Shown in pieces: positions 1 through 64,000 of a stretch of 64,000 nt of DNA (positions within the stretch are counted from its first letter, which is position 1; each line of letters opens with the position of its first letter). Position numbers and translations under genes: made by a program. The notes under the pieces were generated by a model. It made no database searches. It saw only the letters and a list, made by a program, of their open reading frames with translations, and was not told where the DNA came from. The DNA comes from Erysipelotrichaceae bacterium (GTDB lineage Bacteria; Bacillota_I; Bacilli_A; RFN20; CAG-826): positions 252 through 64,251 of the forward strand of contig SVBB01000009.1 of assembly GCA_015059105.1 (NCBI GenBank), read 5' to 3'.

Positions 1-476
1 AACTTGCTAGAATCCATAAACATATAAATAACCAAAGAAATGATTATCTCCATAAGTTATCTAAGCACATCATTGATGAAAACCAAATCATATGTGTTGA
101 AGATCTTAAGGTGATGAACATGACTAAAGAAAATAAGTTCAATAAGGAGCTATTAGATTCTTCTATGTCTAGATTACTTACTATGCTTACTTATAAGGCA
201 TCTTGGTACGGAAGAACTATAGTAAAGATTCCAAGTAATTATCCTTCTAGTCAATTATGTTCCTCATGTGGATATCAAAATAAAGAGGTGAAAAATCTCA
301 AAATAAGAAAATGGACCTGTCCAGAATGTGGATCGGTCCATGATAGAGATTGTAACGCCGCAAAAAATATTCTAAGTAAGGGAATTGAAATACTTACAAA
401 GGATGGGACACATCCGGATAGCTTGTTTATGCTTGATCCGTTAGGGTCATCGCGCAAGAAACCCCCACTTCTATAA
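1..476 (+). CDS. tnpB: IS200/IS605-family TnpB (RNA-guided nuclease), C-terminal part; 5' end lies outside the window
   Basis: The frame opening at nt 3 reads LARIHKHINNQRNDYLHKLSKHIIDENQIICVEDLKV... It continues with a zinc finger CSSCGY..x..CPECG and the RuvC-III motif DRDCNAAKNI. Confidence 0.85.
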   Translation, partial: LARIHKHINNQRNDYLHKLSKHIIDENQIICVEDLKVMNMTKENKFNKELLDSSMSRLLTMLTYKASWYGRTIVKIPSNYPSSQLCSSCGYQNKEVKNLKIRKWTCPECGSVHDRDCNAAKNILSKGIEILTKDGTHPDSLFMLDPLGSSRKKPPLL

Positions 477-488
477 GTGGTGGGTATG
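330..488 (+). ncRNA. candidate TnpB omega/reRNA scaffold overlapping the tnpB 3' end up to the element right end
   Basis: Placed by analogy to IS605 TnpB elements. A hairpin CCCCCACTT/AAGTGGTGGG (462-484, 9 bp with one bulge) spans the stop codon. The next gene's stop codon sits at 489. Confidence 0.35.
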
Positions 489-950
489 TCACTGGTACTT
501 GTATCCAAATCTCCAATAATCGGAGAACTCTTCAAATATAGATTTCTTTACTTTGATTAATTCTTTATATTTTTTAACGAATTCAACATAAGGCGGATAG
601 ATGAAATCATCACCGAATAAAGCCTGCAAAACACGGATTTTTTCAACATATTGCTGATTCAATTTGTTTACTCTTTGAATTTTAATAGGACGATCTGCGT
701 CGATTCTTTTCGCGATTTCTTCCTGCTCTTTTTTGGCTTTATCTTTATTATTTAATTCCTCGCTATATTGACGAGACAATTCTTCATCAACAAATGACAA
801 AAAACCATTTCTAATTGCTACCTCAGGATTATATGTTTTTTCTCCACCTGGATAAGCGATGACGATGCGGTCTTTAGTAAAAGAAACCACCTCACCTTGT
901 TCACCATTTTTATTAATAATTTTACTTCCAATAAATGCATTATAATTCAC
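489..950 (-). CDS. hypothetical protein
   Basis: Track ORF 489..986. The likely start is GTG at 950, preceded by GGAGGAAAAAC. It overlaps the upstream stop by 11 nt. Confidence 0.55.
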   Translation of the reverse strand: MNYNAFIGSKIINKNGEQGEVVSFTKDRIVIAYPGGEKTYNPEVAIRNGFLSFVDEELSRQYSEELNNKDKAKKEQEEIAKRIDADRPIKIQRVNKLNQQYVEKIRVLQALFGDDFIYPPYVEFVKKYKELIKVKKSIFEEFSDYWRFGYKYQ

Positions 951-1887
951 TATGTTTTTCCTCCGTTTCTCTTCTGATAGTAACATCAGTAAATCTCTTG
1001 TTATTTTGGATTCTATCGTAGAACATATAGAACAGTTCTTCGAATGCGGCGAAAGATTCTGGTAGAAGTCTTTTGAGCTCTTTGAACTTCACATGTTCAG
1101 ATGTCACTTTCACAGCAAAAAGGTTCGCATAGAACTCTTCTACCGCTCTAGAATCATTGAGTCTATAATATTCAGGTGAATGACCCACTAAGAATAATTC
1201 GGTGAGGTCCATTCTTGAGGACAATGCATCAAGAATAGGAGCGTATTTATTATTGAGAAGCTTATAGTAACCCTTTGTATAGAGTTGGTAATACACTTCT
1301 ACAAATCCTTGTTTATATAAAAACCCTTGGTCTACTTTACGCGCTTCGCCTTTTTCTTTTAATAGACGTTTATAGACAAAACGATTGCTAGTGAGGATAT
1401 CATAAGCATCCTTCTGGATATGAGTGTTCACGATGAATTTATATTCATCCATGACGTGGTCATAGATATCGTTAAACTTCTTATCAAATTCTTCATTAAA
1501 TATTTCTTTTAATGTTTTTCCATTAGAAAGGATAACATTACTAGTTAGGGACTGTTCTTCACCGAACCAGAAGTCAGAAGCATGACCAATTTCGTGTGGT
1601 AACACATCTACATTGGTTATATCAGCGTGTATAATTCCTTTCCCTCTTTTTTGAAGCTTAGAAGTATAATTTCTAGCATCTGGATAGTACTCGCCACCTT
1701 TGCATGTATATTTAATTTTTAATGAACCGCTTTTGATTAACTTAAGAATAAAATCACGATAGAAAGGTGAAAAATGATATGCCTGTTTATATAGCCATTT
1801 CTTGCTATAAAAACCTCTTTTATTCTTGTTATATAAAGCCACTACAATATCTTTCACTTCATCATAACGTTTGTTTCTATTGTTCAC
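940..1887 (-). CDS. putative Zn-metallopeptidase (HExxH), possibly ATLF-like
   Basis: Motif LPHEIGHASDFWFG. There are no other recognisable domains. Confidence 0.5.
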   Translation of the reverse strand: MNNRNKRYDEVKDIVVALYNKNKRGFYSKKWLYKQAYHFSPFYRDFILKLIKSGSLKIKYTCKGGEYYPDARNYTSKLQKRGKGIIHADITNVDVLPHEIGHASDFWFGEEQSLTSNVILSNGKTLKEIFNEEFDKKFNDIYDHVMDEYKFIVNTHIQKDAYDILTSNRFVYKRLLKEKGEARKVDQGFLYKQGFVEVYYQLYTKGYYKLLNNKYAPILDALSSRMDLTELFLVGHSPEYYRLNDSRAVEEFYANLFAVKVTSEHVKFKELKRLLPESFAAFEELFYMFYDRIQNNKRFTDVTIRRETEEKHSEL

Positions 1888-1966
1888 TATATATCCTCCT
1901 TATTATAAATATTAAATGGTGAATAAAGGTCCACCTGTTTAGATGGACCTAGAGATGTATGTTTTG

Positions 1967-2485
1967 TTATAAGTTGATGTCCCTAATAAATGTTTGAACA
2001 TCTTTTATAATAGCTATATCTAAGCTTTTTAATTTAAAGAAGTCTTCTAGCTTCATATTTAATAAATCTTTAATTGTTTTTATCTTTGAATTTTTAAGTA
2101 GATTGATTGAACGAGTCAATAAATCGCAATCAACAATCTTAGTATCTAATGATAGAGTTGATATCTTCGATTTCACACCGTTAATTTTTTCCCAGTTAGC
2201 TGGGGATTTGAGTTTGAAGAATGCTCGATTTTCGATTTGTCGAATCATTTCCCTAGTTACCCCGAAGACTTCTTGCGATTCAAATAATGATTTAGCAGAA
2301 GCCCCTTTCTCTAACCCGTGTCGATAAATTAATACAGCACATTCATTTCCTGTTAATGTTTCATTAAAGATATCTAAAAATGTTTTAAGTTGTTTATCGG
2401 ATTCAAATTGAAACCCATAAACGCCTTCTGCTAATAAACGGACATGATCCTTATTAGCGTTTTTTAATGTAATTGTACTTATCAT
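1967..2485 (-). CDS. small DNA-binding protein: sigma-70 region-4-like HTH fused to an RpoA alpha-CTD-like HhH module
   Basis: GVTREMIRQIENRAFFKLKSP resembles sigma region 4. LLTRSINLLKNSKIKTIKDLLNMKLEDFFKLKSLDIAIIKDV resembles the alpha-CTD. RBS AGGAGGTAAAAATG. Confidence 0.5.
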   Translation of the reverse strand: MISTITLKNANKDHVRLLAEGVYGFQFESDKQLKTFLDIFNETLTGNECAVLIYRHGLEKGASAKSLFESQEVFGVTREMIRQIENRAFFKLKSPANWEKINGVKSKISTLSLDTKIVDCDLLTRSINLLKNSKIKTIKDLLNMKLEDFFKLKSLDIAIIKDVQTFIRDINL

Positions 2486-2838
2486 TTTTACCTCCTATTT
2501 AAGTTGAAAAATTGTGATTTTAGATAGAGTTATTTTGTTGAATAAGGTGAAAATTGATGATGAATTAATAGATTATGAATTTTAGTTTTTTAAGGAATTA
2601 TTATTTTAAATTAATATATGAATATATTAAAGTATCGAATTTTACCTAGTTTAAAATTGTGATTAATAATTTTAAAAAAGTTATTTTTTCGTAATTTAAA
2701 AATTCGTGATGGCAAAGAACGATTTGAGTGTTTTATATTATTTAAGATTTATTAAATATGAGATGTAATCGACAACTAGGATGCCGACGCGCAAGGGTAT
2801 TATAGACACGGGAAAAATAGATAGTCAAAAGGTTGAAA

Positions 2839-2878
2839 GGCTTTGTACACCTAGATGTACACATTTTTTTACAAAGCC
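2839..2878 (-). terminator. hairpin GGCTTTGTA...TACAAAGCC followed by TTTCAACCTTTT
   Basis: 9-bp stem enclosing two TGTACA palindromes. It lies just 3' of CDS 2907..3566. Confidence 0.45.
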
Positions 2879-2906
2879 AATTCAAATTTGCTATATATCC
2901 TTATTA

Positions 2907-3566
2907 TTATTTAAATATTAATAAACTCTTAGCTATATCAATTACACATACTTCTTCAAACAACGTTGTAATGTTTGTAACTAATAAAGCATTACACGGA
3001 ATTAGATAGCCACTCTCTACGAAGCAATTATCTCCTATATCAGAAACATAGCTATCGCTTCCAAGTTTGATATCCATTCGATATAGATCGCTATTAAGAT
3101 TCCCTAGTCCTGGATTATAGTCACTGATATATTCAATTGGTTTGTTATTCGCGAATAATTTATGTTGGCCATATCCATATTTCGCCCCTGTATCGATGAT
3201 GATGTTTCCGTCATATCCGTTACAGAATCCACGAACTAATAATGGATAGATGCTAATGATGTTATAACTTCTTCCATCTACTTCAGTATTTTTGAATTCT
3301 AAAGTTCCATTCTTATAAATAGTTAATGATGTTCTAGAAATGATATCTGTTCCGATGAATCCATCAACCTTACAGCCAACGAGTTCAACGAGTTTATCAA
3401 TACTCATTGGAGGAGTATTTTGAAGAGGATATTCTTTTCCATCGATAACCACACTTCTATCATAACAACCAACTGGAAAAGAACGATTACTGCCCGTATC
3501 GATGAGATATTTCTTATTATTGATATGAACAATATAATGGTTATTTAATAATTCGTATTTATACAT
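2907..3566 (-). CDS. twin-DTG protein, single-chain retropepsin/pepsin-like aspartic protease candidate
   Basis: Two hhDTG(S/A) motifs about 100 aa apart: YLIDTGSNRSF and NIIIDTGAKYGY. Confidence 0.4.
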   Translation of the reverse strand: MYKYELLNNHYIVHINNKKYLIDTGSNRSFPVGCYDRSVVIDGKEYPLQNTPPMSIDKLVELVGCKVDGFIGTDIISRTSLTIYKNGTLEFKNTEVDGRSYNIISIYPLLVRGFCNGYDGNIIIDTGAKYGYGQHKLFANNKPIEYISDYNPGLGNLNSDLYRMDIKLGSDSYVSDIGDNCFVESGYLIPCNALLVTNITTLFEEVCVIDIAKSLLIFK

Positions 3567-3585
3567 TTATTTCTCCTATTTAATA

Positions 3586-4875
3586 TTAATTTGTTTGTGT
3601 TTTGCTGTCATTTTCTTTGTTTTCTTCTGGTTTTTCTCTTACTTTTCTATTAACTTGATAGAGGAATCCTTCACCATATTTATTGAGACGACGGGCATAT
3701 CTTCTCACTCTTTCAGCAAGGTAATAATCGTTCATCCATTTTGGAGATAAAACAACCGCGCGGTCGAAATTACCTTCATCAATGTACCAGTGTTCAAAGG
3801 CCTCTTTATTTGTAGTAACAGTGAATACTGCATCATGGGCAATTTCGACTTTTCTTTCAACTTGTCCTTCTTTATTTCTAATCATGAAAGGCACTTCACG
3901 ATCCACGATGTGATATTCAAGTTCTCTCTTCCAATGTTTCTTAAATGATGCTTTGAATTTATTGAACCAAGTCGCGTCATTTGTTGTTACTTTTAAAGTG
4001 ATGTCGATAGTTCTACCATCCAATCCTTTGTAATGGTCTTTAATCCAGTCTTCGATATTTGTATATTCACCAACAAGTGGATAAGATAATGCTTCTTCAT
4101 TCCAATGTGACAAGCTTTCAATATCAGTGATATCGATATTATCAAAGGATGTGATTAAAGCAATTTGATATTGGTCGAGATAGATGACTGGTTTTGGTTC
4201 TTCGGCTGGTTGAACAGTCTTCACTGCAAAACCCCAGAATGTATAATCAGGATTAATTCTTGCTTCTTTACGAACATCATCTGGTAACGGGGAAGAGAAA
4301 GAAGTTCTTCTTAAACTTTTAATTTTAAAGACAATGCGAGTTTGGTTATCAGCGGCATCTAAGAATAATTGACGCTTGCTTAAACTTTCATCATCCACTT
4401 TTACTGTTTTATGACCTCTTTTTTGAATCTTTTTAATGATGCGGTCATGAATAGCTTTATTCGCGGCGACATCAAGGAATTTATTCGCGAGCAAATTAGC
4501 TTTGCTTTTTACAAGGTAATCGTTGGAATCTAAAGAAGAAACGATATCGACGATATCAGATTCCTTAAACATTCTTTGAGGAACGTAATATTTCTTAATC
4601 TTGTTATAATCAATTGATTTAATTGTAAACGGTAATAGCTCAGGCATATCATTTGAGATTTGCTCTAAGTGGATTAAGATTTGACCCACTCTATCACGTC
4701 TGATATTAGTGTTATATTTTTCATTAGCGAATTTAATAATCTCTGCCTGTGTGGTCGCGTGTTCCTTATCATATGCATATTCTTTTAAATATTCCATAAC
4801 GATAAGCATCTCCATACGGGGAGTGGAATTTGGTTGTTCTTCGTTAAATCTTTTTAATTTTTCTTCGTCCATCAT
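3586..4875 (-). CDS. putative wHTH transcriptional regulator (HTH-WYL/WCX-like), paralog 1
   Basis: Shares long blocks with the next gene (HATTQxEIxxFA..NIRRDRVGxILIHLEQIS..LLPFTI; DAVF..FEHWYxDxGNFDxAVxLxP). The likely start is ATG at 4875, after GAGGTAAA. Confidence 0.45.
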   Translation of the reverse strand: MMDEEKLKRFNEEQPNSTPRMEMLIVMEYLKEYAYDKEHATTQAEIIKFANEKYNTNIRRDRVGQILIHLEQISNDMPELLPFTIKSIDYNKIKKYYVPQRMFKESDIVDIVSSLDSNDYLVKSKANLLANKFLDVAANKAIHDRIIKKIQKRGHKTVKVDDESLSKRQLFLDAADNQTRIVFKIKSLRRTSFSSPLPDDVRKEARINPDYTFWGFAVKTVQPAEEPKPVIYLDQYQIALITSFDNIDITDIESLSHWNEEALSYPLVGEYTNIEDWIKDHYKGLDGRTIDITLKVTTNDATWFNKFKASFKKHWKRELEYHIVDREVPFMIRNKEGQVERKVEIAHDAVFTVTTNKEAFEHWYIDEGNFDRAVVLSPKWMNDYYLAERVRRYARRLNKYGEGFLYQVNRKVREKPEENKENDSKTQTN

Positions 4876-4909
4876 TTTACCTCGCATAATACATATAACA
4901 TAGAGAAAA

Positions 4910-4932
4910 GGCCTATGTCATATTTATAGGCC
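4910..4932 (-). terminator. GGCCTAT-loop-ATAGGCC followed by TTTTCTC
   Basis: 7-bp stem plus T-run immediately 3' of CDS 4968..6293. Confidence 0.6.
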
Positions 4933-4935
4933 ATT

Positions 4936-4966
4936 TGTACAGATATGTGTACATAATTTTTGTACA
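4936..4966. promoter_or_regulatory. three TGTACA palindromes spaced 12-13 bp between the two wHTH paralogs
   Basis: TGTACA at 4936, 4948 and 4961. The same hexamer pair recurs at 2845-2862. Confidence 0.3.
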
Positions 4967-4967
4967 G

Positions 4968-6293
4968 CTATTTGGACTCTTTATTTCTCTCGGCTTCCCG
5001 TTGCTTTCTTCTTTCCAACATGCGTTTTCTAGCCAGATTGCGTCTTTCTAAATATTCGGGTTTATAGTCCCTATTGACTGTGAATTTATATCTTTTCCCA
5101 TATTTATTTATACGCGTTGCGTATCTTCCAACTTTTTCACTGAGATAGATGTCATTGAGCATTGCTGGTTCTAAAATAACCGCTTTATCAAAGTTCCCCT
5201 TATCTAGATACCAATGTTCGAAAGAAGATCTATTTGCTTCTATTTCAAACACTGCATCATAAACCACTATGTCCTCTGTTTCGTCTAAACTAAATACATG
5301 TTTCGTATTACGTTCTAATAAAGTGTACTCGAAAGGCTTGGGCCAATATTCGTTATATTCATTCACAAAGTCGATAAACTCTTTTCTATCTTCTTCGCCT
5401 TTGAAATTTTTTAACACCTTGAGTTTATAAGTTCGTAGAATTCCATCTTGCCCTTTATAATGATTATCAACCCAGGTTTTCAAACTCTTGTCTTCTCCCT
5501 CGATATCAAGTTCATAGTTAACTGAATCATCCATAGAAGAATGAGGCACATTGGTGTCAACGATATCTAGGTTTTCAATTGAGGTAATAATCCCAAGTTG
5601 ATATCTCCTAATGTAAATAACATATTTAGTATATTCTTTGATTTCATATGTGAACGCTGGATAGGCATATGTATAATCTTTTAATGAATTTAATGTCTCT
5701 ATATCCAATATCTTACTATATTCGGCAAGACTCGGATCCCTTAAGCGGAATATCATCCTTCGTTTAGATTCGCATAAACGATTGAACAGTTCATATGTGT
5801 TATAACTTTCATCAGATAACTTCTTTCTTTTACCCTCACGAACATTGATTTTGTCCATTATAGTTTTTCTTTGTCCTTTTGTAGTGTTTGTAGAAATAAG
5901 GGTATCCATCAATCTTTTGGTTTCGGCAGAAGATAGCTTTTTATCGCTTATGATAATTGAGCATATTTTCGCGATATCATCAGCACTCATGAGCTTTTGA
6001 GGAATATAGTATCTTTTAATCTTATTCAACGAAATAGAATCAATAGTGAAAGGCAATAAATCGGGTTTTTGCTTAGATATTTGCTCTAAATGTATCAAAA
6101 TTGAGCCAACGCGATCACGACGAATATTAAGACCATAATGCTTTTCCGCGAATCTCACAATCTCTGTTTGAGTAGTCGCATGATCAATGTCATATGCATA
6201 GTTTTGTAAGTAATTCATTATCACCAACAATTCTTCTCTTGTATCAGAATTTGGCTGTCTCCTTCTAAAGCGTCTTTCGTTTTTTTCTTCCAT
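4968..6293 (-). CDS. putative wHTH transcriptional regulator (HTH-WYL/WCX-like), paralog 2
   Basis: Paralog of 3586..4875. RBS AAAGGTG. Confidence 0.45.
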   Translation of the reverse strand: MEEKNERRFRRRQPNSDTREELLVIMNYLQNYAYDIDHATTQTEIVRFAEKHYGLNIRRDRVGSILIHLEQISKQKPDLLPFTIDSISLNKIKRYYIPQKLMSADDIAKICSIIISDKKLSSAETKRLMDTLISTNTTKGQRKTIMDKINVREGKRKKLSDESYNTYELFNRLCESKRRMIFRLRDPSLAEYSKILDIETLNSLKDYTYAYPAFTYEIKEYTKYVIYIRRYQLGIITSIENLDIVDTNVPHSSMDDSVNYELDIEGEDKSLKTWVDNHYKGQDGILRTYKLKVLKNFKGEEDRKEFIDFVNEYNEYWPKPFEYTLLERNTKHVFSLDETEDIVVYDAVFEIEANRSSFEHWYLDKGNFDKAVILEPAMLNDIYLSEKVGRYATRINKYGKRYKFTVNRDYKPEYLERRNLARKRMLERRKQREAERNKESK

Positions 6294-6418
6294 AAATAAA
6301 CACCTTTCTAACGATAGTAATATCTATAACAAATGTTCACAATAACGTACATTTATTATAACAAAAAGAAAGGCATATTTCTATGCCAATCTAAATAACA
6401 TATAGAGTTTATTAATTA

Positions 6419-6583
6419 CTATTCGAAGAGTACTCCCAATTCAAATGAACGAATCAGTTGTTCTTGTTCGAAGGCAAACTGTTCTGTGTCATCAGCACTG
6501 AACACAGAGGTGACGTAAAGCTCTTTTTCATCTTCAAGAGCGTATTCTAAAACATTAACATTTAATTCTTTCATTATACTCAT
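6419..6583 (-). CDS. small acidic hypothetical protein
   Basis: RBS AAGGAG precedes the internal ATG (MSIMKELNV...). The upstream part of the track ORF is probably not translated. Confidence 0.35.
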   Translation of the reverse strand: MSIMKELNVNVLEYALEDEKELYVTSVFSADDTEQFAFEQEQLIRSFELGVLFE

Positions 6584-6729
6584 CCATCTCCTTTGGACCA
6601 CAATCATATCGCATATAAAGAAAAGACGCAAACTCGTGGCCGAATTGTGCGTCATTATGTACAGTTATTATTAGAATTAAGGAATCTAATGTTAAATCTT
6701 CTTAAGTTCAATTATTGTAGGATTAATTA

Positions 6730-7665
6730 TTAGATTAAATCATCTAATGCATAATCATACTGAAGATATGATAAATATTTCGTTTTATCGTATTTGTTAT
6801 ATTCTTCAAGGAAAAAATTACCCGAACAAATTAACCAAACCATCCTATCTAACTGATAAACAGTAATAGGATTAGAGTTGGTCTCAGACAAGCTTTCATT
6901 AATATGTTTAACTAAATCTTGAAACTCGTTTAAACATTCAAAATCTTTATCGTAATAATAATCATCTGGTTTGCACAATACCCTTGCCATAACATCTTTG
7001 ATATGTATATCAGGCTTTGCTAAAAAGTCAAATGAGCAATCAAGCTCTTTTAAGAAATCACACGTCAATGCGACAGAAAAACCAGACCCTTTTCCAATTT
7101 GATTAATAAAATAATTAATTAGACGTTTGTTGTCGCCTTTATAATTGTTGAGTAAATCACAAACAAACTCATTTTTGGTTTTGAAGCGCGAAAGATACTT
7201 AGCCCCTCTTATTGCTGTACGTGCGAAGCCTCTTACTATTTGATCTTTATTCTCTTCCTTGCTTTTTGTTGAGTCCCAAATTAAACCTTCTGAGTTTCTG
7301 TCTTCGTCATATCTTAAGGCCTCTACTAAATTTAAAATTTGTTCCTCTTCATCGCCATTTGAGCAATAATGTTCTATAAATTGCTCAATGGAAAATTCGT
7401 AAAACATTAGTCGCAAAAAACCTAATTTTTCTTCAAATTTTATAATTTTCTCTTTTCTAGATGTATTTTGACTATGAAATAAAAGCTGGGCGAAGACTAA
7501 ATTCATTTCACTGTCGCCTTCAAATTGCATTGATAATATTGTTTGAAACCAGTTGGATTTGAAGTCTGTTAATTCATAATATTCTGACAAATCTCTGACT
7601 CCACGTTTAAAAGCTTGTTCTTCAAGAAATCTTTTTGTTTTTGTGTAAAAATTTATTGGTTCCAT
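6730..7665 (-). CDS. hypothetical protein, weak HhH-GPD (EndoIII-like) resemblance
   Basis: GKGSGFSVALTCDFL...KPDIHIKDVMARV resembles the HhH plus vDtHvxRv motif. Start ATG at 7665 follows AAGGAAAAG. Confidence 0.3.
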   Translation of the reverse strand: MEPINFYTKTKRFLEEQAFKRGVRDLSEYYELTDFKSNWFQTILSMQFEGDSEMNLVFAQLLFHSQNTSRKEKIIKFEEKLGFLRLMFYEFSIEQFIEHYCSNGDEEEQILNLVEALRYDEDRNSEGLIWDSTKSKEENKDQIVRGFARTAIRGAKYLSRFKTKNEFVCDLLNNYKGDNKRLINYFINQIGKGSGFSVALTCDFLKELDCSFDFLAKPDIHIKDVMARVLCKPDDYYYDKDFECLNEFQDLVKHINESLSETNSNPITVYQLDRMVWLICSGNFFLEEYNKYDKTKYLSYLQYDYALDDLI

Positions 7666-7693
7666 AGTTCTTTTCCTTTTCAAATTATAGTGG

Positions 7694-8131
7694 TCACCTA
7701 TTATTTAATGTAATATACGCATCAACATTGTCTTTGCTATGCATGGTCGCATATCCAACTTTTTGGAGCAAGGCGGCAATAAAAGATGACGCCGCATATA
7801 CACTATCGCCATCTTGTTTGTTAAAACATCTTCTCGCTAAAATGCCATCAATCGTATTTTCTAGCCACTCATTATCACCAAGCTTAACTCCATTACGAGC
7901 AACATTTGCTCCGTAATATACTTTTCCTCTATTGAATCTAGCAACGATTTGCATTTCATGTTCCAAAGCATCCATACAATCAAACGGAAATACAGCTGGG
8001 CCTTTATCACAGACAAACCCTTCACCATCTTCCGTAACCTTAAAGACAATGCGATTGCTCGCTCTTAAAGTCGAGCACCTAATTACCCCGTTGTTTTCTT
8101 TAAAGGCATCAATAAGTATCTGTTTAAGCAT
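7694..8131 (-). CDS. hypothetical protein
   Basis: RBS AGGAGA. It starts 20 nt downstream of addA, so it is probably co-transcribed. Confidence 0.5.
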   Translation of the reverse strand: MLKQILIDAFKENNGVIRCSTLRASNRIVFKVTEDGEGFVCDKGPAVFPFDCMDALEHEMQIVARFNRGKVYYGANVARNGVKLGDNEWLENTIDGILARRCFNKQDGDSVYAASSFIAALLQKVGYATMHSKDNVDAYITLNNR

Positions 8132-8151
8132 AATTTGTCTCCTAGTTATTC

Positions 8152-11100
8152 TTATTTTATATCAATATGGTAGATATGTGCATCTGCATCAATACCAAGT
8201 TGTTTAACCGCTTTAATATAATCGTCTAATTGTGATTTATAATGATGTTCAAGTCTAGCCACATCATCATCTTTATTAGTCTTATAATCTATGATGTGAT
8301 AACCACTATCATCTTCGTAGATTAAGTCGATAACACCATAAGTTACAGTATCACCATCTCTATAAGAGAACGGGACCTCACACATCACATCTTTCGCCTC
8401 CAATAGTGTTTTTAAGATATCTTTGTTAACGGATGAATTCTTCTGTTGAAAGCCACCATGGTAGATAGTGTCTAAAACTTTTAATAATAAATCTCGATAT
8501 TGATTACCATTATATTCTTCAACAACACTATCGACCAATTCAAAGCGATCAAAGCCATCTCTTGATGAAGCAAGGCATTCCATTAATTTATGGACCATTG
8601 ACCCCATCAAAGTAGCTTCAGTTATTGTTTCTTTATCAATAACAACATCTTCGTTGTCACGTTTTACTTCAACTTTATCGTCTTTAGCAAGAGTGCTTGG
8701 CGAGCGATATTCAATAGATTTTTTATGTAGATCGTCTTTTATTGTTGGATCAATATAGTTTGAAATATCTCTACTATTATTTGGCACGGCAATATCTGGG
8801 AAAGATATGATTTTATTATCACCAATGTGGTTAATAATATTTCCCCAAGGATTATATTCATCAGAATCGAGTTTTGTTGGATAAGCAACAATTAAAACTG
8901 ATTCTGGACGTGTTGCTCCTACATATTCAAGACGATCTTTTTCTGCATCATCATGCTCTTGCCATTTCTTGCGAGTTGCATCGTCATAGCGATGAGTAGC
9001 GACAATAGTAATAGGGAATTTGTCATCCTTCATTGATAAAGAATCAACGTGGAGTATTCTTGGATCAACCGAATTATCGACAAATGTTCTAATAGCTTTA
9101 GTAGTCTCTTTAGGGTGAACTAGCATTACAATTGGAGCCTGTAAACCTTTCACTTTGTGAAGGTTAGCAATTTTCACTCTATTCACTTTATCTTTGAATC
9201 TTAATACACGATTTTCTTCAGTGTAACCACTGATAAAAGTATTTAAATAATCAGCAAATTGGCCAACACCAGATAATAAGCCATTCTCTTCTTGTTGTCT
9301 GACCTTTTCAATAAGGAAATAAGTATATTCAAGGAAATCAGAACTCACTCTCTTAAGAAGGGTTAAATCTTTATTATTTAATAAATATGTAAGAGTTGAT
9401 GAAAAGCTCATCCCTTTAGTAGCGATATATAACTTATTCAATTCAACAATTGCATCTACATATTTCTTTTCACTAAGTTGGAGATCTTTTATGTTGGATA
9501 TATTTAGGTCATATCCGGAAGCAAGTATTGTTAATATATCGCCGTCATCAAACTTATAGATATCACCACAAAGCACTTCTTGTACCAAATGTCTATCGCG
9601 AGGCGCTTTCAATAGTTGCACAAGATTTGATAAAGCATATAAAGATGGGGAATTATCAAATGGTATTTCTGCCTCAATTACCATAGGAATTTTATATTCA
9701 CTAAATGCAGAAATAAAACCACTCACGTCTTTGGAACGCGGAACAATTAAAAAGTCTTTATATTCAATTGTTCGATATATTAACGGCTTAATAGATGGGT
9801 CGCTATCGTCGTTAAATGCCGGGTTTTTGCTGATAATTTTATATTTTTTTGAATTAACTAAATCATAAATAAACTTCGCTACTTCAATTGGTTCATTTGC
9901 TGGGTCGGTAAGATATTTATACTCGCCGTCTAACAATGTTTCATTTTGACCAACCACACCTTCGATTTGCATCGCACGATCTTCGGGTGGAATGATAATG
10001 TTGTTATGGGGAAGCGGAGCGCTACCGCGATTAAGAATATCGTCCATTGATAAGTTGAGCCAATCTCTAATACTTACTCTACTTCTGAAATTTTTGGTCA
10101 AGATAAGTAATTCACCCTTAGCGGCAAACAAGGCCTTAGTTTCTAAGAAAGCATTAACGTCAGCGTCTCTAAAACCATATATAGATTGTTTTGGATCACC
10201 AACGATAAATAAAGACCCCTCTTTTGGCTCGACTTTCTTCCAATCATCAGTTGTTTTCTCTCCAGTGAGGTAAAAGAATAATCGTGTTTGAATTGGGTTG
10301 GTATCTTGGCTTTCATCAAGAAGGAAATAAGAATGTCTATCAAAGATATGTTTGACGAGTTCTTTGTTTGTCGCACAGCTTTTCTTAAACGCTTCTACTA
10401 CTGCATAAAGGAAATCATCATAATCAAATTTTCCTTCTTCTTTTAATATCTTATTAACATCGTGAACCGCACTAGAAACAAGATAGAAATAATGGGCGTA
10501 TAAAAATTCATCAATCTTACCTTTAAAATCGTCGATAATTTTTGCAGAATCAGCAGTTAACTTAAATGTTTTACCTTCTGGTTCCAATGTACCGTCGTTC
10601 ACTAAGTTAGTATTATCTATTGGGGTGGTTAATTTTTTAGCACCAATTAAATTAAATGGTGCAAAGAAATATTTAAACTTTTCAATGTTATCAATAACGC
10701 TTTTCCCATTTAATAATTGATATTTATTTTCAATATCCTTCAAGGCTTTGTTTCTTTCGATATCAGCTGAAGTTATTTTGCTCTTGTTTGCAGTGAAATC
10801 AATGCCCAAACCACAAAACTTCTTAGCTAAGTTAAAGAACGCTGTTCTCTCAGGTTCAAAATAATTATCGTCAGCTGTTAAAAGCGACTTATCATATTCC
10901 ACTACTGAATTACGTTTAGATAATAAAAGTTCTACTCCAGCAGCAAAAGCATCACCAGCTTTGCCCACCGAAGAATTAAATAATAAGGCACTTTTATGAA
11001 GAGGGTGAGCATCGTCGGCTAAAATGAGGTTGTACTGCATTTTAACCATTGCCTCTCTTTCTTCTTTACCAATAACGACAGCATCTGAAGGAATGCCAAT

Positions 11101-11499
11101 TTCATTTGGCATTTCATGAGCGACCATATTTGTAAAGGAATCAATAGTTCCCAAGAAACATAAATCGATGTTTTTAAGTGCTTCCTGACATCGCTCCACG
11201 CTTTTTGTTGTCTTTGCTCCTAAGTCTTTATCAGACTTATCAGGAACATTCACACTTCTTCTAGATAATAATTCTTGGAAACGAGCGTAAAATTCATCAG
11301 CAGCCGCTTTTGTAAATGTAATCGTACATATCTTATCAACAGGGACGCCATTGCCTCCATCACCTTTTTCAATTAAGGCAACCATACGATTCACCAAAGA
11401 GGTTGTTTTACCACTTCCGGCAGAAGCTTCAACAAAAAGATTATGAGATAAGTCTTCAACAATTCTTTTTCTTGATAATTCATCAATATCTACTGGCAT
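8152..11499 (-). CDS. addA: AddA/RexA-type UvrD-family helicase with C-terminal PD-(D/E)xK nuclease
   Basis: Walker A EASAGSGKTT; UvrD-like motifs; C-terminal VIDLIYEDDSGYHIIDYKTNK. Start ATG at 11499 follows AAGAGGA. Confidence 0.85.
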   Translation of the reverse strand: MPVDIDELSRKRIVEDLSHNLFVEASAGSGKTTSLVNRMVALIEKGDGGNGVPVDKICTITFTKAAADEFYARFQELLSRRSVNVPDKSDKDLGAKTTKSVERCQEALKNIDLCFLGTIDSFTNMVAHEMPNEIGIPSDAVVIGKEEREAMVKMQYNLILADDAHPLHKSALLFNSSVGKAGDAFAAGVELLLSKRNSVVEYDKSLLTADDNYFEPERTAFFNLAKKFCGLGIDFTANKSKITSADIERNKALKDIENKYQLLNGKSVIDNIEKFKYFFAPFNLIGAKKLTTPIDNTNLVNDGTLEPEGKTFKLTADSAKIIDDFKGKIDEFLYAHYFYLVSSAVHDVNKILKEEGKFDYDDFLYAVVEAFKKSCATNKELVKHIFDRHSYFLLDESQDTNPIQTRLFFYLTGEKTTDDWKKVEPKEGSLFIVGDPKQSIYGFRDADVNAFLETKALFAAKGELLILTKNFRSRVSIRDWLNLSMDDILNRGSAPLPHNNIIIPPEDRAMQIEGVVGQNETLLDGEYKYLTDPANEPIEVAKFIYDLVNSKKYKIISKNPAFNDDSDPSIKPLIYRTIEYKDFLIVPRSKDVSGFISAFSEYKIPMVIEAEIPFDNSPSLYALSNLVQLLKAPRDRHLVQEVLCGDIYKFDDGDILTILASGYDLNISNIKDLQLSEKKYVDAIVELNKLYIATKGMSFSSTLTYLLNNKDLTLLKRVSSDFLEYTYFLIEKVRQQEENGLLSGVGQFADYLNTFISGYTEENRVLRFKDKVNRVKIANLHKVKGLQAPIVMLVHPKETTKAIRTFVDNSVDPRILHVDSLSMKDDKFPITIVATHRYDDATRKKWQEHDDAEKDRLEYVGATRPESVLIVAYPTKLDSDEYNPWGNIINHIGDNKIISFPDIAVPNNSRDISNYIDPTIKDDLHKKSIEYRSPSTLAKDDKVEVKRDNEDVVIDKETITEATLMGSMVHKLMECLASSRDGFDRFELVDSVVEEYNGNQYRDLLLKVLDTIYHGGFQQKNSSVNKDILKTLLEAKDVMCEVPFSYRDGDTVTYGVIDLIYEDDSGYHIIDYKTNKDDDVARLEHHYKSQLDDYIKAVKQLGIDADAHIYHIDIK

Positions 11500-11501
11500 A
11501 A

Positions 11502-14117
11502 TTACATCCTCTTCATACATACGTCGCGATAGAAACAACTACCACATACTTTTTTATTGGATTTACTTGGGAAACTCCCACTGTCATAACAATTTTTAAT
11601 TTCTTTAATAACACTATCCAAAGTTAAATAACATTCACCCATCTTCTGAGGGTCATGAGCGATAGATATCCTATCTCCAGTTCTTAAATAACGGAACTCA
11701 AATCCCACGACAGGAATCTTTCGTTTCTTTTCAACAAGATATGAATAAACAATACATTGAATTAATGTTCTTAAATCATTGATGCTGTGTTTAACTTTTC
11801 TACCAGTTTTATAATCGACGACATATCCTTCTCCATTACTATTCATCACTACTTTATCAGGGAAGCCATGGATTTTAATGCCGCTATCTTCGTATTCAGC
11901 GTATATTTCTTTCTCTCTTATATTTCGGGAAGTTTCTTCCATATCGTAAGCGTTTTTCATCATCTCTAAAAACTCTTTCTTTGTATTTATTTTTAGAGGA
12001 ATATTATCCGTATGATGAATAATGAAATAATCATCAAAACGATCACCAGAAATTTTTAAGAATTCATCTAATGATGTTTTGCTTTTATTTAATCCTTCCA
12101 GTAACGAATGGGCTAATGTGCCATAATCATTTGCCGGAATAAGTTCGAATATATCGACATCTTCAGGTTGTTCTACTTTTAATATTCTTGAAAGGTAAAA
12201 CATATATGGACATTGTACAAATATCTCAATATCGGATGCTGATAAAGCTTTGTTTAAAACTGTCAAAGGAACAGCAATTATTCTATTAGGATCAGGTGGG
12301 TTTGGCTTATCATAATCCACTTGTTTGTTATCTGTTACCGCACGTCCAATGTCAGCGATTGGCAAGAGATTTGTCATGAAAAACTCGACAGTTCTGAACT
12401 TATTTTTATTATTTTTAAATTCATCTTCGAAATTCTTGATAGTCTTACTAACGCCATTTTCTTTTTGATATGCTTCAAAAACAACACTTGATGCATTCTG
12501 TGTTTTAAGTGTCACAGAATTATAAGATGCATAAGATAAATGGATGGACGAACCTTGCTTGTTCGCTAAAGCAAGAAGGTTGAAGAAAGAGTTCTTGTTA
12601 TTTTCAATTGCGCGGTTAGAGGCATTGTTTACTCCGAAAGCTTCATAGTCTCTATCCAACAATATTGGGTCTTCTTTTCTTTTACCTGGGAAGTTATTTG
12701 AAGACAAGCCAACAACAAACAAATGCTTTCTTAATACCGATGACGCATTTGCGATAGAGGTGAAATATAATGTCCCTGGTTTTGGAGATCTTTTTCCAAC
12801 ATTTTGAAGGAATATATTTTTAACAATATCGGAATGAGGGATAGAGTATTTTCTTTCATAAGTTAATCCTTTGACGACCTTGTCTCTTGCGTTCTCATCA
12901 GCGGATTCATCGACGATATAACAATACTCGTTAATGAAGTTTAATAACCCCTTGTTTAAGACGTCTTTAAACGCGGTTACAAAAGGGATTTCTTTCACCC
13001 TTCTAGCAATATCTTCTTCATCTATTTTTTCTGCTGTATATCTATCTAACAAATCTAGATATTTTTTAAGTTTTTCTTCGTTGCTCTTCTCGTCAAAAGA
13101 TAATCTTAAATCCCCAACAGTAGTCACAATCGTGTCAAATGAAATTTGGTGATGATAATGGACTCCTTTATTAAGGTCATCAAAGGAATCAGGGATTCTG
13201 ATTTCTTCTTTAAATTTACCTATATTAAAGCATTCATCATAAATGACTTTTTTCAAATAATCGACGTGGTAATTATTGTCCATATAATCATTAACAATGG
13301 AAAATAATCTACCAGGGTGAGTTTCAATGATGTTATCTCCAACTCCTATTGTTAACGGAAACCCTAATAGGTCATGATAATTATTTAAGATGTTAGAGTA
13401 ATCTTTTATTTCGCTGGCAGCAATAAGGCATTGATCAAAGGGAAGATCATGCTTATAAATATAATCCAAGATATCTTCAATCTCATTGTCCTGTGAAAAT
13501 GATTTTGTGTATGAATCAATATGAAGAGGAACGCCTTCGTTAATTTTTGTTGGGACAATATCTCTACCACTTGCCTTGGCTAATAAAGCCATATCGAGTT
13601 TATAATCTAAAATTCTATCCCCTTCATATATAACAAAGTCGATATTTGGGAAAGAGGATATGTTTTCATATGCATATCTAATTGTTCCCACTTCATCAAT
13701 GAAGTTATTATCTTTTGAAGTTAAAGTTTTGATAAAAAGATCATAGAACTCAATAATTGCAGCATTCTTATTTTGGAATTCATCTTTTGGAAGCTTGTCT
13801 ATAATAACTTTCCTTTCGTCGTCTGGGATGCATCTACGTAAATCATTAATAGAATCGATTAAACCAAGAATGTCATTATAGGTAAGTTTTTCAAAATACG
13901 GTATCTTCTTCACATCATGATAAAGAAGTGCGGCAAGATCATCATTGGAGATAAACTTGCTTTTAATAACCTTTCCAGAAAGCATTAATAAATGTCTCGC
14001 TAGTTCAAGCGTTGACATATATCGCACATTAAAGGAAGTGTTCCCGAGGGCCGCTAATGATTTAAGTGTATCAACGTTTTTATATGTTGATGTTAAAACA
14101 ATCGTATGCTTAATCAT
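11502..14117 (-). CDS. addB: AddB/RexB-type nuclease subunit (short form, 871 aa) with Fe-S cysteines
   Basis: GYVVDYKTGRK nuclease motif. Cys cluster: CPYMFY ... CGSCFYRDVC. Confidence 0.75.
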   Translation of the reverse strand: MIKHTIVLTSTYKNVDTLKSLAALGNTSFNVRYMSTLELARHLLMLSGKVIKSKFISNDDLAALLYHDVKKIPYFEKLTYNDILGLIDSINDLRRCIPDDERKVIIDKLPKDEFQNKNAAIIEFYDLFIKTLTSKDNNFIDEVGTIRYAYENISSFPNIDFVIYEGDRILDYKLDMALLAKASGRDIVPTKINEGVPLHIDSYTKSFSQDNEIEDILDYIYKHDLPFDQCLIAASEIKDYSNILNNYHDLLGFPLTIGVGDNIIETHPGRLFSIVNDYMDNNYHVDYLKKVIYDECFNIGKFKEEIRIPDSFDDLNKGVHYHHQISFDTIVTTVGDLRLSFDEKSNEEKLKKYLDLLDRYTAEKIDEEDIARRVKEIPFVTAFKDVLNKGLLNFINEYCYIVDESADENARDKVVKGLTYERKYSIPHSDIVKNIFLQNVGKRSPKPGTLYFTSIANASSVLRKHLFVVGLSSNNFPGKRKEDPILLDRDYEAFGVNNASNRAIENNKNSFFNLLALANKQGSSIHLSYASYNSVTLKTQNASSVVFEAYQKENGVSKTIKNFEDEFKNNKNKFRTVEFFMTNLLPIADIGRAVTDNKQVDYDKPNPPDPNRIIAVPLTVLNKALSASDIEIFVQCPYMFYLSRILKVEQPEDVDIFELIPANDYGTLAHSLLEGLNKSKTSLDEFLKISGDRFDDYFIIHHTDNIPLKINTKKEFLEMMKNAYDMEETSRNIREKEIYAEYEDSGIKIHGFPDKVVMNSNGEGYVVDYKTGRKVKHSINDLRTLIQCIVYSYLVEKKRKIPVVGFEFRYLRTGDRISIAHDPQKMGECYLTLDSVIKEIKNCYDSGSFPSKSNKKVCGSCFYRDVCMKRM

Positions 14118-14293
14118 TTGCTTTATCTCCTTAGTATGGCTTACTTACTTTACTATTATAGTAATACAACTGCTCTTATTAGACAAACAACCATTCAAGA
14201 TGTACTGATTTATGTACCTTATACTAAAAGAAAAAGACCTTCACAAGTAGATGGTCTATTTCATTTATGGGTTTATGAGAGGAAACAAATGGA

Positions 14294-15493
14294 TTAAGCA
14301 GCCTCGATTTGAAAGCCCTTGCTCCTCGCCCACTCTATAAACTTCTCAGCTGCTTCTTTGCCCCACTGATTGGTAACCAAGATTACTTCACCGCTAGGCA
14401 AGGCAATAGGTTCGTCAATAAAGTATCTGGGCGTACCTCCAATACCTTTATATTTGTCGCTTATATCATTGATGTTTTTAAAAACATTCATAGTTCTTTG
14501 AATTGAATTATCAATTTCTTTTTCTAGATCAGCAATTGAAAGGTTTGGGTTTTTGAGTTTCATATCTTCAACAAATTGCGTGAACACAGATAACACGAGT
14601 CTGTTCTTAGTATACTCTTTACCGTTAAACTTGTATTTAGTGTAATCTTTCATGCCAGATGTAAATGTGTTGATTGCTTTTTGCATCTCTTCGACATCTT
14701 CTTCACCATTATCAACAAGGGCTGCCAATACGCTTTGAATTAGATTCTTATTTTCTTTTATAAATTGTTCTATTATATCTTTTTCTTCACTGCTTATTGC
14801 CATAATTGCTTCTCCTTTCTCGTTGTCTGTTTGATAAGATAAACTTTGCAGATAATTAACCATTATCGAACGTTTGTTATCGTCTTTTGTTTTATATAAT
14901 ATTGGTTCTAAAACATAATCCACTAAATCTTGATATGTCACCACGATAAAGTTTGCGTTTTTAGGAATAGATTGATTGTATTTTGGTAATAAATAAACAT
15001 AAACTGGTTTATAAAAACCATCCTCATCCAGAAATGCTTTTTCAGCGTAATTAAAGTAGACGTTGGTTTGATCATTATTCTTACCGTTTTCGGACGAATT
15101 AACCTTGTTCTCTATTACAATAGGAAGGGTTTTATCTTTTGTCACAACCTCAAGCAAAATATCTATGTGTTCTTTTTCTCTTTGCACTTTTACATCTTGT
15201 ATAAAGCCATCCTCACAAAAACTAAGCTTTAACAATAAATTTTCATCAATCCTTGCATTTTTATTGATTGGTCTTTCTTTGCAAAGCAAAAGCGTTTTTA
15301 TGAGTTGAACAACGGGGAAGAATCCCAAACCAACTCTATTTGGGTTTAGTATCCAAGATAAATAATCGCTATGTGGGAGTTCTAAACGGGATGTTTTAGT
15401 AATAGCAAAAATATTATCTTTGTGATAATCAACATATTTAATATATGATGCTGATTTTTGAATATTAATAATATCTTTAATAGCTTGGTCCAT
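14294..15493 (-). CDS. PD-(D/E)xK nuclease family protein (PDDEXK_4-like)
   Basis: ELPHSDYLSWILNPN ... EKEHIDILLEV ... IVIENKVNS. The likely start is MDQAIKD, after AAGGGCGG. Confidence 0.6.
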   Translation of the reverse strand: MDQAIKDIINIQKSASYIKYVDYHKDNIFAITKTSRLELPHSDYLSWILNPNRVGLGFFPVVQLIKTLLLCKERPINKNARIDENLLLKLSFCEDGFIQDVKVQREKEHIDILLEVVTKDKTLPIVIENKVNSSENGKNNDQTNVYFNYAEKAFLDEDGFYKPVYVYLLPKYNQSIPKNANFIVVTYQDLVDYVLEPILYKTKDDNKRSIMVNYLQSLSYQTDNEKGEAIMAISSEEKDIIEQFIKENKNLIQSVLAALVDNGEEDVEEMQKAINTFTSGMKDYTKYKFNGKEYTKNRLVLSVFTQFVEDMKLKNPNLSIADLEKEIDNSIQRTMNVFKNINDISDKYKGIGGTPRYFIDEPIALPSGEVILVTNQWGKEAAEKFIEWARSKGFQIEAA

Positions 15494-15599
15494 GATTAAA
15501 CCGCCCTTTCTAGTACTTAGTATTATCAAAACACAGCACAATTATTATGTAAATCCTTTTAAGGAAAAATGCTCATTTATGTTGGCTTTATGTAATTGT

Positions 15600-15935
15600 T
15601 TAATTGGTCGACAATTTTTCAATAGCGTTTTTGCCAGCTTTTAAAATTCGGAAGGCAATTCTCAATGTTAGCCTATCATCGATGCTTACATCACTATCTA
15701 TTTTTGCATCAATATCAATCTGTTGAATAGTTGGATCGAAAATTTCTTTTGGAAAAACGGCATAAAAACTAAACCACGGATCGTTATTTTGTTCGCGTTT
15801 TATTGAATAAGTATCAAATAAAACAACAACACTTCCGTCGGGCAAAACTTTCCCTGGATAATGAACATTAAGAGACGCCACTTTCTTGTATTTTACTAAA
15901 GCATCAACTGCTCTCAATAAATACTTTTCAATCAT
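15600..15935 (-). CDS. hypothetical protein
   Basis: Track ORF with RBS GAGGTAGAAAACAATG. Confidence 0.5.
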   Translation of the reverse strand: MIEKYLLRAVDALVKYKKVASLNVHYPGKVLPDGSVVVLFDTYSIKREQNNDPWFSFYAVFPKEIFDPTIQQIDIDAKIDSDVSIDDRLTLRIAFRILKAGKNAIEKLSTN

Positions 15936-16147
15936 TGTTTTCTACCTCGTTACATGTTCTGTTGATGAAAAAACGTTTTATCATCAATTTTTGTTAAAAA
16001 TATTATAACACAAAGCATAAAAATACATTATGCAATAATAGTATATTCGTAAACAAAAAATGGTGTCCATTTATTACCCAAAATGTTCATAAATATGGAC
16101 ATATATATCTATCAGTTTGGCGTAATTGTGTTAGAGGCCAAAACATG

Positions 16148-16175
16148 AAAAAGAAAGGCAACTATAAAAGTTGCC
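16148..16175 (-). terminator. GGCAAC-loop-GTTGCC followed by TTTCTTTTT
   Basis: 6-bp GC-rich stem plus T-run on the minus strand. Confidence 0.55.
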
Positions 16176-16565
16176 GTTTGTCCATATATAATATCATTTT
16201 TTGTTACTATCGTTGAAACACGACTTCAAAGAAAAGATGTCTTCCGTTTTTGTTCTTCTAGTCTATTGGTTGATCATTTACTTCGCTAATTGTATTAAAC
16301 CCTTTTGATATAAATATATACATCTTTAAAAATGAACAAAGAGCATCTATAAATAGTAATTATCCAGCCTCAACATCACAACCAGAAACCATTTTGAAGT
16401 TGTGATAGTCAAGAATGCAATATTCTTCATCATCATCCTTGGAACAATAATAAGGAGTGCCACAGAAATAATCCCAAGCGATGACTGATAGATGGGAAAG
16501 TTTTAAGAATTCCCATATCTTTTTGCTGTTCACCGCGAACTGCAGCGCATAACTACCATCTTTTT

Positions 16566-17156
16566 TTACTTCAATGTATCGTAATCTTCCTCATCTTCAA
16601 TCTCACAAAGGTAATCATAATAAGAATCTTCACCTTCATGATCATATCGATACACTAATTCGATATATTGTTCAGGGGTTAAGAATACAGGCGCGACAAT
16701 AAACGCGACACGATCTTCGCTTTCGTCTTCACCTTCTAAAAACACGGGATCTCCACCATTACGTATTTCTAAAACATAATCACTCTTACCAAAATGGTTA
16801 TCAAACTCATCAGATAAGTTATACAAGCCTGGATATGAAGTCGAGCCATTAAAACAATCTGGATCATATTCTTTTTCCATTAATTCTCTTAATGCTTCTT
16901 TGATTAACTTCGCACCTTTTGCTTCTTCCATACGCGCTTTAGTGGTGAAGATAACCGCTTCCACTGGAGGATTGTCTTTGAGAAGAGATAAACCCGCGGA
17001 TGCCACCATCACTTGATCAGGATTATCGCTTAATCTCATCACCACACATTTAACGCCTAAATTCTCATCGTTATACATTTCTAGAGGAATCTTCTCCAAA
17101 TAGAAATTGTAGGAATAGAAACTAATCAATTGAGAAATATACTTATCTTTATCCAT
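16566..17156 (-). CDS. hypothetical protein, possibly SUFU/immunity-like
   Basis: Acidic protein of about 200 aa. The VMVASAGLS segment resembles the bacterial SUFU-family core. Weak call. Confidence 0.3.
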   Translation of the reverse strand: MDKDKYISQLISFYSYNFYLEKIPLEMYNDENLGVKCVVMRLSDNPDQVMVASAGLSLLKDNPPVEAVIFTTKARMEEAKGAKLIKEALRELMEKEYDPDCFNGSTSYPGLYNLSDEFDNHFGKSDYVLEIRNGGDPVFLEGEDESEDRVAFIVAPVFLTPEQYIELVYRYDHEGEDSYYDYLCEIEDEEDYDTLK

Positions 17157-17170
17157 ATATCAATTCCTCC

Positions 17171-17470
17171 TTAAAATAATAAGTTATTATCGTTATCTTT
17201 TTCTTTTTTATTCTTTGTTGATTCAACATCAGTTTTAAGAACTACACATTCATCGTCATTTTCAATTTTGATTATACATTGATTTTTATCATTACCACTT
17301 CTATCAATAACAAATCTCTTTTCAAAATGGTTAGATGATGTTAGTTCAAAGTTATATAGGAGTTCACCTTGAAATAAATCGATATGAACAGCAACTCCAT
17401 CTTCTAATTGGATATCATATACTTTTGAATCTTCAGCAGTAGTAATCTTCGCTTTTAAATCTTTTTCCAT
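17171..17470 (-). CDS. hypothetical protein
   Basis: Track ORF, tightly packed in the operon. Confidence 0.45.
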   Translation of the reverse strand: MEKDLKAKITTAEDSKVYDIQLEDGVAVHIDLFQGELLYNFELTSSNHFEKRFVIDRSGNDKNQCIIKIENDDECVVLKTDVESTKNKKEKDNDNNLLF

Positions 17471-17503
17471 ACATTACCCCGCTTCTGAATCCGAATCAGT
17501 GAT

Positions 17504-18721
17504 TCACATAAAGTTCTCTTTAATCGTGATATCAATTGTTTCTAATAATGTATAGTCATCCGCGCGAGTAACGTTACAGTGGTTTGGTAATCCTTTTGGT
17601 TTCCTTTTATATATCTTCATAAAGGTATCATAATCATGATTCTGTAATGCATAATTAATATCCGCGCGTTCTTCCGCGGTATAGAAGCCATGATACCAAT
17701 GATAAGTAACACTTAATTCACCTTCCAAACCAAAGGCTTTTCGAATATCTGGGTCCGCTTTTAAATGAGCAGGAAGGGTATCAAAGACATCGGTATATGA
17801 TAGTTTTAGCATATGCTCTTTATCGTTTTTAATTCTCTCTGAGAAATAAGCGATATCATACATTCCAATATGATGTTCAACAAGACAGTTAAAGACATCT
17901 TCATCATCGTTAAATAGTTTTGATATGCTACTGAGATAGGCATGCCCTTCGCTTATGGCAAATAAGGTATATTCTTTGTTATTCTTCACTTCTTCTGGAG
18001 CTTTTTCAATGAGACTCCCACGACATTTAAAACAGGCTTTGATGATATCAGGATCTCTTTTCAATTCCTCGGATAAATAATTATATACTTCCGCACTATC
18101 ACCGTCATGAATTAGAGGAAGGACAAACTCTTTGGTTAATAATTCTTTATATTGATAGCTTTGTAAGAAATAGCAATTATTTTCATTGTTATAAATCGCT
18201 ATAGAGAGGAGTTCCTTATTCTTCTGCTGTTCTTCTACTAAATAAGAAATATTATTCGGATCATTTTTCACCGCGAGAAGAGCAATCTCATCATCACTCC
18301 TCATCTCCATAGAAAGAGAGCCGATAAGAACACTACGACGAGTCGTCAAAACATATTTGATATATTCTTTATCATTTCTTAGTTCATCACCGATATCTGA
18401 CAAACGATAATCAAAAGTATGTTTCGCAGAGAGCTCCGCGAGTTCTTTATCATTTCTTAATTCATCACTACAAAACTTTAATGAGGCTTTTGCGTTGATG
18501 GCTTCTCTTGCAAAATCTTTATCGCTTCGTAGTCTTTTCGAGACATGCTCAAAACCATGGACTGAACGTTTCACTAATAACAAAGCGACATCGGGATCAT
18601 CACGTAATTTTGCGGATATTAAAGACTTCGTATGATAGTAGATATCTAATTGATACTTTCTAAATTTCTTCTCATTCGTGAGAATGGAAATCATCTCATC
18701 CTTATCAGTTATTTGTTTCAT
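17504..18721 (-). CDS. DUF4116-repeat protein
   Basis: Repeated LR(N/S/D)DK(E/D)xxxxA modules (LRDDPDVALLLV, LRSDKDFAREAI, LRNDKELAELS, LRNDKEYIKYV, ...). Confidence 0.6.
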   Translation of the reverse strand: MKQITDKDEMISILTNEKKFRKYQLDIYYHTKSLISAKLRDDPDVALLLVKRSVHGFEHVSKRLRSDKDFAREAINAKASLKFCSDELRNDKELAELSAKHTFDYRLSDIGDELRNDKEYIKYVLTTRRSVLIGSLSMEMRSDDEIALLAVKNDPNNISYLVEEQQKNKELLSIAIYNNENNCYFLQSYQYKELLTKEFVLPLIHDGDSAEVYNYLSEELKRDPDIIKACFKCRGSLIEKAPEEVKNNKEYTLFAISEGHAYLSSISKLFNDDEDVFNCLVEHHIGMYDIAYFSERIKNDKEHMLKLSYTDVFDTLPAHLKADPDIRKAFGLEGELSVTYHWYHGFYTAEERADINYALQNHDYDTFMKIYKRKPKGLPNHCNVTRADDYTLLETIDITIKENFM

Positions 18722-18731
18722 ATCATTTTTC

Positions 18732-19595
18732 CTATTGCATATAACTTAACCAAGTGATGAGGATTCGTTCGTCGTTTAATATCTTCTCAGTAGAACGGAA
18801 TGTTCCATTCTCATGGAATTTCAAATCCGTTTTTAAGGATTCGAGTAAACCTTTAATAAAGTCTGCAAATGTATTGGAACGGTTGTGCATAAGCGCGCCT
18901 TCAATATTATTGATGAGATATACTCCACAGTCTTCAATATTGAAGTTTGTGTTAATTAGTTTTTCAACACAGAAAATTGCTTCCTCTTCTTTTTTGATCC
19001 ACTCAGTCGTGTCTTTATCTTCAATTCCTTTAATTCTTTCTAGACGGTCTTTTCTTTTCTCTAATTCAATCTTAAGTAAGAACTGCAAGTCAAATTCCAC
19101 TTCATAGATTTCAAACTTATTAACTAATTCTTCTTTTAATGGGTAAGTTGAGTTCGCGGAATCTTCTCTAAATCCAGTCGCGATGACAAACATACGATTA
19201 GATAAATCAAAAGTATCAAACTTCGCGTTTCTCATTTCTGGTTTAGAAACTAGATCAACAAGGAGATTATCTCCTCCTGTATCTCTACCATAATTAAGTA
19301 ATTTTAAATAAATGAGAAATGGGTTCTTCATACGTTCAGTGATGCCACTATCAAGAACATAGATTTCAGGTTTACTTTTCTCTAAGAACCCCCTATCATT
19401 CTCTTCCCATAACACGGATGGGTATGGGTTCATGATATATTCAACTTTATTATCTTTTAACCATTTGTCAACGATTTCGTCTAGGACGATATCATGACGA
19501 CATAAGAAGTATATATTCTTCGCGGTCTTACCTTCTTTATATAGTTTTAGATTTTCATCTAGTAACTTAGTTATCTCTTGACCTTTAATCTTCAT
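18732..19595 (-). CDS. hypothetical protein
   Basis: Track ORF with RBS AAGGAGTGAAATAG. Confidence 0.5.
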   Translation of the reverse strand: MKIKGQEITKLLDENLKLYKEGKTAKNIYFLCRHDIVLDEIVDKWLKDNKVEYIMNPYPSVLWEENDRGFLEKSKPEIYVLDSGITERMKNPFLIYLKLLNYGRDTGGDNLLVDLVSKPEMRNAKFDTFDLSNRMFVIATGFREDSANSTYPLKEELVNKFEIYEVEFDLQFLLKIELEKRKDRLERIKGIEDKDTTEWIKKEEEAIFCVEKLINTNFNIEDCGVYLINNIEGALMHNRSNTFADFIKGLLESLKTDLKFHENGTFRSTEKILNDERILITWLSYMQ

Positions 19596-19751
19596 ATAAC
19601 TATTTCACTCCTTTATTTTTATCTAGAAAGGTAATGGTGTTATTTCCATTACATAATATATGATTACCTATAACGGGATATCCCTTATTTTTTATTATAA
19701 TCTAAATAATAAACCCCGTAAAACACGAACATTCTACGGAGTTTTGTTGTT

Positions 19752-20708
19752 TTAGTACTCCAAAGAATACTTACGGATGGCCCAACTCTTCTCACTCTCG
19801 GGAAGTAACTGTTTAGATTTCTCGATATCTTCTTCACATCCATATCCATAGTAATACATCACTGATAAAACTAGATTCGCGAAGGGATGACGATTCTCTA
19901 CTGGGATAGAACTAAGTTTTTCAAATATCACTTTAAACTTATCCATCAAATCCTCTGGATCAAGGAAGGATTGATCATAACGAGAATAACAATCAAATCC
20001 ATTCGTGTAATAGAGAAACGCTTTCGCGTAGTTCCCTTTCTCGTATTCAAAGTCACCCATCTTAGGATGATATTCTAATCCACAGTTCTCCGCGGATAGT
20101 TGATAATACTTCTTAGCCAAGGAGATATTCTTCTTCACTCCTAATCCATCTCGATACATATCCCCTACTTTATCTTGGTTGAGGGCCATCAAATAAAATG
20201 GGTACTCTATCTGACGACCAGTGTCAGAGAAGTCCGCGCCTTTTTTATAGAAACGGAAGGCTTCTTTATATCTCTTTCTCTTATATAAATAATTACCAAC
20301 ATCATTCAAAGATGATGAATATAAATCATTCATATCAGGATAGGCGTGTTTAAGTAAGATATGTTTCTTTTTAATCACTCCTTTTTGGATATAAGTAGGA
20401 AGAACACCAAATCTTTTAAGAAGGATGAGATAAGCTCTATCTCTATCTTCTTTGTTCTTCTCTATTAACGCGTACTGATATATAAGGAAGAACGAACATC
20501 GATAATCCATCCCTGGACGATAAGAGAGGATTGGTTCACTTTCAATCTTTTTAAACTCTTCAAAATAGTGTTTCAAACATTTAATCGCAAGAGGTTTATC
20601 TTTCTTTAGAAGTGATTTGATAACTCGATCATAGCTAGACATATCATCATAGTAACTATGGATATCAAATACCCCGTTACTTTTTCTTAAACTAGATACC
20701 AAGTTCAT
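19752..20708 (-). CDS. Sel1-like repeat protein
   Basis: GDMYRDGLGVKKNISLAKKYYQLSAENG and YYYGYGCEEDIEKSKQLL. Confidence 0.65.
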   Translation of the reverse strand: MNLVSSLRKSNGVFDIHSYYDDMSSYDRVIKSLLKKDKPLAIKCLKHYFEEFKKIESEPILSYRPGMDYRCSFFLIYQYALIEKNKEDRDRAYLILLKRFGVLPTYIQKGVIKKKHILLKHAYPDMNDLYSSSLNDVGNYLYKRKRYKEAFRFYKKGADFSDTGRQIEYPFYLMALNQDKVGDMYRDGLGVKKNISLAKKYYQLSAENCGLEYHPKMGDFEYEKGNYAKAFLYYTNGFDCYSRYDQSFLDPEDLMDKFKVIFEKLSSIPVENRHPFANLVLSVMYYYGYGCEEDIEKSKQLLPESEKSWAIRKYSLEY

Positions 20709-21612
20709 GATAACCTCCTTGAGGGAGTAAGGAGAGGGGTTTTCTCTCCTTTATATCTAAGGCGTGGATATGATCAATCACTTGATCGCCCACTACTTCG
20801 ATATCCCCTTCGAGTAACATCTTGATGATGAAGCTATGACCGGCAGGGGTGAACCCACAATCAATCACTTTCTTCATACTATCTAAATTCAAATAATCAC
20901 TTTTACTAACCGATGGATATTTAACTCTGTTAACGTAAGAGTTATATAATTTCTCTTTCGCGGTATCGTAATAGTAGTTATATCCATCGAAATCCACCAA
21001 GGCGATCTTCTTACCGGAATCATATAAACTCTTAATCCATTTATAACTTTCCGTTTTTACAATTAACTTCGCGTACTCTGGAATGTACATCTTCTTACGA
21101 GCTTCCACGTACGTTAATCTTTTATATTCTCCATCTTCATAAAACACCGAGAACAAACAATCTTTATCCTTATATCCGAGTAGGGAATGGGGACGACGTG
21201 ATTCCGTTTTATTCTTCACTTTCTCCATATCATACCAACTCTTTCTCCAAGAGAAGAATTCATCAGTAAGTTCATCACATACGAGGTGACAGGGGAAGAC
21301 CTTGGAGGCCTGCCAGAAGTGTTCAAAGATATGACACTTGAGACCATCGCTAGTAACGAGAGGTCCGAGATAGAACGGACTCACATCCTTATGGAATCCC
21401 GGATGATCTTTCATGAATTCCCTATCTCTTAACACACGAGAAGTAACATCGATGACCACATAATCACTGAGATCATCACTAACCTGAGAAGTATACCACC
21501 TATTCGTATACTTGAGGTTCATCGGGTGGTGCTTGAGGCACACGACGTTTCTGTTTTCTATAACTATTGCCCTCCTAAAAACAGTACAATCACTCCAAAT
21601 TTCTCGGAGCAA
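20692..21612 (-). CDS. hypothetical protein, possible divergent NADAR (YbiA-like) domain
   Basis: VSPFYLGPLVTSDGLKCHIFEHFWQASKVF resembles the NADAR motif LSNFyxxPf..g..yxsvEhyfQaxK. TTG start after AAGGAG. Confidence 0.3.
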   Translation of the reverse strand: MLREIWSDCTVFRRAIVIENRNVVCLKHHPMNLKYTNRWYTSQVSDDLSDYVVIDVTSRVLRDREFMKDHPGFHKDVSPFYLGPLVTSDGLKCHIFEHFWQASKVFPCHLVCDELTDEFFSWRKSWYDMEKVKNKTESRRPHSLLGYKDKDCLFSVFYEDGEYKRLTYVEARKKMYIPEYAKLIVKTESYKWIKSLYDSGKKIALVDFDGYNYYYDTAKEKLYNSYVNRVKYPSVSKSDYLNLDSMKKVIDCGFTPAGHSFIIKMLLEGDIEVVGDQVIDHIHALDIKERKPLSLLPQGGYHELGI

Positions 21613-21679
21613 TATAGTTATATACTCCTTTATATGATACTTATAAATTTAACGAAGAAATGTTCTTAATTGTGTACAA

Positions 21680-21702
21680 ATAAAAAGCGCGAATTAACGC
21701 GC
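21680..21702. terminator. GCGCG-loop-CGCGC with A-run and T-run on either side (bidirectional)
   Basis: AAAAAGCGCGAATTAACGCGCATTTTGTT, located 3' of the LRR gene. Confidence 0.6.
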
Positions 21703-21818
21703 ATTTTGTTCGTAATGTGTGATGTATGTGGCTATTTGTTGCATTACATATAGGGGGTTATTATTGATTCTCGTGAATATTATCAACTAGTTCATTAATG
21801 AAATAACTTATTTATGGA

Positions 21819-22691
21819 TTATTTATATATGAATCTAGGTATATACGTGAAATATGATTCCCTATCATGAACAAAGCAACTACCTGGAACCACCACTTCT
21901 TTTAAAGAGCGGCAGTTAGAAAAAGCAATATTATCAATTTCTTTCATAGTATCAGGAATAAATACTTCTTTAAGGCGTACACAATGTTCAAAGACATAAC
22001 CAGTTAACTTAGTGACACCGTTAGGAATAGCAATTGATTCTAGCGATTTACAACTAGCAAAGGCGCAGTCATCTAATCTATTTAGGTTGTTAGGTAATTT
22101 AACATGCTTAAGAGAAGAGCACGTACCAAATGCAGCAAAAGCAATAACACTAGTATTGTCAGGTATATCAATATCTTCTAAGCTAGTGCATTCCTTAAAT
22201 GCATAATCACATATTCTTTCTAATTTCTTTGGAAAACAAACGCTTTTTAATGAAGAACATCCATAGAAAGTATGTGCGTTAATCTTACTTACTTCCTCTG
22301 GAATAACGACTAAAGAAAGAGATGAACAATCGCAAAAGGCTTCACGGTTAATTTTTGTAACGCCTTTTGGAATATCAACTGTTTCTAAAGAAGTACATCC
22401 TTTAAATAAGCCTTCATCAAGTAATGTTAATTTTTTAGGGAGTTTGACTTTTTTTAAAGATGAACATTTATTAAAAGCGTAACGTTTAATTTTAGTAATG
22501 GTATCAGGTATTTCAATAGAAACTAAATTGATACAATTACTAAAAGCATTCTCGGCGATTTGACAAACTTCTAATCCTTCATATGTCGAAGGTATTTCAA
22601 TCTCCGTTATTTGATCAAGTGGTTGTTTAGCTTTGACTTCACACTTTTTACTGTTTAAAGGTATGAACTCTAAAAAATCAATATTGCTCAC
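21819..22691 (-). CDS. BspA-type leucine-rich repeat (LRR_5) protein
   Basis: Repeated (I/V)xIPxxVxxIxxxAFxxCxSLxxV units. Confidence 0.8.
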   Translation of the reverse strand: MSNIDFLEFIPLNSKKCEVKAKQPLDQITEIEIPSTYEGLEVCQIAENAFSNCINLVSIEIPDTITKIKRYAFNKCSSLKKVKLPKKLTLLDEGLFKGCTSLETVDIPKGVTKINREAFCDCSSLSLVVIPEEVSKINAHTFYGCSSLKSVCFPKKLERICDYAFKECTSLEDIDIPDNTSVIAFAAFGTCSSLKHVKLPNNLNRLDDCAFASCKSLESIAIPNGVTKLTGYVFEHCVRLKEVFIPDTMKEIDNIAFSNCRSLKEVVVPGSCFVHDRESYFTYIPRFIYK

Positions 22692-22815
22692 TATTAATAT
22701 CCCCTATTTACTGCAGTAATTATTATACTTCTAGTCCTCATCCATATCATCATTAAAATCGGTTCATCTACCTATAAAAGGAGCTCCAAACAGGAATAAT
22801 CTACTTCTTTGAAAG

Positions 22816-24159
22816 CTATTTTAAGGCAAAAAGCATGTACGAGGGTAAATTAATAAGATTGTCACCATAGCTTAGTGGTTTAGGTTTTACAATATATTTT
22901 TCTCCAACATTTTTGCCAAATTTCATTTTGAATTTGTTTAGCGACGATAAAGATGAAACCTTTTTCGATTTAATCTCTAGAGGCGTTGTCTTTCCATTTA
23001 AATTAATAAGAAAATCAATCTCGTAATTCTTATTTTTTTCATCTTCTTTGTCATTCCAGGAATAATAATATGTTTCAAAGCCGTTTGATGACAACGCTTG
23101 AGCGGTGTAATTTTCAAAAAGCATCCCTAAATTTAAACTCAATTTATCTAACACTATCTTTTGATAAATATCACGAGTGTCGTTTTTATTGCTTGCATAA
23201 ACCATAGAAACAAACAAACCAATATCACAAAAATATAACTTAAACATGGTTTCATCTTTTGTTAATGCAAATCCACCACTAGGATCATTACATTTAAAAA
23301 CAGGTATGACTATTTTTGACTCTTCAAGTTTGTTCAAAGTATTTTTAAACAAAACAGAGTCTGCTCTTTGATCAACCGAAGAGACAATAAATCTAGTTGA
23401 ATGATTGGATAACATATTTGGTATTTGCTTCCAAACCATATAACAAATAGTCCCATATTTATTGTCTATTTTTCTTAAGTCATCTTCATAAAGGTTGATA
23501 ATTCTCTTTTTTTCTTTTTCAGCATCGTAAAAATCATGATTAACCAAATACTCCAACAAAACTTTTGGCATACCTCCAAGAGCTAAATATAGTCTAAAAT
23601 TTCTCAGGAATGATTGATGATATTTTTGGTCAAATGGTTTCCTATTATTGAAGCATTCCTTAAGCAAAGCTGCTTCATGTTCTGCGCCAATAGCCCACAA
23701 GAATTCTTCATAGTCCATTGGATACATTTGAATGGTTTCTTCTTCTGAAGGAATTAAGATGTTTGAAGTGTTTTCTTTAATAGAAACAAGTGATCCAGTT
23801 TCAATATAATGATATCTACCATCAGCAACTAATCTTTTAATTGCCTGTCTTGCTTTTGGGCAGAATTGAATTTCATCAAAAATAATCAAACTGCCAACCG
23901 GCAAATGATGAATTCCTAGATCTAAAAATAATTTAGAGAAAAAATCATCCACACTAAGTAAATTATCAAAATTCTTTTTAAAGTCTTCTGACACTATCGA
24001 AAAATCTATTGTAAAAAAGTCTGGGTATTCATTTTTTCCCAATTCTTCAGCAACAGTTGTTTTGCCGATTCGTCTTGCCCCCTCAATAAGAAGAGCTGAA
24101 TTCCCATTTGATTCCTTTTTCCATTTCAACAAATCTTGATATATTTTTCTCTTAAACAT
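22816..24159 (-). CDS. AAA ATPase with C-terminal PD-(D/E)xK-like module (AAA_14/DUF4143-like), copy 1
   Basis: Walker A IEGARRIGKTT; Walker B IIFDEIQ; C-terminal EIDFLI...PLEIKSKK. Confidence 0.7.
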   Translation of the reverse strand: MFKRKIYQDLLKWKKESNGNSALLIEGARRIGKTTVAEELGKNEYPDFFTIDFSIVSEDFKKNFDNLLSVDDFFSKLFLDLGIHHLPVGSLIIFDEIQFCPKARQAIKRLVADGRYHYIETGSLVSIKENTSNILIPSEEETIQMYPMDYEEFLWAIGAEHEAALLKECFNNRKPFDQKYHQSFLRNFRLYLALGGMPKVLLEYLVNHDFYDAEKEKKRIINLYEDDLRKIDNKYGTICYMVWKQIPNMLSNHSTRFIVSSVDQRADSVLFKNTLNKLEESKIVIPVFKCNDPSGGFALTKDETMFKLYFCDIGLFVSMVYASNKNDTRDIYQKIVLDKLSLNLGMLFENYTAQALSSNGFETYYYSWNDKEDEKNKNYEIDFLINLNGKTTPLEIKSKKVSSLSSLNKFKMKFGKNVGEKYIVKPKPLSYGDNLINLPSYMLFALK

Positions 24160-24211
24160 ACTATCTTTCTCACTGTTAATTATATATTAATAAGACTGTG
24201 TATCAATAGCA

Positions 24212-24295
24212 ATTTGCAAAAATGTAAGTATTTGTATTGACCATATTTGCAAAAATGTAAGTATCAACAATACATAAATTTGCAAAGATGTTAGC
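24212..24295. repeat. 3 direct repeats ATTTGCAAAAATGTAAGTAT, 33-bp period
   Basis: Units start at 24212, 24245 and 24278 (the third is degenerate). They lie 50-140 bp upstream of the AAA copy 1 start. Confidence 0.85.
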
Positions 24296-24396
24296 TTTTG
24301 TTATTCGTCGCTTAAATAGCCATTCTCTTCATTTGTGTTTTAGTTCGCTTATAACTTTTCTGTATAATTTCATTATAAAAATCCTCTTAAGATGAT

Positions 24397-24481
24397 ATTA
24401 GGGAATTTTCCATTATTGTTTTACCTCATTTTAGGGACTTTTCCATAACGATTATTGCCAATATTAGGGACTTTTCCATAA
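24397..24481. repeat. 3 direct repeats ATTAGGGA(A/C)TTTTCCATwA, 33-bp period
   Basis: TTAGGGA at 24398, 24431 and 24464. Confidence 0.85.
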
Positions 24482-24601
24482 AAGTTGCAGAACTCTCTGA
24501 TGATGTACTGATAAAGTAGGTACATCAATCTCTTTCATGAGACACCAATCTCAAATATAAGAAACACCACTATAGTAAAATAGAAACAAAGGAGGAAGTA
24601 T

Positions 24602-24745
24602 ATGTGGTACTCAGATAAAGAAAGAGAAGACTTGGTAGAAGAGTCTATACACACGAGACCAGCAAAGAACAGGCATGCAAGGAATATGACATCTCAATTA
24701 CCACTGTCGTTAACTATGTCAAACTTTATCTTAAAGCAGTTTAAA
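24602..24745 (+). pseudogene. frameshifted remnant of an IS3-type transposase OrfA HTH
   Basis: RBS AAAGGAGGAAG, then MWYSDKEREDLVEESIHT. After a frame change it reads TSKEQACKEYDISITTVVNYVKLYLKAV*. Confidence 0.45.
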
Positions 24746-24858
24746 AGGCAAAATCGACATTTTTGTCAGTGCTGAGGCTTTTGTCAATTATATCGTTACA
24801 AAATGTTTATGCTTTTTCGTCTACTGTTTAGTCTATTTTCTAATTTTTGATTATCAGA

Positions 24859-24950
24859 CAAAAAAAGATAACAGCATATTAGCGTCACCTATTCTTCTTG
24901 ATAATTATGATTTATTATATGAATATAATAAGTGATAGGAATTATCGCTC
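24859..24950. repeat. conserved intergenic module, copy C (A-run, GTCACCTATTC, ATTATATxAATATAATAA)
   Basis: Matches the modules at 46305-46400 and 49238-49300. Confidence 0.7.
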
Positions 24951-25421
24951 TTTTAGTTGTAGGCATAGACTGTTTCGAGGTAATTCAGACCACAGTTTTT
25001 ACCTCGATATTAGTTTGCCATAATCAAAGTGATTTGCAATATTTGGTCGGAGTGATTTGCAATATTTATTGTCTATCATAAAAACGTAATAGTTGGTAAT
25101 ACTTTTACATAATATACAGAGTATAAGTGGGGTATATCTATGAAAAAGATTACGATAGTCCTATAATATTCAGGTATCTGTTTAACAAATAATGTAATCT
25201 AGCCATGTACTTGGTTAGATTTTCTTTTTATCTAACAAGTATAATCAATATATGCCGTTATCCTGCTTAATATTCATACAGCTTTGACTGTCAGATTTCA
25301 TGCTCAGGCATACGGCTTTTCTTTTAATCGCTAATAGGTTGATTAACGCTTTGACGTTCCAGTAACAGATGATTCGAAAAGATAAGCTGATATGGTTAAT
25401 ACGGCAAGAAAAGGAGGTCTT

Positions 25422-26633
25422 ATGGACTTTTATGTTGGAATCGATGTTAGTAAGTTTAAACACACTGTTGCTATCATTGATCAAAATGGAGAAATTAGAA
25501 AGAAAAGCTTCGATATTTCTAATTCTCGAGAAGGGTTTGATTCACTCTTAAATGAATTAGGTTTGCTCGGAGAAAAAGAGCAAATAAAAATAGGGATGGA
25601 AGCAACTGGACATTATATGAATTGTCTAGTGAGATGCTTAATCTCTAATGGATACCAATTCCAGATTTATAATCCAAGTCTGATTTCTATGTTTCGCGAC
25701 TCTGAATCAGTTAACTTGGCCAAAACGGATAATCTAGATGCGATGTTAATTGCTAAATATGTAGCAACTCATCCATTTACTTCATCCCCACAATTATCTT
25801 ACCTTATTGGAGAGATTCGTAAAATCTCAAGAGCAAAATATTTTCTTTTTGGAGATAAGACAGCTTGCTATAACCATTTACTAAGATATTTAGATGAAGT
25901 GTTTCCAGAATTTGTCTCTTTCTTTAAGAAAAACGAAGATGGAACGAGAAAAAACATGGGTAGAAATCTATTCGAATCACCCACAATTAGATGGCTATTA
26001 AGTGAATATACAACTCCTCAAAAGATGGCAAGGATGAGAAGCGAAACTGGTGAAACGTTAAGAAGAATGTCAAAAGGTTCGATTAGTTTTAATAGATTTA
26101 ATCAGCTAAGAGAACTCGCTAAAAATTCAATCGGTTATTCTACAGAAGTTGATGAACAAATAATTAGAAATCTCGTTACTCAAGTTAGAATCATTGATGA
26201 AGAAATAGAGATGCTTAATGAATTACTAGAACCACTCATGGAACAATTAAACTCGCCAATTCTTACCATTCCTGGAATAGGTATTAATCTTGCCGCAATG
26301 ATTATAAGTGAGATAGGCGATATATCTCGTTTTAGTAATCCAGAAAAACTAATAAAGTTTGCTGGTCTAGACGTTAAGGTTTATCAATCAGGCACGATTA
26401 ATCATAAAGGCCATATTAGAAAAAGAGGATCTCCTATTTTGAGATACGCTCTTGCATTAAGTGTTCAAAAATTAAGAATTCATTCACCTGTTTTTTCAGA
26501 ATATTATTATTCAAAATTAAGACAGGGAAAGGCAACAAATGTCGCGATAATTGCCACAACTAGAAAACTAATTCGAGTCATTTGGAAGATGATGACTACT
26601 AATCAAGTTTTTGAAAACATTAAAAGAGATTAA
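25422..26633 (+). CDS. IS110-family DEDD transposase/recombinase
   Basis: MDFYVGIDVSKFKH, GMEATGHY, DAMLIAKY, IPGIGINLAAMIISEIGDISRFSNPEKLIKFAGLD. RBS AAAGGAGG. Confidence 0.9.
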   Translation: MDFYVGIDVSKFKHTVAIIDQNGEIRKKSFDISNSREGFDSLLNELGLLGEKEQIKIGMEATGHYMNCLVRCLISNGYQFQIYNPSLISMFRDSESVNLAKTDNLDAMLIAKYVATHPFTSSPQLSYLIGEIRKISRAKYFLFGDKTACYNHLLRYLDEVFPEFVSFFKKNEDGTRKNMGRNLFESPTIRWLLSEYTTPQKMARMRSETGETLRRMSKGSISFNRFNQLRELAKNSIGYSTEVDEQIIRNLVTQVRIIDEEIEMLNELLEPLMEQLNSPILTIPGIGINLAAMIISEIGDISRFSNPEKLIKFAGLDVKVYQSGTINHKGHIRKRGSPILRYALALSVQKLRIHSPVFSEYYYSKLRQGKATNVAIIATTRKLIRVIWKMMTTNQVFENIKRD

Positions 26634-26661
26634 TTGAAGCTAAAATCTCTATTTTTTAAAA

Positions 26662-26685
26662 AAGCAAAGCTTTTGCTTCCTTTTG
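26662..26685 (+). terminator. AGCAAA-loop-TTTGCT followed by a T-rich tract
   Basis: Small hairpin directly 3' of the transposase. Confidence 0.4.
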
Positions 26686-26723
26686 TCGTACCCTTTTGCA
26701 AAAATTTATAAGATAATAGTTGT

Positions 26724-27539
26724 ATGAAATACGCTTTGATTTCTATATCTGCTATCATAGTGGCAATCGCTATACCAACATTAATAGTCTTATTAGTAAA
26801 TAAGAAACATAAGATAAAAGGTTGGCTAAAAGCCATCATCATTCCTGTTTCATCAATTGTGTTAACAATCTCTTTTATACTTATTTATTTCGCGATTCAC
26901 TATCCAGCAACTGATAGAGCAAGAAGTTATTTAAAAAGTGATGAAGTAATGAGTCTAAATATCAATGACCACTATTATCATTTTGATAACAAAACAAATG
27001 ATGACACCGCTATCATCTTCTATAGTGGGGCAAAAGTTGATCCAGTCGCATATTCCCCATTATGTAGTGAGATTGCACATATGGGAGTAGATGTATATCT
27101 CATCAAGATGCCTTTATATTTCCCATTACTTAATATCAATGGAGCGGATTCTGTTGCATCACTAAATAAGCACAATAACTTATATCTGATGGGTCATTCC
27201 TTAGGTGGAACAACCGCATCACTATATCTATCTAAAACAGATAACCCATCATATAAAGGGATTATCTTTCTCGCGTCATATCCAAATAAGAAATTAAACG
27301 ATTCATTAAGATGTTTATCTATATATGGTTCTAATGACAAAGTGTTAAACAAAAATGAATATAACAACAATATCTCTAATATGCCATCCAACTATAAAGA
27401 AGTAGTTATAGAAGGTGGCAACCATTCCAACTTTGGAGATTATGGTTTCCAAAGAGGTGATGGCGAAGCAACAATATCTAACGAGGAACAAGTAAATATC
27501 ACAAAGAAAGCAGTTATAAACTTTGTTAATGGTATCTAA
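26724..27539 (+). CDS. membrane-anchored alpha/beta hydrolase
   Basis: Two N-terminal hydrophobic helices. Nucleophile elbow MGHSLGG. Confidence 0.7.
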   Translation: MKYALISISAIIVAIAIPTLIVLLVNKKHKIKGWLKAIIIPVSSIVLTISFILIYFAIHYPATDRARSYLKSDEVMSLNINDHYYHFDNKTNDDTAIIFYSGAKVDPVAYSPLCSEIAHMGVDVYLIKMPLYFPLLNINGADSVASLNKHNNLYLMGHSLGGTTASLYLSKTDNPSYKGIIFLASYPNKKLNDSLRCLSIYGSNDKVLNKNEYNNNISNMPSNYKEVVIEGGNHSNFGDYGFQRGDGEATISNEEQVNITKKAVINFVNGI

Positions 27540-27571
27540 ATTCTTTGAAAATTGTTAAAATGTTCTTGAAT

Positions 27572-27618
27572 CCACCCGTGGTAGTTAATGACTACCGCCT
27601 AGAGGGGGTTCTTTTTTG
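27572..27618 (+). terminator. GGTAGT/ACTACC stem within a CCC..GGG stem, followed by TTCTTTTTT
   Basis: Lies 3' of the hydrolase gene. Confidence 0.6.
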
Positions 27619-27668
27619 GTAAAAGTTGTTACGAATAAAACTACTATAAAACACACAAATCAAAATAA

Positions 27669-28088
27669 TCACGCTTTCACATTTTCACGTTTTTCACTAT
27701 AAATTTTCATGAGTTCTAATAACATCTCTAATGGTCGATAAGACTTTCCTTTTTCTGCTTGTAAGAATCTATTAATCCAATCCTTATACTCATCTCCTAA
27801 AAAAGCAAACACTCTAACCGCGTTATAAAGACAGAACCCATTCGAATGATTAACAAATTTATTCAACCACTGTTCTGCTTCTTCAATATTGTTTTCATAA
27901 ACAAGAAGATATACACCATATTCAAATTCACCACGAGCCATGCCAGATTCTGCCTGTTCTTTCAAAAACGCTACTTCTTCCTGGGTTATTGATTGATATG
28001 TAGGCGATATTATCTTTTTTTCAATTTGTTCAATCTTTTCAACATCTTTCCAAAGCTGTTCAGTATCTATCTCTTTATAGTAATCCAT
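27669..28088 (-). CDS. hypothetical protein (helical, TPR/Sel1-like feel)
   Basis: Track ORF. Confidence 0.45.
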   Translation of the reverse strand: MDYYKEIDTEQLWKDVEKIEQIEKKIISPTYQSITQEEVAFLKEQAESGMARGEFEYGVYLLVYENNIEEAEQWLNKFVNHSNGFCLYNAVRVFAFLGDEYKDWINRFLQAEKGKSYRPLEMLLELMKIYSEKRENVKA

Positions 28089-28141
28089 TCAGTTATCCCA
28101 ACACTCCGTTCATCCTCAAATATTATAAATCTATAACAATA

Positions 28142-28338
28142 AAGCAAGTAGGCAAAGAAGAAAAAACCAATAAGATAAAAGATGTAGAAAGGTACACTGA
28201 CGAATTGTTTCGCGCTAACCGCATCAGTGATTACATCCGCTCTATTATCAGAGAAGCGATTCAAAAATTCTCTCTTCTACTAATTGGCAAAATTAAAAAG
28301 ATGGAACGTTCTGAAGTTCAAAAGCTGCTTGGCAACCT
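28142..28338 (+). pseudogene. start-less fragment of a ribbon-helix-helix-type protein
   Basis: Open frame ...RISDYIRSIIREAIQKF...* has no ATG. It is followed by a plus-strand terminator. Confidence 0.3.
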
Positions 28339-28409
28339 AGACACCTGAATTTCCATCTCAATTAGCGATATCAATTCAGAAATTAGTGAATTGATGCCGC
28401 ACTAGTATG

Positions 28410-28433
28410 AGCTCCTTCATTGGAGCTTTTATT
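28410..28433 (+). terminator. AGCTCC-loop-GGAGCT followed by TTTTATTAT
   Basis: The T-run exists only on the plus strand. Confidence 0.55.
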
Positions 28434-28444
28434 ATGTGCAAATT

Positions 28445-29689
28445 TTAATTATGTTTCTTCTTGGAAAACTGTTTGTCCATTAATTGAGGCAGTAAATAAT
28501 TTTTGAGCTTATTTAATTCGTAATTCAATCTATGGCAGTAATTTAGCTTATAGATGAACGGCATGGACAATTTGTTAAACTTCATTAAAACATCTTGTGG
28601 AGGTATTAAAAGATTGACTGAATCTAAATCATCATTATTAACACCTTCTTGTGTCGCTCCGTGAGCAAGTACATCTTTGTTATATTCAAATAGTGAAGAA
28701 TTTATAAAACAATGGATATAACCTAAAGCATATTCTTTGCACTTTAAACCGCAAAAACCAGTTGATAATATGTAGCGATCAATAAACCAAGAATCTTTCT
28801 CTGTTAGAGTTAAATGCTTAATGCTTTTTTTGAGTTTTGCAAACCATACTGAGTTTTTAATAGGCTGCATATTTGCTCTGGTTTCCCTGTTCTCGTAGTC
28901 GATGTCTTCACCATCAAAAAACTCTGACCCAACAATATTTGCAGTCGGTAAATAATTTTTCACTCTAAACATATCTACACCCGGCTGGATAATTGAAACC
29001 AAATCATTATGTTGCAAAGTTTGATATTTCCAACCATCCGGGTATTTTCTTTTAATTTCGGTATTCTCGTTTAAATTGCCACCAGAAGTAAAATATGGCT
29101 TCCCATCTTCATTAGGGAAATCAAATTGGTAAAACCAAAACTCATACATTTGGCTTAATAGCATCTCATATTTTCTTATAAGTGTTCTAACATTAGCTAT
29201 CTTTTCATCGATGGGTGAAAGTGAATCACCAAAAAAAGCTTGCTCTTCATCATTAAATGAATCTATCTCAAAATCAGCAATTTGCGACGGAGCTAAATTC
29301 TTGATTGTAGATCCATGAGCAACTGTCAAACTATACTTCTTAAATTCTTCAGATTCTAAAATATATCTAACAAAATTTTTGTCGATTCCCTTTTTTAGAT
29401 TTAAGTATGCAATACTTTTGCCTAATGCAATTTTCTCACCGTGATAAAAACCAACATTTCCCAATGTTCCATTAATAGAGACAAACACAGTATTTTCTCC
29501 TAACGGACGCTTAATGCTTTCATATTCTTCTTTACTAATCCTTGGAGTATCAGGATCTAATTCAATTCTTCCGTTTCTAATATTGTTGCCATTAACAAAG
29601 AAGTATTCTCCATTATTATCGTATGTAGGAGTCCCGTGAATGCCATCGCCATAACTATCAAAATAATCTCCAAGTTTTATTTTTTCCAT
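28445..29689 (-). CDS. hsdS: Type I R-M specificity subunit
   Basis: Two-TRD architecture. Position and 13-nt overlap with hsdM. Confidence 0.8.
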   Translation of the reverse strand: MEKIKLGDYFDSYGDGIHGTPTYDNNGEYFFVNGNNIRNGRIELDPDTPRISKEEYESIKRPLGENTVFVSINGTLGNVGFYHGEKIALGKSIAYLNLKKGIDKNFVRYILESEEFKKYSLTVAHGSTIKNLAPSQIADFEIDSFNDEEQAFFGDSLSPIDEKIANVRTLIRKYEMLLSQMYEFWFYQFDFPNEDGKPYFTSGGNLNENTEIKRKYPDGWKYQTLQHNDLVSIIQPGVDMFRVKNYLPTANIVGSEFFDGEDIDYENRETRANMQPIKNSVWFAKLKKSIKHLTLTEKDSWFIDRYILSTGFCGLKCKEYALGYIHCFINSSLFEYNKDVLAHGATQEGVNNDDLDSVNLLIPPQDVLMKFNKLSMPFIYKLNYCHRLNYELNKLKNYLLPQLMDKQFSKKKHN

Positions 29690-31314
29690 TTGATTAATTC
29701 CTCTAAATTGGCGTTGATGGTTTCATTGAGTCCGTCAGACAGAGAATTTATTTCTGACAAGCCTTTTAATGACTCTTCAATTGATTTTTTGAAATTCTCA
29801 GGATCAATATATTCGTGTTTGACTCGAATGTTAAAATATTGCCCTGCTGCCAGCATTTTCTTTTTATTTAATTTATCGTGCGACACAAGAATCGAAAAAT
29901 CTTCAATGCTGTCTTTATTAACGAATGTGTTGACGATTAAGTCGATTTCTTCTTTTTTAAGACGTCTCTTTTTATTACCATTATCCTGATAGTCTTCGCC
30001 TAAATTTGATGCATCAATAAGAATAACTTCTTCTGCTGTTTTTGAAGCATCCAAAAATAGAACAGAGACGTTTGTGCCTGTGTTTGCAAAAACATTAGAT
30101 GGCATAGAAATGACACCATAAACTAACTTATCTTCAATAAGCTTTGATATTATTTTTCCCTCGACACCACTTGAAGCAGTTAAAAAACCAGTCGGGACGA
30201 CAATTGCGCCCTTTCCTATACCAGGTTTTAAAGAATTCACGACATGTTGGATGAAACATGTGTATATAGCCATCTTAGGTTTTTTGGGTTCGATTTTTTT
30301 GGGAATATTTGGGACACCTGCCCAAAACCTAACTGTCTGAGCTGAAATGCTAGCATGGGTGTCTACAAAATCCAATTTAAATGGGGGGTTAGAAACTATA
30401 TAGTCGAATTGTCTAAGTTTTGTTTTATCATCAGACTTGTGATATGGAGACACCAATGTATCTCCTTGAATTGCGTGATCGAGAGATGAAACTAAGCCAT
30501 TTAAAATTAAGTTTAGTTTTAACATTTTGTTGCTCTTTTGAGATATATCTTGAGAAAAAATGGTACACTTATCTTCTCCGATTTGATGCGCAAGGGCCAT
30601 TAAAAGTGTCCCAGTTCCGGCTGAAGGATCGTAAATCTCAATATTATGAAGATTTTTTGAATCACCAACTAACAATCTAGCCATAATGGTTGCAATAAAA
30701 TGAGGAGTATAGTATTCGGCATACTTACTACCACCCGCATTGTTGTAATCTTTTATAACATATTCAAAAATTCCGGCGAAGAAATCATAGTGTTCATCAA
30801 ACGCTTCTTCAAAAGAAAAGTTTGCTAGTTTATCAACCAAAGCTCTAGCAAAAGGAGCCCTATCTGAATCGTCGTCAATAAAATTAGTTAATTTTTCAAA
30901 TAATGGTATTCTCGTATTTTGAGCGGTTTGCGTTGAAAAAATATCTATGTTCTTTTCTGCAATATCAAGCATTGCACTATCAAAAATTAAATCAAAATCG
31001 CCTTTGCTTTGTTGATTCCAAAGATTTGCAATAAGGTGCTCAGGATTAAGTCTAGGAATATCTGGTGATAATTTATCAAAAATAGAAAGTCTTTCATCTT
31101 CACTCATATTTTTGTAAGCAAGTTCCCATTTTTCAGCATTTTGTAACTTAGAAGAGAGTTTTTTGACTTCAAATCCAAATTTATCATTCAAAAACTTATA
31201 AAGAAACACTTGGGTAATAATCTTGTACTCGTTACCGTCGTTGCTTATTCCGTACGTTTGACATGTTTGCTTAAGCGAATCAATTAGTGCGATTGTTTTT
31301 TGTCTAATATCCAT
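29677..31314 (-). CDS. hsdM: Type I R-M N6-adenine DNA methyltransferase
   Basis: YYTPHFIATIM, DPSAGTGTLL, IVSNPPFKLDF. Confidence 0.9.
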   Translation of the reverse strand: MDIRQKTIALIDSLKQTCQTYGISNDGNEYKIITQVFLYKFLNDKFGFEVKKLSSKLQNAEKWELAYKNMSEDERLSIFDKLSPDIPRLNPEHLIANLWNQQSKGDFDLIFDSAMLDIAEKNIDIFSTQTAQNTRIPLFEKLTNFIDDDSDRAPFARALVDKLANFSFEEAFDEHYDFFAGIFEYVIKDYNNAGGSKYAEYYTPHFIATIMARLLVGDSKNLHNIEIYDPSAGTGTLLMALAHQIGEDKCTIFSQDISQKSNKMLKLNLILNGLVSSLDHAIQGDTLVSPYHKSDDKTKLRQFDYIVSNPPFKLDFVDTHASISAQTVRFWAGVPNIPKKIEPKKPKMAIYTCFIQHVVNSLKPGIGKGAIVVPTGFLTASSGVEGKIISKLIEDKLVYGVISMPSNVFANTGTNVSVLFLDASKTAEEVILIDASNLGEDYQDNGNKKRRLKKEEIDLIVNTFVNKDSIEDFSILVSHDKLNKKKMLAAGQYFNIRVKHEYIDPENFKKSIEESLKGLSEINSLSDGLNETINANLEELIKWKK

Positions 31315-31324
31315 TTTTAAACCT

Positions 31325-34300
31325 CTAAGCGTAAATGCTTCTATACTGATTTAAGTACTGAGCACTTATCCTGCTCTGTATAAATACTTTATCTTCTCGT
31401 GTGCTTTGCAAGTTTAATTTATCTAATCCTGTATTTATTTGAACCATGACAGTTTGCTCAAAATAAACATCCTTTTTAAGAATATCGTTTCTATCATAAA
31501 CTTTGTGGTCAATTTCTTCTTTGATTGTTAGCAAAGCGTTTCTTATATCATCTTCAAATTGAGAAATAATCATTCCCTTGCCTTTAGCAGATCTCACAAT
31601 GTTTTCTTCTCTGATTCTCTTGTGGACCCTGACAAACTTTGCATCACCATTATATTTTTTTCTAAGAGCTTCGTTCTTCTTTTGCATTTCATGCAATTTA
31701 TCAATAACTTCATCAAGCTCTTTTGAGTACTGTTCATATTCTTCGTGATTGTTAACAACAAAACCGTGTTCTTTAAATCTGGCAATGAACGCTTCCCTAA
31801 GCGTGATGAACTCTGGGTCCTCAGGATCAATGTTCTCGGTAAAGCCTTGAACAGCTTTCCTCCACTTCTGGTCTAATTCAACACCACCAGAAACGATTTT
31901 CATTTCCTCATCAGGCATCTTGTTAAACTTAAACGTGATGTCTTTCATAGCCTCATTGATGAGGGTTGTTGTTTCGTCATCATGTTCAAGAGCTTCTTTC
32001 TGATTCATGATATCAATGGCGTGTTGCACTTCTGAAATAAGAGCCGGAAGTTTACCAATATCAAATGAAGCAACTTTTTCTTTTAGTTCTTCATCACCAA
32101 AGGTGCGGACCATATTGAAGCAGTCTTTCATTGAAACTAAAGCTTTCTTGAGTTTGAGAAGCACTTCTTTCTCATCTATGTCTTGGATTTCCTGGCTAAA
32201 CACCTCAGCGTTATCTGTTGTATATTCAAACAAAGTTTGTTTTGCTTCTTTGAGTTGATTAATGATCTCTTCAGGATCTTCTAAAACCTGAGTAAATGTA
32301 TCGGTTTCGTTTCCTTCACCCACTTCATCAGGGTTATTAAATTTATTAAGCTCTTTTAAATAAGCATCATTTGTTTCGTCGAAATTTTTCTTGATATCAG
32401 CAAAGTCGATGACATAGCCATATCTATTATCTTTATAAGGTCTATTAACTCTGGTGATTGCTTGTAAAAGACCATGATCACGTAATTTGCGGCCAAAATA
32501 GAGTCGTTTGAGTCTCGGAGCGTCAAAACCTGTGAGCAGCATGTTAAAAACAATCAAAATATCTATTGTCATATTCTTCTTGAAGTCTTTAACAATTTGT
32601 TTTCTGGTTTCTTTATCATCACTATCATAGAGGATCAAACCTGCTTTGAAATGGCTCTGGAAAGATGGAGCATTTGCATTAAGCTCATTTTGAATTTCGT
32701 CAAAGTAAGTAAAGAGTTTTCTTGCTTGCTCACTCGTTTCACAAATAATCATTCCGCCTAAAGTATCATCGCCATGAAGCATTCTAAACTCTTTTAAATC
32801 TTTAATAATGTATCTTAAGAGCTCTTTAACATATGTTTCATGCTCGATGATTTGACTCATTTGCAAGTCTTTTTTCTGCACCAGCTTTTCAAGCTGTTCG
32901 TAAATTTGAGACAATTTTTCTTTGTATGTTTTTTCAATTGGCTCTCTAATAATCTTCAAAGTATAACCGTCTTGAATAGAACGATCGTAATAATAGGTAT
33001 GATAGTAATTGCCAAAAACCTTCCAAGAAGCTCTTTCTGCTTTAAGCAAAGGTGTCCCGGTTAAAGCAATCTTGATTGAATTTGGATCTGCTTCAAATAA
33101 GTTTGCCAAGAACGAACCTGCCGGATTATATCCTCTGTGTGCTTCATCAATAATGAAGATTCTTTGAAGGTTCGTAGCGTAAGGAGGCAACACCACTTTC
33201 TCATGGTCTTCCTCGAATCTCTGGATGTTAACAACAGTAACTTCGTTTTTGCCTTTATCGCCTTCTAACGACTGATTGGTTTTAAATTGTTCCATCAATT
33301 CTTTTCTTGTGCTTGCGGTTTTAACAACGAGTCCTCTGGCTGTAAATTCTTGCATCGCTTGTTCAAGTAAATCAATTCTATCTACGATGAAATAGAACTT
33401 AGCGACTTTTTCTTTCTTTGAGAAGTAGTCAGTTAGGACATAGTTTAAGTGATAGGCTAAAGCGGTCTTTCCACTACCTTGTGTATGCCAAATGACGCCA
33501 GAATTAATTCCTTGGTCTAATTTTTCTCTAATTGCAAAAGAAGCGAACATTTGTTGATAACGCATGATGTGTTTCTCGTCTGTAATGGTAATTGTGCCAT
33601 CATCTTCTTCTTTTTCGTCATGAACATATGCGATTCCATATTTTAATAAGAAAAGCAATCTCTCAGGAGAGCACATAGAAGTAATGACTCTATTGGTTGG
33701 AGAATAAGTATCTAAATTAGTTTGATACTCAGGAGAAGTATGGATGACCTGACAGTTGAAATCAGAAAGTATCTTCTTCTCCACTATTGGATCGATTGGC
33801 TTATATGGGAAGCTTTGGTTATAAGGAGCTACTGCTAAATGAGTAGGATTTTCTTCTCTAAAAACACTGAATCTTGCATTCTTTCTAGCTCCGGTGCAAT
33901 AGAAAACACCTTGAATAGGGACTATTCCACCACAGGCATCATATTCCATGTTGTTGGAGAATATCATTAATTGAGTAATATTGATAAACCTTCTAAACTT
34001 CTTATTAGGAAAGCGAACATCATTCATTCTTTTGCTTTCAGCAATCATGCCGCCTTTGTTGTTTGGTTTTTTAACTTCAAAAAAAGCTAAAGGAAGGCCA
34101 TTAACAAACAAAGTAATGTCAGGTCTAAATTCATCCTCATCACGTTTACAGGTAAATTCGGCTGTGCAGTGATAAGTGTTGTTAGATGGATTATCAAAAT
34201 CAATTAACTTAATTGGAGAAATGGAGATAAGTCTTTTATAAAAAGATTTGCCTAAATCATCATTATCAAGCTCTAAATCAATGTCTTTTAATAGCTGAGC

Positions 34301-34495
34301 AAACTCTCCTTCGTGTCCGGGATTAAGGGCACAAAAACGCTCTTTAAACACATCAATTAAAATATTTGATTTAGGATCATAAATAGAATCGGCGGATTCT
34401 TCTGATATTTTGCCAAAATAGGTATATCCAATTCTCGTCAAGTGAACTAGAGCTGGCATTTGAACTCTAGTAGCTTCATTAAAATATTTAGGCAT
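31325..34495 (-). CDS. hsdR: Type I restriction endonuclease/translocase subunit
   Basis: WHTQGSGKT, IIDEAHRG, LLTGFDAP, QAITRVNR. The likely start is MPKYFNE, after GGAGAAAATTC. Confidence 0.9.
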   Translation of the reverse strand: MPKYFNEATRVQMPALVHLTRIGYTYFGKISEESADSIYDPKSNILIDVFKERFCALNPGHEGEFAQLLKDIDLELDNDDLGKSFYKRLISISPIKLIDFDNPSNNTYHCTAEFTCKRDEDEFRPDITLFVNGLPLAFFEVKKPNNKGGMIAESKRMNDVRFPNKKFRRFINITQLMIFSNNMEYDACGGIVPIQGVFYCTGARKNARFSVFREENPTHLAVAPYNQSFPYKPIDPIVEKKILSDFNCQVIHTSPEYQTNLDTYSPTNRVITSMCSPERLLFLLKYGIAYVHDEKEEDDGTITITDEKHIMRYQQMFASFAIREKLDQGINSGVIWHTQGSGKTALAYHLNYVLTDYFSKKEKVAKFYFIVDRIDLLEQAMQEFTARGLVVKTASTRKELMEQFKTNQSLEGDKGKNEVTVVNIQRFEEDHEKVVLPPYATNLQRIFIIDEAHRGYNPAGSFLANLFEADPNSIKIALTGTPLLKAERASWKVFGNYYHTYYYDRSIQDGYTLKIIREPIEKTYKEKLSQIYEQLEKLVQKKDLQMSQIIEHETYVKELLRYIIKDLKEFRMLHGDDTLGGMIICETSEQARKLFTYFDEIQNELNANAPSFQSHFKAGLILYDSDDKETRKQIVKDFKKNMTIDILIVFNMLLTGFDAPRLKRLYFGRKLRDHGLLQAITRVNRPYKDNRYGYVIDFADIKKNFDETNDAYLKELNKFNNPDEVGEGNETDTFTQVLEDPEEIINQLKEAKQTLFEYTTDNAEVFSQEIQDIDEKEVLLKLKKALVSMKDCFNMVRTFGDEELKEKVASFDIGKLPALISEVQHAIDIMNQKEALEHDDETTTLINEAMKDITFKFNKMPDEEMKIVSGGVELDQKWRKAVQGFTENIDPEDPEFITLREAFIARFKEHGFVVNNHEEYEQYSKELDEVIDKLHEMQKKNEALRKKYNGDAKFVRVHKRIREENIVRSAKGKGMIISQFEDDIRNALLTIKEEIDHKVYDRNDILKKDVYFEQTVMVQINTGLDKLNLQSTREDKVFIQSRISAQYLNQYRSIYA

Positions 34496-34931
34496 GAATT
34501 TTCTCCACAATATCAATTACGAACAATAATCAAAAAGATTATATCTCTAAATTGCGCTCTTTACTATGAAAACAGGAAACGCAAAGGTCTATTGCCCTAT
34601 TGATTTCGCGATCTTTTCGCGTGAAACCCACGCCGACGTCCAATTATATAGCGGTAGAGATATTTGACCGCACCTACCTTTTCGCTCCAAAGAAAACATG
34701 AAAACATGAATTTTCTGTGCCGTGTATTCTGGGATGGGGCGCATCGGTACTTTCAAATAGTCGTTTTTTCAATAGGGGATGGTGGTCATTAGGAATCAAT
34801 GAGAGGTTGGAGAAGTCATTTTATAACTTTTTTGAAACTAAAAATAAAGAAAAGGTTAGGTGTGTTAGTTCATTAACCGCTACTTCCTATATAGATAGAC
34901 CTTATTATAATCTTCCTAATACGAGTTGTAG

Positions 34932-36185
34932 TTATAAGCCTAACCCCATCACCTTGCTCTCAACATCTCTATAGGATACATATCCTTGTTGACACATTAA
35001 ATCTGCAAACCTTTTTAAGCTATCAATATGCGGTTTTAAATACTTAATTGTTTTTCTTTCATATTTTCTTAATAGAGAATATGTTTTTCTTTCTATTGAT
35101 GCTCTCTTTCTTGGAGTTTCTAAATGCCACTGATTGCTGTTCTCTGCCTCTGTAATGTGGTACCCCAACCCTTTAATCGCACTTCTTTCTAATAATCTAC
35201 GGCAAAAGTCATGTGCTTTTTCTATGTCACTATAAGAACCATAATCATGATTGCCGAATATCATTTTTTCTGCTACATAACCGCCTAAGGCAATCATGAT
35301 TTGTTGTTCTCTTTTTTCTAAAGTCATATATTTCTCTATCACTTCTTCTGTTTCTGTGGTTCCTCCAGATGAAGTGAATTTTGTTCTATAGAATGCCCAG
35401 TTATCTTTGAAGATGCTGGCTAGTAAAGCATGTCCTCCTTCATGTACCGCTACTCGATAGTTATTGATAGTGACAGGAACCTTACCAATATCGTTATGTC
35501 TCACTCTTTCATATGATGTTTCAATATCTTCTTCAGTCACGACTTTATTCTTACATCTTAGATAGACATCATTAACAATGGCTTTTAATTCTGCCCCTGA
35601 TGCACCTTGGCAGTGTTTACTCACAAAATCAAAATTGATATGAGAGACATCAACATCTAAATTAGAGAATACACCTTTGAGTATTTCCGCTCTTGATTTT
35701 CTATCAGGCGTAGATATCTCAATCTTCTTATCAAATCTACCAGGTCTTTTAAGTGGGTCACCGATGCCACGCATTTCATTCGCGGTTGCTAAAACTAAAA
35801 TAGAACCCTTTTGGTCTATACCATCTAATTCTTGTTGCAATGTTCTCTGCTCTTTAGAATCCTTTGGAACGAGAAGTTCTAATTCGTCGATTACGACGAT
35901 TGCAAATTTATCATTCTTTGCTTTTTCAAACACTCCTTGGATTTCTAATGGGGCATTTGCATTCCTACCCTCAATAACATATTTAGGACAATCAAAGTTA
36001 TTGATGAATTCGCGAACAAATAATGTTTTCCCTACCCCAGGTTCTCCATATAACAATATTCCCTTTGGTAAGGCAACATTTGGGTCATTAATAACACTTT
36101 CATCTTCATACCATGACTTGATGAGATTTAGTTCATTTTTGACTTCTTGATAACCATACACATTTTCAAATGTTAATTCTTTCAT
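34932..36185 (-). CDS. soluble FtsH-like AAA+ ATPase fused to an M41 Zn-metalloprotease (no TM segments)
   Basis: GILLYGEPGVGKT, VVIDELE, PGRFDKKIE, HEGGHALLA, GGYVAEKMIFG. Start ATG at 36185 follows AAGAGGAAAT. Confidence 0.8.
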   Translation of the reverse strand: MKELTFENVYGYQEVKNELNLIKSWYEDESVINDPNVALPKGILLYGEPGVGKTLFVREFINNFDCPKYVIEGRNANAPLEIQGVFEKAKNDKFAIVVIDELELLVPKDSKEQRTLQQELDGIDQKGSILVLATANEMRGIGDPLKRPGRFDKKIEISTPDRKSRAEILKGVFSNLDVDVSHINFDFVSKHCQGASGAELKAIVNDVYLRCKNKVVTEEDIETSYERVRHNDIGKVPVTINNYRVAVHEGGHALLASIFKDNWAFYRTKFTSSGGTTETEEVIEKYMTLEKREQQIMIALGGYVAEKMIFGNHDYGSYSDIEKAHDFCRRLLERSAIKGLGYHITEAENSNQWHLETPRKRASIERKTYSLLRKYERKTIKYLKPHIDSLKRFADLMCQQGYVSYRDVESKVMGLGL

Positions 36186-36211
36186 ATTTCCTCTTTCTAT
36201 CAATAAAGAAA

Positions 36212-36234
36212 GCTCCCATCGTTATGATAGGAGC
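36212..36234 (-). terminator. hairpin GCTCCTATC-ataac-GATGGGAGC followed by TTTCTTTATT, about 10 nt before the FtsH-like RBS (attenuator-like)
   Basis: 9 bp on the minus strand, including one G-U. On the plus strand the same position is a C-A mismatch. Confidence 0.5.
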
Positions 36235-36399
36235 ATATAAAGAAGGAAATGTTCCCATCATACAAGCTTTAGCACCTTATCAATATGATAGGTTGCTGGT
36301 GGATCACAGGGCTTGTCCCTAACCACTCTCTTTATGGATGACTTAATTATATATAGGTAATAATATTTTTATTTCATTTATAAGTGAAATGTACATAAA

Positions 36400-36960
36400 T
36401 ATGTTTTTTAATAACCGGACATTCGGTGTCCTCACACTATGTGTTGACATCAACATATACTATAAGCACATTGGAACCCAGTGAATGTCATCTTGCTGAT
36501 GGCTGGGGCCCAACCAAAATAGGAAAATAACATGGGATACTGTGTTATGAGTACAAGACCTATATGGTACCCGGAAGTAAAAAACCGCTTTGGTTGGTGG
36601 CGCAGTACGCTACTCGATGTAAACAACTACTAGGACAGGCACGACAAGAGGCTCTGCAGCAATGCATCCCACGATATGATGTTAACGTGAGAAACTAACA
36701 TCTACGTCCTCAAAGGAAGTGCTCACCTTGACGGATGGTAACATCCTATAACTGACTTAGTAGGTACAAGTAGGGGAACGGTGGATTCATCATTTAGTAG
36801 ATCAATCCATTGCTGAAGCTCCCTGAACGTTGGAAGAGTATTTATCTCTTCCCTAGGATACGGTAGAAATACCCATTGCGGAAGTGTTAGGGTCGCTCCC
36901 TAGTGCTCAGCCCGCCGTGCTAGTGTGTGAATAACAGATTGTAGTAAATACTGTATGACG
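36400..36960 (+). ncRNA. unclassified large structured RNA candidate (strand tentative)
   Basis: ORF-free and G+C-enriched. Many helices, including GNRA-capped stems: TGCA-GCAA-TGCA 36655-66, GGATG-GTAA-CATCC 36733-46, GGTA-GAAA-TACC 36862-73. Long-range helix 36510-18/36589-97. Confidence 0.45.
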
Positions 36961-37209
36961 AAGGTCGCCAATGTCTTTTTTTATATAAAAATAAAAACAT
37001 CCATTAAGGATGTCCATTGCAGATATCCCGAAGGCTTCTGCAAATGCATTGATAACGGTAATGCGGTCCGTGCCGTCTTTTTCTATCCGACGCAAATGCC
37101 TTGTGTCGATATACATACGGCTTGCTAAGTATTCCTGTGTCCAGTGCCTACTTAGTCTTAGGGTTCTAATCGTATCGCCGATTAGACGCGAATCAATAGT
37201 GTTGCTCAT
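36907..37209 (-). CDS. XRE-family HTH protein (the C-terminal 30 aa run into the structured segment)
   Basis: IGDTIRTLRLSRHWTQEYLASRMYIDTRHLRRIEKDG. RBS AAGGAGG. Confidence 0.7.
   Translation of the reverse strand: MSNTIDSRLIGDTIRTLRLSRHWTQEYLASRMYIDTRHLRRIEKDGTDRITVINAFAEAFGISAMDILNGCFYFYIKKDIGDLRHTVFTTICYSHTSTAG
36980..37013 (-). terminator. ACATCC-ttaat-GGATGT followed by TTTTTATTTTTAT, located inside the XRE ORF
   Basis: Canonical intrinsic-terminator shape on the minus strand. Confidence 0.5.
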
Positions 37210-37285
37210 AGCTACCTCCTTATACTGAATGATCTTTTAGGATGTCTATTTGATTCGCTCGGTAGCTTTTCTATGAGCGGGTATT

Positions 37286-37313
37286 ATTCTATATTATATA
37301 TATAATATGTCAA
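37286..37313 (-). promoter_or_regulatory. sigma-70-type promoter TTGACA-16-TAGAAT for the XRE gene
   Basis: Hexamers at 37313-37308 and 37291-37286 (minus strand). Confidence 0.5.
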
Positions 37314-37322
37314 TAGGTTTTA

Positions 37323-38033
37323 TTAATAATTGGTATTATCACGAACCGTATTTGCTATTGATTCCATATCTTGAAGTAAGCCATCATTTTTTGAAATCTC
37401 AAGAACAATTTCATCAAATGCTTTAATCAACGGAAACAACTCTTCAAAAATGTCCAGCTTTACCAAGAAAACCCATTTTTCAAACGGATATCGTTTCTCT
37501 TCCTTCTCTTTCTCAGAAATTGGTGCTTCGTCATAGAAATAAATCGCGCTAATATCCCTTGCTTGTTCAGGGAAGAAATGAATATTACCATTGCCTGAGT
37601 GGCACAAAGCATTCCTAAGATGCTTAAAGAATCCATAAACATTAATGTGGTTACTGTCATAGCAGTTGCTTCTAATATCAATTAAGTTTTTAATTCTTTC
37701 TTTACACTCTCTATAGTGACCAGGATCAGCTTCTTCCAATATTTTATCTTTGAACCTATGCTCGCTAATTGAACTTCTTTTTAAATATTCAACTGGTACA
37801 ACAATCGTGCTAAACATTGAATTAATTAACTGAGTTCCATCAAAGAAGTCATAGATAGGTAATCCCATATCATGTAAACCATATTCTTCATCCACTCTAT
37901 TTAAGTGATTGTTTCGAAGTTCTTCTACGTTTAAATTGCCTTCGTTAATACCATTGTTCACTTCGTTTATAAGTTTGTTATTTAATCTAGTTTGCAAGAT
38001 TAAATCAGAAATCATCGCTCTATATTGTCCCAT
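37323..38033 (-). CDS. HEPN-domain protein (putative RNase)
   Basis: Rx4H motif in FFKHLRNALCHSGNG. Confidence 0.55.
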   Translation of the reverse strand: MGQYRAMISDLILQTRLNNKLINEVNNGINEGNLNVEELRNNHLNRVDEEYGLHDMGLPIYDFFDGTQLINSMFSTIVVPVEYLKRSSISEHRFKDKILEEADPGHYRECKERIKNLIDIRSNCYDSNHINVYGFFKHLRNALCHSGNGNIHFFPEQARDISAIYFYDEAPISEKEKEEKRYPFEKWVFLVKLDIFEELFPLIKAFDEIVLEISKNDGLLQDMESIANTVRDNTNY

Positions 38034-38069
38034 TATTAATCCGTCCTACAAATTGGTTTGTTGATTTTT

Positions 38070-38822
38070 TTATTCTATATCGATATTGCGTTTATACAAC
38101 CATCTCATATGGCTACCTAAAGCATGATGTAAATTTGGAATTTTAATGTAACCATCCCATGGGTAAGTGTTATCTGCAACCATAACATATGGCGGATACT
38201 GCTTAACCGCGTCGGCAATCATATTAAGTGCTCCGCCGCCACCGAAGATATTATAGTTACAACCAAATCCGTGGTCTTGCAATATCAATATATCTGGTAC
38301 CTTGTTGTTATTGGCAAAAAGCGCATCATAAGTAGCTATCGCGTCTGCTTTTAAAGCAATAACAGCAAATCTATCACAACCGTGTTCATCGCCATATTGT
38401 TCTTCTCGTTCAAAGACAAACACTAAACAATAACTGCCGCTAGGATCAACAAAATCTTTCATGGCTTCGATGTCTCTAGGGGTAGGGTGATAATGTGGTT
38501 TCCATCCTTTAGGAGACATCTCTTTTTCTTGATATTCAATAACACCAATATTCCTATACCCCTTCAATGCGTTTTCTTCTGTCAATGCATTTATAATGCT
38601 GTCTTTTTCAACCAAATAATCTACATAAAAGAAAGTATGTGCGTAATGGGCAATATTAAACGTTTTAATTGCTTGTCCGTCATATCCTGAACCAGGATAA
38701 TAAACAATACGGCCAGCATTGAAAATCTCTTCAAAAGTTGGTTTGTCACCTTGTTTATAATTTGCTAACCAAGTAGGTGTTTGTTCCACACAACTACTAA
38801 AAAATTCTGCAATTGTTCTCAT
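38070..38822 (-). CDS. hypothetical protein, possible Rossmann/SAM-MTase-like fold
   Basis: RIVYYPGSGYDG ... TFFYVDY resembles a beta1-Gly-loop followed by an acidic beta2 end. RBS AGGAGA. Confidence 0.3.
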   Translation of the reverse strand: MRTIAEFFSSCVEQTPTWLANYKQGDKPTFEEIFNAGRIVYYPGSGYDGQAIKTFNIAHYAHTFFYVDYLVEKDSIINALTEENALKGYRNIGVIEYQEKEMSPKGWKPHYHPTPRDIEAMKDFVDPSGSYCLVFVFEREEQYGDEHGCDRFAVIALKADAIATYDALFANNNKVPDILILQDHGFGCNYNIFGGGGALNMIADAVKQYPPYVMVADNTYPWDGYIKIPNLHHALGSHMRWLYKRNIDIE

Positions 38823-38875
38823 AAATAATCTCCTATAGTTACCATTATGATAACATTTGTTACTAAATATAAATA

Positions 38876-38904
38876 GGGTGCCAGCACTTTAACACTGACA
38901 CCCC
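38876..38904 (-). terminator. GGGTGTCAG-loop-CTGGCACCC followed by TATTTATATTT
   Basis: Lies 3' of the DUF2130 gene. Confidence 0.55.
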
Positions 38905-38915
38905 ATTATTTCTAT

Positions 38916-40277
38916 TTATTCTTCGTTATCCTCGTCAGAACCCTCTTCTTTTTCCTTTTTAGCCTTTTCAAATAACTCTTTCATTGTAGGGTTACCATGG
39001 GTGAGTTTTTTGACCGATAAGTCTTGTAACTTGTCATTGGCTAATCTGAGATTGCGGTCTGCACCTAATAGTCCTTCTTTAACTTTATTTAGGTGATCGA
39101 TAGTCTTGTCAATCTCTTCAATAGCTTTGTTGAATCTATCGGTCGCTGCAGAGTAGTTCTTTCCAAATCTTTCTTGGAAATCAATTAACTTATCTTCGAA
39201 GTGAGTGATATCAAGATTTTGATTCTTCACAATCATAAGTTCATTCTTATATCCCGCAGATTGCTTTGCGGCGTTATATAGTAATGAGATGATTGGTAAG
39301 AAACACTGTGGACGAACCACATACATCTTTGGGTATCTGTATGATACATCAACAATACCCGCGTTGAAGTAGTCATTATCTGGTTCAAGGGTGGACACGA
39401 GCACTGCATATTCACAACCCTTCTTCTTTCTATCCTCATCGAGTTTCTTATAGAAATCTTCGTTCTTATGTTTAGTCGCAGTTTCATCCGCTTCATTCTT
39501 CATTTCAAACATGATGGAAATGAGCTCCGCTCCTTCATCAGTTTTATCTCTGAAGACGAAGTCACCTTTTGTGCCTTCTACAACATCATTATCTTTTTCA
39601 AAATATGCATTTGGATAAGATGTCATTCTTATAGAGTTGAAAGAATTGAGACAGTGTTGTTCTAATGTTTCTCCTAATAACTTAGTAGAGCTTTTAGCCT
39701 TGAGGTCTTTATAGAAGGCAATCTGCTCATCCTTCATCTTCATGTCTTCTTTATATTTATCTTTTAAAGATTGTTCTTTTAAGACATATTCTTTTTCTTT
39801 AGAAGCGATGTCATTGTTGAGTTCTAAGATAACCTTTTCTTTTTCATTGACCGCTTTATTAATCTCACCTTCAATGCTTTGTTTGAGCAAGACGATTTCC
39901 GATTTGAGTCTAGCGATATCTTCTTTCAGTCTATCTTTCTCTCTTTCTTGATCGTTCATCTTGATGAGCAAGTCTTTGCCATATCCCTCATTGAGTTTAT
40001 CGATTTCATTCTTCTTTTCGATATCTTTTAATTTGATATCGGATTCAAGATTTTGAATCTTTTCTTTTAATTCATTGATAGTCTTTTCTTGGCTATTCTT
40101 CGTTTGTTCTTTGACGAGCTCTAATTGGGTTTTGTTTTGTTTTTCAATTTCTTCCACTCTTCGGGAGAGTTCTTTTTCAAATTCGTTATTTTTCACTTGT
40201 GAAAGGATTTCATCATATGTTGAATCATCAACAGAGAATACTTCACCACATTTTGGACACTTAATTTTTGCCATCAT
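38916..40277 (-). CDS. DUF2130-like protein (N-terminal Zn-ribbon, long coiled coil, C-terminal globular domain)
   Basis: [16 protein letters not shown], a K/E-rich coiled coil, then a conserved C-terminal half. Confidence 0.55.
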
Positions 40278-41071
40278 TAGTTGCCTCCATACTTTTCTTT
40301 AAATTCATCAATTACCTCTAGCATTCTTTCTGGTAATTTGTTTCTCACTGCTTTAACAAGTTCAGCAGGTATGTCACCGTAATATGCTTCTGCAATCGCA
40401 CAGCTCATCGCGGCAGTAGTATCACAATCCCCACCAATACTAATCGTTGTTCTTAAACAGTCTTCAAAACTGTTAGAGATTAAGAAGCAATATAGTGCTT
40501 GAGGAACACTGGTCTGACAAATCTCAGAATCGTGCTTATATGTTCTTCTTAACTCTTCATAATCCAGGGTAGCGATTTCTGGGTACTGGCTAAGTGCATA
40601 TTCTCTAATGTCTTTTTTATCACATTTCTCTAACGCCATCGCAATGCATCTCGCCACTACAAATGCGCCCTTTAATCCTTCAGGGTGGTTATGGGTACAA
40701 GCCGTTGCTAAATGTGTATAATTAAGCAAATCATCAGTGTTACCAGCATATGCCCAGCCTACGCCTGAGATGCGCATCGCACTACCATTACCACAGCTGT
40801 TATATGGTTTTGGATTAACTTCATAAATCCAGCTTATAAACCTATTACCATATCCAGCATATGGGTATCTTCTAGCCCACTTTTGCAAATATTTCGCTGC
40901 AGAAGTGGTATTTTTTTCATTTTCATGTAATACCCAATCCATCAAAGCAATGGTTAATACAGTGTCATCAGTAAACTTGCTTTCTTTACTTACTAGTTCA
41001 AAGTCTTTTGTCTTAATATTGTTAAATTCAAATCTGCTTCCAACAACATCACCAATAATTGCACCTATCAT
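40277..41071 (-). CDS. ADP-ribosylglycohydrolase family protein
   Basis: [41 protein letters not shown]. Confidence 0.85.
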
Positions 41072-41271
41072 AATTGCTTTCCTCCTCCTGCTATATATTC
41101 TCTAATTGCTTTTTTAATAAAATTGCTCATGTTACCTGATGCTTTTAAGGCATCGATTATATCCCGATCTTTATCATAACGGCAATTAATTGCAACTGTC
41201 TTAGATACAGGTCTTATGTACGATATTTTGTACCTATAAATATCATCGTTTGCCACGTCTATATTCCTCAT
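41068..41271 (-). CDS. small RHH-like protein
   Basis: DRDIIDALKASGNMSNFIKKAIREYI. ATGA overlap with the next gene. Confidence 0.45.
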   Translation of the reverse strand: MRNIDVANDDIYRYKISYIRPVSKTVAINCRYDKDRDIIDALKASGNMSNFIKKAIREYIAGGGKQL

Positions 41272-41344
41272 TATCTTTCTTCATTTCTTCAATTGATCCT
41301 TCTTCAAGCGCGTATCCTAACGCCCCTCACCATGTAGGAAAATA

Positions 41345-41399
41345 CTCGCTACAAAATTACTGAAAATTCAGTAAGAAACACGATTGCAGCGAGTTTTTT
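41345..41399. terminator. long hairpin CTCGCT...AGCGAG with inner TTACTGAA/TTCAGTAA stem; T6 on plus, TATTTTCC on minus
   Basis: Lies 3' of CDS 41529..41933. Confidence 0.55.
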
Positions 41400-41528
41400 G
41401 TTGCCGTTTGGTATTCGATGCTTAATAAAAAATAAGTGTTATTATGAGAACTCATCTATAAATAAAACGCCTCGCGATAAATCTTTGAGTAAAGATGATA
41501 TGGTAGGCGTATGAGAAAACTCGTTACA

Positions 41529-41933
41529 TTAGAAAACGTCAATATTTGATTGGCTATATACCCCATCATCACAAATGACTTTAGCGAATGGCTCGCCTTT
41601 TAGTATTTTGTTATATTGTTCAAGTGTGCCGTCAAAGATGACGAGTTTGCTATTGCTTATATCAGAGAACGCACATTGTTCAATAAGCTTCAACGAATTT
41701 GGTAAAATCACATGTTTTAGGTTTTTACATCCACTAAAAGCGTCTTCTCCGACTTCAACCACTTTGTTTAAGTTGAGACTTCTAATATCTAAGTTGTCTT
41801 TGAAAGCTTTTTTACCAATTATTTCAACACAATCTGGAACTGTTACATTAGATCTGTTTCCTGCATAACTAACAAGAGTTTTATTCTCAATGATAAATTG
41901 ACAATCTATTTCATTCAAAATTCTATATTTCAT
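41529..41933 (-). CDS. small BspA-type LRR protein
   Basis: VPDCVEIIGKKAFKDN..LNLNKVVEVGEDAFSGCKNLKHVILP. Confidence 0.65.
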   Translation of the reverse strand: MKYRILNEIDCQFIIENKTLVSYAGNRSNVTVPDCVEIIGKKAFKDNLDIRSLNLNKVVEVGEDAFSGCKNLKHVILPNSLKLIEQCAFSDISNSKLVIFDGTLEQYNKILKGEPFAKVICDDGVYSQSNIDVF

Positions 41934-41952
41934 ACCAATTCTCCCAAATACC

Positions 41953-42204
41953 CTATGATTCCTGGGCTATCTGCGCCCCATCTTTATCGTATAGTCTAAT
42001 AATTCTCCAAGTCTTAATAGTTTTTAAAACATGATATTGTTCACTTTGTTTTCGAATTAATTCTTCGAAGTGTTTATTTGCTTCATCGATATCGCATTCA
42101 TCTGACCAGATGAGTTCTAATTTATCTTTGATATCAAAATAATTATCTTTCCAAGAGATGATACCTCTATCAACTCTATCTAGTGTTAAATAATATCTTT
42201 CCAT
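41953..42204 (-). CDS. hypothetical protein
   Basis: Track ORF, 2 nt from the FtsK-like stop. Confidence 0.45.
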   Translation of the reverse strand: MERYYLTLDRVDRGIISWKDNYFDIKDKLELIWSDECDIDEANKHFEELIRKQSEQYHVLKTIKTWRIIRLYDKDGAQIAQES

Positions 42205-42206
42205 AA

Positions 42207-43505
42207 CTATTTAATAACCTTAAGCCCTTTCTTTTTATCCATCTCAGGAGATACTAGTCCATCTTTTTGTAGACGTTCAAACACTCTATTTGCCCTATTA
42301 AAACCAAGGGAACATTCTCTTTGTATTTTACTTACTGAAACATATTCTTGTTCTAATACCCAGTTCTTCACTTTTTCATATGCTTCATCGTTATCAATAA
42401 TAGGAGCAGGATTAGCGGATAATGGTTCTACAGTTTTATATTTTTCTTTTAACTCCCCTATTACTTCTCTAACTTCCGTTGATTTGATATATGGAGCCTG
42501 TAATCTTAATAAGTCCTTACGGGAAATAGTGGGAGATTTAAGAAGCATATCACCAAGTCCCCCTAGATATTCCGCGCATGAATCATTAATGGCAAAGATA
42601 GAATCTGTATCTGTCGCGGTTGCAAAACACACGACAGTCGGGAAATTATCTTTCATCGCTTTACTTAACGCATTTGTATCGATTCTCTGCATAGAAAGAA
42701 TGATATGAATACCAGAGGCTCTTGCTTTTTGAAGCAAAGATAAAAGTGGTCCTTTCACATCATTGACGGATTCATATAAGTCCATATATTCATCAATCAC
42801 AACGATGATATAAGGTAGTTTGTCTTTATGAGTCTCGTTATATTCTTTGATAGAACATACTTCTTCCTTTTCAAATAAGACATATCTATCATTCATCTTT
42901 TGAACAAGGGAATATAAGGCTTCTAATGCTTCTTTCCCTTTATTGATAATTGGTCTATATAGATGTGGTAATTCCTTATATGGATGCATCTCCACATATT
43001 TAGGGTCGATTAAAACAAACTGCACATCACTAGGTGTGTTTCTTTTAATTAATGTGGTTAATAAGCTATGTAAGAAAATAGACTTACCACTTCCAGTCGT
43101 GCCGGTCACTAATATATGTGGAAGAACACATAAATCTTCTTGAATGAGTTTACCCTTGATATCAACCCCAAAAGGAATAGACATTGGATTGTTATTAAGT
43201 TGGTCATAGATATCATCATAATTAACGAAATCACGATGTTCATTGACGATTTCTATCCCACTATAAGGTTCATTAGGAATAGAAGGAACAAAACGGAGAT
43301 AAGAAAGACCGAGTCTCACTCGTAAGTCAGGAATGATACTAGAGAGGTTTTTCACTTTTTCATCTTTTTTATATTTGATATTGAATCTCGTATATGTAGG
43401 ACCAGATATATAGCCCACACATTCCGCGAGGACATTCATATCTTTAAATGTTTTATTGATTAAAGTTTTTCTTTCTTCGTTAACTATTTTATTATCCTGT
43501 CTCAT
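42207..43505 (-). CDS. FtsK/SpoIIIE-family DNA translocase, soluble, with C-terminal gamma-like wHTH
   Basis: VTGTTGSGKS, IVVIDEYMDL, IHIILSMQR, VSVSKIQRECSLGFNRANRVFERLQKDGLV. The likely start is MRQDNK, after AGGGGGA. Confidence 0.8.
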   Translation of the reverse strand: MRQDNKIVNEERKTLINKTFKDMNVLAECVGYISGPTYTRFNIKYKKDEKVKNLSSIIPDLRVRLGLSYLRFVPSIPNEPYSGIEIVNEHRDFVNYDDIYDQLNNNPMSIPFGVDIKGKLIQEDLCVLPHILVTGTTGSGKSIFLHSLLTTLIKRNTPSDVQFVLIDPKYVEMHPYKELPHLYRPIINKGKEALEALYSLVQKMNDRYVLFEKEEVCSIKEYNETHKDKLPYIIVVIDEYMDLYESVNDVKGPLLSLLQKARASGIHIILSMQRIDTNALSKAMKDNFPTVVCFATATDTDSIFAINDSCAEYLGGLGDMLLKSPTISRKDLLRLQAPYIKSTEVREVIGELKEKYKTVEPLSANPAPIIDNDEAYEKVKNWVLEQEYVSVSKIQRECSLGFNRANRVFERLQKDGLVSPEMDKKKGLKVIK

Positions 43506-43701
43506 AACGATCCCCCTATTTATATAATAACTATTCTTCTTCTGTGACTTTTTTATTTCTTCTAAAACTACCTTTACCTTTCTTCGGTTTGAAGACTGTT
43601 CCTCTAGTATTTTTCTGCACTTCAAAATGAAGCTTGTTTGGTAGCTTAGTTTGGTCAACTTTAATATGAATAGTTTCTTTTTCTACCATATATAAATAAT
43701 A

Positions 43702-43902
43702 CTATGCTTTCTCTTCTCCAATAAGGGCTTCATGCACGATATCAAAGCATTTGTTGATAACGTGTTCTGGGTTAAGTGCTTCAATCACTTCTTCCATATT
43801 AACAACAGAGTTAAGTTGTTTGCTGTCATATGCTTTCTGTAAGAACATATGGGCCATAATCGCTCTTGTTGTTTCATCTTTGCTATTACAAATAAATCTC
43901 AT
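43702..43902 (-). CDS. hypothetical protein
   Basis: Track ORF. Confidence 0.4.
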   Translation of the reverse strand: MRFICNSKDETTRAIMAHMFLQKAYDSKQLNSVVNMEEVIEALNPEHVINKCFDIVHEALIGEEKA

Positions 43903-43907
43903 AATAC

Positions 43908-44561
43908 TTATTTCCTTTCTTCAGTGATTTTATTCACTACTTTCATCAATTCTTCTGCATCTTCATATGTTTCAATATCAACATCTTCTACTGGTTCTTC
44001 TGAAACTGGTTTATGATTCTTAAGCGCTTCTTCTAAGGTTAGATCGCCATAAATCACTTTATCAGCTTCATCCATATAAAGACCCTTGTCTAATAGGTCA
44101 TCTAGTTGTTTTAAATATTCTTCATTACTTTGTAATTCTTTTACTTGTTCTAATAACACTTCATCTGCCCCTAAATGATTATTATCAGGTGACTTAGAAG
44201 CCGCTTGTTTTAATAACTGACTAGCTTTTTCTTTATCACCATTATCTAAATAAATAAGGGCCATTGCCATTGAGGCATATAAATCGAGATGTGATTCATC
44301 TACTTGAATCTCACTATCATCATATAGAACTTGGATGCAGTTTCTTGATGATTCATAATCCTTATTCATCGCATATGTATAGGCAACAAGAGAGATATCA
44401 TCATCCTCCATATCTAACTCTAATTCAAGGATCATATCCATCTTCATATCCGCATATCTATGTGCGTTCTTAAAGTCTTTATTTACAATATAGTGATAAA
44501 CAATCTTGTTATATCCAGTAACACCTTCATTCATTAGTTCTTTTAATTGTTTTTCTTCCAT
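43908..44561 (-). CDS. hypothetical acidic helical protein
   Basis: Track ORF with RBS AAAGAGGAAG. Confidence 0.5.
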   Translation of the reverse strand: MEEKQLKELMNEGVTGYNKIVYHYIVNKDFKNAHRYADMKMDMILELELDMEDDDISLVAYTYAMNKDYESSRNCIQVLYDDSEIQVDESHLDLYASMAMALIYLDNGDKEKASQLLKQAASKSPDNNHLGADEVLLEQVKELQSNEEYLKQLDDLLDKGLYMDEADKVIYGDLTLEEALKNHKPVSEEPVEDVDIETYEDAEELMKVVNKITEERK

Positions 44562-44761
44562 CTCTACTTCCTCTTTCCGTTATCATCGTAAAACGAAAAC
44601 AATAGTGAAGAAAAACAAGTATCAATTTTGTACATAAAAATGAACTTTATAGAAACTGGGTGCTTTAACGAAATATAGCAAGAAGTCGCCCATCTTGATA
44701 TGACTAGGTCATCGCGAAGCCATCAAGATTATCTATAACTTCTATAATTGGAGTATGTCAC

Positions 44762-44854
44762 ATATTTGGATACGTTCAATCATAAAATCTCTTTTTGGTT
44801 AATTGCTACCTTTTTTTCGATTTCTTCATATAACTTGATATTGTATTCTTTCAA
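44762..44854. repeat. 92-bp repeat, copy A (about 90 percent identical to 49151-49241)
   Basis: The minus strand reads ...LKEYNIKLYEEIEKKVAINQKEIL*, i.e. the tail of a decayed gene. Confidence 0.85.
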
Positions 44855-44872
44855 GAATAATCAAAAAAACAG

Positions 44873-46195
44873 CTATAAAAACATAATTAAATAAATAGGT
44901 AGAGTTACAAGATTATTTTCTTTTTTTACTATGTTCTTATTCCCAAAAACAAATCCAAAAGGAATTTTATAATTACCATTAGGGTCCACCAGTTTAGGAA
45001 TTGCTCTAAAATTCGTCTGATCTTTTCCTGACTTTATTTCAATAGGCAAAATAGAAAGATTGTTGTAATCATTGATTAAGAAATCAACCTCACCAACTTT
45101 TTTACTATCAAAATAATATAGTTCATGACCGTGAGCGATCAATTCCATTGCCGCTGCAGTTTCATACGCAGAGCCTAAATTAACTCCTTTATCTTGGTTT
45201 AAAACCGCATCAATGCTATTTTTGTATAACACATTAGTTAATATGCCAACATCGTTATAATAAAGCTTAATAAGATTCTTGCTACTAGATTCCGTTAAAG
45301 GAAATACAGGATTGCTAACTGCTTTGACTGCATGAGCAACACCCGAAGACACTAGGTAATCAAATTCATCTTCGTATTTATTAAGGGTGTCTTTTTTATT
45401 ATCATCAATTTTATTTGCTTGAATTCTTTTAACGTTGTTCCCCATTCGGGAAGCCATCATTTCATAAATTCTAGTTATTTTTAATTTGTGCTCTAAATCA
45501 TATTGCGAGCAGTCGTCTTTATAATAAGTGTACGTTAATGAATGTACTCCTCTCATTTCCATGACATTTTTATTGGCCACAAATTGTTTTACTGCATCAG
45601 GAAGGCCGCCAGAAAGAAGATACTCTTTAAATCTCGAAAGGAGAACCGAATGAACAACATCAGTGATGGGTTCTAATTTATCAAAGCATTTTTTGACGTA
45701 TTCAATCACATCCTTGCCAACATGACTTGCCCATAAAAACTCCTCAAAATCCATAGGAAACATTTTGACTTCTTTAATTGAACCCATTGGAATAAATGTA
45801 TGCTTAAGCGTAACACCAAGAAGAGAACCACTAACTATATAAGAATACTTTTTCTCTTTATTAAGTGGTTTTAACATCGATATCAAATGCGGGTATACCT
45901 GGATTTCATCTAAAAAGATAATCGTGTCTTCTCTTGTGCCTAGTTTGTCGCCAAAAAGTGATGATACCACAAGATAGAACTTATCGGCGGTATTAACTTT
46001 AGCGTGTTCAAAATTTCTTTCGCCATCAAAATCATCTTTGAGGTTTATTTCAATGTAGTTTTTGAATTTTGCTTTAGCTAGTTTATTGATGATATATGTT
46101 TTACCAATTTGTCTAGCGCCCTCAATAATGAGTATTGTTTCTTTGTCACTATCCAAATATTCATTGATTGTTGTTTCAATTTTTCTTTTAAACAT
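44873..46195 (-). CDS. AAA ATPase with PD-(D/E)xK-like module (AAA_14/DUF4143-like), copy 2
   Basis: IEGARQIGKTY, IFLDEIQ, EVDFLI...PIEIKSGK. Confidence 0.7.
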   Translation of the reverse strand: MFKRKIETTINEYLDSDKETILIIEGARQIGKTYIINKLAKAKFKNYIEINLKDDFDGERNFEHAKVNTADKFYLVVSSLFGDKLGTREDTIIFLDEIQVYPHLISMLKPLNKEKKYSYIVSGSLLGVTLKHTFIPMGSIKEVKMFPMDFEEFLWASHVGKDVIEYVKKCFDKLEPITDVVHSVLLSRFKEYLLSGGLPDAVKQFVANKNVMEMRGVHSLTYTYYKDDCSQYDLEHKLKITRIYEMMASRMGNNVKRIQANKIDDNKKDTLNKYEDEFDYLVSSGVAHAVKAVSNPVFPLTESSSKNLIKLYYNDVGILTNVLYKNSIDAVLNQDKGVNLGSAYETAAAMELIAHGHELYYFDSKKVGEVDFLINDYNNLSILPIEIKSGKDQTNFRAIPKLVDPNGNYKIPFGFVFGNKNIVKKENNLVTLPIYLIMFL

Positions 46196-46217
46196 TGTTT
46201 AATCCTCCAGTAATGAG

Positions 46218-46295
46218 ATTTTTCCAATAAAATTATGTCACGATATTAGGATTTTTCCAATACTTTTTAACGCAGAATACAGTATTTTTCCAATC
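46218..46295. repeat. 3 direct repeats ATTTTTCCAAT(A/C), 33-bp period
   Basis: Units start at 46218, 46251 and 46284. The motif is related to the 24397-24481 array. Confidence 0.85.
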
Positions 46296-46304
46296 ATCCA
46301 TCTC

Positions 46305-46400
46305 TTCAAAAAGTTATAATTGAAAAACTCAAAATAGCGCACCGCTGTCACCTATTCAGGTAAAATTTTAATGATTATTAATATAATAAATGATATGTAC
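46305..46400. repeat. conserved intergenic module, copy A (GTCACCTATTC at 46347)
   Basis: See 24859-24950 and 49238-49300. Confidence 0.7.
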
Positions 46401-46550
46401 AAACTATTAGAATGGTTCGTCATAATCGCTCATAATGATGGCCATATTATATTCATCAGTGTTTACACAGTATAAAGAGACATCAACGTGGTCTTTATAA
46501 TAGATAGCTTCATATCTTAAAACTACATATTCTTTACTATGATCAATTGT

Positions 46551-46892
46551 TCATTTAGAGATAGCGAGATTAACTTCATATTCCACTGGATTAAGAGACA
46601 CAAACTCAAAATCATTAGAGGTGAATCTTAATTCTATTTTTGTTTCTTTTAAACCATTATCATTCTTACTATCTTCAAATATAACTGTTTTAAGTCTAGG
46701 ACCTAGAGGCATATCTTCTAGATATACGTCTTCTTCCACTTCTTCTAATCTATATACCTTCTTCTTCATAGATTTAAAGTCATAGACTTCAAAAGTCTTA
46801 TCTTCTTTATCTTCTTTATTAACAAAATGGTTATAGAAATCTAATATATATAACTTATCGTTATCTAGGATATTAAATGCAAAGAAAATCAA
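46551..46892 (-). CDS. hypothetical protein; the frame stays open for 45 more codons after its TGA
   Basis: ...LAISK-TGA-TIDHSKEYVVLRYEAIYYKDHVDVSLYCVNTDEYNMAIIMSDYDEPF*, running to about 46413. Confidence 0.4.
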   Translation of the reverse strand: MIFFAFNILDNDKLYILDFYNHFVNKEDKEDKTFEVYDFKSMKKKVYRLEEVEEDVYLEDMPLGPRLKTVIFEDSKNDNGLKETKIELRFTSNDFEFVSLNPVEYEVNLAISK

Positions 46893-46976
46893 TATATTTG
46901 CATGTTTTTCGATAGTAAATAAATAAAGTGGTAATTAAATACCACTTTACATTATTAGAACCAAAACATTATATCG

Positions 46977-48812
46977 TTATAGCGCAACATCGCCATCGCT
47001 GCAGTGGATGACTGTCGCTGGTATATCATCTCCCCATTTATTAGGATCTGGAGTATCAACTTTTTCCCATTCCGCTTTTGTTCCAGCATAATTGATAGTT
47101 GTTAAAGCAACGCATCCATCAAAGACAAAAGATTTAATCGCTTCAATGCTTTTTGGCAATGTGACAGTTGTTAAAGATGAGCAATTATAGAAAGCTTCCA
47201 TTTCGATAGTTTTAACACCTTCAGGAATGGCAATTGTGGTTAAACTAGTACATTCTTCGAACGTATTATATTGAATAGTGTCAACTCCACTACCAAGATT
47301 AACAGTTGTTAGTCCCTCACAATATTGAAAAGCATTTCTTCCAATTGATTTAACACCGTCGGGGATTGTAATCGAAGTCAATGAGCCAAACCACCTACAC
47401 GCATCTTGATTAATGAATTTACAACCATTATCAATACTAAAAGTTGTCGCTGATTTATCTTTAATACCCATCAAAATCAAACATGGGTTTTCTTCACTAC
47501 CTAAGTAGAGACCATTATTCACCTCATTACATATTACTTGCTTATAACTCCCATACATATCAAAAACATAATTCCCAAAATAGGCGAGTTTTGAACCATT
47601 TTCGAAAACGAAATTTTTGAGGTTATCACAGTTAAAAGCATAATAATCTATCGAAATAACACTGCTTGGAATCGTGATAGATTCGAGGTTATCGCAACCA
47701 CTAAAGGCACCTTCACAAATATATTCGCAGTTGCTATTGATGTTATAAGTATTCTTCGAGGAATCACTAGTCCTTATAAATGCAAAATATGGATTGCCTT
47801 CTTTTCCTAAATATAAGCCATTCTCATATTTGTTAAGTTTTAGGCTACTACACTCACTAAAAGCAAAACTCCCAATATGTTCAGTAGAAGCAGGAAGATT
47901 GATGGTTTCTAGCGAGGAACAGCCTCGGAAAGCATCCTCATAAATATGAGTTATACCATTTGGTAGGGTGACCGTTTTTAATTTATAACAATCTTCAAAT
48001 AGGCCCTCTGAAATAGTTGTAACCTGATTAGGGATTCTGATAGAGGTAAGACTCTCACAGCTTTCAAAAGCACAGTAATCAATGGTAGTAACACTATTTG
48101 GAATCTTAATACTCTCTAACGATTCACAAGAATCGAAAGCACGTCTACCAATAGTTACTAATGTATTTGGTAAACTGACATTCTTCAAACCCGTGCAGTC
48201 GCGGAAAGAATAAACGCTAAGAGAGGTGATTGTATCAGGGACAAAGACATATTCAACCTTTAAACAATCTTCAAAAGCACCTGTTCTACGACCATTTTCA
48301 TCATATGTTACATATAATTCTTTAACAGGTAATCCCTCATATGATTCTGGAATCGCGACGCGTCCTTCAATATCAGTGTCCTTCGCTTTCACGCTGTAAT
48401 ATGTCTCATCCGTGGATTTGATGAAACTCAGTTTTTCTGGAGTTCCCACTTGGGGAATCCTTTTATGTTCAGCGTAGTCGCATACAGTGCATGTACGCGT
48501 AAGCTCACCATCCTTTTCACTTTCTGGAGGGGTGGTCTCCTTCCATTCAGAAAAAGTATGAAGGTCTTTATCTATCTTGACCATATGCCCACACGTGGAC
48601 TCATGCCAATGCGCTTCTTCGTCATACGTCCATTTATCGCTGAAAGTGTGCTGATGAACTGAAGTGCTACTACTCTCACTTGAAGAAGAAGCCGGTTGGG
48701 ATGAATCCGGTTGGGATGAAGATGGAGTAACAGTTCCTCCAGAAGAACACGCTCCTAATGATAAAACTAATGCTGAAAATGCAATTGATAATAATTTAAA
48801 CTTATTGATCAT
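46977..48812 (-). CDS. lipoprotein with BspA-type LRR repeats
   Basis: MINKFKLLSIAFSALVLSLGAC lipobox after RBS GAGGAGG. S-rich linker, then LRR_5 units. Confidence 0.8.
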   Translation of the reverse strand: MINKFKLLSIAFSALVLSLGACSSGGTVTPSSSQPDSSQPASSSSESSSTSVHQHTFSDKWTYDEEAHWHESTCGHMVKIDKDLHTFSEWKETTPPESEKDGELTRTCTVCDYAEHKRIPQVGTPEKLSFIKSTDETYYSVKAKDTDIEGRVAIPESYEGLPVKELYVTYDENGRRTGAFEDCLKVEYVFVPDTITSLSVYSFRDCTGLKNVSLPNTLVTIGRRAFDSCESLESIKIPNSVTTIDYCAFESCESLTSIRIPNQVTTISEGLFEDCYKLKTVTLPNGITHIYEDAFRGCSSLETINLPASTEHIGSFAFSECSSLKLNKYENGLYLGKEGNPYFAFIRTSDSSKNTYNINSNCEYICEGAFSGCDNLESITIPSSVISIDYYAFNCDNLKNFVFENGSKLAYFGNYVFDMYGSYKQVICNEVNNGLYLGSEENPCLILMGIKDKSATTFSIDNGCKFINQDACRWFGSLTSITIPDGVKSIGRNAFQYCEGLTTVNLGSGVDTIQYNTFEECTSLTTIAIPEGVKTIEMEAFYNCSSLTTVTLPKSIEAIKSFVFDGCVALTTINYAGTKAEWEKVDTPDPNKWGDDIPATVIHCSDGDVAL

Positions 48813-49019
48813 AAAATGCCTCCTCGGTATATATAGTAATTGTACCAAAAAACCTCCTTTATAACAAAAGGAGTGGACAATTCCCAACACCGATATAACG
48901 AAAAAGCATATGTGAACCTACTCGGTAGTTGAACAACCGAGGATTCCCATTCGGTGTCCTAAAAACTTATCTATTTTTCTTCTTAAATAATCCATATCAT
49001 GGCCTTGCGAATACGTATT

Positions 49020-49096
49020 ATCACAAAATTCTAATGTTTTTATGATAGAAAATCACAAAATTCTTGATTATTAGCCTTTATAAATCACAAAATTCT
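49020..49096. repeat. 3 direct repeats ATCACAAAATTCT, 32-bp period (orphan array)
   Basis: Units start at 49020, 49052 and 49084. No AAA gene lies adjacent. Confidence 0.85.
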
Positions 49097-49150
49097 TATT
49101 TTATATTTGCAAGTTTTGCATGTTTTTCGACAATGTTTAATTATGTTTAA

Positions 49151-49241
49151 ATATTTGGTACGTTCAATCATAAAATCTCATTTTTGGTTAATTGCTACTT
49201 TTTTTCGATTTCGTTATATAACTTGTTATTATATTCTTTCA
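49151..49241. repeat. 92-bp repeat, copy B
   Basis: Aligns with 44762-44854. The reading frame is broken here by a different A-run length. Confidence 0.85.
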
Positions 49242-49300
49242 AAAAAAGTATATTGTCGTCACCTATTCAACTTTGTATTAACGAATTATTATATTAATAA
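49238..49300. repeat. conserved intergenic module, copy B (GTCACCTATTC at 49258)
   Basis: See copies A and C. Confidence 0.7.
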
Positions 49301-49303
49301 TAA

Positions 49304-49322
49304 ACGCAAAGAAAGTTTGCGT
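49304..49322. terminator. ACGCAAA-gaaag-TTTGCGT with T-rich tracts on both strands
   Basis: Lies 3' of AAA copy 3. Confidence 0.55.
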
Positions 49323-49469
49323 CTTTTAAGCTTATCCTATTCCCTGATATGGGGTGTCCTAGAACGATTATATTGTTTTGCAATACAAGAGTAGAGACTA
49401 TTGATATTCACGGTTTTTCCCACTATAAGTGAGCTTTTATGGTTGGTGCCACTATTGAAGAAACATATT

Positions 49470-50762
49470 TTACAATCCCAACATACTGATTGGAACAATG
49501 TAGACATCCCCTTCTTTTTTAGAAGACCCATGACTTGTAAGTATCATTTTGAAAGCAGGCATTTTTAAGCCATTTTCTTTCATCTTCTTTTCGAATTTAT
49601 TTAAAGAAGAAATTCCATCTTTAATATTTTTATCACTCGCAATTTTAATTTCAATTGCACCATATTCTCCGTTGTTAAGTTTTAAGATTGCATCTACTTC
49701 TAAACCATTGCTATCTCTATAATGCTTTAATTCTCCATTAAAAGAATCAGCATATATTGATAAATCTCTAACTGCCATATCTTCAAAAAAGAAACCAAAA
49801 GATTTCAAATCATTTAATAAGTCAGCAGGTGTGATACCTAATGCAGATGTTGCAATAGAAGTATCAACAAAATGATGTGTTGGGGTAGTTCTTACAGCAA
49901 CACTAGATCTTAAATTAAGATTCCAGGCAGGCATATCATAGATAATGAAAAGATCTTCTAGTGTTTTTTTATAAGTTAAAAATGTATCATCATCTAATTT
50001 GCTTCTCTCTCCTGATTCTAATATATCCTTAATCATTAATGTGTTTTTAGCTTCAGTAGATATATTTCTTGCAAAAGACTTAAGTATTAGTTTTAAAAGC
50101 TCAATATTTTTATTTTTTAAGAACTCAGCAAATTCATCATTCTCATCTTCAATAGTAAATAAGCCTTCATAGTAGTTGTTAGTAACATCAAGAGCATATT
50201 CTTTTTCGCTTTTCACCGCGATAGGCCAACCACCTCTACAAATAATATGAGCAATATCCATTAATGAAACAGGATTATGTTGACCATAGGTAGATGTAAA
50301 TTTATAGTTCTTATCAAATAGACCCAATAAAGAAATAACCCCTGTAGATTCTTTTGATTCTAATAAAGAGAATGGTTTTAATTTTAAAGATGTTATTCTT
50401 CCGGCAGCAGAATTTTGAATTTTAGATGAATCGACTGGTGTGGTGCTTCCAGTTAATATATATTTTCCAAATTGATAATCTTTATCTAAATCATCTTTTA
50501 TGATATTCCATATTTCGGGAGCTTTTTGCCATTCATCAACTAAATGAGGGTTGTCTCCTTTTAAAGTTGAATAAGGATCGGCGTTAGCAATTTCAATATC
50601 GTTAGTGGTCTTCAACGTTGTTACTGATTTTGCAAACTCTTCGCATAAAGTGGATTTGCCACAAAACTTAGGGCCACTAACAACCACACATCCAGATGAT
50701 TTAAGTTTCCTTTTTAATGAATTCTCTGCAAGACGGGGAATATAATCTTTTATTTTTGCCAT
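49470..50762 (-). CDS. AAA ATPase with PD-(D/E)xK-like module (divergent), copy 3
   Basis: VSGPKFCGKST, HLVDEWQ, EVDAIL...AIEIKIAS. The likely start is MAKIKDY. Confidence 0.65.
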   Translation of the reverse strand: MAKIKDYIPRLAENSLKRKLKSSGCVVVSGPKFCGKSTLCEEFAKSVTTLKTTNDIEIANADPYSTLKGDNPHLVDEWQKAPEIWNIIKDDLDKDYQFGKYILTGSTTPVDSSKIQNSAAGRITSLKLKPFSLLESKESTGVISLLGLFDKNYKFTSTYGQHNPVSLMDIAHIICRGGWPIAVKSEKEYALDVTNNYYEGLFTIEDENDEFAEFLKNKNIELLKLILKSFARNISTEAKNTLMIKDILESGERSKLDDDTFLTYKKTLEDLFIIYDMPAWNLNLRSSVAVRTTPTHHFVDTSIATSALGITPADLLNDLKSFGFFFEDMAVRDLSIYADSFNGELKHYRDSNGLEVDAILKLNNGEYGAIEIKIASDKNIKDGISSLNKFEKKMKENGLKMPAFKMILTSHGSSKKEGDVYIVPISMLGL

Positions 50763-50812
50763 AACAAACAACCTTATATATATTTTATATAGACACAAAT
50801 AAAAATCAATCG

Positions 50813-50898
50813 TTTTCGGTGTTTTGAATAAAATATTTTCGGTGTTTTGAATAAAATATTTTCGGTGTTTTGAATAAAATATTTACGGTGTTTTGAAC
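50813..50898. repeat. 3.7 contiguous tandem repeats TTTTCGGTGTTTTGAATAAAATA, 23-bp period
   Basis: Units start at 50813, 50836, 50859 and 50882 (partial). They lie 50 bp upstream of the AAA copy 3 start. Confidence 0.9.
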
Positions 50899-50940
50899 AT
50901 TTTTGTTAGTAAACTTTAAAATGGCTGTTTTTCGTAATTA

Positions 50941-51882
50941 TTAGAATTTCATCCAACATTCTTTTAAGAATGACTTAATAGAAGTTAAATCCTTATCCTC
51001 ATAATAATTAACTAGATGCTTTTTAAAATTGTCTACTTTGCTATAGTCGATAACTAAGAGCCCTTGGCCTTTAGAGATAAGATAATGATTCGCATACACT
51101 ACCGCAGTTCTTTTGTTACCATCATTATAGATTTGAGTCTTCATGACATATAAGCAGAGCTCAATAGCTTTATCAATGTCATCCAAACTTGAGGCTAACA
51201 AGTCTTTGATATCTTGCTTAACTTTATCTTCAAAAGGAATCGGAGGAATGTATGATGAACCTCCAATGGTGACTGGTACCCCTCTAATTCTTCCTCCATC
51301 TTGAATAGCTAATAATCCTTCATTAACTAATCTAGCAATATAGGAGGCCAAATAATAATCGCTTGGTGCTTGGATGACATCTTTATCTAAGATGAACTGC
51401 CATGCGTGTTTTAAATTAATGATTTTTTGAACATCTTCCGCTTTTACATTTTTTACAATTCCATTATCAATAATTGCTTCTGTATCTGGAAAGGTGGTTC
51501 CAACCCCTTCTAACACAGCTTGATCATAAATAATCTTCTTCATATTAGCGCGAGCAAAATCTAGATTAAGAGCAATTCTATCTGATAATTCTTCTTCCTT
51601 ATAACCAAGTAACGTTAATTGTTTTTCAAGCTGCCTAATTTCCTTGCGAAGAGATTTAGTTTCAACATTATTTCTTAATAAAGTGCTATATAGTTCTTCG
51701 CTATATTCGCCAACATAAGTAGATTTAACTTTATCTAATTCTCTTTTACGGACATATAGGTATTTCTTTTCTGATATAGTTTTTATTTCTGGAGTTCCAT
51801 CATATGGTAAAAGATTTAAACGAGCTTGTAATTCTGCGCGCCTATTTAACAATTCTTGAATTTGGATAAATGTATTTTTCAT
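50941..51882 (-). CDS. Fic/Doc-family protein with degenerate active-site motif
   Basis: QIYNDGNKRTAVVYANHYL replaces HxFx(D/E)GNxR. An AVLEGVGTTFPDTEAII-type N-terminal segment is present. Confidence 0.5.
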   Translation of the reverse strand: MKNTFIQIQELLNRRAELQARLNLLPYDGTPEIKTISEKKYLYVRKRELDKVKSTYVGEYSEELYSTLLRNNVETKSLRKEIRQLEKQLTLLGYKEEELSDRIALNLDFARANMKKIIYDQAVLEGVGTTFPDTEAIIDNGIVKNVKAEDVQKIINLKHAWQFILDKDVIQAPSDYYLASYIARLVNEGLLAIQDGGRIRGVPVTIGGSSYIPPIPFEDKVKQDIKDLLASSLDDIDKAIELCLYVMKTQIYNDGNKRTAVVYANHYLISKGQGLLVIDYSKVDNFKKHLVNYYEDKDLTSIKSFLKECWMKF

Positions 51883-52062
51883 TTAATATTCTCCTTAGGG
51901 AACATTTCTGTTTTATTATAGATATTTTGTTCCCTAAATTCAATTATTACTTTGATTCTTAAAAGCAGTTCTTTACCACAAAATGGACACTTCATAATCC
52001 TTTATTTAACAAAAATGGCCTCCGCAAGGGAAGCCACTTCATGTTTGTTGTTAGGATTGTTA

Positions 52063-53703
52063 TTAATTTAACTCAATATCATTCTTGATAATGTTGTTGT
52101 TTTCAATTTCATTATCATTCTTATTTGATATTTCATTATCGTTGATATCATTGCTTAATTGATCTGAGAATGATAATCCTCTATGTCTACGTTTATCAAG
52201 TTCATCGAATTGTCGTTTCGCGTTATCATAGATATCTTGATCAATCTCATCATTAGCCTGGGCTTTCGCATTCACGATGGAGAGACAGAACATTCCTCTT
52301 TCTTTACCTGCGCCTCTAAGACCTCTAACCATGTCTATAGTGACATCTTTTGGATCGACACCTGGGAATTTATGACGTAAGTAGTTCTCCGCGAGAGTAC
52401 CCGCTCGATTTAAATCTCTTGGATTATTGATATCATTCTTCCAAGAATCAACATAATCAGATAAGGCAGTCCATTCTGGAGAAGTTCTACCTAAGAATCT
52501 TTCAAAGGTACTACCTTGATAAGTTGTCTTAAATGTCGCTGGATCAAAATTAGGATTGTTTCTATTAAATAATGATTCAAATCTACTTTGTCTCGCGATT
52601 TCAATATTGGCATATAAATCTACTTTATCTTTTCTCGCGTTATTATAGTTATCTCTTTCATTATGAATCTTATCAGCGAGGTCTTTATATCTCATATCAT
52701 TTCTGAAATGATTCTCTAATGTAGAAATAGGATCTTTTAAGAAATCTTTGAGGAATTTGCAATTTGGATCATCATCTTTTAAAGGGATAACTTTATTGAG
52801 GACTGTGGATTCCACACGGTCTCTCGCTTCAGAAATGAATTCACCGATAGAAGGGAATCTCCCTTTATTAGTCTTAATGAGTTCATCATAGATAGTGATT
52901 GCACTTTTTAATCCATCCGCGAGTGGTTCTGCTTTCCATTCTGCTTGAGCAATCTTACTTAACGCGGTGACCGGAACATAGCGGTCATTGAATGCGTCGT
53001 AATGTTGACGAACCGAATTATAACCCTGCTCTTTTAATACATCATCGAACTCTTTCGTATGATCGCGGATAAAATTGTCACGCATCGTTCCATAATCGAG
53101 GAGGAGTTCATCACCGTTTCTATTAACCACGGATTCAATAGGATTATAGACAAAGTCTAATATCTCTTCTTTTGCATTAGAATAAGACTCGAAAGTAAAA
53201 TCTTCTTGTTTACAAGTTTTGACGAATTCTTGATGCGCGGATATCGATAGCGAGACAATACCTTCTCTAGATATACCAAAATGGCCTTTGCTCGATACTG
53301 AGCAGATATCATCTAATGTATCTCTTACATAGTTAAAATATTCATCTGGATCATATTCAGCGAGTTCCGGGATATATGGTTCCGCTTTATCTTGTAAATC
53401 AAGGTGTCTTACTGCCTCATTAATTTCGTTTTCGTTGAGATGCTCTTCCCAATTATCGACGAGGGTTTCAAAATTCTCTGGAATATTGAAGTTTTCCATC
53501 TCCCCAAATGGGAAACGTCCTTCCCCTTCAAATAATTCTTTATTCTTCTGTTCACAGTATACACAGACATACTGTATTTTCTTTAAGGCGATAGATGTTT
53601 CAAAGATATCATCCATGCTGACAAGCTCTTTGTTTTTAATCGCTTCATCAATAGTCTTTAGTTTCTCAATATCCTTACGAATCTTTTCATATAATTTTCC
53701 CAT
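52063..53703 (-). CDS. large hypothetical protein with N/D/I-rich low-complexity tail
   Basis: Start MGKLYEK follows AAGGAGGATG. No motif recognised. Confidence 0.5.
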   Translation of the reverse strand: MGKLYEKIRKDIEKLKTIDEAIKNKELVSMDDIFETSIALKKIQYVCVYCEQKNKELFEGEGRFPFGEMENFNIPENFETLVDNWEEHLNENEINEAVRHLDLQDKAEPYIPELAEYDPDEYFNYVRDTLDDICSVSSKGHFGISREGIVSLSISAHQEFVKTCKQEDFTFESYSNAKEEILDFVYNPIESVVNRNGDELLLDYGTMRDNFIRDHTKEFDDVLKEQGYNSVRQHYDAFNDRYVPVTALSKIAQAEWKAEPLADGLKSAITIYDELIKTNKGRFPSIGEFISEARDRVESTVLNKVIPLKDDDPNCKFLKDFLKDPISTLENHFRNDMRYKDLADKIHNERDNYNNARKDKVDLYANIEIARQSRFESLFNRNNPNFDPATFKTTYQGSTFERFLGRTSPEWTALSDYVDSWKNDINNPRDLNRAGTLAENYLRHKFPGVDPKDVTIDMVRGLRGAGKERGMFCLSIVNAKAQANDEIDQDIYDNAKRQFDELDKRRHRGLSFSDQLSNDINDNEISNKNDNEIENNNIIKNDIELN

Positions 53704-54012
53704 AAGTAACATCCTCCTTTATGGTCACGAATACATTATACAGGATATAGAGTCACAAAAGTGCCACAAATAAAATAAAAATCGACTATAAAGGTTTATT
53801 ATTTGGAAAATCGATTTGAGGAAAAATATGTCTATAGTGTGTAACAAATATATTAATATATTGTTTTATGCAATTTTGTCTTATGTAATGCGTGGCACGA
53901 TGTTAGTAAAAACTTCTCCGTGTGATTATATTTATAATATAAAAACATTTGATTGCACGTTTTTGAATCGTTTTTTATAGAACAACCGCATTTCTACTTT
54001 ATAAAAATAATT

Positions 54013-54170
54013 TACGCAAATTTCCAATAAATTACGCAAAAAAATCAATTTTTAAGCAAAATTTTTATACAGCATTTTCAAACAATACGCAATGTATAAA
54101 CAGCTTATATTAACGATAATACGCAATGTATTTGCGTGGCATTTTATCGTCATAACGCAATATATCAATA
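54013..54170. repeat. iteron-like array of (T)ACGCAA motifs in a 550-bp AT-rich gap
   Basis: TACGCAA at 54013, 54033, 54086 and 54120. Variants at 54053 and 54164. Palindrome ACGCAAtgtatTTGCGT at 54121-54137. Confidence 0.7.
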
Positions 54171-54261
54171 TGTTTGTCTCGACAAATTACAAAGCTCAAC
54201 TTCCATCGTTGAAGGTGGCGCCCATGACGTGGTCCTCAAAGACAGGCTTGTACAAACTATA

Positions 54262-54930
54262 TTACTTTACATCTGTGAGCAATTTACAGGCGTATTCTCT
54301 TTTATCTTTTTGATTAGGAATATCCTTTTCTTCTAGATAATGGATATATAGCCCCAATAAATCATTTCTCACTCTATCAACATTCTCTTCACTGATATCG
54401 ATATTAGAATATTTCTCTAACATATCTTCCCCGCATATATATCGAAACTGTGAGAAGGGGGAGTATAAGAATTCTTGAATGTGTTTCTTTTTGTCTCCTA
54501 AGGTCACTATTACTGGTTTATTCGCTTCATTTTCTTCTAATATCTTTACCGCTTCCGAAGCGATTTCATCCATTTGTTTTTGTAGTCCTTTGTTATAATC
54601 GTTAATACTTTTTCTCGCGAGTAATTTATAGATGAGATAGATAAATCCTGGAACAAAGAAGAAAAGAAATAACATGAGAAGCGTCCCGACATTGATACGA
54701 GGGGGAATCTTCTTTTTATTCTTCAAATCGAAATATTGATCATCGAGAGAAGCAATCTTCCAGTAATTATGCATTGTCACATCTCTAGATAATATCGCAT
54801 ATTCACTGAGCCCACTGACAAGCGCGTCTGTTTGGACCCACCCAAAAGGTTCGAGATCATCATATGTCACTGGATTATATGGATCAGGATGAGTGATATT
54901 AACCGCGCGTGTTTCAAATTCTTGTTTCAT
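54262..54930 (-). CDS. single-pass membrane protein, hypothetical
   Basis: Hydrophobic segment VGTLLMLFLFFFVPGFIYLIYKLL. Confidence 0.5.
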   Translation of the reverse strand: MKQEFETRAVNITHPDPYNPVTYDDLEPFGWVQTDALVSGLSEYAILSRDVTMHNYWKIASLDDQYFDLKNKKKIPPRINVGTLLMLFLFFFVPGFIYLIYKLLARKSINDYNKGLQKQMDEIASEAVKILEENEANKPVIVTLGDKKKHIQEFLYSPFSQFRYICGEDMLEKYSNIDISEENVDRVRNDLLGLYIHYLEEKDIPNQKDKREYACKLLTDVK

Positions 54931-54948
54931 ACAACCTATTCTATCAAA

Positions 54949-55971
54949 TTATAAAGAAGATATGGATTCTTTACTCCTTGTTAATAACGAACGATTAACT
55001 GTGTCAGTTATTTCTTTACTGTGGTCTTTTTTTACCATGTAGACAAATTCTTTGGTTAACACGAATATTTCCATCGCTACCGCATCTTTTAAATATACAA
55101 AAGATGTTTCGTTATAACTACCAAAAGGAATGATAACTACATAAGTATTGCTATTAGATATATTATTGATTCTTTCAATAGATAAGTTCTCGACCTTGTC
55201 TGCAATCACAATTAAAGTTTTTCCTTTGTTAGAAACAAAAACTCCTTTTTCTTTATCGTAAGTAAAGTTCTCTTCACTAATCCTTTTATCAAAATAATTT
55301 GCAAAATAATAACCGAGATAGTCATTATAAATTTTATTATTGTTGTCGATTAGATAAATAGATTGGTCATCATAGACAGAAAGGGAGGAGACAAAGATAT
55401 TCTCTTTGACACCAAAGAGCTTTGCTAATTTATAAATATTCCCATAAGAAGCACTATATAGATATCCATCATCTCTAGAATATTTGACCACTGTATTCTC
55501 ATTAATACCGGTTAACTTAGATATATCCACTAATTTAATATCTCTATCCAATGATAGTTTTCTTAACAAAGTGGTTTTCTTAACTTCTTTTTCAAAATCA
55601 TTCCTGAGATTAGAGAAATCCATTTCATGATATATGTTATATCTATCAACAAAAGCTTCTAACGGCCAATATAAGAATAGATATTCAAAACTCTTATTAA
55701 AGTGTAGAAACAAACGGAAATAACTCTCCGCGAGGAAAAGACCTTTGAAAGATATATCTGCATCTTTAATAGGTCCAACTTTGTAAGTGTCTTCCACGAT
55801 TTTTTCGATATTCGAATTAATGTCGTAATCATTGTTCTCTAAGCCATTAACAAAAGAGGAAGCGGCGATGCGTTCTTCAATCGCGCGATATGAATATCTT
55901 TTATCCAAACCAAAAGTAATAACCGCGCCTAAACGATTAATGATGTCATCATGATAAAAAGGTTTAATCAT
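54949..55971 (-). CDS. hypothetical protein with internal XRE-like HTH
   Basis: ISKLTGINENTVVKYSRDDG...NIYKLAKLFGV. Overlaps the DUF3990 gene by 8 nt. Confidence 0.4.
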   Translation of the reverse strand: MIKPFYHDDIINRLGAVITFGLDKRYSYRAIEERIAASSFVNGLENNDYDINSNIEKIVEDTYKVGPIKDADISFKGLFLAESYFRLFLHFNKSFEYLFLYWPLEAFVDRYNIYHEMDFSNLRNDFEKEVKKTTLLRKLSLDRDIKLVDISKLTGINENTVVKYSRDDGYLYSASYGNIYKLAKLFGVKENIFVSSLSVYDDQSIYLIDNNNKIYNDYLGYYFANYFDKRISEENFTYDKEKGVFVSNKGKTLIVIADKVENLSIERINNISNSNTYVVIIPFGSYNETSFVYLKDAVAMEIFVLTKEFVYMVKKDHSKEITDTVNRSLLTRSKESISSL

Positions 55972-56629
55972 CTTTTTCCCTCATCAAATCCCTAATACGT
56001 CTGCCTTTGCTTGCTCTTTCAAGGCGTTCCAATTCGCGGTAGGAATTATCCGCTGAATCTTTACGATGGTGGCTTCTTTCAAAGTATAAAGGTTCGGCAG
56101 ATATCGCACCAACAAATTTGGTTCTATTAAATGCTTTTTCACTTATTAAAACGTATTGTTTTCCCAAGTTACCCAATAAATATATCTCTTCAAGTTTTTC
56201 ATATGTTAATACATTTCTAATAAACATTAATGGAAACCTAAAATATGCATCGTCCGCGCGATACCCAATCACCACATCATAATCATCAGTGTTTATATAA
56301 TATTTATTTAAATATTCTAGTGTATCGGAAAACTCTATTCGATCATTCTCTGGTATTTCACGATTATGCATCAATATAGCTATCCAGTTGAGCACACTAT
56401 ATTTGCTCTTGTCGGTTAAATTTAAAATCTTTAATCCACGTTCATCAAAAGAATATTTATTCGCGTATCCATTACGCGTAGACCTATTAGCCCATTCCTT
56501 AGCCATATCAAGGTTTCTAGTGCAATAAAAACCAAGACCATAATCATTGTGTTCATTAGAACCTTCATAATGATAAATAGGCACTGTAATGATGCGTTCG
56601 CTGCCATGATATATAACTATGTTACTCAT
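55964..56629 (-). CDS. DUF3990-family protein
   Basis: IVIYHGSERI, DYGLGFYCTRNLDMAKEWA, DVVIGYRADDAYF. Confidence 0.6.
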   Translation of the reverse strand: MSNIVIYHGSERIITVPIYHYEGSNEHNDYGLGFYCTRNLDMAKEWANRSTRNGYANKYSFDERGLKILNLTDKSKYSVLNWIAILMHNREIPENDRIEFSDTLEYLNKYYINTDDYDVVIGYRADDAYFRFPLMFIRNVLTYEKLEEIYLLGNLGKQYVLISEKAFNRTKFVGAISAEPLYFERSHHRKDSADNSYRELERLERASKGRRIRDLMREKDD

Positions 56630-56724
56630 ACATTAATACTACCATTATTGTACCATATATCAATATTTTCTTGTACTATAATACAATTTTTATATTGTTC
56701 TTGGGACAGCAAATGCAATATTCT

Positions 56725-57237
56725 CTATTTGTATTTATCAAATTCTTTATTATATAAATTCACTTTATAATCATCTTCTGGCCATATGCACATATAGGCT
56801 TGTTTGAGATGAACTGGTTGATATTCACATACTACTTTTGCGACAACTTCAGCAGCTTCTTCTACTGGATAACCATATATCCCTGTAGAGATAGAAGAAA
56901 AAGCGATGGTTTCTAGGCCTAGCTTATCCGCGAGTTTTAAACTATTCTTATAACAACTCGCAAGTGTTTTAGCGGGAGTAGGATCGATATCATATATTGG
57001 TCCAACTGTATGGATGATATATTTGTTATCAAGACGGTACGCTTTAGTGACCTTTGCCCCTCCAACTGGGCAGCCATGTAATGTCTTGCATTCTTCTAAT
57101 AATTCTGGTCCTGCCGCGCGATGTATTGCCCCATCAACACCGCCGCCACCTAATAAAGAGGTATTGGCTGCATTAACGATAACATCGGCCTTTTTACCAA
57201 TCTTAGTGATATCTTGATTGATCGCGATTATTTTCAT
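56725..57237 (-). CDS. macro-domain protein (ADP-ribose binding/hydrolase, YmdB-like)
   Basis: [27 protein letters not shown] and [12 protein letters not shown]. Confidence 0.9.
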
Positions 57238-57740
57238 TGTTGATATGTATATGTCACAGTAAGGGTATAGTTAGACCCATCGTCAGTAACGATATATTTC
57301 GTTGGGAAACCGTATTTATCAAACACCATCTTTAAATTCGCTTTTTGAACTGTTAATGGGTTGATCATATATACTTGTCCACTGGTGATTGTGACGGTGC
57401 TCGCTTTAGTGTTCGCCGCGAGATAAGAATAGATAGCGATACCAGCAAAGACACCTAAATCTTCACATTCATATTTTGCAGTAGAGTCATCGAGGATAAA
57501 TAAACCGCTTTCTCCTAAACTATATTCTTCATGGAAAGAGAATTTATAATCTATTTCGTTATAGATGACGTTGCCGCCACCATCAATTATCTTTTTAGTG
57601 ACAGTTACTGCTTCCGCATCCTTATCCGCTTGTTTAGAAGCGATGACGAATTGGCTATATGGGACGATTGTGGTCACTTCTCCTCCACAGGAAGACAGTA
57701 ATAATAATGGTAATGATAATAATACAAGTTTATGTTTCAT
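57234..57740 (-). CDS. lipoprotein, hypothetical
   Basis: [18 protein letters not shown] lipobox. ATGA overlap with the macro gene. Confidence 0.6.
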
Positions 57741-57909
57741 AATATGTGTTCCTACATTATCTATTATATTGTTAATCAAAGAATTTTATAAAATAAACTA
57801 TGTGGTGGCTATTTAGATTTATGAGACTTATATTCACCTTCTGGGGTTTCATAGCCTTTCTGTTGGCCGCGGTTGTTATCACATTTATTGTGTTTTTGCT
57901 CACATAAAA

Positions 57910-58713
57910 CTAGAGTATTTTAAGGAATTCTATTATTGTCTCTTTTACCTCATCATAATCTACTTCAACCCACGAATGTTTTGACTTGCTCGCCTCTTTT
58001 TCAAAAAAGGGATCGTTTAGCGTTTCTTCAATTGATAAAACTATGTCGTAAATAGTGTTAATATCTCTATAATTCAAAGATATAAACAAATTAAGAATCT
58101 CTTTTAGTTTCTGTATATTCAACAAATTATTATCAATTAGATAATATAGGTCATAGATATCTTTAAAGCGTGTACTATTGAGCCCAAACTTGACCAACGA
58201 CATAAGTTTTTCTGCGAACACTTGTTCACATGGATTTGCTTTTAATGGGAAAGAAATATTATCCCCAAATTCAAACACAATAACACTTTGAGCAATCGCG
58301 TGATAGGTATGAACACCAATATCAAGTTTAATCATTAGTTCATCATCATTATCATCGCTTAACTTAAGATGCACTCTTCTTCCTTGATAGTCCTCTTGGT
58401 GTAGTTCTTCTATCTCGCCACCAATTGACACTTTTATTCCATCATTCAAATTATTGAGTTGATCAACAAGCAACACAATTGAATTGTTATCAATTGGATA
58501 TCGAAGCAAATCAAAATCAATATCGCGAGTAACGCGTCTTTTGTTTTTTGATAAATGGTACATGATTATTCCACCCTTTATGGTGATAAATCTAGATACA
58601 CGAGAAGCGGCAATCTTTTTTAGTATTATTTCTTCTGCCGCTAAATTTTGAGAGGTTAGATAATTGTTATCTTGCTTTAAATACTTACTTATCATGGAAG
58701 ATATGTTCATCAA
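57910..58713 (-). CDS. abiEii: AbiEii/AbiGii-family nucleotidyltransferase toxin
   Basis: ITIKGGIIMYHLSKNKRRVTRDIDFDL. Confidence 0.75.
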   Translation of the reverse strand: MMNISSMISKYLKQDNNYLTSQNLAAEEIILKKIAASRVSRFITIKGGIIMYHLSKNKRRVTRDIDFDLLRYPIDNNSIVLLVDQLNNLNDGIKVSIGGEIEELHQEDYQGRRVHLKLSDDNDDELMIKLDIGVHTYHAIAQSVIVFEFGDNISFPLKANPCEQVFAEKLMSLVKFGLNSTRFKDIYDLYYLIDNNLLNIQKLKEILNLFISLNYRDINTIYDIVLSIEETLNDPFFEKEASKSKHSWVEVDYDEVKETIIEFLKIL

Positions 58714-59255
58714 ATAAGCTCCTTTATTTTGAATAACAATCTGCCCCCATTTTTAAAACCCTTCGCGTACTTATTTAATTTAATATAATCGAGTTTATCC
58801 TTTATCTTTCGATATGAGTTTAGAACCTCATAATATATTTCAGGCGAATATCTCCCTTTTAGTCTTATTAATTCTATTAACATTCTTTCAAGGTCATATA
58901 TTCTTATAAGACCATTTTTTGTTTCCACTATAGACACACCAATATTAATAATTGATGGGTTTTGATATGATTGGCTTATATCATCTTTCCTAATTGGGAA
59001 ACTGTGTTGAGGAGTAACCACATCATATTTCTGAGGAACATAGTCTGTTAAATCATAAAAGCTAAACGCATATAAGCCAGTCAGAATAGCGTTAGGGTAT
59101 CTTTTGAAAATGCAGGCTTCTGTTTCTATAAATTCATTTTGATTATCAGAATACATTCCTCTACTAATCATGTATAAAGAATGGCTCTTAACCTTTTCCT
59201 TAATTGAATATTGGGTTTCCCCCATTTGTAACAATTCTTTAGTACTATAGATCAT
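58710..59255 (-). CDS. abiEi: AbiEi-type antitoxin/transcriptional regulator
   Basis: N-terminal segment of the TKELLQMGETQYSIKEKVKSHSLYMISRGMYS type. 4-nt overlap with the toxin gene. Confidence 0.65.
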   Translation of the reverse strand: MIYSTKELLQMGETQYSIKEKVKSHSLYMISRGMYSDNQNEFIETEACIFKRYPNAILTGLYAFSFYDLTDYVPQKYDVVTPQHSFPIRKDDISQSYQNPSIINIGVSIVETKNGLIRIYDLERMLIELIRLKGRYSPEIYYEVLNSYRKIKDKLDYIKLNKYAKGFKNGGRLLFKIKELI

Positions 59256-59532
59256 AATACTAATTTATGTTTTTCTAGGTCTTTTGTCAATTATCACCTA
59301 GATTTTCATAAATTGTTATCGAGCATTAGAGAAATAGGCGTATTTAAATCAATAATGAATTATGTCCCTATGTTTACACAAGAAAAATAACTCGTCAAGC
59401 GACCCTCTGTAGTTACCTATAATATATATAGTTAAGTTATATAACTTATAGACTACTCTTATGTCTATATATTATAGGTAAATTTTTCCTAATGATAAAA
59501 AAGAACCGGCCTTTTGACGGGCTGGTATTCTT

Positions 59533-60774
59533 CTATTTATCTAAATCTTTTTCCAATTGATCGAACACATCATTGAACCTTGAGCCAAGTTTATTCTCTT
59601 TGGGTTGTTCAACTTCTTGTTTAACGGGTTCTTTTTGTTTGTTCTTTTTAGTTTTAAACTTACCATTTTTAATAATCGCATCTTCTTTTAGTAAACAAGA
59701 CAACGATGGGAATGGCATATTATCTAATTCTTCTTCAGAAATGCCTAATTTAGACAAGAATTCTTTAAATGTGATGATTTCAATGTTCTTGCCATTATCA
59801 ATTGCTTCTTGGACATATTTGAGGCGGTTACAAATATCAAGGCTACCATCTTCTTTATATCTATCATATCTTACAAAGATATCAGATTCTGAACCCTTAA
59901 GAACGTATGTTCCACCTCTATTTACAATCATCTGAACGATATTCATTATCTGTACAAAGTGTTCAAATTCATAATTGATGCCGATACTTATCTTCTTACC
60001 ATCGAATATCTTTTCTACTTCTTCGGTGATAGTCGCGTTATCTAAGAACTGTAGAAGAAGCTTTTTATTCTCATGATGATTGGTAAGATTCGTGCCATCA
60101 CCAGTATATTTACCATCCGCGATAGCTTTCACCATTCTTTTTTCTCTTTCGGCTTTTGCTTCTTTTCGTTTTTTATAAGAAGCGATGACGAAATCCACTG
60201 TTTCATCTTTCGCTTTTGGAGATTTGGCAATAAGATCTTCTAACGATATTTCATACTTATTAAGCATCGCCTTTAATTCGAGCATCGTTGTATATGCATC
60301 TGATTTAGCGTCGTGCTCTTTATATTCATCAGTAATTTCTAATAAATCTCTTAATCTAGTTACCCCAACGTCTTCTTTTGTTCCCACAAGAACTTTATAG
60401 AATTCTTTGATGTCGTAAAATACGCAGTTGATTGGTTTTAGATGATATCTTTGGCATTCATCGTTGATACCTTGGATATCGCCCGCGACAGTATGACCAA
60501 ATACATAATCGGCTTGGTTAAATAGCGCCTTTATCTCGTCATAGAACGCATCAAATGTTGGTTGTTCTTCATAGAACGATTTCTTTCTATATAACAACTT
60601 TTTAAGCGCGTAATAATCCCATTGATCACTTAAGATATTAGGATTGATATAGAAGTTACCACTTTTTATTGCTGTGAAACTCTCATCACATATCACATAT
60701 CCAAATTCACATACTTTATATTGGTTATTGAAACATGATGCTTTTTCTAAATCGAACACTAAATATTTCTTCAT
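59533..60774 (-). CDS. DEDDh 3'-5' exonuclease domain protein with extra C-terminal domain
   Basis: VFDLEKAS, GHTVAGDIQG, HDAKSDAYTT. Confidence 0.65.
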   Translation of the reverse strand: MKKYLVFDLEKASCFNNQYKVCEFGYVICDESFTAIKSGNFYINPNILSDQWDYYALKKLLYRKKSFYEEQPTFDAFYDEIKALFNQADYVFGHTVAGDIQGINDECQRYHLKPINCVFYDIKEFYKVLVGTKEDVGVTRLRDLLEITDEYKEHDAKSDAYTTMLELKAMLNKYEISLEDLIAKSPKAKDETVDFVIASYKKRKEAKAEREKRMVKAIADGKYTGDGTNLTNHHENKKLLLQFLDNATITEEVEKIFDGKKISIGINYEFEHFVQIMNIVQMIVNRGGTYVLKGSESDIFVRYDRYKEDGSLDICNRLKYVQEAIDNGKNIEIITFKEFLSKLGISEEELDNMPFPSLSCLLKEDAIIKNGKFKTKKNKQKEPVKQEVEQPKENKLGSRFNDVFDQLEKDLDK

Positions 60775-60786
60775 TGTTAGTCTCCT

Positions 60787-61455
60787 TTAGTTTAATTCTG
60801 ATGGTTTTAATGGAACATTAACAACTTTCCCAATAACCACTACATTCCCGTTGTCTTTATCGTAACATATCCTGTGGTTTGAATGGGGATACTTTGCCAT
60901 TATTTCAGACTCAACTTGATCTAATATTTCATCAATTGTTAGCTCATCATCGTATAACGTATGATTCGTTATCGATATAAACATGTTTTCTGTAGAGCCA
61001 GAGTTCTTCTTGGCAAATTCAACTAATTTGTTAGCAGCATTGAGAATGTCTTGAACTCTCTTTTCCTCTCTTTTATAAGCTTGCCTGCGTTGAGCATCAC
61101 TAAATCCGCATGATATAATTCGTCCGTCTTTATCAATCTTCATGATATACTGTTTACCTTTAAATGTGTTTTGGACTTTTAATTCTGGGTGGTCTTTCAA
61201 ATACTGATTGATTAATAATGCTGCTCGTTTAGCTGCATTTAACACCGCACCTGATTCTGTATAGCAAATTGATTTAACTTTTGTTTCAATAAGCGGAAGT
61301 TCAATTTCGCATATCCATCTATCCAAGTCATATTTTTCAGCGTATATTTCATAGTCCTTAAATGAAGGGTGGGCATTCCTTATCCAGTATTCCACCCACA
61401 TTAGGTTGTTCGCGTTTTTCTCAATTGTTTTGTTGCTCATGGTTTTTACCATCAC
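60787..61455 (-). CDS. hypothetical protein
   Basis: Track ORF. The start is uncertain (GTG/ATG cluster). Confidence 0.45.
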   Translation of the reverse strand: MMVKTMSNKTIEKNANNLMWVEYWIRNAHPSFKDYEIYAEKYDLDRWICEIELPLIETKVKSICYTESGAVLNAAKRAALLINQYLKDHPELKVQNTFKGKQYIMKIDKDGRIISCGFSDAQRRQAYKREEKRVQDILNAANKLVEFAKKNSGSTENMFISITNHTLYDDELTIDEILDQVESEIMAKYPHSNHRICYDKDNGNVVVIGKVVNVPLKPSELN

Positions 61456-61544
61456 TTTCTACCGACTTCTTTGTCGGCAAAATTACTTTACAACAAAAAC
61501 TATCAATAAATTGATTTTGTCCCAAACGAGGTTACAAACAGCGA

Positions 61545-63107
61545 TTACTCTTTCGCAATTTTCATCATTTCGTCGTTATAATAACGATAGAATTCTAATA
61601 TAAATTGCACTGGTTTAGCGACATCAACTTTTATATTGTGGTCAGATAAAGTTAATTCATTAAGGAACGTATATCTAAGTATGTATGCCCAAAACAAAAC
61701 AACACACCTCAATGCATATAACTCAACAATGATTGGGGTTGCATTAAACGAATATCCACTAGCATGGGCAATATCAACCGCAACCTTATATGCTGTAAAA
61801 TAGTCGTCTCTTTCTATTTCCTTACTAAACATTTTTAATGATTCTCTAATCAAATTGTTATAGCTTTTCTTTCCACTATTTTCAAAGAAATAAAGACTAT
61901 TATGTGCCATCTTATCTTTGAATTTTTCATAAGAATCTAGCTTATATTTGGCTTTATAATAGTTGTCGTAAACAGGCTTTAACATCATATCAATGTCGGT
62001 TTTATCAACATCAATTTTCATATCCTTTATACAGCTATCAACTTGCATAATAGATGAACACCAAAAAGCTGTTTTTAAGTATTTCATTTCTTCCTGATTG
62101 CTGGCCGAGTTTATAAAATTAAACGTGCCTGCATTTTCCATAAAAACCCTGAATGCAGCAATAGTTTGTTCATTATAACCAAGGGAAATTGATATCAACA
62201 TATTGATGGCTATATCTCTCATCTTATTTAGGAAAAATAAAGTCATGTTATCTGTGCCATTTTCAAATACACCAAATTGCTTGCTCAGTTCATAAAAGAT
62301 ATACCTAATCGCAACAATATTTTCATCGAGGTATTTTGCCTTTTCGTTTTCAAACAAATCTTGATGAGGAGTAGGAAGTTCACCATCATTCGCTATAAAA
62401 TAATTGTTGGCATTAAAATACAACATAACGTAGGATAGCAATGTTTCAATCATCGCCATTCTCAATTTCATATTAAGCTTTTCAACATTGGGCATATGTT
62501 CATAACGCGGGTGCTCAAAAATAGAAAAGAAAGTATATATCTTAACGAACATTTCGTCGTACGGATTATACTTATTGATGATATCAATCATACGGATGCC
62601 GTCTTTTGGACTTTTCATTAAAAAGGATAACGGGTCATTTAAAAACACTTCCCTCTTTTTAATCATTTGTTTTAATTCTGTTTTATCTATTCCAAAAATA
62701 TCAGAATAAATATCTAAAGCAATCTCTTTGTCTTGGTTTATCTTTCTATCAAATATTGAATCACCCAATCCAACTTTTTTAAGAATAGATACTAAATTTG
62801 CGTTATCCACTAACGAATATTGATACCTATACAAACGGACTTGCTTTTCATTAATCTTCCCTATTTTATACATATGCAAAAGGGAAATAGCCTCAATAAT
62901 AGCGCGACAGCTATTGTCAACACCAATCGATTCAATACTTCCAACTTCATAGTTCAATAAAATATTCACAACATTAGACATAATGTCGTCGCTAAAACCA
63001 AGTATTAAATATTGCTCATCAGACAATTCTTTATTATCAAATTGCTTCTGTATATCAAAATGATGTTTTTTTGCAGCTTTATATAAACGGAGATACGCTT
63101 TTCTCAT
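61545..63107 (-). CDS. large hypothetical helical protein
   Basis: Track ORF. No motif recognised. Confidence 0.5.
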   Translation of the reverse strand: MRKAYLRLYKAAKKHHFDIQKQFDNKELSDEQYLILGFSDDIMSNVVNILLNYEVGSIESIGVDNSCRAIIEAISLLHMYKIGKINEKQVRLYRYQYSLVDNANLVSILKKVGLGDSIFDRKINQDKEIALDIYSDIFGIDKTELKQMIKKREVFLNDPLSFLMKSPKDGIRMIDIINKYNPYDEMFVKIYTFFSIFEHPRYEHMPNVEKLNMKLRMAMIETLLSYVMLYFNANNYFIANDGELPTPHQDLFENEKAKYLDENIVAIRYIFYELSKQFGVFENGTDNMTLFFLNKMRDIAINMLISISLGYNEQTIAAFRVFMENAGTFNFINSASNQEEMKYLKTAFWCSSIMQVDSCIKDMKIDVDKTDIDMMLKPVYDNYYKAKYKLDSYEKFKDKMAHNSLYFFENSGKKSYNNLIRESLKMFSKEIERDDYFTAYKVAVDIAHASGYSFNATPIIVELYALRCVVLFWAYILRYTFLNELTLSDHNIKVDVAKPVQFILEFYRYYNDEMMKIAKE

Positions 63108-63451
63108 CTATTTCTACTCCTTAAAGTCGTATGAACTATCCAACGGTCAAATTCTTTTTGGAACATATTTCCTGCCTGAATTAACGCAACTAAGGGAATC
63201 GAAGAGGAAATACCATCAATGCATTTTATTAGTTTTTGAATATATTCATTTTGATCCATTAATACCGCTCACACTTAAATAATATCTATTAATGTTTCAT
63301 CTTTATTATATGAGAAGCATTGTGTTCATTTAATAATTAACTTCTAGTTTCTTCCAAACCTAATACCATCATAGCTCTAAATAAATGGGGACAAAGGTGT
63401 CGTTTTCCTCTTGTTCCCATAACAACCGCTCACACTTAATAAACTAGTTTT

Positions 63452-63976
63452 TTAAACGCTTTGCGTTTTTCTCATAAATAGTTCTCTATTAACATATTCC
63501 GTTGTTGGATCAACAATATTCCTTGCGGTGTAGATTGCATATTTTTTAGCAAATCTTTCGAGAGGAAGGGTCGCTCTAGCATGAATATTACAGTTATTGT
63601 TTTCAATAACAAATTCATATTTACCGTCATCTAATTTAGTTACGTACCCTTTGGTTTCTTTCGCATACATTTCAATGAGTTCATCAGGCTCTTCATCATA
63701 AAGATCATAGATCATTTTAATGTCGTCACTATTAAGTTCAACTTCTTGATATTCGTTTCTATCTTTTGTCATGAATAGATCACACTTTCTAGCTTTGTTT
63801 AAGAACTCAAACATCGCATTTAGTACCACAACTTCAGCTTCATCGATGGTATCACCATAGCCAACGATTTCAAACGGAAGACCTTGAACATTTACTTTCA
63901 ATCTATATGCATCAATTGAACCAGTACGTGTGACTTCGTATTTAATAATCACCTTTCTTTCAAACATTGCATCCAT
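63452..63976 (-). CDS. hypothetical protein
   Basis: Track ORF. Confidence 0.45.
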   Translation of the reverse strand: MDAMFERKVIIKYEVTRTGSIDAYRLKVNVQGLPFEIVGYGDTIDEAEVVVLNAMFEFLNKARKCDLFMTKDRNEYQEVELNSDDIKMIYDLYDEEPDELIEMYAKETKGYVTKLDDGKYEFVIENNNCNIHARATLPLERFAKKYAIYTARNIVDPTTEYVNRELFMRKTQSV

Positions 63977-64000
63977 TTCATCTTGGAATTCTTTTAATTT

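Follow-up and report, generated by a model that had tools for sequence, protein, structure and literature searches.

A putative SAM-I-type riboswitch ahead of a soluble FtsH-like AAA+/M41 metalloprotease in a mosaic chromosomal region

The region described here, part of a 64-kb stretch of Erysipelotrichaceae DNA analysed as a whole (the window), is a mosaic within a hypervariable chromosomal stretch and not a single system. We consider it fairly probable that the conserved unit within this mosaic is a SAM-I-type riboswitch that would gate, at the level of transcription, a soluble AAA+/M41 metalloprotease. The protease, which usually sits among restriction and other defence genes, shows genetic linkage to an enzyme that removes ADP-ribosyl groups (an ADP-ribosylglycohydrolase, ARH, or a wHTH-macro protein). 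The literature search did not find the riboswitch-protease pairing reported. Ten non-redundant loci of the protease clade were compared, the window included; the riboswitch was compared in seven non-redundant loci, again with the window, whose protein shared 57% identity or more with the protease of the window. The features of the region are as follows, and the four open reading frames of the first-pass annotation were all present with the motifs described.

34932-36203, minus: AAA+/M41 (FtsH-like) ORF (Pfam AAA 1.5e-19, Peptidase_M41 2.4e-13; HEGGH)
34932-36185, minus: soluble AAA+/peptidase-M41 protein (417 aa with the ATG at 36185 as start)
36202-36234, minus: intrinsic terminator of the expression platform, GCUCCUAUC-AUAAC-GAUGGGAGC then UUUCUUUAUU
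36340-36213, minus: SAM-I riboswitch Rfam match (RF00162; 55.6 bits versus a gathering threshold of 44.4), directly 5' of the protease gene
36251-36343, minus: P4-less SAM-I-type aptamer with P1, P2 (K-turn) and P3
36351-36346, minus: promoter-like TATAAT for the riboswitch-protease transcript
36388-36360, minus: promoter-like TTCACT-17-TATTAT for the same transcript
36453-36987, plus: full-length ROOL RNA (RF03087; 206 bits versus a gathering threshold of 99)
36907-37209, minus: XRE/HTH_3 ORF, HTH at residues 14-63
37313-37286, minus: strong sigma-70-type XRE promoter, TTGACA-16-TAGAAT (11/12 matches)
37323-38033, minus: HEPN ORF, pEK499_p136 family (PF18736; 29.9 bits versus a gathering threshold of 26.6)
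38070-38822, minus: 250-aa ORF, no Pfam or NCBIfam match
38916-40277: DUF2130 gene flanking ARH, start/stop codons overlapping
40277-41071, minus: DraG/Tri1-like ARH, GDxxG and GGDxDT motifs
41068-41271: 67-aa gene flanking ARH, start/stop codons overlapping

The riboswitch in the protease leader

The putative riboswitch leader occupies 36343-36213 on the minus strand. Rfam SAM matches were found in the protease leader, on the strand of the gene, in the window, L081, L082, L084, L087, L093 and L094; in most of these loci the score was 45-56 bits, barely over the gathering threshold, and a custom CM returned 100-111 bits at each of the seven. A P4-less SAM riboswitch, antiterminator and terminator preceded the protease gene in 7/7 loci, and so did a -10-like box directly 5' of the aptamer, which reads TATAAT in two loci and is a near-match (e.g., CATAAT, TATAAA) in the rest. 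In the seven-locus alignment, drawn from related genomes with common synteny that are not fully independent, 98% of the aptamer and terminator cells were paired and nine pairs carried double-sided compensatory changes. Slid controls were only 31-52% paired. The shuffles never attained the pairing, the double-change counts or the covariation score of the real alignment, but for further pair types the alignment did not exceed them. The terminator 5' arm can alternatively pair with the P1 3' strand (36250-36258, GAUGGGAAC), forming an antiterminator that was also 98% paired. In L094, the first AUGGG copy carries changes that compensate for those in P1, lending support to a classical OFF architecture.

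With ample SAM, the P1 helix would form and free the terminator 5' arm, so that the terminator (36234-36212) would fold and transcription would halt ahead of the protease gene. With SAM in short supply, the P1 3' strand would pair with this arm as the antiterminator, allowing RNA polymerase to enter the gene. This predicted switching is supported by sequence and covariation, and the best reading is that low SAM would induce the protease. In the window and in L101, the terminator is already the favoured structure in the ligand-free MFE fold, so read-through may be low.

Like SAM-I (S-box) riboswitches, the leader passes the Rfam gathering score, contains P1, P2 with its K-turn and P3, and follows the terminator/antiterminator OFF logic; a loop-J3/4 pseudoknot (AAGC/GCUU) may form, and the core nucleotides that contact SAM in the T. 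tengcongensis structure look conserved. Unlike in SAM-I, P4 is essentially deleted (18 model positions reduced to 1 nt), which is reminiscent of SAM-I/IV-type cores. The targets also differ. The known SAM-I regulon serves methionine/SAM homeostasis, whereas here the riboswitch type heads the soluble AAA-metalloprotease and further non-metabolic island operons (small wHTH proteins and a 250-aa-family operon) instead of methionine/SAM metabolism or transport, and methionine or SAM metabolic genes were present in none of the riboswitch-headed operons examined here. The riboswitch was absent from the more distant clade members L088/L095, L091 and L097 (36-50% identical); the predicted SAM control is thus lineage-specific and not intrinsic to the protease family.

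The protease and its ADP-ribosyl-removing partners

The true start of the protease is probably the ATG at 36185, with the RBS AAGAGGAAAT. Its match to the FtsH model (598 positions) covers positions 157-593 and scores 168 bits against a cut-off of 600. The earlier description of the protein as lacking transmembrane segments was confirmed. It shares with FtsH the two-domain order, a classical-clade AAA+ domain with Walker A/B, sensor-1 Asn and RPGRFD arginine fingers, an M41 domain with HExxH (here HEGGH) and the downstream Asp (in GSYSD), and about 30% identity to true FtsH across the cytosolic part. In contrast to FtsH, it has no N-terminal TM helices or periplasmic N-terminus, no FtsH_ext domain, neither pore loop 1 (FVEMFVG) nor pore loop 2, and no five-residue protease-domain strand IIPRT, which is deleted in the clade as well. 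It also differs from FtsH in its location within defence islands and in its predicted riboswitch control. The clade comprises at least about 60 close clusters, with proteins of roughly 415 aa, to which about 67 more representatives (395-485 aa) can be added; family-wide, Walker A/B, the RPGRFD arginine fingers and HExxH are kept, and the membrane anchor and both pore loops are missing. The alternative of a truncated housekeeping ftsH, which had been raised previously, was rejected in favour of a distinct, conserved soluble family of its own (~415 aa), scoring well below the FtsH equivalog cut-off. Because the ATP motifs, arginine fingers and zinc site are kept and the anchor and both pore loops are lost, we infer an ATP-driven ring that would cleave particular, accessible targets rather than unfold substrates processively. 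No relatives were found in IMG/VR, INPHARED or PLSDB, which has no bearing either way on a phage-related role. The gene found downstream of the protease in sister loci (encoding a ~150-200-aa or wHTH-macro protein) is absent from the window copy.

The protease also recalls IetAS, a defence/TA system of an AAA+ ATPase (IetA) and a subtilisin-like protease (IetS), in its ATPase-plus-protease logic, and its AAA domain gave weak IetA matches (PADLOC, 1e-14; NCBIfam IteA, 48 bits versus a family cut-off of 510 bits). Unlike IetAS, it unites ATPase and protease in one polypeptide, uses a zinc M41 instead of a serine S8 protease, and has no IetS partner.

ARH is a recurrent genomic partner of the protease clade: it lies near the protease in 7/10 non-redundant loci, with 44-54% identity and in varied orders and contexts, and in two further loci of the ten a macro-domain gene stands directly downstream of the protease. 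Inside the 65%-identity group, this linkage could partly be inherited synteny. DUF2130 homologs were absent from the other protease loci. A DraG/Tri1-like ARH, replaced by a macro domain in two loci, resembles the partners known from conflict systems (DarG, DarG3, Tri1, DraG), and ARH-type antitoxins have been described for DarHTG. Here, however, the recurrent partner is the AAA/M41 protease, and none of the loci examined had a gene for an ADP-ribosyltransferase toxin next to ARH.

The variable surroundings of the conserved unit

The protease gene lies ~21 kb upstream of addBA in the window, restriction system included, versus 0.1-1.8 kb upstream of AddB and AddA in L081, L084 and L087; in five of the seven riboswitch loci it occupies one conserved chromosomal position adjoining addBA. 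This gap is below 2 kb in three sister genomes, and the closeness of the protease to hsdRMS is incidental: the ~21 kb on the far side, between protease and addBA, include the Type I R-M system. The previous placement of the genes immediately upstream of hsdRMS is physically accurate but not conserved in other loci. The assignment of the protease to a defence island was upheld, as defence genes surround it in several independent contexts, namely Type I R-M (window), GmrSD and Eco57I (L081), Eco57I (L082), PDC-S06 and TA pairs (L088), and MTase, PbeA/PbeC and an Nhi-like helicase (L097).

Between two conserved anchors, ARH and the riboswitch-protease unit, XRE, HEPN and the 250-aa gene were inserted as separate cargo. 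The XRE gene does have its own promoter, as previously proposed, and its ORF reads through its own terminator-like hairpin (37015-36995). The HEPN protein passes the Pfam gathering score of its family and carries the RNALCH motif noted earlier (R140-H145), an Rx4H motif invariant in 4/4 family members. It differs from other PF18736 proteins in forming a very small subfamily (three homologs found) with no MNT/antitoxin partner identified and no protease link. The HEPN gene probably forms an operon with the 250-aa gene in the window. The 250-aa family is widespread and uncharacterised (158 matches); its confident AF2 model (pLDDT 93) is alpha/beta, beta1 being followed by a Gly-rich loop and beta2 by an Asp, and the best PDB match was non-significant (E 0.07, TM about 0.3), the weak matches being class-I SAM methyltransferases. 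In L101, a homolog with 71% identity belongs to an operon that begins with the SAM riboswitch type seen ahead of the protease.

The structured RNA-like segment that had been placed on the minus strand is indeed RNA, but resolves into two Rfam families on opposite strands. ROOL, on the plus strand, matches model positions 1-574 with the conserved 3' core present; it is antisense to all neighbouring genes, pointing away from the riboswitch and towards XRE, whose last 81 nt overlap its 3' end. The idea of an RNA-gated protease survives in that the predicted gating RNA is the SAM riboswitch, which had not been foreseen, but not for ROOL, which runs on the other strand and does not regulate the protease. 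ROOL is a nanocage-type RNA gene transcribed on its own; such RNAs form octameric nanocages and are described from prophages, phages and tRNA islands. In contrast to those contexts, the window ROOL stands between the XRE gene and the riboswitch in a defence-type variable region, the whole 64 kb being free of tRNAs and phage structural genes.

Alternative explanations

The first-pass annotation read the Rossmann-like (250-aa) protein, HEPN RNase, XRE, large RNA and protease as one RNA- or regulator-gated abortive-infection module. The parts are adjacent and, except for ROOL, co-oriented; HEPN is a domain typical of toxins and XRE one typical of regulators, and a HEPN homolog (L099) lies 7 kb from ARH and may share the same variable region. 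Nevertheless, tblastn found no homologs of HEPN, XRE or the 250-aa protein at any of the nine other protease loci, the HEPN and 250-aa homologs never occur together elsewhere (neither L099 nor L101 contains the other's gene), separate promoters and terminators divide the units, and ROOL runs on the opposite strand. By the test that the first-pass annotation itself set (no co-localisation of the homologs elsewhere), the module reading thus fails: the synteny results largely refute it, and we regard it as very improbable. A functional tie of ROOL to the protease/ARH islands, e.g., as a cage or decoy RNA interplaying with the convergent small HTH regulator, is improbable too. Two unrelated island types (the window and the L088/L089/L095/L096 type) have ROOL no more than 3 kb away from the protease gene, in each case antisense to that gene and converging on a small HTH gene. 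The lack of tRNAs and phage structural genes in the window, unlike the contexts described for ROOL, is a further point in favour. Against such a tie, it is present in only 2/10 loci, the flanks and HTH proteins of the two types are not homologous, and both elements may merely share variable islands; the proximity is partly a sampling effect, because the sampling took the protease as the centre of every locus.

Two further readings concern what SAM gating would be for. Phage SAM-degrading enzymes disarm methylation-dependent defences, and the riboswitch might sense infection through such SAM loss, with the protease blocking the phage or arresting the cell and ARH/macro reversing phage ADP-ribosylation or restraining the system. 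An OFF-type riboswitch, giving expression at low SAM, is consistent with this, as are the SAM-dependent R-M/methylation systems adjoining the clade in the window, L081, L082 and L097, its proximity to other defence candidates, the weak IetA likeness and the other non-metabolic operons under the same riboswitch; the literature search found no paper tying SAM riboswitches to defence. This argument is purely associative, ordinary methionine starvation would trigger the protease too, the conserved addBA-side position is core-gene-like, and distant members sit in defence islands without the riboswitch; we consider it unlikely. Also rather unlikely, in our estimate, is a physiological response to SAM/methionine starvation, in which a lineage-specific housekeeping protease would recycle or remove particular proteins (e.g., sparing SAM) or restriction enzymes (restriction alleviation). 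The homeostatic role of the SAM-I regulon, the position beside addBA in five loci, the frequent restriction-gene neighbours and the possibly SAM-binding 250-aa family under the same riboswitch in L101 speak for it. However, methionine/SAM metabolic genes are missing from all these operons, the loss of pore loops argues against bulk protein turnover, the ARH/macro linkage is left unexplained, and Type I enzymes would need no alleviation at low SAM because they require SAM for cutting. The preferred explanation remains a mosaic region whose conserved unit is the putatively SAM-gated protease, and, with lower confidence, this protease may be a stress or defence effector turned on by SAM depletion.

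Protein genes and RNA elements beside the Type I R-M genes

The four minus-strand ORFs described in the first-pass annotation were all present upstream of hsdRMS, as were the TTGACA-16-TAGAAT promoter of the XRE gene and the HEGGH and RNALCH motifs. The structured RNA segment proposed for the same region did contain RNA, but not as a single element: in the gap of approximately 700 nt, each strand carried a different Rfam family, the two being unrelated. The features discussed here are as follows.

8152-11538, minus: AddA
11502-14117, minus: AddB
34932-36203, minus: AAA+/Peptidase_M41 (FtsH-like) ORF, 423 aa
36340-36213, minus: SAM-I riboswitch (RF00162), 55.6 bits versus a gathering score of 44.4
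36453-36987, plus: ROOL RNA (RF03087), full length, 206.1 bits versus a gathering score of 99.1
36907-37209, minus: XRE/HTH_3 protein, 100 aa
37313-37286: promoter TTGACA-16-TAGAAT
37323-38033, minus: HEPN protein, pEK499_p136 family, 236 aa
38070-38822, minus: 250-aa protein without a family match

In the alignment with homologs, the ATG at 36185, preceded by the ribosome-binding site AAGAGGAAAT, emerged as the real protease start; the riboswitch ended approximately 10 nt before this site. The HEPN protein scored 29.9 bits against PF18736 (gathering score 26.6) and carried the Rx4-6H motif. Its family was tiny (three homologs), RNALCH was invariant in the 4 HEPN sequences, and the neighbours of a homolog at another locus (L099) were unrelated. 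The family of the 250-aa protein was broad, with 158 matches, all hypothetical; HEPN genes were not among the neighbours at two homolog loci (L101, L102), and the protein had no match in IMG/VR, nor by tblastn in PLSDB and INPHARED. Its AF2 model (pLDDT 93.4) was alpha/beta, with beta1 followed by a YPGSGxDG loop and beta2 by an invariant Asp. The model had no significant match in the PDB, and the weak best matches were SAM-dependent methyltransferases; a Rossmann-like fold is plausible from the model.

The ROOL RNA matched model positions 1-574 of 574 on the plus strand and overlapped the 3'-terminal 81 nt of the XRE ORF. This ORF has a terminator-like hairpin of its own (37015-36995) and continues for approximately 30 codons beyond it, antisense to the conserved 3' end of ROOL. 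Within 36907-37015, the +1 frame would end at ATATAA immediately downstream of the hairpin; the original stop may thus have disappeared, either through an indel in a homopolymer or when ROOL inserted. ROOL RNAs form octameric nanocages, and the reported contexts are phage, prophage and tRNA-island DNA (PMC5737381, PMC12286853). In contrast to that typical context, the setting here was tRNA-free (0 tRNAs in 64 kb), non-phage and defence-type; the neighbours examined, which cover most ORFs of the window, had no phage structural domains, and the RNA had no blastn match in INPHARED. A ROOL motif pattern did not carry over to the other ROOL copies. In an unrelated island (L088/L089/L095/L096), a second ROOL lay at a distance of 3 kb from the protease gene; as in the window, it ran antisense to that gene and converged on a small HTH gene. 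The flanks and HTH proteins of the two were not homologous. Because all the loci were centred on the protease, the proximity of ROOL to it is a lead and not a finding.

The SAM riboswitch and the genes downstream of it

A leader riboswitch was found on the strand of the gene in all loci whose protease was at least 57% identical to that of the window, namely the window, L081, L082, L084 (plus L085 and L086), L087, L093 and L094. RF00162 scores were 45.3-48.9 bits in six sister protease loci and 54.2 bits in L101, versus the gathering score of 44.4. The more distant L088/L095 (49-50%), L091 (46%) and L097 (36%) yielded no SAM riboswitch. In the alignment of seven leaders, 98% of cells in P1-P3 and the terminator were paired, and nine pairs had changed on both sides; P1, P2 and P3 were backed by covariation. 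Pairing, double-change counts and covariation score were higher than in any shuffle; the number of further pair types was not above shuffles, and slid controls gave a pairing of only 31-52%. The terminator was 100% paired, with 2 compensatory pairs, and was followed by a U-run. An antiterminator, formed by the P1 3' strand and the 5' arm of the terminator, was 98% paired; the two structures share the P1 3' strand and are mutually exclusive. ViennaRNA MFE folds did not tell the two states apart consistently.

The changes in the P1 5' strand of L094 were compensated in the first AUGGG copy, which argues for the classical architecture (SAM = OFF). An alternative model, in which a four-helix aptamer would use the terminator 3' arm as P1 and act as an ON switch, was rejected since L094 P1 covaries with the first AUGGG and not with the second. 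P4 was reduced to approximately 1 nt, versus 18 model positions, in the covariance-model alignment of L084, leaving no four-way P1-P4 junction, and the comparative alignment revealed the same reduction in all 8 copies; the element is thus a P4-less variant of the SAM-I core. By eye, the core nucleotides reported to contact SAM in the solved structures (Montange and Batey 2006) appear to be kept. A covariance model built from the eight copies scored 100-111 bits on each of them, and -10-like boxes were located directly upstream of the riboswitch in 7/7 loci. An ORF of 232 aa (L081, L093) or 60-67 aa (L082, L087) separated riboswitch and protease gene in some loci; the window had neither. Pairing and covariation show a predicted transcriptional SAM-OFF switch preceding the protease gene: SAM would stabilise P1, the terminator would form and the gene would be off, so that the protease is presumably made when SAM is low. 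In L084, a 211-nt non-coding segment just upstream of the riboswitch (7640-7850) looked G+C-richer than its surroundings by eye; it lacked an Rfam match, and its folding advantage over shuffles was no more than modest (z = -2.1).

Control of methionine and SAM metabolism is the textbook role of SAM-I riboswitches. In C. difficile, they are located upstream of methionine/SAM metabolism and transport genes only (PMC11477304), whereas the genes downstream here encoded the AAA/M41 protease, small ORFs, wHTH proteins and the 250-aa family, none of them implicated in methionine, cysteine or SAM metabolism or transport. In L101 (7263-8744), a sister genome from the same sample as L085, a P4-less riboswitch and terminator headed an operon of a 56-aa gene, a 114-aa gene, a homolog 71% identical to the 250-aa protein of the window, a 98-aa gene, DUF6946 and further genes. 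The window 250-aa gene had no riboswitch, its upstream gap being only 93 nt and containing a terminator. Tandem copies were present in L094 (5672-6338), the first before a 91-aa FtsK-gamma-like wHTH gene and the second before the protease gene. Taken together, the L101 and L094 copies indicate that in this lineage the riboswitch controls several non-metabolic genes.

The soluble FtsH-like protease family and its neighbours

FtsH membership was judged by TIGR01241 and by PF06480, PF00004 and PF01434. The protease aligned with positions 157-593 of 598 of the FtsH equivalog model at 167.7 bits, below the cut-off of 600. Since the alignment starts at position 157, the protein has no membrane or periplasmic N-terminus; there was no match to PF06480 (FtsH_ext), in agreement with the first-pass description of a TM-less protein. 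That annotation had also allowed for a truncated housekeeping ftsH, an option now ruled out: at 168 versus 600 bits, the protein is a full-length member of a distinct, conserved family of approximately 415 aa, only ~30% identical to true FtsH proteins (~600 aa). The family comprised ~60 sequence clusters, 31-68% identical, all from metagenomes or "Bacilli bacterium" MAGs, and an exhaustive search of 1.8 billion representatives added ~67 more of 395-485 aa. The soluble FtsH relatives form a sizeable, unannotated family. Scanning genome contigs with the clade alignment yielded no close relative, as the patterns were too generic and housekeeping FtsH and CDC48 swamped the matches; the metagenome-contig scan gave one short locus (L093). 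No relative was found on IMG/VR viral contigs, and no contig on record encoding the window's own protease protein was found.

Like FtsH, the clade invariantly kept GxxGxGKT (Walker A), DE (Walker B), the RPGRFD arginine fingers and HE(G/A)GH; the sensor asparagine and the GSxSD aspartate were also invariant. In contrast to true FtsH, three deletions ran through the clade: pore loop 1 was lost, including its aromatic residue (FVEMFVG), eleven residues were missing at pore loop 2, and the IIPRT strand of the protease domain was lacking. The 6-residue (pore loop 1) and 11-residue (pore loop 2) deletions were found in nearly all of the ~67 representatives. These features suggest an ATP-driven oligomer that would not thread substrates in the FtsH manner. 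No IetAS system was recognised: IetA matches were 50-53 bits (PADLOC) and 48 versus 510 bits (NCBIfam), the AAA domain was only weakly similar to IetA, and no S8 protease (IetS) lay near the protease.

The neighbourhood was compared across ten non-redundant loci, the window and nine others. When all window proteins from hsdS to 46 kb were searched against the loci by tblastn, only the protease and the ADP-ribosylglycohydrolase (ARH, at 40277-41071 in the window) recurred, at 44-54% identity for ARH.

Genes near the protease in the non-redundant loci
ARH near the protease, order and distance varied: 7/10
wHTH-macro gene directly downstream in place of ARH: 2/10 (L082, L094)
Neither ARH nor macro: 1/10 (L097)
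HEPN, XRE, 250-aa or DUF2130 homologs: 0/9 loci outside the window

One ARH locus, L091, was a compact tRNA-adjacent island (200-aa gene, protease, 68-aa gene, ARH). In the sister loci, the downstream partner was either a conserved protein of ~150-200 aa overlapping the protease stop codon or the wHTH-macro gene. The window had no such partner, a 416-nt spacer being followed by hsdR, and no homolog of the ~150-aa partner, the macro gene or the leader ORFs was found in it; the non-macro partner and leader ORFs tested matched no Pfam family. The protease may be an ATP-dependent zinc enzyme that does not thread its substrates and acts on specific targets, jointly with ADP-ribosyl hydrolases or in parallel to them.

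Start and stop codons overlapped among the 67-aa gene, ARH and DUF2130 (38916-41271, minus), which therefore resemble one operon. The 67-aa protein may be RHH-like towards its C-terminus; the DUF2130 protein combines an N-terminal zinc ribbon with a coiled coil and a D...ExK-like motif, and the L097 defence island also begins with a DUF2130 gene. FtsK-gamma-type winged-helix domains recurred around the protease loci: in a 483-aa FtsK/SpoIIIE-like protein of the window (42207-43658, minus), fused N-terminally to the macro proteins (L082:9267-10031, L094:7653-8405), and C-terminally in a 498-aa AAA/M41 paralog (L088:14010-15506) that adjoins ARH in L088 and L095.

The Type I R-M genes did adjoin the protease in the window, as had been proposed; the arrangement was not kept in sister genomes, where addBA follows the protease at 0.1-1.8 kb (L081, L084, L087), versus ~21 kb in the window. 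The intervening stretch (14118-34931) contained hsdRMS, an IS110 transposase (25392-26633, plus), an alpha/beta hydrolase, AAA_14/DUF4143, and BspA-LRR, Sel1, DUF4116 and PDDEXK_4 genes. It looks inserted, and the adjacency of the protease to the Type I R-M genes is incidental. On the other side, the stretch from ARH to the riboswitch differed in every genome. With variable stretches on both sides, ARH and the riboswitch-protease unit behave as anchors flanking variable regions in this lineage; the cargo consists of ROOL, XRE, HEPN, the 250-aa gene and DUF2130. The ROOL/XRE insert was not flanked by direct or inverted repeats. The window as a whole looks like 64 kb of variable accessory DNA. 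It also contained three paralogous AAA_14/DUF4143 ATPase genes (22816-24159, 44873-46195 and 49470-50798, minus), BspA-type LRR proteins (21819-22691, 41529-41933, 46977-48890) and a Fic protein (50941-51882). Two tandem paralogs (3586-4887 and 4968-6293, minus) shared 31-34% identity with an uncharacterised protein of 449-454 aa that is encoded upstream of ARH in L081, L084 and L087.

Defence context and competing readings

The neighbours of the protease clade were mostly defence genes, in independent settings.

Defence genes near the protease
Window: Type I R-M
L081: GmrSD and Eco57I-type genes
L082: Eco57I
L088: toxin-antitoxin pairs, PDC-S06 (E 1e-147)
L097: MTase, PbeA (2e-194), PbeC (1e-141), Nhi/AbiO-like helicase

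The order in L097 (375-9239) was Nhi/AbiO-like helicase, Type II MTase, PbeA, a 72-aa gene, PbeC, a 127-aa gene and then the protease, which is 36% identical and lacks a riboswitch. The island resembles a Pbe/Dnd-like defence system associated with methylation. Its protease gene was followed by 845 nt without a called gene or Rfam match.

The first-pass annotation had combined the 250-aa protein, HEPN, XRE, structured RNA and protease into an abortive-infection module. The five elements do stand side by side in the window, but that synteny was not repeated: homologs of HEPN, XRE and the 250-aa protein occurred in 0/9 other protease loci, and HEPN and 250-aa loci occurred without each other. 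As the components were never co-localised elsewhere, the module fails by the criterion set when it was proposed, and we regard it as highly improbable. A protease made at low SAM could serve in starvation, for example in restriction alleviation, a role that is conceivable, albeit unlikely. A guard against SAM-depleting phages would use the same switch, and defence genes surround the clade; we judge this role rather unlikely. Full-text literature searches returned no paper tying SAM riboswitches to FtsH-like proteases or phage defence.

A joint reading, offered tentatively and quite unlikely to hold as a whole, combines the riboswitch as an immune sensor, the protease and ADP-ribosylhydrolase as a back-up effector, a low-SAM alarm regulon and ROOL as a co-resident. 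SAM depletion, e.g., by phage SAM-degrading anti-restriction enzymes, would de-repress the pore-loop-less AAA-metalloprotease, which, with its ADP-ribosylhydrolase partner, would back up methylation-dependent defences. The P4-less riboswitch would wire the wHTH-protein and 250-aa-family operons into this regulon, and the ROOL nanocage RNA would share these islands.

Within known kinds, the region adds a riboswitch with a new regulon, an FtsH relative with a new architecture and a new ROOL member in an unusual context. The ROOL copy adds a data point, in an unusual setting, for an RNA with solved nanocage structures. The retention of the ATPase and zinc sites with the loss of both threading loops raises the question of how substrates are selected and cut, and the protease travelling with ADP-ribose-removing enzymes raises the question of why. 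A P4-less SAM-I sensor kept before the protease and other non-metabolic island genes points to a wider use of a metabolite riboswitch and suggests that cells may use the SAM level as a signal of stress or infection.

Follow-up and report, generated by a model that had tools for sequence, protein, structure and literature searches.

[quoted passage not shown] 2017, PMC5737381), is one of a small number of natural RNAs for which unaided assembly into a closed cage is known. Its members fold without protein into flat monomers, and kissing loops and A-minor contacts join these into closed homo-octameric (D4) cages about 28 nm across. The cages are stable at nanomolar concentrations and have been proposed to serve in encapsulation, while the RNA itself can match 16S rRNA in abundance, is non-essential and has no known function (PMC12286853, PMC12515178, PMC12990946). 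Cryo-EM structures have been determined for the env-120, E. faecalis and L. salivarius ROOLs (PMC12286853, PMC12990946), and the variable linker of the RNA is a disordered loop inside the cage (PMC12286853). The stoichiometry differs between ROOL relatives, the L. salivarius ROOL being a hexamer (PMC12990946). GOLLD, likewise a large ornate RNA of phages and bacteria without a known function, forms RNA-only cages as well and has similar genomic habits, being found near tRNAs, in prophages and also elsewhere. However, the two RNAs are unrelated in sequence and fold.

We analyzed a stretch of 64,000 nt of DNA from an Erysipelotrichaceae bacterium (hereafter, the window), all of which was scanned against Rfam 15. 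Two matches exceeded the gathering score, namely a SAM-I riboswitch and ROOL (RF03087) (Table 1). The ROOL match at 36453-36987, which is present on the plus strand only, is 535 nt long, scores 206.1 bits in cmscan, where the gathering score is 99.1 (E = 4.4e-45), and covers model positions 1-574 of 574. Its length falls within the ROOL size of roughly 500-660 nt, and the other ROOL matches in the loci that we fetched span 516-611 nt. It is practically certain that this part of the plus strand is a full-length ROOL RNA. A sequence-only reading of the same DNA had placed a large, ornate structured RNA resembling the ROOL/GOLLD/OLE class at 36400-36960 and had left its class unassigned. The resemblance was judged correctly, and the class could in fact be assigned (206 bits versus 99.1): the cmscan search which that reading had proposed settled the identity as ROOL. 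Compared with the Rfam boundaries of 36453-36987, the segment had been started about 53 nt too early and ended 27 nt too soon.

Table 1. Features of the ROOL locus and of its surroundings, in positions of the 64,000-nt window.
Feature	Position	Strand	Evidence or remark
AddAB	8152-14117		
Type I R-M operon	28445-34516		
AAA+/peptidase-M41 gene			behind the SAM riboswitch
SAM-I riboswitch	36340-36213	-	Rfam 15, above gathering score
DNA palindrome GGACATTCGGTGTCC (GGACA-N5-TGTCC)	36417-36431	.	21 nt before the Rfam ROOL start
-10-like box TATACT	36456-36461	+	about 24 nt after the palindrome; cross-locus alignment only
ROOL RNA (RF03087)	36453-36987	+	cmscan
P1, closing helix of the whole RNA	36464-74 with 36968-78	+	10/11 pairs canonical in the window copy
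P2 hairpin, CCCAG/CTGGG stacked on CATC/GATG	36477-36507	+	100% and 88-98% paired, compensatory changes
5' multi-stem domain closed by CCAACC/GGTTGG	36509-36599	+	closing helix 94% paired
Central domain closed by a 12-bp helix (36627-38 with 36752-63)	36627-36763	+	92.7% paired, 10 covarying pairs
Helix GGGGAA/CTCCCT enclosing the variable linker	36773-78/36819-24	+	covaries GC/CG/AU
3' domain: hairpin 36832-52, GAAA hairpin 36862-73, hairpin 36883-36907	36832-36927	+	alignment, pairs
Terminal hairpin UGAC-GAAG-GUCG, directly before the P1 3' strand	36956-36967	+	100% paired, 4/4 pairs covary
P1 3' strand running into the seven-T run (36976-82)	36968-36982	+	T-run after P1 kept in relatives
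XRE-family HTH gene, convergent with ROOL	36907-37209	-	100-codon ORF, HTH_3 PF01381, E 3.5e-6
Hairpin and T-run, terminator-like	36985-37015	-	end of the XRE core, abuts the ROOL 3' end; kept in relatives

A decayed protein gene, or a member of another large RNA class (GOLLD, OLE, raiA, HEARO, group I/II intron, RNase P or tmRNA), has next to no chance of being the correct identification. The sole observation in its favor is the G+C content of the segment, which at 44.1% versus 33.3% in the window lies at the 99.6th percentile among 535-nt windows. The hand counts of the sequence-only reading (32/60, 29/60 and 21/60) were exact, and its description of the segment as ORF-free holds apart from the tail of the XRE ORF, which spans 36907-36987 on the minus strand. 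In the six-frame ORF list, there is no ORF of at least 60 aa in 36400-36906, where only chance ORFs of 31-58 aa occur, and none of at least 30 aa between 36699 and 36906. At E <= 1, a permissive Rfam scan of 36150-37350 gave no family beyond ROOL and the SAM riboswitch, none of the models of the classes named above matched at the gathering score or at E <= 1, and ARAGORN detected neither a tRNA nor a tmRNA anywhere in the window. Furthermore, the substitutions among relatives have the form of covariation between paired columns and are not codon-like. A blastn comparison of the segment with phage and plasmid collections returned no match.

Unfortunately, the folding energy turned out to be uninformative. 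The MFE of the segment was not distinctive when compared with that of shuffled sequences (z = -1.3 for the plus strand and z = -2.1 for the minus strand), and it discriminated neither the plus strand nor a structure. Hence, the description of the segment as densely helical cannot rest on thermodynamics, and the case for more structure than expected by chance is made by the covariance-model match together with covariation.

Relatives were found in public collections with a pattern derived from the most conserved positions of the 3' domain, which gave 52 genome loci and at least 120 viral contigs. All 20 of the 20 loci tested with cmscan contained a ROOL (111-315 bits), and the family was confirmed in 30 related loci overall (111-316 bits). 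The MAGs with the nearest ROOLs are from gut and rumen and carry the labels Bacilli, Erysipelotrichaceae and Anaeroplasmatales. Two MAFFT alignments, both built with no structural information, were used in the covariation analysis. The first (A1) comprises 19 full-length ROOLs, the Rfam consensus structure being projected onto it via the window sequence; the second (A3) comprises the 14 ROOLs of the window copy's own subclade, with P1 corrected as described below. The projected consensus has 138 pairs, 110 of which are canonical in the window copy (112 of 132 after the P1 correction). In A1, 67.5% of the cells are paired versus 51.1% in column shuffles, and none of the 500 shuffles reached the observed value. 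The covariation score of A1 is 0.471, compared with 0.188 for shuffles and 0.12-0.27 when the partners were slid by 1-3 columns, and 110 pairs show changes on both sides. The subclade alignment gave 79.7% paired cells versus about 40% in the slid controls, 77 double-change pairs and a covariation score of 0.431 versus 0.190 for shuffles and at most 0.134 for the slid controls. A search of the 19 ROOLs for pseudoknots, of which the family has three, looked for non-nested covarying runs and produced only 3-bp candidates at the noise level.

The covariation also shows how the RNA is closed. P1 emerged independently as the top covarying run, with 92% of its cells paired over the 19 ROOLs and 3-5 pair types per position. 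Its register as given by covariation in this subclade is one nt off the cmscan alignment, and it was corrected accordingly. The closing helix envisaged by the sequence-only reading, which paired 36433-39 with 36921-27, has its 5' arm outside the RNA and is superseded by P1. Inside P1, the closing helix of the 5' domain and the hairpin at 36528-36547 show 7-9 covarying pairs; the hairpin is 88-91% paired and carries the invariant GGGAUAC loop, in which GAT is invariant. The inner hairpins of the central domain (GCAA at 36655-66, an apical hairpin at 36678-36702 and GUAA at 36733-46) are 93-100% paired in A3. The linker at about 36779-36806 varies in length and is unalignable between relatives, and it is short at about 28-40 nt. 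On the other hand, two Rfam helices (around 36616-25 with 36922-35) are essentially unpaired in the subclade alignment and are probably non-canonical motifs.

Conservation is uneven along the RNA. The window copy and 18 other ROOLs have 44 invariant columns in common, among them GAT of the GGGAUAC loop, T and A of UAUAAC, and G-T-G-C-T and T-C-A of GGUnGCUCC/GCUCAG. The 3' domain is the most conserved block of the family, with G440, T441, G443, C444 and T445 as well as T455, C456 and A457 invariant. Its hairpin at 36883-36907 has a near-invariant loop, U(C/A)GCU, which is followed by GCUCAG. This loop is a candidate for a symmetric kissing loop and may be equivalent to L18/L15.

Most of the structural detail given by the sequence-only reading is recovered in this model. 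The complementary sequences that it quoted are all present where it placed them, and six of its stems and all three of its GNRA loops map onto supported ROOL helices. CCCAG..CTGGG (36477-507) and CCAACC/GGTTGG (36510/36597) are ROOL helices by paired cells and covariation, as are ATAACA..TGTTAT (36528-47), GATGTTA/TAACATC (36678-702) and GGAAGAG/CTCTTCC (36832-52), and the hairpins with GCAA (36659), GTAA (36738) and GAAA (36866) tetraloops are ROOL hairpins. The pair 36773-36824 is G-U in 19 of 19 sequences of A1 and in 14 of 14 sequences of A3. Such universally conserved G-U pairs identify the plus strand as the RNA strand, and the plus-strand polarity favored by the sequence-only reading holds. 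Two other proposals are not supported. The hairpin at 36900-23 has 57% of its cells paired, which is near the shuffle background of roughly 51%. The internal duplication is not kept in relatives and is partly specific to the window: its first CCATTGC lies in the non-conserved linker, and its two CUCCCU strands belong to different helices.

The window copy has the same multi-junction structure closed by P1 as the known ROOLs, with the variable linker in the same place, and it shares with them the GGGAUAC loop, UAUAAC, CUGAA, GGU(A/C)GCUCC, GCUCAG and the terminal CGAAGG hairpin. It differs from them in being compact, at 535 nt versus an average of 581 nt (the env-120 construct has 659 nt), with a linker of about 28-40 nt versus 51 nt in env-120 and with shortened peripheral helices. 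The setting of the RNA is different, too. Prophages and/or tRNA arrays, which are typical of ROOLs but do not define them, are absent here, there is no nearby tRNA, and domain searches found no phage structural genes in the 64-kb window; non-prophage locations are on record in the ROOL literature, too. Such a setting, together with the reduced length and a score of 206 bits where relatives reach up to 316, could point to a relic, a phage-borne ROOL that was left behind in a chromosome and is decaying there without a function. We consider a relic very improbable. The match extends over the full model, and the palindrome in the promoter region and the partner gene described below are conserved across loci at 50-70% identity. 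The helices of the subclade are kept by compensatory changes (the 79.7% paired cells and 77 double-change pairs of A3), which means that the chromosomal copies are under structural selection.

The ends of the RNA can be predicted. Its 5' terminus probably falls within about 36464-36468 and not at the Rfam start, and its 3' end is probably in or just past the U-tract at 36976-36982; judging from the sequence, the seven-T run is probably the site of termination. The -10-like box of the window is replaced in relatives by TATAAT, TAAACT or TAGTAT, which in most loci lie 21-24 nt after the palindrome, and it predicts a transcription start near 36468. A start at exactly this position would remove the outer three pairs of P1. 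The hexamer TTGACA at 36444-49 is kept in the closest subgroup. However, it lies only 6 nt before TATACT and fits no standard promoter geometry. A generic sigma-70 scan found no plus-strand promoter.

The palindrome upstream of the RNA had been listed by the sequence-only reading as an RNA stem, GGACA/TGTCC, but it lies outside of ROOL and is a DNA palindrome. In all 12 of the 12 aligned loci, its arms are invariant, its 5-nt spacer is variable and its distance to ROOL is fixed at 21 nt, and it is followed by TCAC(A/G). About 1.4 exact copies of the palindrome would be expected in the 1.43 Mb of ROOL-bearing loci; 10 are present, 9 of them at this position. Invariant arms around a variable spacer suggest an operator bound by a protein and not a helix of the RNA. 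GGACA-N5-TGTCC is a candidate XRE operator in the ROOL promoter.

The XRE gene is convergent with ROOL and overlaps its 3' end. Its conserved core has about 72 aa (about 36994-37209) and ends with DILNGxxF, whereas the last ~28 codons (36907-36990), which are antisense to the ROOL 3' end, are non-conserved. The XRE tails diverge, with lengths of 72-131 aa, and are alike only where they read antisense through ROOL, which makes the overlap of the two an incidental read-through. The minus-strand hairpin at 36985-37015, whose sequence also encodes DILNG, is probably the terminator of the XRE gene, where it would prevent antisense transcription from running into ROOL. Since the XRE ORF and ROOL share 81 nt in the window, with similar overlaps in L177 and L183, the locus might be thought to serve mainly in antisense or cis control of XRE by the 3' end of the RNA. 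This is very improbable: the overlap is not kept, with gaps of 109-119 nt in L176 and L180 and of about 300 nt in L051, the conserved XRE core stops before ROOL with a terminator-like site of the minus strand at the boundary, and a 535-nt structure with at least 77 covarying pairs far exceeds the needs of an antisense RNA.

The association of the XRE gene with ROOL is confined to the subclade of the window copy. XRE homologues with 43-64% identity adjoin ROOL only there and do not adjoin it at the other ~150 loci. Those of the closest relatives have 43-56% identity. They are convergent at the ROOL 3' end in L001, L002, L033, L036, L023, L052, L027 and L051, and in L053 as well as in L017, which is without the palindrome, they lie just upstream of ROOL and on its strand. 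The reverse test, in which the XRE core was searched against a database of 5.8 billion proteins, gave only 15 clusters, and the four clusters that were examined correspond to 8 loci. A convergent ROOL (123-209 bits) was present in 8 of these 8 loci, and the palindrome was found at the same 21-nt distance in 6 of the 6 loci that extend across the ROOL 5' flank. The gene neighbors of the trio vary from locus to locus and include rimP-nusA, EF-G, tex, alanine racemase, rfb-type, Phd/PIN, AbiEii, TnsA-like and HEPN genes. As the flanking genes differ between loci, the palindrome, ROOL and XRE behave as one unit.

Cro/CI-type regulators and controller (C) proteins are the described XRE regulators that resemble this arrangement. 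Like them, the protein encoded here is a single-domain HTH, of about 72 aa, and a 15-bp inverted repeat abuts the -35 region of a neighboring promoter. However, where those regulators control a lysis/lysogeny or restriction gene, the putative target here is a structured non-coding RNA. On balance we favor the idea that the XRE protein regulates ROOL, its binding to the palindrome being suggested by their co-occurrence. The palindrome could instead be the site of another factor, or an RNA or DNA hairpin acting as a leader, a processing site or an upstream terminator, next to which XRE would be a co-inherited neighbor such as a Cro/CI-like remnant or an antitoxin-like gene. XRE genes are indeed common in mobile DNA, the window contains a single copy of the palindrome, the promoter of the XRE gene itself has none, and L017 has XRE and ROOL without it. 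Nevertheless, we regard such an arrangement as unlikely, if by no means negligible. Invariant arms with a free spacer are characteristic of protein recognition, whereas an RNA stem would covary, and no T-run follows the palindrome. Its fixed distance of 21 nt to ROOL and of 21-24 nt to the -10-like box, its co-occurrence with a narrow XRE clade wherever both flanks are visible, and the change of flanking genes around the three elements, which must therefore travel together, all speak for an operator.

The surroundings of the locus were analyzed as well. Besides the genes in Table 1, the window encodes an IS110 transposase, a HEPN protein of the pEK499_p136 family, a DUF2130 protein, an ADP-ribosylglycohydrolase, an FtsK/SspH-like ATPase, three AAA_14/DUF4143 paralogues (PADLOC PDC-S01), and Fic, AbiEii and BspA-type LRR proteins. 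The ROOL locus is situated in a variable, defence-rich region of the chromosome. Two of the neighbors were considered as further partners of ROOL and rejected. An AAA+/M41 gene is found beside ROOL in L022, too, but the closest homologue of the window gene, in L175 (67% identity), keeps the SAM riboswitch and is without ROOL, which leaves a link between AAA+/M41 and ROOL unsupported; the AAA+/M41 protein had no match in viral contigs. The HEPN gene is common only to L001, L002 and L051 and is not a member of the core module.

All in all, a compact ROOL, probably under the control of an adjacent XRE gene and a palindrome in a module of ~1.2 kb, is very likely the best explanation of the locus. 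The RNA would be transcribed from a promoter with a weak -35 element and a -10 box at about 36456-61, starting near 36464-36468, and transcription would end at the U-tract after P1. The XRE protein, with its core of 72 aa, would bind GGACA-N5-TGTCC, whose center lies about 44 nt before the predicted start, and would either activate or repress the promoter. Palindrome, ROOL and XRE would form a self-contained module of ~1.2 kb, residing in differing chromosomal neighborhoods of gut and rumen Bacillota-like genomes and not in a prophage tRNA array. By analogy with the known ROOLs, this copy may also assemble into an RNA cage. If a role is to be named, the likeliest is that of an inducible, self-assembling cage or scaffold in conflicts between mobile elements, phages and the host or in stress, and one may speculate that it would sequester or display a macromolecule.

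Going one step further, we tentatively propose, at slightly less than even odds, that this ROOL subclade has moved out of the tRNA arrays of phages and now spreads as a minimal chromosomal operator-ROOL-XRE cassette of ~1.2 kb, in which a dedicated 72-aa XRE protein would gate ROOL transcription via GGACA-N5-TGTCC. The recurrent placement of the cassette by type I R-M, HEPN, AbiEii and PIN/Phd genes hints at a role in conflicts with phages or mobile elements. A conflict or defence role for the present locus is suggested only by its neighborhood and is a possibility that we rate as rather doubtful. The subclade differs from the known ROOLs in that it carries an apparently dedicated XRE gene and the upstream palindrome.

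The large structured RNA at this locus belongs to a known class, and one more ROOL is an everyday finding, since the family is recognized by standard Rfam annotation. The operator-ROOL-XRE module, on the other hand, is apparently undescribed; the literature that we searched contained no mention of ROOL together with an XRE regulator. As a conserved partner protein and a palindrome accompany the RNA in ordinary chromosomal settings, the question of what ROOL does becomes experimentally approachable without a prophage background. If the proposal is true, the operator-ROOL-XRE cassette would give a first means of access to the regulation of ROOL, and knowing what triggers the XRE switch would tell when an RNA cage is needed by the cell.

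The AAA+ ATPase/peptidase-M41 gene of the window lies directly behind a SAM-I riboswitch and its terminator-like hairpin, and it is not a gene of methionine or SAM metabolism. The pairing of riboswitch and AAA+/M41 gene recurs outside the window, in the metagenome locus L175, where a riboswitch of 48.9 bits is followed by a 227-aa ORF and then by an AAA+/M41 gene 67% identical to that of the window. There, the gene stands beside an ADP-ribosylglycohydrolase fragment, and the locus is without the large RNA ROOL. Hence, the link between ROOL and the AAA+/M41 gene is not general. A second ROOL-AAA+/M41 adjacency is found at L022, but its layout is unlike that of the window and the two AAA+/M41 proteins are 24% identical.

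Features of the window and of compared loci (L-numbers)
Feature	Location	Strand	Details
SAM-I riboswitch	window 36213-36340	-	55.6 bits vs gathering score 44.4
Terminator-like hairpin of the riboswitch	window 36234-36212	-	
AAA+ ATPase/peptidase-M41 gene	window 34932-36185	-	cytosolic, FtsH-like; weak PADLOC IetA matches
TTGACA, perfect	window 36444-36449		cross-locus conservation
ORF-free spacer, 415 nt	window 34517-34931		between hsdR and AAA+/M41 gene
Three paralogous AAA_14/DUF4143 ATPases	window 22816-24159, 44873-46195, 49470-50798	-	
HEPN protein	window 37323-38033	-	pEK499_p136 family
Two different full-length ROOL genes in tandem	L013 2969-3487, 3501-4077	-	229.5 and 263.4 bits
Two Rfam 'cow-rumen-1' RNA copies	L183 160-220, 492-552	+	71 and 69 bits
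ROOL, then same-strand AAA+/peptidase-M41 gene, farther on group II intron domain	L022 1-352, 493-1809, 3920-3985		

The TTGACA ahead of ROOL is kept in the six closest loci (the window, L051, L176, L177, L180 and L183). Only 6 nt separate it from the conserved TATACT-like box, a spacing that no standard sigma-70 promoter has. The TTGACA might represent either an additional, second promoter element or a third GGACA-like half-site. The tandem ROOL genes of L013, from an uncultured Bacilli MAG, are 13 nt apart. In the metagenome contig L183, the XRE-ROOL module has both 'cow-rumen-1' copies a short way upstream of it.

Immediately upstream of the XRE gene, the window carries the HEPN gene. Homologues occupy the position immediately upstream at L001 and L002 (70% identity) and an upstream position at L051 (34% identity, with one ORF between), and the gene is absent from the remaining module loci. 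The cassette formed by the GGACA-N5-TGTCC palindrome, ROOL and the XRE gene may have the HEPN protein as an accessory partner.

The three AAA_14/DUF4143 paralogues, one of which was tested and matched PDC-S01 (E 5e-148), a candidate defence family of PADLOC, are intermixed with BspA-type LRR proteins, Fic, AbiEii and an FtsK/SspH-like ATPase; together, these genes constitute a dense defence or variable island. The AAA+/M41 gene itself adjoins a type I R-M operon, which is SAM-dependent. In the spacer on the hsdR side of this gene, G+C rises locally to 0.435 (34600-34799), and an Rfam search of the spacer gave no credible match, the best being AsxR (20.9 bits, E = 1). Among the papers searched, none connects SAM riboswitches with defence. 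We speculate that the AAA+/M41 gene would be turned on when SAM drops, for example through the action of a phage SAM-degrading enzyme.
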